Part shown: in pieces, positions 1 through 52,116 of the stretch
Numbering within the stretch: the first letter of the stretch is position 1
Layout: each line of letters begins with the position of its first letter
Origin: Girardia tigrina
Taxonomy: Eukaryota
Length of the DNA stretch: 52,116 nt
Assembly (NCBI GenBank): GCA_001938485.1
Contig: MQRK01229041.1
Span: 1-52,116, forward strand
Direction of reading: 5' to 3'
Position numbers and translations under genes: made by a program
The notes under the pieces: generated by a model
What the model saw: only the letters and a program-made list of their open reading frames with translations
Database searches by the model: none
Told to the model about the DNA's origin: nothing

Positions 1-500
1 CAGAATATGGAATTTTAATGATTTGTTTGTATTCTTCAGTATTTTCTTGTTTTAATTGTTTTTTTAACTCGTGCATCTGTACATAATTTGTCTAATGTTA
101 CCCTAATGTTGTGTTCTATATGCTTGTTTGTATACATTTTGTCCTTCAAGCGCCTTCTAAGAATATTTAAATCCTGATTTGCAATTTCAAAACTGGACGA
201 CAAATTCCAAACTCTGTGAACAAGCCCTTTGATCATACCATCTCTGTATTTTTCCTCACAAAAACTCTGTGGTGTTGTGTAAAGACCTGTATCTGTTGCC
301 TTTCTGAATAATTCAGTTTTATAGCCTCCATTCATCCTAGTGACAAGAATGTCCAGAAAGGGAAGTTTATTATCTACTTCCAATTCTATGGTAAATTTTA
401 TATTCGGATGAAGACCATTCATGAATGTTAGGAATGGTTCTATGAGATAAGAAAATATCATTGAATAAAATATCAACACTTTACGATATCTCTGCTTAAA
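1..500 (-). mobile_element. Penelope-like element (PLE) fragment: RT C-terminus/thumb, 5'-truncated, runs off window start
   Basis: ORF 36-479 has HPNIKFTIELE, LPFLDILV, FRKATDTGLY and GMIKGLVHRVW, typical of PLE RT C-termini and homologous to the copy at 22200-22960. Confidence 0.88.
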
Positions 501-1704
501 GTATCACCGATATTCGATCATTCTGCTTACCACTTCATTGGCGGTTTTCCCATCCGCGTCCCATACCATGGCGGTACGACATTTCCACAATTTTTCACCG
601 CCGACCGGGGATTCCCTCGCTATCTACAGATATTAAAAGTGTAATTAAAATTAATATATGTTTAAATTGAATAAAGAATTTAATAAATATTTAAATTAAA
701 AAACATTAAGTTATAAAAAATAAATGATGAAACTTTGATTATCTTCTAAAATAATATTTTCTTTAAAGTTCAGTTTTAAAATTTGTCTTTTTTTGATAGA
801 GAACTATTTTTTAGTATTTTTGTACTTACGTTTTTCTACAAAAATAAATAAATAAATAAAGTTAGTCTTAAAATTCTTTTTTTATTATAATTTATACACT
901 TTTATGATTAGGAAAATTAATTACTATTTATATTTAAAATGACATAACACAATATCATCCGATGATAAATTAAAATCAGCTTTGGAAAAACTAATTTCCT
1001 CAAACATAATAGTTATACTTTCCTAGAGGATTATTAAAGGATTCAAACGAATATGAGAGACGATAATCCCGTCTATTTTTACAAAACAAATGTATATATA
1101 CATTTCCAAAAAGCAGTTATAATCTGTCCTCAATGACCGGGACAAAAAGGGTCAGTTGGCTACTTATACCTATCCAATTAAAAATCGATAATTTTAATTA
1201 AAAAAACACTAAAAATTAATAAATAAATAAATTTCCTGAGAACAAAAACATACCAACGAGCAAAAGAAATAACGAGAAAATTATCGGAAAACCAAATCAA
1301 TATTTTTTAATTTTTAATTTTAATAAAATTCCAAAAAAAATTTTAAAAAAAACTAAATTTTATTATTTCTTTCTGGAAATTTTTATATTAATTATAAACG
1401 AAAAACAAGTGAAAATATTTAACAAAAATCCCGCGCTTTAAACGTAATTAGAATACTAATTATACGAAATAAGTATATCAATCACAGAGTCAATCAAATA
1501 CCTGCAGCTGCGGCCAGCGCTGCCGTATCATCAATGTCAAATACATAATTAATCACTTTCATTTCTCCATATCTCTCTTTCCCTCATTTTTTTAAAGAGG
1601 AAAGCTTTTTTTGCTTTAAATATTTATAAAATTTCACGATTTTCCCTTTGACTAATAATTTTTAATTTAAAATTTACAAATTAAAAAAAATCTCTGATAT
1701 ATAT

Positions 1705-2194
1705 TGTGAGGAATATTTTAAATTGTTTAAATGTGTAAATGTATTTATTCTGTATGTTGATTTAAGTATGTTGAATTTAGAATGGTGATTCTCCCACCCA
1801 GATGGAAATTGGTATTTTTTTATTTAAATTTAAAGGATTGACTATTCGAACATAATTAAAATAATCATTTTATGAATTCATATTTTTAATTTAAGAATTA
1901 AAATTAAGTTTAATATTTTTAGATAAAATTTAAATTAAATGTATTTTTAATAATTTGATGTATTTTTTATTATTTTGGGATTTATTGAAAAATGGTAAAA
2001 ATTAATATTTTTTTAGAGGTTAAATATTTTAAAAAATAATTTAGAAAAAATTTTCGAATAATCATGATTAAAAACAGAAATAAGAAAACCAATTAGAACG
2101 ATGACAAACGATGAAAGACCTTCTGAGAGTCTTAATGACTCTAAATGTAATTGCAATAAAGATTTAAACGAGACTTGTTTAAATGTTCTTAATA
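1705..2194 (+). repeat. 5' LTR (490 bp)
   Basis: Direct repeat of 3165-3666, immediately followed by the PBS-like motif. Confidence 0.92.
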
Positions 2195-3164
2195 TGGCGA
2201 CACACGACCACGGGAACCAGTTATTAATGGCAATCTATACTTTACCCAACACTTCAAACATTTCTTATACGGAAAGAAGTTTCTACTTAGAACGGACCAT
2301 AATGCCATCACATTTATGATGACAACGAAGAACCCAATAACTCTACAATTCCAAACTTGGATAAACTTCCTTAGTGGACTAGACATGAGGATGGAACACT
2401 GCAAGGGCGAACACACTAATGCAGACGCAATGTCGAGAAATGCATATGAACTATGTGTACAATGTCAGACAATGCACGTTGACGCTAAAAAAGGAAAATT
2501 TAAAACTAGAATCATTGCCTTAACTGAAGATTCAGAAGGGTTCATTTGGCACACCAAGACGAGAAGACTGCAGTGAAGGTACTATTGGATAAATGGATCT
2601 GGAAATTCGGACCACCAAAGGAGATACACGTTGATAGAGGGAAAACTTTAGAATCAGCACTCTTCAAAGAAACGACGAAATTATTTAAGACGGAGATAGT
2701 CTATTCAAGTCCTTTTCACCATTACACTAACGGGATCATAGAAAGACAATTCAGAACAATAAGAGACGCCATAAATATACGATTAAAGGACTAAATGCAT
2801 AGCTATTGGGTAGAAATGTTGGCAGAAATAGAATTCATGTTAAACAGTACAATCCAAGCAACAACTGGAATATCTCCAGCCGAGATAATCTTCGGAAGAA
2901 AACTAAAACATTGGTGGAAAACTACAAGAGAAGGAAAAAGTGGAGAAAAAGAAAATAAAAATATAATTGAAACAAAACGAATATTTCAGGTCGGAGATAA
3001 AGTCTTGATAAAGAAAGTTAACCCGTCAAAATATGATGACCATTATATGGGACCAGCTAAAATTATAAAGCAAAGACACGAAAGAAGTTATGAGATACAA
3101 CTAAAGGACGGCAGGATCTTGATCAGAAACGTAAAATGGCTAAAGCTATTTAAACCGAGGGGGA

Positions 3165-3666
3165 TGTGAGGAATATTTTAAATTGTTTCAATGTGTGAAT
3201 GTAGTCATGCTGTGTGTTGATTTAAGTATGTTGAACTTAGAATGGTGATTCTCCCACTCAGATGGAAATTGGTATTTTTTATTAAGTTTAAAGTGATTGA
3301 CTATTCGAACATAATTAAAATAATCATTTTATAAGTTCATATCTTTAATTTCAGAATTAAAATTAAGTTTAATAATTTTTAGTAAAATTTAAATTAAATG
3401 CATTTTTAATAATTTGATGTGATTTTTATTATTTTGGGATTTATTGAAAAATGGTAAAACTTAATATTTTTTAATTAATATTTTTTAGAGGTTAAATATT
3501 TTAAAAAATAATTTAGAAAAATTGTTCGAATAATCATGATTAAAAACAGAAATAAGAAAACCAATTAGAACGATGACAAACGATGAAAGACTTTCTGAGA
3601 GTCATAATGACTCTAAATGTAATTGCAATAAAAATTCAAACGAGACTTGTTTAAATGTTCTTAATA
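3165..3666 (+). repeat. 3' LTR (502 bp)
   Basis: Direct repeat of 1705-2194, preceded by the PPT; carries a short TTAATATTTTTT duplication. Confidence 0.92.
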
Positions 3667-4086
3667 GATATAGTTGCAGAAATACGAAGAAGAATGTGAA
3701 AAAAATATGAACTAGGAATGATGTCGGCCTAAGAAAAACTGATCTTTTTAGCAAACTATTTTTTCTCCTCATATTTACCATTTAACATGAATTTTGGAGA
3801 AATAAGTATTTGTCTTCTTTAGAAAAATTCTTAGAATGAACTGCGGAATTTCTTTAAACAAACTTACATTCAAAGAAGTTACTTTAGAGGTATTAACATA
3901 CCTTATTATCCCTCACTCTTTAAAGTTGAATTATAGAATTAGCCCAAGACTACAACTATCGGAATTTCAATAACAACAAACCTAATTGATTTAATTTCCT
4001 CTTTTGTGAAAGACAATGAAGATATTATTTGTTCTCGTTTATTTAAATCTGAAATTTTCATTCGCTGATTGCTTTGCACTTATGTA

Positions 4087-4090
<4 letters not shown>

Positions 4091-4133
<43 letters not shown>
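4091..4133. repeat. (TA)n microsatellite
   Basis: Read directly from the sequence. Confidence 0.97.
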
Positions 4134-4139
<6 letters not shown>

Positions 4140-4229
4140 TAGATATAAATTAAAAAACGATTTAAATAAAATTCAAGAAATTTGAATATACAAATAGATT
4201 AAATAAAATAGTTAAAAAATTTTAATTGC

Positions 4230-5081
4230 TTGAAAAAGCAGACCAGTTTCATCCATATTGTACTCATCGTTTCAGCTGTACTTTTCCAGTATTCCACGAT
4301 GAATATTTTCAATCCAGTTCTGAGCTCCCAATGTATCAGCTGCGGCCTTTTCACCATGTATACGGTGAAAAGTGATGCCTTCTTTAGCCGTCAGTCGCTC
4401 CAGTCAACTGCGTGTTGGTGTGAAATCAACTCTGAGCTTTATTGTCAACTGCACAGCTTTTTCTAGCGTCAAGAGACCGCTTACAGCTGCATTTTTTGCT
4501 TGTATCTGTTTGAACCAGTCAATTAAAACCTGCTCTATGTCTTCGTTTGAACCTATTCGTTATCGTTTTAATTGTATATTTTTGTTTTTCTAAGCTTCAA
4601 ATCGAATATTGTCTTCTTTAGCTTTAATATTTGCCACCACTGATCGGATAATGCAAAACTGGTCGGCAATTCGTTGCTGGGTAAGAGACTTAAATTCTAG
4701 CAGATTTAAATTTTTCAGCTTTTGCAGCACTGATAGCGACGGCTTTTATTAATGGTCATGGTGGGTGGCGTATACTTCAATTTTTTATGAAAAATAAAAT
4801 TAAAAAACAAACTAAACATAATTTATGATTATATCTGAATTATATTATATCTGAATGATTATATATGAAATCCTAGATTAATATCTAAACAATATTAAAA
4901 TTAAACAATATTATATTAAAATAAGCATGTTTTTAATATAATTTTAATAAATTCTAATTTTAAATTTAAATTTACTTATAGGGTATAACATTATTCGGAC
5001 CACAAATGCATATTATGGACAAAATTGTCAGATTAACCAGACTGTCTCACTAACAGCAGTAACACTAACCGGACTCGACTG
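4230..5081 (-). mobile_element. Tigger/pogo DNA transposon, 5' half, degenerate
   Basis: Manual minus-strand translation gives an HTH (TQQRIADQFCIIRSVVANI), a CENP-B-type HTH (EDIEQVLIDWFKQIQAKNAAVSG...LEKA), IHGEKAAAD and YNMDETGLLF (first catalytic D). The terminus reads TA|CAGTCGAGTCC on the minus strand from 5081. Not in the ORF track in this frame. Confidence 0.82.
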
Positions 5082-5726
5082 TATTAATAAAATTATATAT
5101 ATTTTAAAATGATCTTTGTTAATTTGTATAAAGGCAATAGCTTAATGTACAATGACTCATCGGATAAATTTTGATCAGCGAACTAATTTAAATACCTCCT
5201 CATAACTTACTTAACGTATTCAGTGATAATCTTGTGAAGGTTTTTTTGTAGACTCAAACAATATTAAATAATTTGAATATGAGATGGATTGAACCGCTAG
5301 TTTTTGAATAAATAGAACCCTAAAACTCAATAGAGTATTACTTTAGTACAAAGTGAATAAATAGCTTGGTCGTTAAAACTCTGCTAAAATCTGCGCAATA
5401 AATTCTTTATTTCGGTTGCTACTATTAATTTCAAAACTAATATGTTTTTTGTTGATTTTTTTTAATCTGATAAACAATGAAATAATTAATGAATAATAAT
5501 TAATAAATAATATCTAATAAATAATATATATTTATATATAATAATATTTTATTATTTAATTTATAAATGTTGCTACACTAGCTTCATACGGGTCGACACT
5601 CCATAATTTCAATTATTTTACTTACTAACCTTTTGTTCTTCCGATAATACAAATTTTTATTTAATTATAAAAAATTAAAATTTTAATTACAATTTTTTAT
5701 TTATTAATTAAATGTTAAAAATTTAG

Positions 5727-6110
5727 GTAACCGTTGTTGATCATGATGATGAAACAGTGAATGGAAGGATACAATGTTATGAACCGAAATCTGTAGAAGG
5801 ATCTCAGGACTTAGAATTTATTAAAAGTCAAAATAAAGAATCTGCGGAAAATGTCTATGAAATACGGACTAAGAGATCGTATGATAGAGAAGCATTAATC
5901 AATACCCAGTATACAAAAGAAGCATATATAAAAGCTATTTTAATTTGTACCGACGGTTGGGGAATGAGTTTTACCTCGCCAAGATTAACGTCAACTTTGA
6001 AAATTTCGGTTTTGGTTGAAGACATCAACGATAATCCTCCGGAATTCGACTCAAAAATATATAATTTTGAATTCCCTGAAAATAGTGAATCGGATGGGAA
6101 ATGTGCTGAA
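5727..6110 (+). CDS. Protocadherin/cadherin internal exon A (128 codons, phase 0/0)
   Basis: Acceptor TTTAG|GTA at 5726/5727 and donor GAA|GTAAAA at 6110/6111. Encodes VTVVDHDD, YDRE, EDINDNPPEF and FEFPEN cadherin Ca-binding motifs. Confidence 0.92.
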
Positions 6111-6729
6111 GTAAAACTTTTAAATAAAATATTTATTTATAATATTTTAAATAAATTGTACTCATAATCGGCAGTTTTTCACCATGAACAGTAAAATTTT
6201 AAAATATAATAGAATTAACTGCTAGGCAGTTAATAAATAATTCCATCATATTTTTGTATGAAAAAATTATCTTTCCAAGCTAGTTACACAGCGCATAGCG
6301 GTTTTTCTGAATAGATATTATTCATATTGGCATCAGCCATCTGTCGGACGCTTCGAATTAAAATTTCTCTCATTGTTAATATGAGGAGTTAGTTTAAATT
6401 TGTATCTTGCCAGAATAATTTATTATTTTTTTAATTTAAAGGGTAAAATATTTTAATGTTAATATGCTTATTCAATTTTTAAAATTAAAAATTATATAAT
6501 AAAAGAAAAGCATAAAAAAATAAATATCTATTTAAAAATAAAAAATATCTTTTAATGTATCTATTAAATATCTTAAAATTAAAAATGTTAAGAAAACTAT
6601 AAAATATTTATTTTTAAATAAAAATATTTTTAATAAGCAATTTTAAATAATTTTTGAAATAAATTTTCAGGATTTTAAAAATTGAATCGAAAAGAATTTA
6701 ATAGATTAATTCGTGGCGAGATAATTAAA

Positions 6730-6900
6730 TTAACAGGAAAATTTGTTTTAAATATGTGAATTGTTATATAAATAAATTTTGGTGTTAAAAAAATGAACTC
6801 GAATATTGATGTTCCAACCACCTCTCTCAGTTAAATTAAAATTCAGCTATTTTAAAAGATTATTCTCATTGAAATATTAAATCAATTTAGGCTCGAAACT
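6730..6900 (+). repeat. Degenerate dispersed repeat, probably an LTR-family relative
   Basis: AAATTTGTTTTAAATATGTGAATTGTT...GGTGTTAAA recurs at about 49055-49110 and loosely resembles the start of the 1705 LTR. Confidence 0.4.
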
Positions 6901-7289
6901 AATTTTGTAAGAATTTTTTAGTTAACCCAAAATCACAGGCTACTGGCCTCAGTCAATCAGTCACTATATCGCAAATTACCACGTGCCACATGAAATACTT
7001 TCTGATTGGTTAGAAATAGATTATTTATTGGTAAAATTAGTGAATAAAAAAATTTATTGAACATCATTGTGTCAAAATTTTTCTATTTTGGGTCAATAAA
7101 CCAAACACAAAACCTTGACTTGGTTATTGAATATTTTGTAATAGATCAAGGTTTGTTAACTTTCACGATATATCACTTTAAGGGTGGTGAGGAAAGTATC
7201 ATATGAAGGTATCTGATAAATTTAAATTTTGATTAAATATAAACCGTTATATATTTCCATTTTAATGAAGAAAACAGTCACTTTATTTA

Positions 7290-7442
7290 TAAGAAAAAAG
7301 AAACTTTTTTCATGTATATCTTATCAACTAAGACTGGAAATAGACTGGAAGCAAAACATAATATGCATTTAGCATTGTCTAAAATTATACCAAATGTCTC
7401 ATACATGACAGATAAAAAAGCAACAGCAGACTTCACATTTAA
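7290..7442 (+). mobile_element. hAT (Buster/ZBED5-like) transposase extreme C-terminal fragment
   Basis: TKTGNRLEAKHNMHLALSKIIPN..., then after a frameshift KQQQTSH, matches the Buster-type dimerisation tail pattern (KTKxRNRL...MRxALS..P...KQxxxSH). Confidence 0.6.
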
Positions 7443-8899
7443 GAGAATAAACCTTATTGTTGAGGAAAGCGTGCCTCAACTTGGTCTTTCTTTTTCAATT
7501 TTGAATATTTTTATAATTGTCGTTCGAAAAGTTGAATTATTACATAATATTTCAAAGAAACATTTTGTAAATTGATTTCTGTATTTGATATAACTGAATT
7601 ATCTTTGTTCTTCATTTGAACATTTCCTCCACAGGCGCGAGTGTTATCAGATGAAGTGCTTGAGCTCTTTGTAGAAGATAAACTTTGATAAAAACTGCTA
7701 CCAAAATTCGAATTTGGATATTCTGGACGATCATGCGACATTCTCCCGAATTTTATTTAGTTAAATTTTGAATTATTTCACCCAATATTTATTGAAACAA
7801 ATTTAACAAGACCAAAACGATTTCAAATTACGAATTTATTTTTAAACACATTTTTTTCTTTTTGATAATTTTACAAAATTTATTAATTTGACATTGAACA
7901 TTTTTACACTCTTTTTTAACACAAAATTGAACATTTTTATCCCACTTAAATTGTTACGTGAACACATTTTTTACACTAAATTGTTATTGTGACAAATTTT
8001 GTTACAATAAAACATTCACACACAAACAATCAAATTTTTCCTTTATACACACATGCAAACTTATCACATTCAACAATTATATTAACACAAACACATTGAT
8101 TTCAACACGCAATCGATTGATCTATTTAAACAAGCAAAGGAATGACGCGACTACTTGTGATTATTTAATTAAAGTTCTAATTTTTTTATTTTGAAATTAA
8201 TTCATTTTTCAAATTAGAACGAATCGAATTTATTGATTATTGCTAACTCAATTAGAAATACCATCACGAAACCAAAGGAAAGTGATGGTTTAATTATTTA
8301 CATTAATTTTAATTTAATTTAGATTTTTTTTATTTAATTATTTTATTTATTTAATTATATAAACTTATTTATTTATTCTTTATTTTTTCCCAAGCTGGTA
8401 AAATGTTCGGTCAATTATTTAATTTTCTGCTCCACTTATATTATTTTTATTTTGTTGAATTATTGAATAAACGTTTTATTATTTTGTTTGTTATTTATAA
8501 ATTTTTTTTCATATGTAGATAGAGAGGTATTGGTATTCTGTCTACTATCAGTGTAGTTTCAATGACAAAAAAGTTAAGAAACCATGCGTTTTATGAATCC
8601 GTTCGTGTAAAAGGGGTTTTTATTGCCATCAAATTTAATAATAAATTTTAACCCACTATTTAACATATTTAATGAATATATGTGACTGCAGATGAGAAAA
8701 GCGACGACAAGTCGCTGCACAGAAAGCCCAGAAATTGCATGTAATAGTGGATTGGTCAAAAATGGGGTAAAGTAGTTCTCTATCTATGTCAATAGGTCAA
8801 TCCATGCCCATGAATACAAGATGCATCATTTGTTGTTCTGACCTATTTATAGGCATTAACTACCAAGTACAATTTGTGTGTAGCAGTGATTTTAATAAG

Positions 8900-9047
8900 C
8901 ATAATGTTTCAATTCGCGTTTTCTCAAAAACGAGTTTTTACGAATATGACCATTGTAATATCTGTAGAACAGTCAATTGATGGAATATCAGCATGATTTT
9001 TTGCACAGTTGTTAACTATTATGAAACCTACAGCGTGGCACTCTTAA
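8900..9047 (-). mobile_element. Possible DNA-transposon terminus at a TTAA site (Sola3/Kolobok-like TTAA|GAG end)
   Basis: The minus strand reads TTAA|GAGTGCCACGCTGTAGG. No partner TIR found. Confidence 0.25.
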
Positions 9048-9086
9048 CTCAGTTTCCTACTTGTGGTCCCTTTCCTCAGCTTTGGT

Positions 9087-9089
<3 letters not shown>

Positions 9090-9123
<34 letters not shown>
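9090..9123. repeat. (TA)n microsatellite
   Basis: Read directly from the sequence. Confidence 0.97.
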
Positions 9124-9125
<2 letters not shown>

Positions 9126-9169
9126 ATTATTCCTACTAGATTAAGATGATTATACTTCTAGATGTGTAT

Positions 9170-10482
9170 ATGTGGTTGAAGCATTAAGTCCCCGGACTAA
9201 GTATACAAGGAAAATGACAGGGATTTCATATATTTTTCAAGTGATAACAGACATGTAAAGGTTTACTTCTCAATGTAAGAACCATTTTTGGGCACGCACT
9301 TCTCCCAGCGTACCGCTAATTCCAAAAAGGCTTCTTTGAAGAAGTTTGAGTCACATTCAGCAAAGAAATTCATAACTGCACCTCTCACTTCTTCATGGGA
9401 TTTAAAGTTTTTGCCACAAATCGACTTCTTCAGGTGCCAGAAAAACCAAAAATTACTTGGCGCCAGGGCAGGACTGTATAGAGGATGAGAAATGAGGTTG
9501 AAACCTGCATCATCAAAAGCCGCTGTGGAAAGGGAACTTTTGTGAATTGCTGCGTTGTCTTGCAACGGCCACAGCAGTGAGCATATATGTTTCCTACGCA
9601 GTGATCTAGTTTCAGCAACGAGTGAGACATAGTAGGCGCTATTCAGTTTCACTGTTTTGCCTGCCAAATCCAGTTTTATGACACCATCACCGTCCCAAAA
9701 TACAGTCAGCATAAGAAATTGTCGATGGTTTTTCCCGGACGTCATTTTCAGTGCTAAGTTTTTCATTTGAAAGGTGCCATTCTGAAGATTCTCTTTTGAT
9801 CTCGGGTATATAGATACTTAGCGTTGTCTCATCTACAGTGACAATGTTGGATAGATATCGTTGTCAATGTTCTTGCCACAAATCCAGGTTTTGCTGAGAA
9901 CACTGCAAACGTGTCTCGCACATCTCTCCTGACAGAAATTGGGCACAAAGCGAGATTCCAGCTTCCTTATTCCAAGGGATTTCAACACCTCACGTGCTTT
10001 CCCTTCACTGATGTTCAGGCTACCTCCAAGCGCCTTTACAGTGATTTTTCTCCCTGTTTTGATGAGTTCCTGACAAAGTTTCTTTAATTTGTCTTGATTG
10101 ATTTCCACTGGTCATCCTGGTCTTTCTTCATCAAAAACAGTTGTCCTTCCACGTTTAAACTGGGCAATCCAATCATAAACTGTCATTTTAGAGGGAAAAT
10201 TTATCCCATAAAAATCCCTTAAGTGCTTGATAATTTCCTGGTTGTCTACCCTTCGTACCACATGAAATTTAATCACACTGTGATACTCAACATGATTCAT
10301 TTGGAAAAATGACGAAATGTGCGAATTTTTTTCGAACCTGTAGAACACGTAAACACAATGATGCAATAAAACAAATTACATTTTCTTTACCTATAGATAT
10401 TATAGTTATATATCACAAAAGAATCACGAATTTATATTTAATGATTTCTATCCATTCCGGGTAATTAATGGGTGAACTTGGT
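9170..10482 (-). mobile_element. Mariner element, near full length, frameshifted
   Basis: ORFs 10112-10366 (HTH, WIAQFKRGR..DEERPG), 9833-10108 and 9263-9766 (VFWD, LQDNAAIH, HPLYSPALAPSNFW). Degenerate TIRs share GTT.A..CATTAA.T.CCCGGA.T. Confidence 0.9.
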
Positions 10483-11439
10483 CTTTACGTATGTAAATAC
10501 ATTTATAATTATTTTAATATTAAGAATTATTAATATCCTAATAACCATGATTAAGAAAAGAATTGTTTTTATTATAATTTCTGAACATTAATAATAAATA
10601 TAATAATTAAATTTAATTTTCTTTAACAACCCACCTTCGAATAGAACATTCGTTGAAACACGTCTTTTGAAGTGAACATTGCTTTCAATTAGTCTAATTT
10701 AAACTCTTAATTATATGAAAAAAATGATAATTAAATGAAGATTTTTGGTATAAATTTTCAAAAAATATATAAATAAAACGAAATAGATAAAAATATTTTT
10801 TCTCTTTTAATGAAAAATGGCTTTAATATAAAACAGGTTTTCATTTTCATTTCTTGAAATCTCATTTTGTAAAATCAATTAATTATTAAAATTATTTTTA
10901 TAAAAAAATTAAAAACTCCTTTCAGTTAAATTTAATAAAATTTCCCAAAACATTGCGAATTCTTGGTTTACTCGCTGGGATTCGCTACATTTAACGTATG
11001 GAATATTCTGCTACCCAGAATATGTCAATATACATTTAATCGTTCGTAGTGAGTAACACTAATTTTAGTTAATTAACTAAAGAACGTTTAATCGTTATTT
11101 AACTGATTTAATAATCAATTAATTCAAATTATGGATAATTGAATTTATTTTTGTTTTTTTACTTAGTCACTAATAGTTTTATTTTTCTGTTATTAAGCCA
11201 CAAAATAAATTTCCATGATTTATTTTAAATAACATTATTATTTTGTTTGTTTCATTATTTATTTACGACTTTCAAAGTAAATTATTTCTTTAATGTTGTG
11301 TTTTGCTGAGTTTCAATAAAATCAAGCTAATGTTTATTTATTTTTTTTATTTTATTTTTATATTTTTTTAGTGTTTTTATTAACAATTGACAAACGATTA
11401 CTAAATTATTTGTTAAATTAAAAAAAAAACAAAATTTAA

Positions 11440-11671
11440 CCCTTAAATGCATGATTTTTTATTTTTTCATGAAATATTTGATGACAGCTAAAGAATTTTG
11501 ACGTTTATATCAATATTGGCGGGAGTTTTGACATGTTTTGTTATAATCGTCATAGACAANAATGTACAAAGATAATTTATTTACAAAGGACAGCAATTAT
11601 TTACACAAACTGGATGCATGGCACTTTCAAACGTTTGTTGTATCATTTTTGATACAAGATGCATTCAAGGG
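11440..11671. mobile_element. piggyBac-type MITE (232 bp)
   Basis: TTAA|CCCTTAAATGCAT ... ATGCATTCAAGGG|TTAA: a 13-bp TIR with 1 mismatch and TTAA TSD on both sides. Internal palindrome TTGTATCA-TTTT-TGATACAA. Confidence 0.85.
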
Positions 11672-12189
11672 TTAATAATAAAAATTATTAAATAAAATAA
11701 AAAAATATGACAATAATTTTGAAGATTTGTAATTCATAATTTCACATTTCTTGAATTAAATATGGAAAACTTCTAATGTTAAAAAAAGCAAAACTAAATT
11801 ACAATCTGCGATTAAATAGATTCTCGACACTTTTATTCCGAAAAAAAAACGTTTGGATAAAATATGTATATAATTTAATAATTGTCATTGCAGATTCTTT
11901 GATTCATAAAAAAATAATAATAGCAAATTTTAGCGAATTATTATTTTTTTATCGTTTTTATCATTTTATCATTTCTGGAGATTAAATTTTTGCTTAATAA
12001 TTATTCTAGGTTTTCTTTAAAGAGTAAAATTAAATAAATAATTTTAAGATTTTATTAAAATTTTTAATTGTCTATTTAAGATTTATTATTTTCTGTTAAT
12101 TTTTGAAAATTATTAAAGATAAAATAAAATTTCAATAACCTGTTTGCTTTATATTTATGTGTTATTCAAAAATGTATATAATGATGTCT

Positions 12190-14347
12190 AATAGTATAGC
12201 CAAGTTGAACTGAACGAAAACGCAAAATTGAAGACAGCATTCAGTACTAAAATGGGACAGTTCTGTTTCAACAGATTACAATTTGTATTATTACACTAGC
12301 AACGCTTCAAAGTTTGGCGCACAAAATATTTGGAAATTTACTATATAAAGGTGTTGTAATTTATCTGGTTGATATTCTGGTATATTCTAAAAATGAAGAG
12401 GATCATATAAAACAATTAAAAGAAGTTTTTACTCGCCTAAAAAGTTCTGGCTTAAAAGTAAATACAAAAAAGTGGATTTTTCGAACTGAAAAATTTAGTT
12501 TTCTGGGTCACGTAATCAACTACAAAGGAATCGAAATTTCCACAGGAATATAACGATAATGAAATACAAAATAATATACAAAGCTGCGTAACCCTGGTTC
12601 GTTTGTTTTTAAGATTATGTATTTATTAACGTAGGTTACATTGGGATTATGCATTTTTTACTGGTCTTTTGAATGTTCTGACGAAAAATGTGAATCATAA
12701 ATTAAAATGGTCTAACGTCTGCCACAAAACTTTGATGTACTTAAAGAAAAATTAACGTCGTCCATGATTCTGGCATTTCCTGATTCGACTAAAAATATGA
12801 ATTGAGACACAGATGCATGTTTTGGTGCTATTAGAGATGTTTTGAGCCAAATAAATGAAAAAGGAACTAAAGAGGTTTTAGAGCATGGATCACGAGTTCT
12901 TACTAATTACGAGAAAGGTTATTGTGTCATAAGACAAGAGTTCTTTGCTCTTCATTAATTTAAAATGTATTTCAAACATTATTTACTTGGAAAACATTTG
13001 TGGCTAGAACAGATCATAAAGCTTTAACGTATATGATAAATACGCCCAAATCAACAAGTCCACAGTTCCAGATATCTTTGCTAACAAATCAGGTTTAAAG
13101 TTTGATTTACAATATCCAAAGGCAATAAACATTGGAATGCAGAGGGTTATCAAGAGTATCAGAAAGTTTGTGTTTTTAATGATTGTCAAACACAAAGACA
13201 TTACAGGTGAAAAACCAGGATACAGATATTTAAATGTCATGAATAACCTGAAGTCCAATGACGAGATGAAGAATATCCGAGAAGAATTCGGACCTTTAGA
13301 ACAAGTAGTGATGGATATCGCGTCCTTCGCCGACGAGAACGTCAAACACAGGTATTTTCTAGTATTAATTGATATATTCAGTTAATTAATTTGTCTGATA
13401 CCAATAGTGTGTCAAGACGACAAAATAGTTTCTCAAAATATATAGTACCTTTGAATTTAAAAATTTCGAAAACCTAGATCGGTCCTGTCTAATAGAGGTT
13501 TTTGAAGAATAAGAAATGGAGATGCTAGCCATGAAATTCGGTATTGGACTAGAGTTTTCATCGTATTACCAGTATCAATCTAATGGTTTGGCAGTGGAAA
13601 CCATAAGAGCAGTCCGAGATATGCTTCTTACTTCTAAAATAGGAGAAAATTTTAAAAAGCAGTGGACTAGCTGGATACCAAAGATCAAATTCCACATCAC
13701 TGCAACATATCACAGTTATATTGGACAATCACCGTTTGAAATTATTTATGGAATGAAATTATTGCTACATGGATAATTCCAGGACTCCAAGATAGACCAC
13801 AGTAATAATATAACTAAAACAGAATTTTCAAATAAGAAGACCGCAGATAAGTTGCGGCTGTTAATTGAGAGAAAGTTTTCCACGTTGGAGAAGAGATGAT
13901 GGTTAAAATAGAACCATATAAAGCAAAGAATGGATTCAGATATGAGATGCCTTATATAATTTTAGAATTTATAAGTCCACATCATGTATTATTGCATTAC
14001 CGGTTCATCCGAAACCAAGAAAAAACATGAAGATTAAAAGGGGGAAGCTAGATTATATTAAATATGTTCCGGAATTGAGTAACAAGATTCAGCGATTTAA
14101 CAGGGAAATGTAGCATAATCGAAATGGACCCCAGCCATGGGAATATCAGACCCCATTGCGTAATTACGTAATATTTTTCACTATTTATATTATATTTTTG
14201 TATGTAAATATTTAATTTAGTAATCGATATAATTTAGTTGTTCAACTGATTTAAAGAAAATGATGTGAGGTAAAAAATTAAATGAGTTATTTTGTGACTT
14301 ATTTATACGTAAACGATTTTTACTTATTCTCATCTCTTTAATTTACA
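12190..14347 (+). mobile_element. Degenerate Ty3/gypsy pol (RT-RNase H-integrase) with probable 3' LTR at 14109-14347
   Basis: Motifs KTAFSTKMGQFCFNR, IYLVDILVYSKNEEDH, FLGHVI, ETDACFGAI..VLSQ, YQSNGLAVETIR and GQSPFEIIYG. Purine run CAGGGAAA is followed by TGTAG...TTTACA. Confidence 0.85.
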
Positions 14348-14854
14348 TTAAAACATATATGCTTCCTACGGATGTTAATTTTGCTCTGAGCATAAGAGAT
14401 TCTTCCATATGAAACCACATCCTCTACAAGAGAGGATTATGTTAAGTAAAAACCAAATATTCTTACAATTGTCATATAATGGTTAAAAATGAATGATTAT
14501 ATACTCTGATAACAAATTCTACGATAAAATAACAAAGTGGTAAATAGAGAGCCACTTATTCTTTAAAAGCCTGCTTGTGGGGGGGGGGTTGATTGACTAA
14601 ATTATCAGTTCCATTATTTCTGTGATTGGCGAGAGCTACGCATCAGATTATCACAAGTGATGGAGAATGCTGTGATAAACAAACGAAAGTAATATAATAC
14701 TACGAAAGTGTTTTATTTATATTTTTTTGTTAATTAATAATTGAAATAATTGTACATACACATGCTAACATTTTCTATATTTTCAATCTTTATCTTGATC
14801 TATATTTTCAAGAAAACCCTTTTTTACTCATTTTGTTTTCTAAGTACGTTTTAT

Positions 14855-15095
14855 AAAAAATTTACATGTTAGAAATTGCATGCTCATCATTTTCAAACGT
14901 GGGAAAAGTGCTGCAGAAACAAGGGCTTCAATATGTTCAGTGTATTGAGATTGTGTTTGACGGTTGATATATGATTCCAGAAGTTGAGAAACTTTGAATT
15001 TGTGCTCGAGGATATAGAAAGAAGTAGTAGACCCTAAGAAATGGAGGACACTGAGTCACAAATAATTTTAGATAAGTATACTGCCCAGATCACAA
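14855..15095 (+). mobile_element. Mariner N-terminal HTH remnant
   Basis: HVRNCML..FKRGKSAAETRASICSVY, then a decayed LED.ERS.RP motif. Confidence 0.55.
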
Positions 15096-15420
15096 TTTAA
15101 TACTATGTTTATTTAAAAAATAAAATGAACGAAACTTGTTTCAAAGGATGATCAAAACTATTATTTTTCACAAACACAAACTCTAATGATTATGTTTTCT
15201 GCAAAATGTACACAGATGTAATGTTAATTATTAGAAACAATAACATTTTGCCAACATTGTACATTCTTTTGATTCTCTTCTATCAAATGTATCTTGTAAA
15301 CGAGATTGGCGCCTTCAATTATCCGAAAGGCCATAAAATATATTCAACTAATAAATCAACAAAGAACAAATTAATGAAGCAACATCGCTTACAAGAAACA
15401 ATAGCCGAAATATATTTCTA

Positions 15421-15480
15421 AAATATATTATATATTAGAAATATTTTATATATTAGAAATATATTATATATTAGAAATAT
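15421..15480. repeat. 18-bp minisatellite (AAATATATTATATATTAG) x3.3
   Basis: Read directly from the sequence. Confidence 0.85.
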
Positions 15481-15761
15481 TTCTTTGCTGCATCTAACTA
15501 AATTTGCCGTGGAGAATATGTTAAACTCTAAATATTATTTTTATATATAGAAAGAAACTTCATATGCAAATTTATATTACAAAGGTTTTCAGTTATGTTT
15601 AACAAAACAATAACAATTGATTTTAAAAGGTAAAATAATTTTACAAATAAATTTTTATGTTTTGGGTTGGTAACTAAGTAATTGGTGATTTCAGTCATAG
15701 ATGTCTCTCACTCCGATTTTTATCATATACGTAAATGTTATGAACTTATTCTTCTTTTACT

Positions 15762-16530
15762 TAGGCTGTCCCAAAAGTTCTCAGGTGGCCTTTAAAAATA
15801 CACTAATATTTTACCAAATTTAACCAAATTTGGACTGAATATTATTCAGACTTTCTTAAATACTGTGTTAAAATTTCAAAGCATAAAATTAAAAAAAAGT
15901 AAAATTTTATTCTATTAAAGTATTGAAATTTTAAAAGTGCAGCAAATTCAAATCAAGCGTTTTTTTACAATGGAAGAAAATAAATGTTGCCAACGCTTTA
16001 TTGTTCTACTTAAAGTAAAAGAGGATTCTCTGCTTCAGAAATTCTTCAGAACCTTCAGCAGGCATGGGAAGACGCAAATCCATCAGCACTGAAAACTATT
16101 CAACAATGGTTGACTGATTTTAAAAAAAGAAAAGCGGACGTCCTTCTACGATTCATCAAGAAGTGGCAGGCCGTCATTAATAGACGATGAAAAGATTAAA
16201 GCAGTCAAAGAAGTGATTGATGAAGCTCCAAATGCGTCTTTGCGTTATATTGAAAATGAACTTTCTTTAGGCAAAAATACAGTCCACAAAATTTTGCGTG
16301 AAAAACTTCATTACAAAAAAGTTTGCTCTGTTTGGATCGCTCCCGAACTTTCTGCTGCTAATAAATAACAACGCATTGACACTGCAAAGCATATACGCCA
16401 TGTAATTTCACAGATGGGTGATGAAGCATATTCCAACATATCTATTGAGGATGAGACATGGGTCTTTTTCCAAGGTAGAGGAAAGAAAGAAGATCACAAA
16501 GTTTAGATTCCTTCTAATGCTGTTTCACCA
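15762..16530 (+). mobile_element. Mariner 5' half, truncated
   Basis: TIR-like TAGGCTGTCCCAAAAGTTC; ATG at about 15970. Motifs WLTDFKK, D.SRSGRP, SLRYIENELSLGKNTVHKILREKLHYKKVCSVWIAPEL and IEDETW. Confidence 0.8.
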
Positions 16531-17414
16531 AAAGTGTTTGATTGTAAATGAGAAGGGAATTGATTTGTGCCTTTGTCGAATTATTTTGAGTCAGTGTGAC
16601 TGTTGATTAAATCATTGAAAAGGGAATATCAATACAATGTCGATGAATGTGTGAGACTTCAAGAGAGATTTGAGATTCTGTCTAAATCGTTGTCGTGGAA
16701 TTGAAAATCGGATGAGTTTGATTTAGTAGTAAAAGTTATTCTATCGCCAAAAAAAAGAATTCGAAAATGAAATTGAATTGTTGAACAAATGCGGAGAAAT
16801 CTTCCAATTAATCATTTCCGCCTTGGAAATTCTATCAGAAGAAAAAATGTGGAAATTCATTCAAAAAACCGATAAGCTCGAATTAATGTTCAAATCGCCT
16901 TTTGGATTAATCAAATTAATTAACGTTAATTTGTTAATGAATTTCGAATTTGAATTTAACGAAAATCAATTGAATTTAAAAACTCGTTCATTATTACCGG
17001 AAACGAAAATCTTTCACTCGATTTCGTTTCGATGTTAAATTTAATTACTTTGAAATTTGATGACTGAATTTGTTTCATGAAAATATTTCAAATATTGTTA
17101 TTTTTTTTATTGTTATTAGAAAATAATATTATTAATAAAAAAAAATTTTTATAAAAACAACCACGTTTTTCAAGCATTACCAATGCACTAAAAAGAGGAA
17201 AATAATTTTTTTCTAGACATGTGAGAAATTTTATANNNNNNNNNNNNNNNNNNNNNNNNNNNNNNNNNNNNNNNNNNNNNNNNNNNNNNNNNNNNNNNNN
17301 NNNNNNNNNNNNNNNNNNNNNNNNNNNNNNNNNNNNNNNNNNNNNNNNNNNNNNNNNNNNNNAAAATTTTTTTTATTAATAATATTATTTAACTATTTTT
17401 AGTTATCATTTAGG

Positions 17415-17783
17415 AATTTTTTTTTCAAAATTTTTTTATCAAATTGTATTGTCATCGGAAGGAAGCCTGTATAAAACTTCATTCATGAAAATAAACGAAA
17501 AGATTGCTATTTAATACAGTGTATAAATTTGTAGATAATCGTAAGTGGTTTTTTGCAAAAAAAATTAGAAAGAATTATTTGTTTTCAAAATTTTTTTTAT
17601 CAAATTGTATTGTCATTGGAAGCAAGTCTGTATACAAAAATTCAGCTCAATTGGATGACTGAAAGTGGTCGAAAAATCATTCACAAGATTTGTTCCAGAC
17701 AGAAAAACAGACAAACAGACAAACAGACAAACAGACAAACAGACAAACAGACAAGAAAGCAAGCTAATAAAAACGTGGTAAAA
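17415..17783 (+). mobile_element. Non-autonomous repeat with (AGACAAAC)n microsatellite, probably Helitron/Helentron (DINE/HINE)-like
   Basis: About 60-bp internal duplication at a ~160-bp period (17423/17582); (CAGACAAA)n at about 17696-17755. The end GAAAGCAAGCTAATAAAAA.....TAAAA is shared with the copy at 33740-33885. Confidence 0.5.
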
Positions 17784-17785
17784 TA

Positions 17786-18170
17786 CACCCTGATCTGTGC
17801 AGAATTTTTTTGAAAGGAATATGTCAGGTGGAGAATTGTCGATACCTCCACAAAAATTCGAAATCTTCGGTAGTTCAGAATGACTTAAACATAACTGAAA
17901 CCGAACGGAAGGAGAGAAAACTGACCACCGTTACAAAGAACCGTTGGAACGAGAAAGGAGAAAATGTAGTTTTGAGAACAGGGGGAGTGTGGGTGTCACA
18001 CGGTTACAAGACTTTCAAGGTCAATTTTCTCCTAGACGATGCAAGCACTGAGACATTCATAGATCGTTGTCTTGCAGACGACTTGGAAATATACGGTGAA
18101 AAGGAAGACGTAAATGTACAAGTTCTCGGCGGGACTTGCAGATCGATTCAAGCAGAGAGAGTGTCAAGTG
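17786..18170 (+). mobile_element. BEL/Pao-type aspartic protease fragment preceded in frame by a CCCH zinc finger
   Basis: The frame from 17786 reads HPDLCRIFLKGICQVENCRYLH...VLRTGGVWV...KVNFLLDDASTETFIDRCLADDLEIYG...VNVQVLGG. Confidence 0.7.
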
Positions 18171-19638
18171 GTTTTAATTTAGTTGTAGAATATAAATTTA
18201 AAAAACGTTTTGGATAATAAATATATGAATAAAGTATGAATATTTGTAAATTCTACTTCCTTCTTGGATTGCTGAACAAATCCAACTAAGTAGAAATAGA
18301 TCGATTTTGGATCATATTATAAAATTTCAAGATAAATATAGTAATGGTTGCAATAGATATTAATATTAAATATTATTATTACGAAGATAAATAAATGAAA
18401 AGTATAACTACGTCAACAAAAACACAACATTATTTGGTACTCACATATTAACTTCACCCCTGCAAAACTCTTCTGCACGAAGTTATCTTTTGGTTTCCTT
18501 GTTATCTTGTTTCTTGCTGGTTTTTGATCCCATTTTTAGTGCTACGAAAATGCTTATTTAGGATATGCAAAAAACAGAACAAGATGCAATTTTTTTCTCA
18601 TGAGCGAAACATTTTACCTAAAAAATTGCCAAACAAATAAAATAGTAATAGAATGATTTATTCATGATAAGGTTAATCATACATACAATTTTATTGATCC
18701 GGATGTAGGATTTCATACAAACAGTTGAGAGAGAGTGTGGCAGTGCAGAATGGAGGGACAAGACACATGGGGGCTGCGAGACATCATTTAGAATCTTATT
18801 TATCAGAGGTTTTAAAAATATATCAAAAATCATTAACAATTACATGAAGAAAACATAATTCTTTTTTGATAGTTAATCATTTTATATCTGAAAAGGTGAG
18901 ATGATTGTAACTTTTAATGATGGTTATACCAATCATTAGGTTGTATCATAAAAAATAAATCAGTGGTCCATTTATTATAAAGAGATATGTTTCATTTGGA
19001 CGTATAAGTTATCGGAATGTATCATTTAGTATGTAGAGTCAAGAATTCACTAGTAAAATTGCTATTGCAGCCCTTGGATGTCAACACAAGAGCGGGTACC
19101 CTATGTTCATCGAATGTATAATTGATATTTCTTTACAAATATCTTCTTAAACCTATTACAATGGGAAAACAATTTTGAGTTTAAACCAATGATAAATAAT
19201 TCAAATAAATACGTCTGTGAGTATATTGTTTGTAGGAGAATAATTTTATTTTATTGTCCATTTTATTTACCCTCAAAACAGACGGGTGTTTATACTAATG
19301 GAAAAATATTTTATTATTATTTTAAAATACGTTTTATAACTGTTAGAGCTTAAACTCATATTATTTATGTATACCATTACAAAATTAATTAGTGCAATAA
19401 TTTTTAAGTACATAATCGTTGTGGCTATTGTTCAACAAAAACAATGACAGCATTTTAAAAAACAGCTTTAAATGATTATTCTTTAGAATACTCGCCATTT
19501 ACTTCATACCTTGCATCCCTCTGAATTGGCAATCTTTCGATTGTAAAGACGAAGAAGTTGATGTTCCTAGAGACTGGTGTCATTCAAATGGTGGCAAAAT
19601 TTGTAAGCGACCAAATTTCCTGCCTTTGAATAATATTA

Positions 19639-20850
19639 TTAGGTTGGAAACATAGTTCTCGAACAAATTTTATTACAACTTTTATATACAACGAAACAAT
19701 GCAGAAAAAGGCATATATCAATCATCAATGAAATCACCGTTATTTTCGAACACTTGATTTCAACGACGGCGTAAATCATGGATACCTTTGTTGTAAAATT
19801 CAACTGGTTTGCTTTTGAGGAAGTCTCCAACAGCAGCTTTCAATTCATCATCCGTTGTGAACGTTTGCCACTCAAGAAGTTCTGCAGTGCCTGAAATAAG
19901 TAGTAGTCTGTTGGTGCCAGGTCGGGCGAGTATAGTGGATGTGGGAGAACTTCCCACTCCAGCTCCAGAAGTTTATCACGGGTCAGATTGGCAACGTGTG
20001 GTCAGGCCTTGTCATGAAGAAACATGACATCAGTCAATTCTGGTCGTGTTTGTACAATCACGTCTGCCACCCGTTACAGTTGTTGACAGTATAATTTGGC
20101 GTTGATGGACTGATTGCTTTCCAACATTTCCCAGTGAATCACGCCCTTTGCATCCCACCAGACACAAACCATGAGCTTTTTTTGATGCAGGTCGGCCTTT
20201 GCCTGAGGTTATGTAGTTGTAACCTTGTCTGTCCATCTTCTTCTGCGTGTTATGTTCGAGTACATACATCATTTCTCATCTGCAGTAATCAGTTTGTTCA
20301 GCCAATCTAAATGACGCTTCTTGGACAGTAGTGTCGTGCAGGCGTCTTTGCGGCGTTGACGATATAAGTGGGTTAGTTGGTGTGGGACCCATACGTACAG
20401 TTTGCTGACTTTGCCCATTTCCTCCAAGTGATGCAAAATGGCAGTATGGGTCAGGTGTGGATCACTTTCGACACAAGCGCAAAAACGGTCATTGTCAATA
20501 AGTGAGGGTCGACAACTCCTTGGCTAATCTTTGAGATCGAATTGACCACGCTGAAACTTCTTAAACAAATCATAGGCTGTACGATGGTCAATTGTGCAGT
20601 CTCCAAATGCTTGGTTGATACGACGTTCCGAGTGACCAGCCCGGACTTGTAATCATACAGTAACATAAAACGTCGCTGTTCAAGAGAGATATTTGAAAAT
20701 TTAAATATCTGAAATTATGAAAATATACAATTAAAAAATATTGCATTTACTTATATATAAATCAATAAAGCAATACATGTATATTTTTGCATTGTTTCGT
20801 TGTATATCATTGTTAATAAAAGTTGTGCGAGAACTTTGTTTCCAACCTGA
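19639..20850 (-). mobile_element. Complete but multiply frameshifted mariner with ~80-bp inverted termini
   Basis: TA|TTAGGTTGGAAAC... and ...GTTTCCAACCTGA|TA. Decayed transposase motifs MLLYDYKSG, WVPHQL, ITADEK and HDKA.PH. Confidence 0.92.
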
Positions 20851-20869
20851 TACATTATAAATGTCAATG

Positions 20870-21520
20870 TATAGGCGCTTTTGGCGGAGAATATGATCAT
20901 TGAGAAAGAACTCGGAAGATTTGGTGATAGATGCTCAATGAGTGCCGAGAACTATCATAGAAGAAGGCAATATTGTTCTTTTTATGTGATCAAATCGTCG
21001 TGATTGCTGCATGAATGAGGCCAAATTGAGTAAAATAAACATTGCTGTTGATACTTAATTTCAAATGCTTCATTCTGTCAAATACAAATCCTGTGGTTAT
21101 AACTTCACATGGGATGATTTATATTCTTTTCCACCAAAGGAATAACTTTGCCCTTTCAAAGTAAACGTCTTTTGATATTTCGTTTTGATAAAATTCCAGG
21201 AAAACCAAAACTATTTTTCTTTTGACGATAAATAACAATCCTTCTCGGTGACGAGATTATTTAGCAACAAAGTTAAAAACGTTGACACTTTCGGCTATGG
21301 GGTCATGACCATGTTGATTTTAACCATTCAGTCAGTTCCCATACTTTTTTAAGCTTTTTGGCACGACGAATAATGAAAGGATAGTCTACAGTGATTTCTA
21401 CGACCAAACTTAATGTTGTTAGGCTCTTGTCTGCTTTTAAAGCTGTCAGAAGTGCCTGATCGTCAATATGCAGGGGTGGATTTATTTTTTCTTTACCTGT
21501 GATTTTATGAAAAAAATGCA
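20870..21520 (-). mobile_element. Highly degenerate mariner fragment
   Basis: PLHIDDQALLTALKADKSLTT...LKKVWELTEW, plus downstream decayed mariner-like stretches. Confidence 0.55.
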
Positions 21521-21559
21521 ATAATTATTCATTACTAATAAGAAATTTAAAAAATAATG

Positions 21560-22975
21560 GCAAAATTTTATAATCAAGAACGCCATTGAAATCAAATTTT
21601 ATTGTCGCAATATATTTCGGTGGATTTTTCATCATCTTCAGGCTGAATTAACAACAATTTCGCTGTCTTATATATAGCCAATTGATGATTAAGCAAACAT
21701 CTTTCGTAATAACTAATTAAATATTTTCAACAAATTGGAAGAGAGACTTGTTTGGACATTAATGGACGGATTAAGTGATTTAATCAATAATGATTCACAA
21801 GTAACTCTTTCCCAATAATTTTTAAAATTACTGCACAATATTTTAAAATTAATTGTTTTCACCTCCGATTTACAACCATTCATATGTCCAGCAATATTAC
21901 TCCCATCACCCAATCGTCCATGCTCCTGAATCCGTTTACAGAGATGACGAGACGTCTCTCTAATGTATGTAGCGTTGCATCCATTCCACGAAAATTGATA
22001 AACCAGATTGGAACATAAACTCAAAGGAGTACGAGATTTATTGCTGAACATACTTTGATTTTTGTAAGATTTAGAAATGATTTTTAAATTCAAATTTTTA
22101 CTATCGATTGATTTTAAAATAGACGATTTAATTTTCTTGTAACCTTCTGAATAAGGAACGATTAGCGTATATCCAATATTAGAATTTTCATTAGAATTTT
22201 CATTCGTCTTTACCTTCATGCTCTTTATTCATTAATTTATCTATCGTCTCATTAGTTAGTTTCTCTAAAAATGATTTCGAATAGCCATTTTTCTGCAATA
22301 GTTCTGTTAGTTTATCTATGCTTGCATCTGCTTTTTCATATGTTGATGATAGAGACCAACACCTAAATAACAAACCTTTTATCATACTTCTATAATACTT
22401 AAGTTCACAGAAGCTTTTAGTAGTAGTATATAGCCCTGTATTTGTTTTTTTCTATAAATCTCTGTCTCGTAACGACTCTCTTTTCTCTATATTAACAAAT
22501 CTAAAAATGTTAAAACACCATTCTTCTCAAGCGCAACCGTGAAAACAATATTATAATGAAGAGAATTCATATAAGATAAAAACGGCAACATATTTTCACG
22601 CTCTTTGACGACAAGGAAAATATCATCAACATATCGTTTATAAGCTAAAGGTCTAACAACCGTGAACGAATGAATTTGATTTTCAATGTTAAACAGAAAA
22701 ATGGATGCAAGTGTTGGTGCCAGAGGGGAACTCATTGCAACACCATCTACCTGTTTATACCAATTAGCATTAAACAAAAAATGAACATTTGGTGTTGCAA
22801 AAGTAAGTAATTCACGAAAAGCAAACTCATCAAGACTATCATGCTTACCACTATTACATTTCCAGAGATCACAACACAGATCAATTGTTTCCATCAATGG
22901 GACATTGGTAAAAAGACTTGCAATGTCAAAAAAAACCATGAATTCATTTTCATTACCCAAATCAAAGTTAGATAT
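21560..22975 (-). mobile_element. PLE: RT + GIY-YIG endonuclease + 3' pLTR region with hammerhead
   Basis: RT motifs FDIASLFTNVP, YKQVDGVAMSSPLAP and YKRYVDDIF. GIY-YIG LVYQF...CNATYIRETSRHLCKRIQEH...ESLLIK..PSINVQ. Frameshifted and 5'-truncated. Confidence 0.95.
21601..21650 (-). ncRNA. Minimal type I hammerhead ribozyme (PLE-associated), helix II mutated
   Basis: The minus strand reads TTCAGC-CTGAAGA-T-GATGAAAAATCCACC-GAAA-TATA-TT-GCGAC-AATAAA. Confidence 0.72.
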
Positions 22976-23251
22976 AAATTTTTTATTGTTTTATTTTTAA
23001 ATAAGCATTTATTTTTTGATAGTTTTCTTTATAATATCATTTTTATTTTTGAAACATTTGTATTTATTTACTTTTTTTAAAAACTCTCAAATTAAAAAAA
23101 AATAATAAATAATTTTGGCGAAATGCAAATTAAAATTAACTCCTCACAATGTCTACAAATTTCATACTTGCAACTTAATAATTAAATTGTTTCAAATTTT
23201 GAATTAATTATTTGAGAATGTTTCTTGAATATCAATTTAGAACTACAATGT

Positions 23252-23400
23252 TGTTAAGAACATTTCCCATGAGTTCGACTCTTCCTGTCATTTTCAAAAT
23301 TCGAACACAACTTTAAAATTCTTATTATTTTCTTAATTTTATATTTTTTTCTATATTGAACTATATTATAACCAATAATTAAAAATATTCTCGTAGCACG
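23252..23400 (-). repeat. Partial LTR of the TGTGAGG...CTTAAYA family
   Basis: Begins TGTTAAGAACATTT, the reverse complement of the family's LTR end. The other end was not found. Confidence 0.4.
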
Positions 23401-24162
23401 GATGAAGCTGAAAAGCCTTGAGTTTTTGACAAACTGGAGATATCATAAATGACTTTGATTTTCTTTCTTTTTATCTTACACAATTATTATTTTAATGTAA
23501 ATTATTACATATATAATTTTTTCTTTTGTTTTGAATTTCAGAGAGATTTATCATTAAAGAGATTACAATTAAATATAAATAATATAAAATAAAAAAATGA
23601 TAATATTTTTTTATTAATAAAGAATAATGAAACTTTATTTATTAATTGTTTATTTATTTTTCTTTCCCATTTCTCTTCCTCTTGTCCAAGAAATGTAATT
23701 CTTTATTCTTAACAATGTTGTTTAGAAAAAAAATTTATTGCGTGTTTTCGTTCATTAGTTGCACAAATTATTCATTTTCACTGTCTACTAAAAACTGGAA
23801 AAATTTATTTTTCATTTACCATTTAAATTGCTTATTAGACCCACAGAGCCATTATAGTTAAATTTCATTACTGAATTGATGGCGACACAGTCTAATGAAA
23901 ACATAATAAAGAAAGAAATTGAGTTTTTCCCAGTATTTTCAGAGAAAAAATATTTAAGAGAACCGGAAAACGTAATATATTTTACAATTATTTTCTTTGT
24001 CTCTCACTGGTTGAGAAGAAAAATAAGAAATATGTTAAGAATATGGAACAAATGAAGCATTAAAAAATTGTCACAAAGTAATTGAAATAATAATTTGCTT
24101 TTGAATTTTATTCTTCTTACTCAATGTTGTTTTCGGAAAAATGTATAGATTTATATTTTTAA

Positions 24163-24225
24163 CACTAGAACTGCCAACAATTTTTATATACCTATTCTAC
24201 TAAACCGGTCATTTTGACCAGTTTG
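24163..24225 (+). mobile_element. piggyBac-like single terminus
   Basis: TTAA|CACTAGAACTGCC followed by the subterminal palindrome CCGGTCATTTTGACCAG. No partner end seen. Confidence 0.45.
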
Positions 24226-24844
24226 ATATTTGGGAATTTATATAATCTAAAATATTATTTAATACATTTTAAGAGGTGTTTGTAACATCAATTTTATAAA
24301 TCATTTTTTACTCAATTTATACATTTATTATGAACAATATTCAAACAAATTTTCAATTGTTTTCTTAATTTAATAATTAGTCTATTTATTATTATTTTTT
24401 CCAAATTCTCTCTATTTTCTAAATTATTTTTCATTTTTTTAAAAATTTTAATCAAATCAAAATAATATTTAATTTTTAATTTTGCATTAAAAAACATTTT
24501 ATAATATTTTTAAACTATTTGAAATTTTTGAAAATACTTTATATATTTAATATTCAATTTTTTATATTTTAAATACATAACTTTTTAATCATATCCTCAA
24601 TTTAATTTAAAATTTGAAAAATAAATTTTTACAAATATTAATAAATTTTTTTAATAGAATTCAAATTTTGACTAAAATTAATAATTTTAAAACTACTTAA
24701 TCAGATCGGTTTTGATCAACTCATAATTCTACTAAAATAATATTTCAATTCAAATTAATTTATATATTTCAAAGAATATTTTCCAATTGAAATTTAAGTA
24801 TCGCTCTAAGTACTAATTTTAAAATTTTTTAAAATTATATTAAA

Positions 24845-25330
24845 TTCCTTCAGTTTTTCCACATTTCGATCATAGAATTTTCCATTTTCATGTCGCAATC
24901 TGTATCTTCTGTCATGTATTTTCTCAATTATTGTGTTAAAGTCCTTCGTATTTGTTTTTTTTCCTGTAATTCGGGTTCGACCTTCACAAGCACACCATCT
25001 CCGATCTTGAACTGTCTCCTGGCAGGTATCTCTTCGATATCGGTGTTGTGATTCATTTTTATTTCTCGACTATGCCATCTTTCTTTGAATATTCTTTTAC
25101 CGAACATAACTTTCGCTGGGCTCTTTCCTATTGTCTTCTGGAATGTTGTATTTAGTGTAAATTATATTTCTGGTAGCAGGATTTCCTAATCAGTCCTTCT
25201 TTTCTTCGCAGTTACGCATTTAAATATTCTTTGGTGGTACATAATTGTCTCTCTAGTATCCCATTCGAGTTGTGATGGTATGGGCTCGAGTAACACATTT
25301 TTATATTAATTGATGCTGCCATGTCTTTTA
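24845..25330 (-). mobile_element. Ty3/gypsy integrase remnant, related to the 1705 element
   Basis: Manual translation gives SSPYHHNSNGILERQ, LNTTFQKTIGKSPAKVMFGKRI, FKIGDGVLVKVEP and IHDRRYRLRHENGKFYDRNVEKLK. Not in the ORF track. Confidence 0.85.
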
Positions 25331-26706
25331 TTATCTTCGATTCGAATTTCTTGCCTCAATCTGTATGTTTTTCTTTCGATGTACTAATTGTTTGTAATTA
25401 CTTTTTGGTGTATTTTTATTTAGCTGCATGGCAGAACATCTGAAACTGTTCATATATAAATATAAACTCCTGTGATGAATCCATAGTTTGTCAAAATTTA
25501 ACTGAGATATCCGTTTTATTTGGAAATTACTTAAATAAAGTAAAAGGTGAATGTTAAGCACTTTAATAAATATTTTTTTCTATAAATAAAAGAAAATGAA
25601 AGAAGACAATTGGAATCCCTGGATTATAATTGTATTTATTTTTAAACCACAATTAAGAGAAGGATAAAACGAGAATAACCGTTTAAATGGTCCCTTTAAA
25701 ATTGGTCGCAAAGAAGAAAAAAAATAAGCAAATAGCTGACGTACTCCTGAGCTTGTTTTTCAGGAAAATTTAATTGATAAAATGGAAAGAATTAAAATAA
25801 ATTTTAAAAGGTAAATGACGATTTAATTTTTTTTAGAAATTTTTTAACATACTTTTTTAATTTTAATATAATAATAACTTTGAAAAAAAAACAAAAAAAC
25901 AGGTAAAAATTTTTAATTAATAAATTATCTTTTGTTAATTGATTTATCGTTTTTTTCTTGTATTCCTCTCTTTTTTTTAGAATTGAAAAAAATATTTTTT
26001 CCAAATGATAATTTTCCATTATTAGAAAAGAAAACGAGAGAGAGAGAGGGGAAACATTAAAGTCTAAATTCTTTGTAACATCTGAGAATGTAAAAGAAAA
26101 TTTAAAATTTAGCAAAACAAACAATTTAGATTGATTTTTCGATTGTTAATCAGACAAACCATTAACAGATTATGAAAATTAAAACAAAAAAATTCCCAAA
26201 AAAACACTCAGGAGATTGAAAATCATTAATGTTTATTGAAATATAATGAAAAATACATTTTTATGCGATTATTTCCATTATATTCCATGTATAAATAGAT
26301 AATTCTCGTTACTTTACTTCCACATCAACCTAATTAATGCCCGATTTTTCTGGGGCAAATATTAAAAAAAATAGAAAAAAAATGTAATATTACATGCGAT
26401 AATGGAGAAATGGAAACGAGATTTTAGAAGTTTTTTTTCAGTAATAATTATTAAAAAAATAAATATTTATTTTTTTTCTTAAAACGATTTTCTAATTGTT
26501 TATTCACGATTTTTTTGTTTTTTCGAAAATTAAATATAATTAAAAAAACTGTTTTTTTAGTTAAAGAAAAAAACTTATTAAAATAAACAATTAAGATATA
26601 ATGGAAAACATTTACGAAGTGAGATCAACTTTATTTAAAAGAAAAAAAAACTATGGCAATAATCTTTCAAGATTTACTTAAAACTTTGTGCAATTAACTT
26701 AGCTTG

Positions 26707-27204
26707 TGTTAAGAGCACTGACACAATTACTATGCAAGCATTTATTAATAACACATTCAGAGTGATCAAAACTCTCAGAAGTTCCTTCATCATTTGTCAT
26801 CATTCTAATTCGAGTTGTTTCTAAATTATTAATAATCATTATTCGAATAAATTTCATAATTTTTCAATAACATTTATTATTATTTTAACTTTAAAATATT
26901 TCAAAGAATTATAAAAAATAATGAAACAAATGTATATTTATTTAAACCACTAGAATGCCTTTAATTAAAACATTAAATATGTTTATTTTACTTTGGAAAA
27001 ATAATAGAAATTACCTGCATAATTATCTTTTAAATTTATATTTTATCAGATTATTAAATTTTCATTAATTTAAAAAATGTACATTCTGTTCGAATGATCA
27101 GTTTTTGCTAATACAATAAATCATCAATTTTCCAACTGGGTCGGAGAATCCGAAATTCCCGTTTCAAACAACCCGTCCATACACAATTTAAAATATTCCT
27201 CACA
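26707..27204 (-). mobile_element. Solo LTR (498 bp)
   Basis: Ends TGTTAAGAGC...AAAATATTCCTCACA, the reverse complement of the family termini. Near-TSD GCTTG/GCTAG. Confidence 0.8.
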
Positions 27205-27333
27205 GCTAGGAAGACGTAATGGAAATCATTTTTCATTATCTTATATTCCAGTGGAACTGTGCTATAATTTGTATTTAAGGAAAGTAGTTCATCTCCAAAA
27301 GTATAACATATTTTTGTCCATTCATTTTAACAT

Positions 27334-27753
27334 TATTAAGAGCATTAATTGGGTTTTTTTACATTTATTAATATCACAATTTTAATTGCCACTAGAACAA
27401 TTCTCCGTAAAACTTGCGTAGCTCGTCATCGTTCTTGATTGATAATCTTTAATAATATATTTTAACGTCTTATTATTCAAACAAATTTAAATTACAATTT
27501 AATTATTACAAAAATAATTTATACTTTAATTTTGAAATAATTTTTATTTATTTTAAGAAAATATTATTAAAATATTATTTATGAAATATTAGTTTAATTT
27601 TAAAGTGATTATTTAAATTTTAATAATTGATTAAACCACCAGACGTTTTAAAATATTTAAGATATTAATCTTCTATCTGGGTGGGAGAAACACAATCCTA
27701 AAACAATATACCAAACAACACAAAATAAACACCATTCAAAAATATTCCTCACA
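27334..27753 (-). mobile_element. Solo LTR (420 bp) with perfect 5-bp TSD
   Basis: AACAT|TATTAAGAGC...AATATTCCTCACA|AACAT. The core ATCTGGGTGGGAGAA is shared with the 1705 LTR. Confidence 0.88.
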
Positions 27754-29189
27754 AACATGTTTGAGTACGTGGAAATGACTGTGGAGACTAAATATTTATT
27801 TTTAAGAAATATCTCCAAGATTTATTTAGAGATGTTTTTCTTTCCTTCATGGTCTCTTCTCATGAGTATATTCAATCAGTCTCCGATTCAGTGACGATTT
27901 TACTAAGACACAAATGAATGTTTGATTTGATAACTAAAAATTGAGAATCTTTTATGTAAGGAGAAGAGAACCGTTTTTATACATCTTTTACATACCTTTC
28001 TTTACCGCGCGTTTGATATCATAATATAGGTAGGTAATCTGCTAATCTTCACAAGGTCTTCCGATTTCTGTAATTTGATTTTTTGATTATGCCAGAGAAT
28101 ACGTTCCCAAAAGCGTTGACTTTTCCTCAGAAATTTTCATGTGCCTTCCACTTGTTTAATATTGAATACTTTGAATTCTTCTAACTATTCAGTGGTTTTC
28201 TTTTATAAATTTTAGCCTGGGAAATACAATAATTAATATTGTTTTGTACATAAAAACTAAGCATAAAGTATCATACTTATCCCAATATTTTTATTATAAT
28301 ATAACAAAACTTATTAATTAATTATAATTAAATAAATTATATTTCACATATTTATTAATGAAGCAAATTATATTATGTATATTATTTATTAATTTCTAAA
28401 TTAATACTTAATGTTAATTAATTAATTCTTAATACTTAAAAACTATGTTATATAAAAATTACCATTATTATAATTAAAACAAATTAAGTAACTGTTTTTT
28501 TTGTAATAAATGATCCATTTAAAAGTAATATTTATTAATTTAATAATTATAAAATATAGTAGAAAAACATATTCTTCTAAATAATTATAATTTACATTTT
28601 ATTTCATTTTTTAGATATATTTAATGAAAATGATCCTTTAAATGTAACATTTAAACTTGTAATTATTTTTTCAAACTCGCTTTTTAAAATGATATTGAAG
28701 CGGAAAAAAATGAAGGGGATTGACCAAATTTTACCAGCTAAATAAAATCTGATAATATAGTTCAAACAAAAATAATTTGTCAAATTATTTTATCCATTCT
28801 CAAGACTAATATAAAATCAATCTTAAAAAATAATAAATTAAATTAAATAAATAATAACTCCATAGGACATAAATTTTTTACTGGCTCTAAACTAAGATAT
28901 AGAGCTTTTGGAGTGGATGAAAAAAATGTATACATATAGTATTCTGCGTCCTCTAGTTTTTGAGTTATTTGCACAAATGCAAAAAATGCATACAATTTTT
29001 TTATATTTAAATAACATTTTTACTGCAACTTATTTTTTATATATGCAATTGATACTCACTTTTTTTATGTAAGTTAACACCTGTTTATTCGCATTCTTAA
29101 TCAGCTTATTTTGATTTAATATATTTACTAATATTTTTAATATTAATATTTTTAGTTTTGTTGGAGTTTTATTTAATGGTAGATAGAGA

Positions 29190-30370
29190 CTTAAAGAATG
29201 ATTCCAAGAACTTTTGCTACATATGCGGATCACACATGTTCAAAGAATCCATTAATCCCATATGTCCACTTATCAGAATTGAATACTTCGACTATTTTAA
29301 AATAAAAATTAGAGGTCAAGAGTAACCCTTCGCGCCTCATTCTGTTTGTAAGGAGTGCGATAGTAATTTGCCATGTGGTCGGCGAAAAATTAAATAGTTA
29401 ACCGTTTAGCACCCAAATGGCCAGGTGAGAATAGAAAAATTACATCGACGATTGTTATTTTTGTATGACAAATATTCTTGGTTTTAGCAAAAGGACAGCA
29501 AAACACATTGTCTATGCAAATTTAGAATCAGCTATTCGTCCTATTCTTTATGAAATAAATGAAGAATCCCCTTTGCTTCCGAAACAGATTGTTGAGGAGG
29601 ATCCTAGTCCTTCTGAGTCTAACTTATTGAACGTAGGAGATGAAGTAGAGCAAGCTCCTAGTAATATTAACTATTAGCAGCTTAATAAGTTAGAAAGCTT
29701 GAAACTATCTAAGAAACAGACTTGCTTAAGGAATTTGACGTTTCAGATTTGGAGACGAAGTTTGCGTTTTATAAGGATAGAGACTTACTGTTCAAGGATT
29801 TTTTTCAACAAAGTGATTAGAATGGGTTTCTGTATTGCTATGATATTCTGGGACTCTTGATGAAGTTTGGCATTCAAACTGACGTAAAAAGAGACTGGTT
29901 GATATTCATAGACGGTAGTGTGTCGAGTGTAAAAGCTGTATTGCTACATAGGAAAAAAGTCTTTCCGACAATCCAAGCAGGGTATTCCAGTGCGGTAAAA
30001 GAGTCATATGAGACTATGAAATATCTGCTAGAACAATTACGTTGAGCAAAATTTATTATATATTATTATGAATATTAACAGGCTTCCAAGACGGATTTGA
30101 AAAGTAGTGCTGTTTTTTGTGCCAATGGGACAGCAGAGCAAGAGCACAATATTATTCTAGAGACTCCTGGCCAGTTCGTCAAAAACAAGCCCCAGAAGAA
30201 GCCAACATACAGCATGAAAAAAATTATTACATGAACTTAACATAAAATTAGGACTATTCAAGAATTTTCTGAAGGCTCTAAAAGGAGATTGTGAGCCCAT
30301 GGCTAAACTGAAAGAATTATTTCCAAAACTCTCAGTAAACAAACTAAAAGATTTAAGATTTAAACATTTA
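29190..30370 (+). mobile_element. Degenerate DNA transposase, probably CMC-Chapaev(3)-type
   Basis: Ordered motifs NFCYICG, APHSVCKEC, DDCYFCMTN, YANLESAIRP, FIDGSVSSVKAVLLH, KESYETMKYLLEQL, CCFLCQWDSRAR, NIKLGLFKNFLKAL and LFPKLS. The family label is from memory of these motifs. Confidence 0.7.
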
Positions 30371-30429
30371 TGAAATTTAAACATAATTTTGATACATGTT
30401 AGTTGAACAAAAAAATACAGTCTTAATCC

Positions 30430-31490
30430 AAAACACACTTGAAAAGTAGATTACATTTATTTGGCAATGGAGATGATGGCACCTTGCCTTTATATTAAAA
30501 ATTTGCCTTTAAATATATATGATATTCAAACGAGGAGATTTTCCCGATCATACAATAATCTGCATCCCATTAGAATTGAACCAGCCCTGTATAAGTTTGT
30601 AAATGGGGGCAGGAGCTAAATCTTGTTAAAGCACACTACAATTTGAATCACACTACTTATTTGTAATTTTCAATTAATGATGTTAAGTTGTGGTTGACTG
30701 TGGTTAAACATGGTTTGAATTGCAGAGAACATCACCATGACTTTGGGAAATGTTTGGCGGATAGGATTGTGTTATGAGGTAAATATCCAGGGTAATTTGG
30801 TCACTTTTCAAAGTTGACGAATGAAGCAAACTGATAAGATATTCATACCTCAGATAAATCTATTTTACACCAATCATTGGCAAAAAAATTGTGATTTTGT
30901 TTGCAAAATGTAAGTAAATTGAATCACAGTGCACGATTTAACCCCATCTGGCTTTTAACAATATTTTTTCTCCGATTTCCTTCTTATTATTCTTGTACTC
31001 TTTGCACTCGGTGTGTCACTTTCATTTCCAGATTTTAAATTTTAAATGTTTTGTTCCAGTTCGGATGATAGATGAATCACGTTGTGGTATTATTATTTTA
31101 AATTTTTCGACCGAATTTTCAGCATCGGATGAGTCTATGAACTTTAATCACTTTATTATATTTGTAATTTCTCGCAGCGGTGACCTATATTTTGGTAGTA
31201 CTAAGAATGAGCCCACACAATCCTGGTTCAATATGCTTATTCCTTACCAATTATGTCCAACAATAATTAAAAGCTTTTAATAAATTCTGACTGACTCTTT
31301 AGGGGTTTCACCTGAGAAGAACAAAATGAAATGAGTTTAATTTATGAATTTTACAAAGAATATCATGATGATCTCTAGATTACTAAACATTTCAGTAGTT
31401 TTATTTCAATATTATTCTAAGTACTTTCTAACATTGGAAATAAATCAGTGACAATAACAACAATATTATTTAGTTACAAACGGTGCCACA
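30430..31490 (-). mobile_element. Possible LTR-retrotransposon gag/pro remnant
   Basis: The minus strand has PBS-like TGGCACCG near 31485 and FSGETPKESV (gag-like). Otherwise heavily decayed. Confidence 0.3.
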
Positions 31491-31495
31491 TTATA

Positions 31496-32671
31496 TTAGG
31501 TTGGGGAAAAAGTAATCCATTATTTTAATCCATTATTTTAATTCATTATTTATCGATCAAACAATTTCAAATTTATACTCTTTGTCAAGGTAGCATTTCA
31601 CAGTAATTTCACAAAAAAATTTTTTTAATCAGTTCTGAGTTATACGGTGTTAAAAATGGAAGTCAACAAAGAAAAAATTCGGTACATTTTACAGTTTTAT
31701 TCGATAAAGGCGAAAATGCAAGCCAGACGGCAATTATTGTGAATGGTGTTTATGGTGCAAATACTGTAACAGCTAATTACACGCAATTTTGGTTTCGTCG
31801 ATTCCGTAGAGACATTTTTGATGTTAAAGAGGCACCTCGCACAGGCAGGCCTATCGTTGAAAATGTCGATAAAATCTCGGTAATGATCGAAGTTGACCGG
31901 GATGTTAGTAGTCGTAGCATCGCACATCAATTAACACCAAAACACATGATGGATCGAATTTCCATCTGCGAAGCCTTGGCCAAACGAAATGAAATCGACC
32001 CATTTCTTAAACGGATGGTTACTGGGGATGTAAAATGGGTCACATACGACAATATTGTACGAAAAAGATCGTGGTCAAAGCACGGTGAAGCACCTCAAAC
32101 GGTCACCAAACCAGGACTAACGGCTAGGAAGGTTCTACTGTGTATTTTGTGGGACTGGAAAGGAAATTTATTATGAGTTGCTTCCGTATGGCTAAACACT
32201 AAATTCAGATCTGTACTGTCAACAACTGGACCGTTTGAAGATAGCAATTGATGAGAAACAACCAGAATTGGCCAACAGAAGAGGTGTTGTGTTCCATCAT
32301 GACAACGCCAGACCACATACGTCTGTAGTGACTCGCCAGAAACTCAAGGAGCTTGGTTGGGAAGTTTTAATGCATCCACCATATAGTCCGGACCTGGCAC
32401 CAAGCGATTACCACCTTTTCTTGCAAAATTTCCTGAGTGATAAGAAATTTGGATCAATAGAAGATTGTGAAAATCGATTACTACAGTTTTTCGCCAATAA
32501 GGAAGGACCAAAACTTCTACGAGAGAGGCATTATGAAGCTATCTTCAAAATGGCAAATAATTATACAACAAAACGGTGTGTATTTGACTCGATGAGGACA
32601 ATCCAAAACATTTTAAATAAAGTTTTTTTAATTTCACACCAAAATAATGAATTTCTTTTTTCCCAACCTAA
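31496..32671 (+). mobile_element. Mariner (mellifera-subfamily-like), both TIRs, internal deletion
   Basis: TA|TTAGGTTGGGGAAAAAG...TTTTTCCCAACCTAA|TA. ATG at 31656 starts MEVNKEKIRYILQF. Motifs VTGDVKW, HDNARPH and HPPYSPDLAPSDYHLF. The second HTH and WVP are missing (SSRSIA|HQLTPK). Confidence 0.95.
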
Positions 32672-33049
32672 TATTTTTAAACAAATGTATTTTCAAGAAT
32701 TATTCAATATAAAAGTATTACATCCAATTGTAAAAAAATATATATTTAAATAAAGTATAAATTAGATATATTAATTCAGTTATAATTAATTTTCCTTACA
32801 TTTATTACGAAAGACGAACTTCAAATGATGATAATTCAGCAAAATTTGAAAATGACTCTTTGACCCAATCTTTTTGGCAATAAGTGTAAGTAGCAGATTA
32901 AAAACTGTTTTATCTATTTTGAGAGGAGAACTTTTACTTGGCATGTAATTGAAACTGTTTTGACATAATACCTATGTCGAAAATAATTTCCCTAAATGTT
33001 CTTTACACATCACATTATAGTAAATTCATAATCTATTTGTCATTTTAAA

Positions 33050-33200
33050 CCTCTCTCATTCCACGTCTATTTAAATGTGGTCCAACATCACCAAAATGTT
33101 GTTCTCTATGATACTTAGTGTTCATAGTGTTACTAAAGCATTCTATAAAATATACAAGCAATTGACATATTCTTTGAAAAGTAATACCACCTCAATTCTT
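33050..33200 (-). mobile_element. Possible LINE (L2/CR1) ORF1 esterase remnant
   Basis: Minus-strand HREQHFGDVGPHLNRRG resembles the SGNH C-terminal DGxHLNxxG motif. Nothing else is recognisable. Confidence 0.25.
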
Positions 33201-33294
33201 AAAACATTTAATTAAATAAAATAGTTTATTATTTTACTATTTTTTGATATTTAATTCTAATTATTTTGTAAAAATGTATAATTGCTGATGATAT

Positions 33295-33670
33295 TGTAAG
33301 GAAACATAAAAAGATGTCTTATGGATTATGTCAGTAATATTTGTTAGATGTTTGAAGGAGGAGTGAATGATGCTGGAGAGTTGAATGCAGGATCTTTGAA
33401 TGTGTTTATATAAGAACGACGTTGGAATAAGATCTCTCTCCGAAGATTAATAGAGATGCATTGTTCTTAAAAGACATAATTAATTGTTGAAAAATGATTT
33501 TTAAAACAAATGTAACCAGAAAGTTAAAAAATTAAATTTTTATATCAATTCTTTATGCAGACAGAACACTACTTTGACAAAAATGTTTTTAGAATTCAAA
33601 AAATATTTATTAGAAAAACACAATAAAAATCAATATAAACTACTTATAATTTATAAGTAGATATCTTACA
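33295..33670 (+). mobile_element. Candidate solo LTR (376 bp) of a second family
   Basis: TGTAAG...CTTACA inverted termini, internal TTTATATAAG and AATAAA. TSD not clean. Confidence 0.6.
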
Positions 33671-33739
33671 ATTAATATTGTTCAGGAACTCCGAATTTTC
33701 CGTTTTTTTTCTCATTTTGGAATCTTAAAAAGTTAATTT

Positions 33740-33885
33740 CGATCAACTTTTTACATAATCATTTATTGTCATCGAGAATAAGTAAATGTGCAAAGTTTGA
33801 AGAAAATCGATTTAGTAAAAAGCCTCCAAAAAACAGGTTTATGTATGTATATAGAAAGTAAGCTAATAAAAAGAATGTTAAAATG
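33740..33885 (+). repeat. Second copy of the Helentron-like repeat end
   Basis: TATTGTCATCG...AAAGTTTGAAGAAAATCG...GAAAGTAAGCTAATAAAAAG..TAAAA is homologous to 17600-17783. Confidence 0.45.
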
Positions 33886-36002
33886 AATTTTTGTGTAAAT
33901 ATTTACAAATTAGGCGAATCTTTTAAAATTAAAAAGCGAAGTACACATCATGCCTCAAAAATTAATTTATGGCCATTCATGTAATATTAGAAAAAATGCA
34001 TGGAGAACAATTCGTCTTTTAATATGCTTCATAGATTTTATTTTCTAAGATGTTTTTATTAATTTATTAATTATTTAATGTTATAATAGCGTTTTTATAA
34101 TTTTGTTCAGTTTTTTGTTAACTTGTCCAAAAGTGCAAAAAATGTAATTAAACAGGATTGTAAAATTTCAATAAAGGAATTAATGCTCAATTAATTCGGT
34201 AATTGTTATGAAAATAAATATTATTAGTTAAAAGAGAAATAATTTTAAAAATATTAAAAAAAATAAAAAGACGTAAATTATTTACTTGAGAGAATTAAAA
34301 TCCCATTTGAAATAAATTACAATTTCCTAAAAAAAATTAATATTAAATATTTTTTGTTTTTGATTTAATCAACCATTTTATTGAAATTAATTACAAAAGT
34401 AATTTTCAGTTAAAATTTTTTTTTCAATATAAAATACAAATTAATTAATAAATTAATTTAAAAAAATATTTTTTTTATTTTGTTAATTTAATGACAAAAA
34501 ATTCATATGCATGTCTTTATTAATAAAATATATAACTAATAATTAAAAACTTTTTTCTTTTATTTAATTTAAATTATCTTGGATAATTTATAAATTCGTA
34601 GAAAAAAATTTTGTTTTTAACAAAAATCAAAAGTAAAATTAAAATAAAAGAATTTCAAAATATTTTATAAATATTTAACCATTAATGAGTAAAATAAAAC
34701 ATAACCGAACTAATAATTATAAAAAAGAAGATAAAAGGAAAAGATAAGAGAGAAAGATGATATTTGTTTTGATTGTTTCTATGTTTAACCGGATCGCGTT
34801 TCAAAACTATTATTTCTACTTTTTACAAATTATTTTCTTTTACAAATAAGGAACAATTTTTGTGAATAAATATTTACAGCGGACATTAAAGAAGCAACAA
34901 ACAGATTTGTTTACGAACATCGAAATATGATAAGAAATATGTTTTTATCAACAAAAAAAACTAATTCGATCAAGAAATTAGTTGAAACTATAAAATTAAG
35001 CAAAATTAAAAAGAAAAATATAATAAAATTACTGTTTAAAGTAATTAAAAAATAAAAGTAATAAACAAAAATATCAAAAAATAAATTCCTAATACTGTTA
35101 TAGTTTCTTTGCCTTTTTCCATTTTTTTTTTAAAGAAAACATGATTTTAATAATTTAATAAGATTTTTAAATTGATAATTTTCCTTTTTGTAGCAAAATG
35201 ATTATAACCTTAAAAGAACCCCTTGTGCAAGAAAAATCTTCCTTTTGTACTTCTGTTTTTATAAAGGTGTAAACTGATTTTGTAGATAAAGTATTATGTT
35301 TCTTCAATCTGTTTTATTTTAAGAATGCCACTAAAATCACTAAATTTGGCCAATTTTTACCACTTTTAGAAACAATCTTTTAAAAACTAACGGAAACCCT
35401 CCAAATTTCTTCTTCTTCTTCTTTTGCAAAAAATTAAGATTTTAATAATAAGATTTTAATAAAAATATTTCTATATATCGACACTTTTAAACGCTTTTTC
35501 TCAACAAATTTTTTTCTCAACATAATCGATTTTTGTTGATATTGTTCTTAGTTTTTGAGAATTTCAAAAATGTTCGAAAAAATCGATTTATCAGCACTTT
35601 TTCGAAAATGTTGACATGGAATCTGAATGCACATATGTGGGTTAATATTCAAGTACATCAGCACTTTTTTGATATTATGTTTCCTTGTACCTTTAAAATC
35701 AATGTGCACTTTGTGTAAATTTACACATTATACTAATTATAGAGAAAAGTAATCAATATATGAAAATTTGAATTGCATATTCAAATAGAGAATCGAAATG
35801 TGCATCAAGCATACGATATCGATTTTTGACAATGGTACTTTTAAAAAATTTGATGCATTGATTTTTGCACTTTTGCACATGTGGAACTTAAAAGCACTGT
35901 GCTAACACATTAGAAATGTGTGACAAAATGTGCACTATCGTGCACTAATATTGATTAGCACCTCTGAGCACTGTGCAGTGATCGGTTAGCACTTTTTTCT
36001 AC

Positions 36003-36336
36003 GATCCTTAGTTACGGGTGACGGTTGCTATGGATACGAAAACCGTAACCATGGTTACAACCGCCTTGGATCACTGTATACGTTGCTAATGAAAAACGTC
36101 CTTTGGTTACCGTTACTATGGTAACCGTGACCTTGGTTACCGTCACCAAGTGGACCGGAACGTTTGCTACCGTTGCTATAGTAACCGAGACCGTTGCTAG
36201 GGAGCCGACGACCAATCAGAAGCGTTGCTAAGGTGATCGCGACCGCTACCATGGTAACCGCGACCGTTGCCATCGTAACCGCGCGGTAAGTAGTTACGAC
36301 ACCCCCGGGGGGGTGGGGCCGAATGCCCATTTTTCC
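36003..36336. promoter_or_regulatory. Phased array of 14-bp imperfect palindromes matching the RFX X-box, with CCAAT box and GC-rich cap; probably a mobile-element terminus
   Basis: Units at 36024, 36045, 36082, 36097, 36112, 36127, 36142, 36157, 36172, 36193, 36224, 36245 and 36266 (e.g. GTTACTATGGTAAC, GTTGCTATAGTAAC, GTAACCATGGTTAC). CCAATCAG at 36212. The array itself is certain; its regulatory function is inferred. Confidence 0.6.
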
Positions 36337-36800
36337 TTTACTAATACGTTGTCGTTTGTGATCATCAGTCATTTGATAAGGCACCCAGATGCTCAAAATC
36401 TTTTTTCTGTTCAAATTTTCATGGAGGTTTGTCCTTATTGATTCTTTGTTGACATCAAGCATTTCACTTATGTGTCTTAAAGACATTCTTTCATCCTGCT
36501 CAATTATGTTCCTAACTTTTTCAATCAAATCATCAGTTATTGTTGCTGAAGGGCGTCCACTTCGTGGGTGATCGTCCAAAGATAGCCGCATGCCTGAGGT
36601 AAAATCAGAGAACCAGTTTCTTATTGTGCGTTTCGTTGGACAATCATCAGAGAAGGCATTGAACAACTTTCTATAGGTTTCAGATGCAGTCATTCCATTT
36701 TTCCACTCAACGAATGCATAGAATCGACTGTTAGATTTTGAAAACTCCATTTTTTGCGACAACCTTTTAAATCCAATATGAAAAGTGATCATATGACACA
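36337..36800 (-). mobile_element. Mariner 5' fragment, interrupted by the palindrome array
   Basis: MEFSKSNSRFYAFVEWKNG...WFSDF..G..SLDDHPRSGRP...SIWVPYQMTDDHKRQRI, then an abrupt switch to the array. Confidence 0.88.
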
Positions 36801-36868
36801 AATTAATATATATATATANNNNNNNNNNNNNNNNNNNNNNNNNNNNNNNNNNNNNNNNNNNNNNNNNN

Positions 36869-36907
<39 letters not shown>

Positions 36908-39756
36908 TGATTTTTTTGCCAAAAAATATTTATAAACATGAATTAACAAAAAAATAGCATTAGAATGGTAATTTTCTTTCTTATTTAAAAGTGGAGAGTA
37001 ACGGAAAAAAGGCCATATTAATATAATTATTTTAATTTATATCGGTTTAAGATTTATAAAAAAATCGTTTCTCAAGAAAAATAATAAGTTTGTTTAAATA
37101 TTAGATTTAGCATTTTTTGGGTGGTTTAATCAATATTAAATATTGATTTAAAAATTAAAAATTTAAAAATACATTGAGATGAGTTTTCTTGGAAACCACA
37201 ATCAGCCAACCTTTTTATCAATCAAATCATACAATATCCAACCAGCGAAAAAAAGAAACCCAATTTTTTTAGTCAGTTAATAACGAATTAGAAAGGAATT
37301 CGCATTGACAATAACTTTTCCCAAATTCCAAATCATTTACTGTTTAAAGTGCTCTATCGTTTTCTTTTTTATATTAGAAGAATTTACTTATGTAATAACG
37401 CTTCAAAAAAAGACAATCCAGGCAATCTCAATAAACAACGAATAATATTATTCAAGTCCGACGTCATCTTTTAAGTCAAAAACAAAGAAAAATTATTATT
37501 CGGTTATTGACTTATATGCGTCATTTGTTATAGTTTTTCTTTTTGTAATTAAATATCATTTCCACTCCCGGATTTGTTATTTCGTTTATTCTATCATATA
37601 AAAGTAGCCTCAGGTTCACCTTATCTGAACTTTAGGTTACTTTTACATTGATTTATATAACACAATACATGTTTTAAGCTAATTTTTGAGGAACAATTTT
37701 TCTTTTGCCCAAACAATTTATACATAAAGGTAATATAATATAAATCCGAATACTTAATTTATTATTTCTTGTTTTTGGAATTTCCACAATTAGTTTTAGA
37801 ACATTTCTTTTATTAAAATTTTATTCCTTTAAAATTCTTTTATTAAATTCGTTTTAAAAAATCTTCATTTCAGAAATATTTTAACAATAAAGCTTCGATT
37901 TTAATTTTTTTTAAAAAAAATCTTCGACTGAACTTATTCTTTTTTATTTATAAAATATTTATAAAAAATTATAAAATCTTAAATCAAACTTTTCATTTTT
38001 ATTTTATATTTTCATAAAATTTGCATTTCTATAATAATGTTTCAATTTTATATATTAATACATTAATACATTAAAAATACATTAATGTTTAATCATTTTA
38101 TACATTAATTTAAAAAATTTCAATCCTAAAATTTTCCAATGTTTTAAATTTATATTAATAAAATTCAAAATTTGATGTGAGCTCCTAAAATCCTAACATT
38201 ATTTTTTGACATTAATTGTTTAAATTAAGGAATTTTTTACTGATTTTAAAGGAAAAAACATTTTTTGATTTTTTTAAAAATGTTTTTAAAAATAATATAT
38301 TTTTAAAAGTTTTACTAACCAATCAAATTTTTTTAAATGTTTATTTAAATGTTAAATAAAAGTCAATTTATTTAAATTTATTAACCGATAAAATATAAAA
38401 TTATTTTTTTCAAATATTTTCCAAATTCAAACTTTTTAATTTCCATAATAAAAAAATATTCTAAAAAAATAGAAATTCTTGAAAGAACAGTTTGAAACGT
38501 TCGGGAAAAAACATTATTTATTCTCATTTTTTAATGCATAATATCACATAATGATTAATTATTAAAACAAAACATTTTCTCCACTGAATAAATTTACGTA
38601 TTCGTTTTTACTTGTGATGCTTGAGGAATTCTAGTTGCGCGAAAATTATTATTTAAAAAAATATTTATTAACAGTGAATATATTTTGTTTAAATCACACG
38701 TGGAATTGATGATAAATATAGATAATGAAGAAAACGAAAGTAAATAATATATGAATTATAATTATAATTATTATATAAAATATTCTTCTTTTATCAAATA
38801 TTCAAAAGACGTTTTGTGTGAAACATCACTTGAGAAATAAAGGATTTGTGTTTTGCTAAGGAAATCATTGGCGATTCGGATTGAAACCTGTTTATAAAAA
38901 AATGATAAAAAATTTATCAAATTATAATATTTTTTATTTATTCTTTTTGGGGGGGGACTTTGTTAAATCCTGTAGAATTTCCCAGAAGGTTTAAATCAAC
39001 TTCTTGAAAGATGATTAAGTTTATTCTCGTTTTTTTTCTTTCCTTTGAAAATGTGAGGCAGTCATCATTGATGTTTAGATAACTTTTTTGAAAGACTCAT
39101 TCTAATTTCGAATATTGGCAGAAATTAATAGAATCAAAATTACATTCAAATTCCATAAAAAGTGAAAAAATGCCAATTGTATCCAATTTACTTCATAATA
39201 AAAAATAAAGTCAAAACAAGAAATTATTTTATTTAAACATTCAAAATACGTATACATACAATTTACACACGATACATTTAAACAACGCGAAGGGTAAACA
39301 GATTCTTTTTTCAAAAAAATGTTTTTACAAAAAATAATTTTTATATATATATATATATACAAAAATTCATACAATGCATATATATATATATATANNNNNN
39401 NNNNNNNNNNNNNNNNNNNNNNNNNNNNNNNNNNNNNNNNNNNNTATTTGAATAAAAAAAGTTTCCTGAAAATTTAATTTTTAAATATGAACTTTTAATC
39501 TATATGTCCAGGCTGACATATAGACTGATCTGTTGAATGAGTCATAAACATTATTAAGACCCCTAATTGGATTTTCAATACAAGGACAATTCTCCCCAAA
39601 CCTTTTGTTACTAGTCATTATTTTTGATAAATTATTAATTCCATTTTTAACGTCTTATTATTCAAACAAATTTAAAACACAATTTATTTATAATTCGATT
39701 TAAAATAATTTATAACTGAAATTATAAAATAATTTTAATTATTTATTTTATTATTA

Positions 39757-40221
39757 AAAAGTGAACGCCATTTTTCACAATTTATTTTCGTAATTAATTT
39801 CGGCGGATTACCCGCCATCTTCAGACTAAATTAACACTGGCTTTTAGCAGCTTATATATGAGAAAAGTGATTATGCAATCAATCATGTAATAAAGGCTCT
39901 ATTTGAAAATGTTTAACAGAGAAATTGAGTGCGAAGTTTGGATATTAATTTTTGGATCCATGGATCTTATTAATTAATGATCTTATTAAATTATGTTCGG
40001 CAATATTGCTCCCATTATCCAACCGACTATGCTCTTTGATCCGTTTGCAGAGATGACGAGATGTCTCTCCAATGTATCTGGCGTTACACCGATTACATGT
40101 ATATTTATAAACAAGATCGGAGCACAAACCGAGAGGAGTGGGAGATTTATTACTGAACATATCACGAATTTTTATGATTGGGAAATAATTTTTAGATTCT
40201 TGCCATTATTTTTTAAATTCC
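39757..40221 (-). mobile_element. 5'-truncated PLE (GIY-YIG + 3' end with hammerhead)
   Basis: LVYKYTCNRCNARYIGETSRHLCKRIKEH...LIRSMDPKINIQ. Probable TSD TTATTTATTTTA(A)TTATTA at 39739-39756 and 40222-40240. Confidence 0.9.
39785..39830 (-). ncRNA. Minimal type I hammerhead ribozyme (PLE-associated), intact
   Basis: The minus strand reads TTTAGT-CTGAAGA-T-GGCGG-GTAAT-CCGCC-GAAA-TTAA-TT-ACGAAA-ATAAA. Confidence 0.85.
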
Positions 40222-41677
40222 TTATTTATTTTAATTATTAATTTAGTTTTAAAGTAAGTTATTTAAGTTTTAAAAATGATTGAATAATCTGATGTTTTAA
40301 AATATTTAAAATATCAATCTTCTATCTGAGTGGGAGAAACGAAATCCTAAAACATCATACCAAACTACCAACAATAAGCACCATTCAAAAATATTCCTCC
40401 CTGGCATTTTGAGTTACTGTTCTTCGTACTTGGTCCATTTCAAAATTTTCAATAGATATTTTTGCTTGGCTAATCTTAAGTTTTTTTTAAAATAGCCAAC
40501 AATAGGTCAATTTGTTTAAAACAAAAGAAATTTATTTTCAAAATTCAATAAATCACCTGAAATATTTTTCAAAAATTAGTCGACAAAATATAGATCATTT
40601 CAAAAAATCATTCTTCAAAATTCACTTTAAATACATTTGTTAAAAAATTAATTCCATAGCAAAAATCGGTCAATATTCAATTAGATTACATAAATTCAGT
40701 CAGTCGTTTTAATCGAAAAATTAATAGTGCAAAAATAAAATCAGCATTGCTGAAAAAAATAGAAATTTTCTCGAGCAAAATCACATTTGTAAAATCGTTC
40801 AAAAAAAGTGATTTTAAAAATCACCAACAAGTTTTCTTCTGACGAAGCTCACTCTGATTGGTTCACATCCTCAAATATTTTCATAGATCAGTATTCACAC
40901 TGGCTCAATGAGTCATCAGACAGACAAACCAATAGTAATGTTGTTAATAATAACAATATGATTGCTTAGAGAACTCACACATTTGACAGAACATTTATTA
41001 CATTCACAATTTCGATCATCTCTATGACAATCAATAGTATTGCTTTTGCTTAAATTCATCACTGAAAGTTTAATACTTTTCATCCCAAATCTGAACTACC
41101 TTGAAAAGAACTATTTTATTTAAAATATTTAATTTAAATTTTATTGGTTAAAATAAAATTACTTTAAAATCATTTAAATTATTAATTTGACTTAATTATT
41201 TAAAATTTACAAAAATAAAACTATTTAAAATTTCCAATAATTATAAATTAAAAATTTGAATATTAAATCTAAATTTAAATAAATTAATTTCAGATTAACA
41301 GAATTAAAAATTAATCATCCATCTGATTAAGAGAGGTACAATCCAAAATCAATACACAACATTTAAATACAACATTTAATTTAATATTTATCTATCAGCA
41401 TTTATATATCAATATATTATATTTCAAACCGAAGCAGCAAACAAGTTAGTGCATTGTCCTTTGAAATCAAAAATGCAAAAGAGAATTCAAATTCAAACAT
41501 CAAACTTTATAACTTTATTGAATTTCTTATCAAACTATATTGATTATTTTTTGCCTAGGAGGAAAGGGAGTCTTGAGTAATAAAATAAAAACAAAAATTT
41601 AACAAGTATAAATATAAATTATTCAAATTCCAAAATAATCATAATAATTGTTATTTATTATAATATTATTTTTCTAG

Positions 41678-41821
41678 GTAAAAGCTCAAGACAAAGACAT
41701 GGGAGATAATGCTAAAATAACATTTTCATTATTGGAAAACGAAGACTTTAAAATTGATGCAATATCTGGATGGATCTATCCAAGACATTCATTTGATAGA
41801 GAGCAGAAGAGTCATTACCTT
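41678..41821 (+). CDS. Protocadherin/cadherin internal exon B (48 codons, phase 0/0)
   Basis: TTTCTAG|GTA...CTT|GTAAGA. Encodes VKAQDKDMGDNAKITFSLLENEDFKIDAISGWIYPRHSFDREQKSHYL, continuing the repeat begun in exon A. Not in the ORF track. Confidence 0.93.
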
Positions 41822-43569
41822 GTAAGAACGATTATTTTAATTTAAATTTTAAACTATAAAAGTGAATTATTATTTAAATGTTTCATCACAGTTTATGAAT
41901 ATTTTGATGAGGACGTGTCTCACACTGAATGCTCAAAGAGTAGCTTCATTATTAATAGTGCATTTTGTTCTAGCACTGATAGTATGTGTTATTCTTCGGA
42001 GTGCCACCGGTCTGAAACCTGGGACAGTTGAGAAAACACACTGTTCTCTCGGATTGTACTTCAGTTATACATTTCAATCGAATTGCATATATCAGATTTC
42101 GTATTGTTTTATTTGAATTTGAAGGCTAAAATTGAGTGGATTGCATTGACTATAAGAAGTTTTATTCCAAAGATTAGCTTTTGGGGAGCAGTCAGTTGTT
42201 ATCTTTATCATATATCTCCGTTACCTTGTAAGGTACGAAACGATAGAGTGAATATCATGCTATCTGAAACGGCAATTGATAACCGCCAATGCTTGGTATA
42301 AAAGGAGTATTGATAGCGTTTAATGTACTCATGAGGAACATTAATCTTTAGAGGAACATGAAAATAATTCATTTTCATCCGGTAGATTTATTGTTTAAGT
42401 TTTTTTTCATTATTGTACTGCCCCGTATAACAGATTAGATTAATACGTGGTGTGATTAACCTTATTATGGGATTTATATCTCGAAACTAGTCATCCTCTT
42501 TTCTTACCTTGTATAAAGATTTGTATATATGCATAAATATATATATATAGAAGGGTCAAAATATAATTATAAATAGAACGCCTCCAACAAATGATAAGAT
42601 TGAACTGTAAATAAAGATAAAAAAGCACATTTTTTTCTGAAAAATATAAACATAAACATCATGTTCACAAATTCCTTCTGTTTATATTTACACAATTAAT
42701 TATGAAATATGAAAAAGCATTATTAAAAAGAAACGTTTGATTTTCCTTTATATTTTTTTCTTTTAATTAATACATGTTTGTCTTAATTACAATCGAATTA
42801 AAGTTACTTTTTTAATGTCTTAAACAATATAAATATTAACAATTTTTAAATAGGATGTTTAATTTTTTAAATTAAATTGATGAAGTTATAACTAAAAAAA
42901 ACTTTAATTTTTTAATTTTATTAATAAATTATCTGTCTGTGACAATTAAACCCAAAACTAATTAATTATTAATAAATAATTGAAGTATAAAATTTACGTT
43001 TAACTTTTAATTGATATAAATTTATTAAATAAATTTTTCCTAAAATTGAACTAAAGAAAAATAATTTTTATTGAAATTTCTTTTCCGTTTTATATAATTT
43101 ATTTTTGAAAAATGTATTTTGAAATAAATTATTTTTCTCGATTTACATCAATATTTTATTAAAATAATTTCTTTTGAAGACAGATTAATTGTGAATTATA
43201 CAATTGTTAAATTATTTTGTATTTTAATTCTCCTAATATGTTTGGTTATTTTACAAATAAAATAAAACTTTAACTTTTCATTATTATCTTTGATCAAATA
43301 AATATATTTATTCGGCCCAATTCCCAGGTTGCCTCGAAGACCGGATAGTTGTATGCATATGGTATATTATGCATACTTCTACATGCAAATGTGGAATATG
43401 GTGCTGTTGATGAAATTCTATTTAGAATCAATTTAAATGTTTTGTTCTGATTTCAAAGAAAAATATTAATGGACAGACAACAATTTATCAATATGCACGA
43501 TTCTGGAATGTATTTGAAATATTTTTATACATTTAGTAAATATTTGTGCAGTAAGTATCTACTAAAATA

Positions 43570-43785
43570 TCATATTCTGAAGGATTTAAAGTGTTTAAGA
43601 AGAGTAGTTGTAGAACAATAAGTAGTGCTAAAGTAGTCTCTGTCATATTCAAAGTTTCCTCTCAAACAAATCGAAAACAGTTTGTGGTTTGCAAGCTAAT
43701 CTGGTATATAAATTTAATTGTTACGGATGTCAAAACTCGTACATCGGAGAGACAAATCGTCATCTCAAAACCCGGATTGAAATCT
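43570..43785 (+). mobile_element. PLE GIY-YIG endonuclease remnant
   Basis: An alternative frame reads YSEGFKVFKKS...SNKSKTVCGLQANLVYKFNCYGCQNSYIGETNRHLKTRIE. Confidence 0.85.
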
Positions 43786-43972
43786 AGAACTCGCAAATGA
43801 CAGCATAGGGGTCGTACTGTTGCAGATAGGTGAATCAGACAAGGAACTAATAATAGCATATAATAATAGCAAAAAATAATATTATTCAGAAGCATTTTCA
43901 AATATTACTTAAGAATTAATTACAATAAATTTTAAAATATCTTTCATTACATAACAATAAATACATTTTTAG

Positions 43973-44272
43973 ATAAATGTTGTTGCTCGAGACAAGGGTG
44001 AACCATCCTTATCCACAACGGCATTGGTTAATCTGACCATAAAGGACATAAATGACAATCCTCCAGAACTGCTGCATCCCATGGACTTTAATCTCATGGA
44101 AAATCAAAAAATTTCCAAACCAGAGTTACTAGGAGTTCTTAATTACGAAGATAAAGATGAGGATGAAAATGGTAGAGTTACATTTACGAAGATTTGGCCA
44201 TATGATAACAACTTCATTTTAAATCCAAACGGATCAATTTATTATAATGCTATTTTTGATCGAGAAACTCAA
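43973..44272 (+). CDS. Protocadherin/cadherin internal exon C (100 codons, phase 0/0)
   Basis: TTTTTAG|ATA...CAA|GTATTA. Encodes INVVARDKGEPSLSTTA...DINDNPPE...LMEN...EDKDEDENG...FDRETQ. Confidence 0.92.
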
Positions 44273-44323
44273 GTATTATCATTATTATTATTATTTATTA
44301 TTATTATTACCTGGTCAAATCAG

Positions 44324-44465
44324 GATCGTTTTTGTATGTCAGTGCGGCTGCAAGATCATGGTTACGACAAGCAACATCAAACCACGGGTACTGTATGTAT
44401 CAAAATTTTAGATATGAACGATAATGAACCTATTATAAAAAGTCCAAAAGGTCTTTTACCAGCAG
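44324..44465 (+). CDS. Protocadherin/cadherin internal exon D (phase 0/1)
   Basis: AATCAG|GAT...GCAG|GTAAAC. Encodes DRFCMSVRLQDHG...ILDMNDNEPII. Confidence 0.88.
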
Positions 44466-44839
44466 GTAAACAAATTCTTTTTGTGATTATTATTAGATAA
44501 TTTCTTGTTTATTATTATTGAATCATCGCAATTTATCAAGCAATCTCAAGAAAATTGAATTAATTTATCCTGAAAATACAATTATTTTGTTACTTTTGTT
44601 ATCCTTAATGGTAATTCTTCAAATACAGTCGAAGTGCTCATTTCAGAATGTTTAGAACTAAATTTCACAGGACTGTCTACATCCTTTTTCAACAAGTTTT
44701 GGTACAATGACATGTGGTCTGTCAAATTCTTCCGCCCTAAATGTAGAGAGAAAATATTAATTTGTCATGAAATTTAGTTTTTATTGTAGCGATATTATGA
44801 AATATTACTTGAATAGTTTGTTTTCAATTTATCATTATA

Positions 44840-45560
44840 TACGTGCTACGTTCAATAAGTAACAGACATAAGGTAAAAAAAATAATAGCAAATTTTAGTT
44901 TCTTCTTTAGATTAAATAATTTAATATTGGGTTTTGATTTTAGTAATTGTTTTATTTTATGAAACTTATTAAAATCTTTATTGCGATATTTTTAATTTTC
45001 ATCAGTGCGATGATTTCAAAGTTGAATATCGCAGCGATATCAAGTTCTTTGTGTTGCAGAAGAAAAGGGGCAGTGAAATCTAGGATCTTTTACAGTCAAT
45101 TTACCTACATGACTCTGAAAACTGTTAACTACTGGGTCAAAAAGCTAAACGTGATTGCACCTTTATTTGTGATCAAGAAAAACTAGGTAAATAACAATAA
45201 AATTTCGACACAGTTGATGAAAGATTGGATATGATAGTCCAAGAAGAGCTTCGAATGACCATGAAAATGCTGTCAATGAAGGTCGACATCATTGTTGGTA
45301 GAGCCCACGCAAAATTGGAATTCATTGGTATCAGAAAAATATGCTTTAGACTCGTACCCGGCTTCTTGACTGGTGAAATGATGCGAAACATGAACATGTG
45401 AGACCCGCATGGTGAGACTTAAATGGAAAATTTAATTATGGAGGGTAAAATCTCACTTACTATGTATTTACTGGAAACAATGCAATGGTTAAGAGAGTAA
45501 AGACTGACTGGTGAGAAGCTGCTTTAAAGATGCGAAGATTTCAATTCAGAGACTCACTGC
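44840..45560 (+). mobile_element. Highly degenerate mariner, related to the 9170 copy
   Basis: TIR-like TACGTGCTACGTTCAATAAG; KTVNYWV and IGIRKICFRLVPGFLTGEM. Confidence 0.6.
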
Positions 45561-45687
45561 AATTTTACAAATCTTTCCACAGATGGGAAACAAAGATTTA
45601 AAATTTCTATCTCATTTCATCACTTTTTTTTTTTTTGCAATCGGTCTTTTTTCTTAATAAAAATACCGATTATTCTAATCAAGACTA

Positions 45688-45816
45688 CCGTTTTCCCTCG
45701 AAAAAAGCACAACGGCGTTGTATTCGCGATATACAAAAAAGCATCATTTGTGAAATGAGAAATTTGCCTCGAATAAAACGCCTATTCGATTAGAACGCTC
45801 AGGCATTCCTTTCGAG

Positions 45817-45875
<59 letters not shown>

Positions 45876-46863
45876 TATTGCAAAACAGACATACAGTGAG
45901 CTTATTAAAAGTAACTAATAAATAATAAACCCCTAACCCAAGACTACATTTCTAAAATGTGACTGAAAATGTATAAAATATGGAAGAAACTCTATACTAA
46001 TAATAAAATAATAATTATTTAATTATAATTAAATAAAATTAAAGGATTCAATATTTATTAATAAATACATTCACATTTTGATTCCAAAGAATTTTTCAAT
46101 TTTTATTAACTGTAAATGTTCGGTTGGATTTTCGATATTGTAAGTTTTTTCTTTTATTTTGCAACATTGAGAGTCCAAATGAATGCAAGTAATCTTCCAA
46201 TTTTCCAGAATGGAAATCGTATACATTTCAATACCCGTTTCAGTTGATAGGTCACCCTTTATGATACTTTCATCGGTCGTGTCTATTAGATCAGCCATTT
46301 CTTTACTTAATAAATTAATAACTTCTAAAATATATACTTTAATCCAATCCTTAAAATTCTGTGGCCCATAAGAATCCAAAATTAATAAAATGGGTTGACT
46401 AAGAAAATTAGTTTCTGGTCTTGTAATAATTACATTTAAAATATATTGATTTAATGTACCTATGCTCCACATTCCATTGTTATTTACTTCTACATCACAC
46501 TCACTGTGAACTTTAGGATTTTTTTAAGTTTTAAAATAACAAAAGAGGCTTTAAAATTTTTCCATCACCCGAAATTGTAAAACTTGCTGTAAATTTTTTA
46601 TGTGAACTTCCGGCTTTTCTTAAAAAATTTTATTTTTATCAAATAATTGAACCGCCTTATTAAATTTGAACCTTTTATTTTAAAATTGTATTTTTAGATT
46701 TTAAACATGCATTTCAATAGCCATAAATATTAGTAATAAATTCTTAAAAATTTTTTTGTTAAATAATTAGGTTTCTCTCGAATCTGAGCGCTTTATTCGA
46801 ATTGTGCGCCTATTATATGTATTATTCGAACACAACACCTAGGAATTTTTTCGAGGTAAGACA
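45688..46863 (-). mobile_element. pogo-type DNA transposon, deleted, containing a (TA)n tract at 45818-45867
   Basis: Imperfect TIRs TA|CCGTTTTCCCTCGAAAAAA and TTTTTTCGAGGTAAGAC with subterminal TTCGA repeats. DDE_1 remnants GSSHKKFTASFTISGDG and QPILLILDSYGP. Confidence 0.75.
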
Positions 46864-47897
46864 AAATAAACTCAGATGCTAAAGCATATCATGAAACAAA
46901 TAAATTTAAATTAATAAAATTAAAATAATAATATAAATCCAACACTAATAATATCACACCCAACAATACTGATAAACTAAATTTGAACATAATCCAGTTG
47001 GAGTGATAGATTTAATGATGGACAAAAACTTTCAATTTATATGATCTAGATATGACTTTTGCATTTAAAAACTATTTTCCTGGTATTTGGAATTTCCGGA
47101 ATATCTCCATGTTTAAGGTTAACTATGAGAGAGAATTTTCAAATTTAGGGAGGAAGTTGTAGCTTAATAAGATTATGGACCCAAAGCATTATTAATATAG
47201 AATTTAAACCATGTGTAAATGCCAAAATATACGTATATCTAAAATATATAATGAAATACATGTACAATGCAACTATTAATATATGAAATGGCTAAACTTA
47301 TTTTTATTAATTAAAAGTAAAATGGAAAATTTGAAGAATGTTTCCTACGAATATTGTTCGTATGAACAGCTGTCCGTATATTGTGTGAGACAGCTGATCC
47401 ACTTTTCCCTCGATCATACACCAGGAAATTGAATAAATTGGTTAATTTTCCTTGAAAAATAACAAAAAATCTACTCATTAAAAATTTGCAGCAAATTCAA
47501 TTGATTTTTTCGAAATATTATTATATCTTCTGGTTCTTATACAAAATAAAAGTAAAAAATAGTTATTATTATTCCCATAAAGAGGACATTCTTGCACATT
47601 AATTGCGAAGCCCGAGTTTTGGTCAGCTTTAGAAAGGAATTCGTGTGTTATAAAATAAATTTAATAAAAAAATTAAAGTATTTTTTACAACATTCAATTT
47701 ATGCACTTTTAGATTTAATATTAAGAACAATAGTTATATTTATTAGAAATGGTTAATCTAAATTTATTAATAATGGATGAAACTGTTTTATAAATGAGTT
47801 TGGTACACGTAAATGTATATATTTCGATTTATTTATATATTATATATAATACAAATAAAGATATTTTTTGTTTTCAATTGTAATTTTAAATAATTTT

Positions 47898-48002
47898 GAT
47901 ACAAATTATGAAAAGATTATTGTCGAAGCATTGTTAATAAAGCATCATAAATTATGCTTAAACGTACAAGGTGATTTAATCATATTAATGTTTTTTAAAT
48001 GA
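47898..48002 (+). mobile_element. PLE GIY-YIG C-terminal remnant
   Basis: DTNYEKIIVEALLIKHHKLCLNVQ...* matches the E.LLI....NVQ tail of the other PLE copies. Confidence 0.55.
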
Positions 48003-49139
48003 CATTTTATTATATATAACAATAAAACATATAATATAATGGAATATAATATTATATAAATATATATAATATAATGGAAAAAAATATTTTTTATTCACTG
48101 CTTTTACAATAAAGAAAAAAAATAAATTATCAAATCAAAAAAACAATTAGTAAAAATAACCAAGACAAAACCACTCTTTAATACAAAAAAAATAAAATAA
48201 ATAAACATACATGACAAAGTCGGATAGATAAGTCGTCACAAATAAGTCCTAATTGTTAATGCCAATTAATATCTTTTTAATCCATAGGATTATTGATTTT
48301 ATTTTTTTGTATTAATTATTATTAATAATTTCCTTGGTATTCTTGATATTGTAGGCTTTGAGATCTTTGAAGTTAATTCCTTTATACAAATGAGAAACTT
48401 CAGCAACTATTCGATCACACAATGTGTATTCTTGAACAGGAAAAATATTAAAAAAAAGTACACTTTTAGGTGAAGAATCACGTTCATTTTTGCAAAATAA
48501 ATAAACAAGCAAACAAACATTCGAAAGCACAGCAACGATGAAAACACAAACGTCAAACACGAAAGAAACATCTGAACACTCGAAAGTAAACACAAAGGTC
48601 AAAGATATATTATATAAATATATAAAAATAATCACGCCGTGTCAGTAAGTAGGGTACTACATAAACCCCCTCTGTTATAAGTGGAACGTTACATTAAGTT
48701 TCGCCAAAATAGTTTATTATTTTTTAATTTGAAAATTTAAAAGAAATAGATTAAAAAACTAAAATGTGGAGTAAACATATGATAAAATAAATATTTATTT
48801 AAAATATGCTTACTGTAATAACAATTGATATATTTTAATAAAATTTATGAAATAAGTTGGAATAAACTTTAAAATAAATAATTAACGGATTAATATTTTA
48901 AGAAATATTTTTTTAATAAAAGGGTTTATTGTAAATTTAAATTAATTAGTTTTTTATGATTAAATTTTCGAAATAAATGTAAAATAATTTAAGGTTTAAA
49001 TTTCGTAAAATTTCAAAATTTAATCAAAAAAAATTTAATGAATTATTTTGGGCGAAATTTGTTTAAATATGTGAATTGTTGATATTAATAAATTTAGTGG
49101 TGTTAAATTATGATTTCGGAATTCGATAATACTGAAAGT

Positions 49140-49570
49140 GGCATAAACACTACTTACAGGTGCGATGCCACATACATGGGAGAGACTGCCCATTATTTCT
49201 GTAAACGAATTCAAGAACATGGTCGAAAAGAGAGTAAGAGTAATATTGCAAAACATTGGAAAAAATGTAAATGTGATGTTAATATTGATAATTTCAAAAT
49301 TCTGTTTAAGCATTATGACATTTATTGGGAGAGAGTGTCGGGTGAAGCATTGTTAATTAGGTCACGTTGCCCTAAAATCAATGTTCAATCGGCAGTCTCA
49401 ACCGGCTTATTGAGAATTTATGATTAGCATTATTTCATGCAATCGGTTGCATATTCTTCATTTTTATATTTATATACAGTTGAATTGATTATTAATTAGT
49501 GACCTGAAGATGACGGTAGATCCGTCGAAATATATTGTTATAAAATATATTTTTTAATGGATAAGTTTTC
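49140..49570 (+). mobile_element. 5'-truncated PLE (GIY-YIG + 3' end with hammerhead)
   Basis: RCDATYMGETAHYFCKRIQEHG...NFKIL...YWERVSGEALLIRSRCPKINVQ. Confidence 0.9.
49497..49542 (+). ncRNA. Minimal type I hammerhead ribozyme (PLE-associated), intact, sense to the cadherin
   Basis: GTGAC-CTGAAGA-T-GACGG-TAGAT-CCGTC-GAAA-TATA-TT-GTTAT. Confidence 0.85.
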
Positions 49571-49697
49571 TTTTCCATAAAAAAATATACTTTGAAAGTT
49601 TTTGAATAACATTAAAATATTTTAAAAGCCTCTTTTTAAGACGTATCACATAATAGTTTTATAACTATATAAATAGTAATTAATCACGTTTTTTCTC

Positions 49698-49745
49698 ATT
49701 AAACTGAAGATTTCGTAATGGCGAAACTCGTATGTTGAATAAATT
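49698..49745 (+). ncRNA. Degenerate hammerhead-like motif
   Basis: CTGAAGA-TTTCGTAATGGC-GAAA-CTCG-TA-TGTTG-AATAAA with upstream TATAAATA. Helices I and II pair poorly. Confidence 0.4.
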
Positions 49746-49800
49746 TGAAAATTAATATAAATTCTATTATTCGTTATATATATATAAATATATATATATA

Positions 49801-50864
49801 CAGCTGTGGACAAAAGTCTGTTGACTTTCACATTTTCTACACATTAAGTGCACAAAATGATAATATGTTATTAAAAAAGCTGTAGACAAATGAATAATTT
49901 GTATAANNNNNNNNNNNNNNNNNNNNNNNNNNNNNNNNNNNNNNNNNNNNNNNNNNNNNNNNNNNNNNNNNNNNNNNNNNNNNNNNNNNNNNNNNNNNNN
50001 NNNNNNNNNNNNNNNNNNNNNNNNNNNNNNNNNNNNNNNNNNNNNNNNNNNNNNNNNNNNNNNNNNNNNNNNNNNNNNNNNNNNNNNNNNNNNNNNNNNN
50101 NNNNNNNNNNNNNNNNNNNNNNNNNNNNNNNNNNNNNNNNNNNNNNNNNNNNNNNNNNNNNNNNNNNNNNNNNNNNNNNNNNNNNNNNNNNNNNNNNNNN
50201 NNNNNNNNNNNNNNNNNNNNNNNNNNNNNNNNNNNNNNNNNNNNNNNNNNNNNNNNNNNNNNNNNNNNNNNNNNNNNNNNNNNNNNNNNNNNNNNNNNNN
50301 NNNNNNNNNNNNNNNNNNNNNNNNNNNNNNNNNNNNNNNNNNNNNNNNNNNNNNNNNNNNNNNNNNNNNNNNNNNNNNNNNNNNNNNNNNNNNNNNNNNN
50401 NNNNNNNNNNNNNNNNNNNNNNNNNNNNNNNNNNNNNNNNNNNNNNNNNNNNNNNNNNNNNNNNNNNNNNNNNNNNNNNNNNNNNNNNNNNNNNNNNNNN
50501 NNNNNNNNNNNNNNNNNNNNNNNNNNNNNNNNNNNNNNNNNNNNNNNNNNNNNNNNNNNNNNNNNNNNNNNNNNNNNNNNNNNNNNNNNNNNNNNNNNNN
50601 NNNNNNNNNNNNNNNNNNNNNNNNNNNNNNNNNNNNNNNNNNNNNNNNNNNNNNNNNNNNNNNNNNNNNNNNNNNNNNNNNNNNNNNNNNNNNNNNNNNN
50701 NNNNNNNNNNNNNNNNNNNNNNNNNNNNNNNNNNNNNNNNNNNNNNNNNNNNNNTACACCCGTTACATTATTTAAATGTTATAACTATTCTGCTGTAAAT
50801 GTCATAAATTTATCAAATATATTGTGCTAAAATGTGAGAGTCAACAGACTTTTGTCCACAGCTG
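49801..50864. mobile_element. Tc1-like element spanning an assembly gap
   Basis: TA|CAGCTGTGGACAAAAGTCTGTTGACT... and ...AGTCAACAGACTTTTGTCCACAGCTG|TA: ~36-bp TIR with TA TSD. The interior is mostly N. Confidence 0.88.
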
Positions 50865-51121
50865 TAGTTTTAATTATCCAACTTTCGAATATATTAATTA
50901 GACTAATTTTTCTTTTTGTTATGATATTAATCCCTTCTTTTTTATATTTACGTTTTCGGGTAAGATCAATTACATAAAATTAAATAAATTAAATAAATGA
51001 GTTCATATATAATTACGTTATCTGTCAGCTCACTTTATTATTTGGATGTTATCAAGGGTTATTAGTTTAGATCTTACCACTCAACTGAAGTTTATTAAAT
51101 AGCCTTAGATATAAAGAAATC

Positions 51122-52116
51122 TTAGATTGGTCGAAAAATAATCGCGGTTTTGAAACACAAACTTCAAAGACGTGCAAATTCACAGAAACAAAAGTTTATT
51201 AATTAAAGTATGAACCGTTGGCATCAATACATTTTTGCCAACGAGAAACAAGTTGTTTTATTCCATCAGCATAAAATGCATCGGTTCTCGAAGCGACGAA
51301 TTCTTGGAAGGCATTTTGAGCATCATTTTGGTTTTTGAAAATTTTTTCACGTAGGATGTTGTACAAATGCCAGAAAAAGTAGAAGTCGGTTGGCGAGAGG
51401 TCTGGTGAATATGGTGGATGAAGCAGGGTTTCATAACCCAACTCATTAAGCTTTTGAAGAGTCACTTTTGAAATATGAGGTCTAGCGTTATCATGAAGAA
51501 GGATGGGATTTTTTCGATTGACCAATCCCGGACAAAGGGTTTTCAATTTTTTATGTATTTCATCAATTTCATGACAGTATCTCTCCGCTGTGATTGTTTC
51601 ACCTGGATTCAAGAAACTATAGTGGATGATTCCAGCATCACACCACCAAACTGTCACCATAACCTTACGGGTGTTAGTGTCGGTTTTGGAAAGTGTTTCG
51701 GTACTTCATCTTTGTCCAACCACTGTGCAGATCGACGTCGGTTATCATACAGGATCCATTTCTCATCACAGGTAACAATACAATCAAGAAATGGATCGTT
51801 TTTATTGCGAAGATGATTGGCAGAACAAATTTCATAGCGTCGGCTCTTTTGATTTTCATTCAAATCATGTGGAACCCATTTATCAAGTTTCTTGATTTTT
51901 CCAAGTTGTTTTAAATGATTCAGGACTGTTGAATGACTAATGCCCAACCTATCAGCAAGTTCTCTGATTGTTGTACGGGGATCTGTTTCCCCATTGATCT
52001 CAAATTATCGTTGTTCACAGCAACTGGACGACCACGACCTTCTTCATCTTCAAGGTTTTCATCTCCATCAGAAAATTTTCGGAACCATCGTTGCACTGTG
52101 CGCTCAGAAGCTGTTC
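51122..52116 (-). mobile_element. Mariner (cecropia/Hsmar1-like), frameshifted, runs off window end
   Basis: KLDKWVPHDL, VTCDEKWILYDN, HDNARPH, HPPYSPDLSPTDFYFF and SRWQKCIDANGSYFN. TIR-like TTAGATTGGTCGAAAAATAATCGCGGTTTT at 51122. Confidence 0.94.

Follow-up and report, generated by a model that had tools for sequence, protein, structure and literature searches.

X-box-like palindromes and a CCAAT box in a probable mobile-element end, tentatively of Helitron type, within a predicted cadherin intron of Girardia tigrina

The question raised by this locus of Girardia tigrina is how a GC-rich island of short palindromes, which resemble the X-boxes bound by RFX proteins, came to lie in a predicted cadherin intron, and whether the host or a mobile element makes use of it. 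The window analyzed here (the whole stretch of 52,116 nt, positions 1–52,116 of contig MQRK01229041.1 in assembly GCA_001938485.1) is AT-rich, eukaryotic and rich in transposon remnants, with a GC content of 27.6%; an A/T content of >70% is given for Schmidtea in the accessible part of a published report (PMC11410931). The island, of ~340 bp, exceeds every other 300-nt stretch of the window in GC content (52%). The first-pass annotation had described it as a GC-rich, helically phased array of X-box-like units with a CCAAT box, situated at the end of an inserted element. Its description as GC-rich is borne out, and all 12 strings that were quoted from it are present, once each, with the ten 14-mers and CCAATCAG where they had been placed and a run of C and G at 36302.

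Cadherin-repeat exons lie on the plus strand at ~5.7–6.1, 41.7 and 44.0–44.5 kb, and the PDB chains nearest to the 44-kb piece are those of CELSR1 and protocadherins. Splicing from a GT at 6111 to an AG at 41677 would connect two cadherin-repeat exons in frame, in phase 0 and across 35,567 nt; two further frame-compatible GT/AG pairs lack comparable context. Judged on these features, a giant cadherin intron around the island, as proposed previously, is plausible.

Several other repeats are present in the window. Unrelated mariner copies or remnants lie at 31493–32674, 19637–20852, 9263–9817, 16132–16503 and 51199–52108, two of them with inverted-repeat pairs. Direct repeats at 1705–2194 and 3165–3666, 92% identical over ~505 nt, surround retrotransposon-like ORF remnants and are read as a deleted LTR element, while 38-nt inverted repeats at 49799–49836 and 50829–50866 (97% identical) flank a gap of 848 N, and this pair (49799–50866) is probably an unassembled TIR element. 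An element at ~17610–17780, which contains an 8-nt microsatellite in seven copies (17699–17754), presumably resembles a non-autonomous Helentron/DINE, and we take the remnants at 36–503, 21713–22990 and 49107–49427 to resemble a Penelope-type reverse transcriptase with a GIY-YIG endonuclease.

Composition and registers of the array

The units of the island (Table 1) were compared with GTTRCYATRGYAAC, a symmetrised X-box consensus constructed in this analysis. Six of the 50,962 N-free 14-mers in the whole window lie within two mismatches of GTTRCYATRGYAAC, and all six are in the island; at up to three mismatches the window holds 18 such 14-mers, eight of which are inside the island. None of 1000 dinucleotide shuffles of the island reached six GTTRCYATRGYAAC-like sites (mean 0.02). 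Eight island sites are no more than one mismatch from RTHNYYWTRRNRAC, the consensus given in the first-pass annotation, and again none of 1000 shuffles reached eight (mean 0.30). The looser consensus of that annotation has nine exact matches in the window, four of them in the island, and the published form GTNRCC(N0-3)RGYAAC, as it appears in the accessible text of its source, has one (PMC3414849). X-box-like sites are therefore enriched over a dinucleotide-shuffled background; however, the units are tandem duplicates and not independent, so that this enrichment alone is no proof of selection and no independent test of it. The earlier statement that units match the X-box consensus stands for the six of the 13 within two mismatches of the symmetrised form, but not for the three that are five or six mismatches away. 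At this level, the X-box likeness of the units is supported by their sequence.

Autocorrelation of the island peaks at 21, 15, 30 and 52 nt, and the periods returned by TRF are 15, 30 and 21 nt; the 15-nt register between 36082 and 36172 and the 21-nt registers noted previously are real. The description as helically phased was overstated. At 10.5 nt per turn, seven of the 13 units (36024, 36045, 36172, 36193, 36224, 36245 and 36266) share a phase of 0.90–1.00, that is, lie within 0.1 turn of each other over 242 nt, but the units of the 15-nt block, at 1.43 turns, do not. The phase R is 0.45 for all 13 units and 0.68 for the eight best. The phasing comprises three independent gaps (21, 31 and 127 nt), picked post hoc, and is suggestive only.

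Column conservation over the 13 units is symmetric and is highest at positions 1, 2, 5, 10, 13 and 14, in agreement with the GTNRCC..RGYAAC expectation for an X-box. The flanking positions −3 to −1, which are directional and non-palindromic, are conserved in 12, 10 and 11 of the 13 units, equal to the core, as would be predicted if the units descend by duplication. The array arose via tandem duplication. The first-pass annotation had named an ordinary satellite or a transposon subterminal repeat as the case that would speak against its reading, and this is partly what the island is. A self-BLAST of the window revealed no second copy of the island, and Rfam gave no match in the window at gathering score and none in 35300–36400 at E values up to 1.

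Table 1. Features of the island, its surroundings and the interrupted mariner copy.
Feature	Positions	Strand	Basis
Predicted phase-0 intron, 35,567 nt, of a cadherin-repeat (protocadherin/CELSR-like) gene, hosting the insertion	6111..41677	+	Predicted from sequence
Inner zone, containing the words GCACT (9 of 51 in the window) and CACTTTT (6 of 30), all on one strand	35360..36002	+	Word counts
13 imperfect 14-nt palindromic X-box-like units, from a 15-nt and 21-nt tandem unit	36024..36279	.	Consensus scan, TRF, autocorrelation
Best sites, 0 mismatches	36112, 36172
Best sites, 1 mismatch	36245, 36266
Best sites, 2 mismatches	36024, 36045
CCAAT (Y-box-like) motif, the sole one in the island	36212..36219	+	String match; spacing in P0004 and P0006
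16-nt C-run/G-run palindrome, 6-bp stem	36300..36315	.	Folding; P0006 encodes a compatible run close to its start
Small hairpin with a 4-bp stem, its end 12 nt short of the terminal CTAA; no evident counterpart in P0006	36316..36328	+	Folding
Terminal segment with CTAA at its end and T36345 next to it; candidate 3' end of a Helitron	36329..36344	+	Junction comparison
ORF for a mariner transposase, 5' half only (136 codons, with HTH_48 and HTH_32), interrupted after ...KRQRI	36343..36750	-	Domain and protein matches
Untranslated 5' DNA of the mariner, containing a (TA)n tract and a gap of 50 N	36751..36939	-	Comparison with P0003

Junction, related copies and terminal structure

The right-hand limit of the island is set by a broken mariner copy. 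A mariner relative with 93% identity (P0003, one match among 133 candidates) reads QRI-ESSR where the window reads QRI-SKGK, which places the break at 36342/36343–36345; T36342 is the first base that is impossible as mariner, and 36343–36344 can be assigned to either side. P0003 also has a matching stretch ahead of its transposase, in which the (TA)n tract at the same place is shorter. The island had been said to end in the C/G run and there to cut the mariner ORF: the junction within the ORF is sharp, but the true break lies ~25 nt further right than that run. The 3' half of the mariner was not found in the window, and we therefore infer a deletion on the left, by which this half, and probably also the far end of the element, would later have been lost. 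The insertion is probably young, because the host mariner is still 93% identical to its relative.

Further copies of the element were sought with a 91-codon minus-strand reading of the island as the query against a protein set of 1.84 billion. Two proteins matched: P0004 (E 1.9e-9, 57% identity), and P0005, a long repeat protein with 34% identity that was rejected as a chance match. Of 71 candidates obtained with a two-row profile, P0004 and P0006 were retained, and each of the two is represented by one sequence on a single short contig. Both show a 7-residue period, as the 21-nt unit gives when translated, and matches of P0006 to the window are found in several frames; because of these two properties, they are best read as chance translations of diverged copies of the element, with no gene involved. 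A protein-coding gene was rejected on the same grounds, together with the lack of a conserved ORF and of a usable match in the Atlas. A plus-strand reading across the junction gave no candidate in the protein set and hence no second junction, and the terminal 24-mer had no exact match in the GTDB genome contigs.

The spacing of sites in these copies was assessed by a codon test that is lenient, in that wobble positions count as matches. It allows 11 half-sites in P0004 and seven in P0006, compared with ~2 in shuffled proteins (none of 1000 in each case). Gaps of 21, 9, 21, 21 and 52 nt are common to the two copies. In the window, the start of the CCAAT box, read on the minus strand, is 11 nt from the preceding half-site and 20 nt from the following one; in P0004 and P0006 the compatible spacings are 11 or 32 nt before and 20 nt after, so that the 20-nt gap is also kept. 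CTGATTGG is compatible with the codons at three places in each of the two proteins. At the LIG peptide that they share, it would have one half-site 32 nt ahead of it and another 20 nt beyond, versus 11 and 20 nt in the window, and in P0006 a second CTGATTGG would follow at a distance of 52 nt, with a half-site 11 nt ahead of it. By this lenient test, the distance from half-site to CCAAT is fixed in all three copies. Fewer units precede the CCAAT box in the window than in P0004 and P0006. Unit number varies among copies, and the individual differences of P0004 from the window include some that improve a site and some that weaken one. Indels of ~51 and ~21 nt between copies were judged by eye from the peptides; their phasing is given no weight, since out-of-frame changes would go unseen and two cases do not suffice.

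Inward of the array lies a zone with a different vocabulary. Between 35300 and 36002, GCACT occurs nine times (0.7 expected) and CACTTTT six times (0.4 expected), all on the plus strand, these words having been chosen after sight of the sequence. We assign the zone to the interior of the same element, with a putative left boundary at ~35360–35500. GTGCAC and ATCGAT palindromes are also found at 35360–36002. With a sharp break inside a mariner ORF and two further diverged copies, the island is very probably the end of a dispersed mobile element. The earlier reading as the end of an inserted element was correct in this respect, but the inner zone of GCACT words had been missed, as had the resemblance of the 3' end to a Helitron terminus.

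The canonical Helitron 3' end, in the accessible parts of two sources, comprises CTRR, insertion between A and T, and a palindrome or hairpin of 16–20 nt nearby (PMC6544945, PMC8969392). At the present junction, CTAA at 36341–36344 agrees with the 3' CTRR rule in the one copy in which it is visible; it spans the junction zone, and its last two bases are shared with the target. The reconstructed empty site would be A|T, as T follows CTAA and the preceding A is deduced from the mariner codons and P0003, again at one junction. The 16-nt palindrome and the 4-bp hairpin, together at −9.8 kcal/mol, agree with the rule of a palindrome near the 3' end, although 25 nt separate the palindrome from CTAA and the stem of the nearer hairpin is only 4 bp long. 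A palindrome usually lies closer to the end in Helitrons than it does in the island. By a rough estimate, a fit to CTAA|T would arise by chance in ~1% of cases for one rule and in ~10% over the several superfamily rules tried.

Other superfamilies were compared in the same manner. No TIR partner is present in the window, where the terminal 17-mer matches only itself at up to three mismatches; the other end may have been deleted. Nor was a Polinton/Maverick partner end, or an ORF for pPolB or integrase, recognised in the window, in which this copy is truncated. The TTAA target of Kolobok and piggyBac elements (for Kolobok, PMC9587614, in its accessible part) is absent from the junction and from the reconstructed empty site, the junction likewise lacking a TTA or TAA target, and the accessible supplementary files of the KolobokP paper yielded only scattered single motif matches. 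Non-autonomous animal Cryptons, which are described in the available text as devoid of terminal repeats (PMC3212892), share with the island a short AT-rich end and the lack of a visible TIR or TSD, but no tyrosine recombinase was found here. With canonical Helitrons, as far as the cited parts describe them, the island shares the 3' CTAA followed by T, the deduced A|T site, the palindrome with its hairpin and the lack of a visible TIR; it differs in that neither a 5' TC end nor a Rep/helicase was found in the window, in the 25 nt between palindrome and CTAA, and in being represented by one junction. There is no ORF of >75 codons in 33000–36000, and the window contains neither the far end of the element nor a transposase of its own. 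Because of CTAA followed by T, the deduced A|T site, the palindrome and hairpin and the lack of a TIR partner in the window, a Helitron-type rolling-circle element is put forward as a tentative assignment, with a chance that we place slightly short of even.

Origin and possible use of the array

The explanation that we prefer, and which we regard as evenly poised between right and wrong, is that the island is a mobile-element end, probably a Helitron 3' end, whose amplified X-box cluster and CCAAT box form a platform for host RFX and NF-Y. A rolling-circle element would have inserted into the mariner copy within the cadherin intron, and tandem duplication of a short self-complementary unit would have given rise to the 15- and 21-nt repeats and, through them, to the X-box-like sites that cluster about the single CCAAT box. 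Host RFX, together with NF-Y, would use this cluster as a platform in cis, which would maintain the element in an open or transcribed state; the cluster would work in RFX-rich cells, for example ciliated or sperm-forming cells, and would be carried along by each copy. From the sequence we infer that RFX may bind the array and that such binding may be put to use.

Rolling-circle elements that carry sites for host factors are known: Helitrons of Caenorhabditis carry HSF-1 heat-shock elements as a tandem array, and the ISX element of Drosophila miranda carries MSL sites. The island would share with these a host-factor site carried and spread within a rolling-circle element and, with the Caenorhabditis case, the tandem array, but its sites are candidate RFX X-boxes and a CCAAT box, known from sequence alone. 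X- and Y-boxes co-occur, and Y-boxes are enriched under RFX1–3 peaks, according to the accessible part of one study (PMC7498320); the X–Y module seen at MHC class II promoters and under RFX1–3 peaks resembles the island in the fixed distance of half-sites from CCAAT in all three copies (lenient test), but the island is no known gene's promoter, has many X-boxes per Y-box and lies inside a repeat. NF-Y is also described as acting on LTR12 elements in germ cells (PMC11802806, accessible text). No description of an RFX-site array in the end of a DNA transposon was found in the literature that was searched, and Repbase or Dfam may already catalogue the family.

The palindrome is also found elsewhere. 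A scan of GTDB for two consensus palindromes 1–10 nt apart gave five loci (L001–L005), all with a 20–21-nt period: three alphaproteobacterial contigs and one Atribacterota MAG, of each of which 350 nt were viewed, and the eukaryote-like L003. They were rejected as copies of the element, since their likeness to the island is at the motif level only. L001, L002 and L004 each have, at 2001–2035, two perfect X-box-like palindromes 20–21 nt apart, apparently upstream of genes, which are probably operators of a bacterial regulator. L003 (WPAE01000165.1; 2254 nt, 40% GC, longest stop-to-stop frame 112 codons) is included in a bacterial MAG but looks eukaryotic. Its positions 1955–2096 include two CACGTG words, three X-box-like units spaced by 21 nt and four tandem copies of a word that we take to be the YY1 motif, and the contig is possibly another mobile-element end with arrays of host-factor sites. 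L003 hints at a recurrence of X-box arrays with 21-nt spacing among unrelated repeats of invertebrates.

The array could instead be a subterminal array for the element's own protein, in a CACTA, hAT, PIF/Harbinger, MuDR or Crypton element, with an X-box likeness that is convergent. Two motif zones at one end, palindromic on the outside and with same-strand GCACT on the inside, form a layout typical of transposase-bound subterminal repeats. Myb-type words overlap the half-sites, using the same bases (three of the ten CAACGG words in the window fall in the array), and Harbinger elements encode a Myb-like protein. Similar paired palindromes occur in the bacterial contigs L001, L002, L004 and L005, and the word is therefore not exclusive to RFX; in addition, the missing TIR would suit Cryptons, as their source describes them in part (PMC3212892). 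However, the window contains no TIR partner, the junction has neither TTAA nor TTA/TAA targets, the fixed-spacing CCAAT box points to host factors and the end fits the Helitron rule, which together leave a dedicated array somewhat unlikely. We consider it unlikely that the island is a neutral GC-rich minisatellite in a transposon end, in which slippage or rolling-circle errors multiplied one ancestral palindrome that binds nothing of consequence. The directional, non-palindromic flanks shared by the units, the unit number that differs between copies and the three of 13 units that have decayed to five or six mismatches would all be expected of such a minisatellite; against it, divergent units retain the symmetric core positions, seven of the 13 units are in phase over 242 nt and the CCAAT gap is identical in all three copies, by the lenient codon test.

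A viral origin is suggested by the use that viruses make of RFX. In the accessible part of one report, RFX1/3 bind the terminal repeat of AAV and RFX sites are present in the enhancers of HBV and polyomaviruses (PMC5760533), and planarian parvovirus-like integrated elements have been described (PMC3198968, accessible part). The island might accordingly be the terminal repeat or origin of a virus-like element, either a Polinton/Maverick or parvovirus-like (PIVE/PEVE), that uses host RFX as AAV does, and its minus-strand reading can start with AG. The AAV D sequence and the EF-C sites of HBV and polyomavirus, as given in that part of the report, share with it X-box-like DNA near a mobile genome end, but consist of one site versus 13 units, and the island has neither a viral gene nor a long terminal hairpin, its hairpins being small. 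Furthermore, the minus strand starts AGTAAA and lacks the Maverick end motif (AGT)2 or (AG)3, a definition that comes from vertebrates in the accessible text (PMC8097293). The lack of any ORF of >75 codons in 33000–36000 and a BLASTN search of 35560–36345, with only short, chance-level matches among phages (two records) and plasmids (six records), likewise make a virus-like end improbable. Lastly, the island could be a co-opted host enhancer that drives the cadherin in ciliated cells, which would be compatible with the preferred explanation. Its position is intronic, and planarian Rfx motifs mark cilia modules and NF-Y motifs neuronal open chromatin in the accessible text of one study (PMC12660999). 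However, the 93% identity of the host mariner to its relative makes the insertion probably young, and known RFX targets typically have a single promoter-proximal X-box, as far as the source seen in part describes them (PMC3414849), so that co-option at this gene is highly improbable.

The preferred explanation, a rolling-circle end with a host-factor platform, has a wider form that we regard as decidedly unlikely in full: a rolling-circle family in an AT-rich invertebrate that would carry an X-box and CCAAT module as a cassette, variable in length and phased in part, through which the family would become active in ciliated or sperm-forming cells, and that would scatter RFX/NF-Y enhancers through the genome, some of them wired to host genes, including the cadherin. 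Transposons with clustered sites for host transcription factors are a known route to new regulatory wiring. If RFX does not bind the copies, the island amounts to an ordinary transposon end that contains a GC-rich minisatellite. If RFX does bind them, the family would provide natural replicates of an X-box/CCAAT module that differ in unit number, and both the rules of spacing and a transposon origin of ciliary-gene enhancers would become directly testable.
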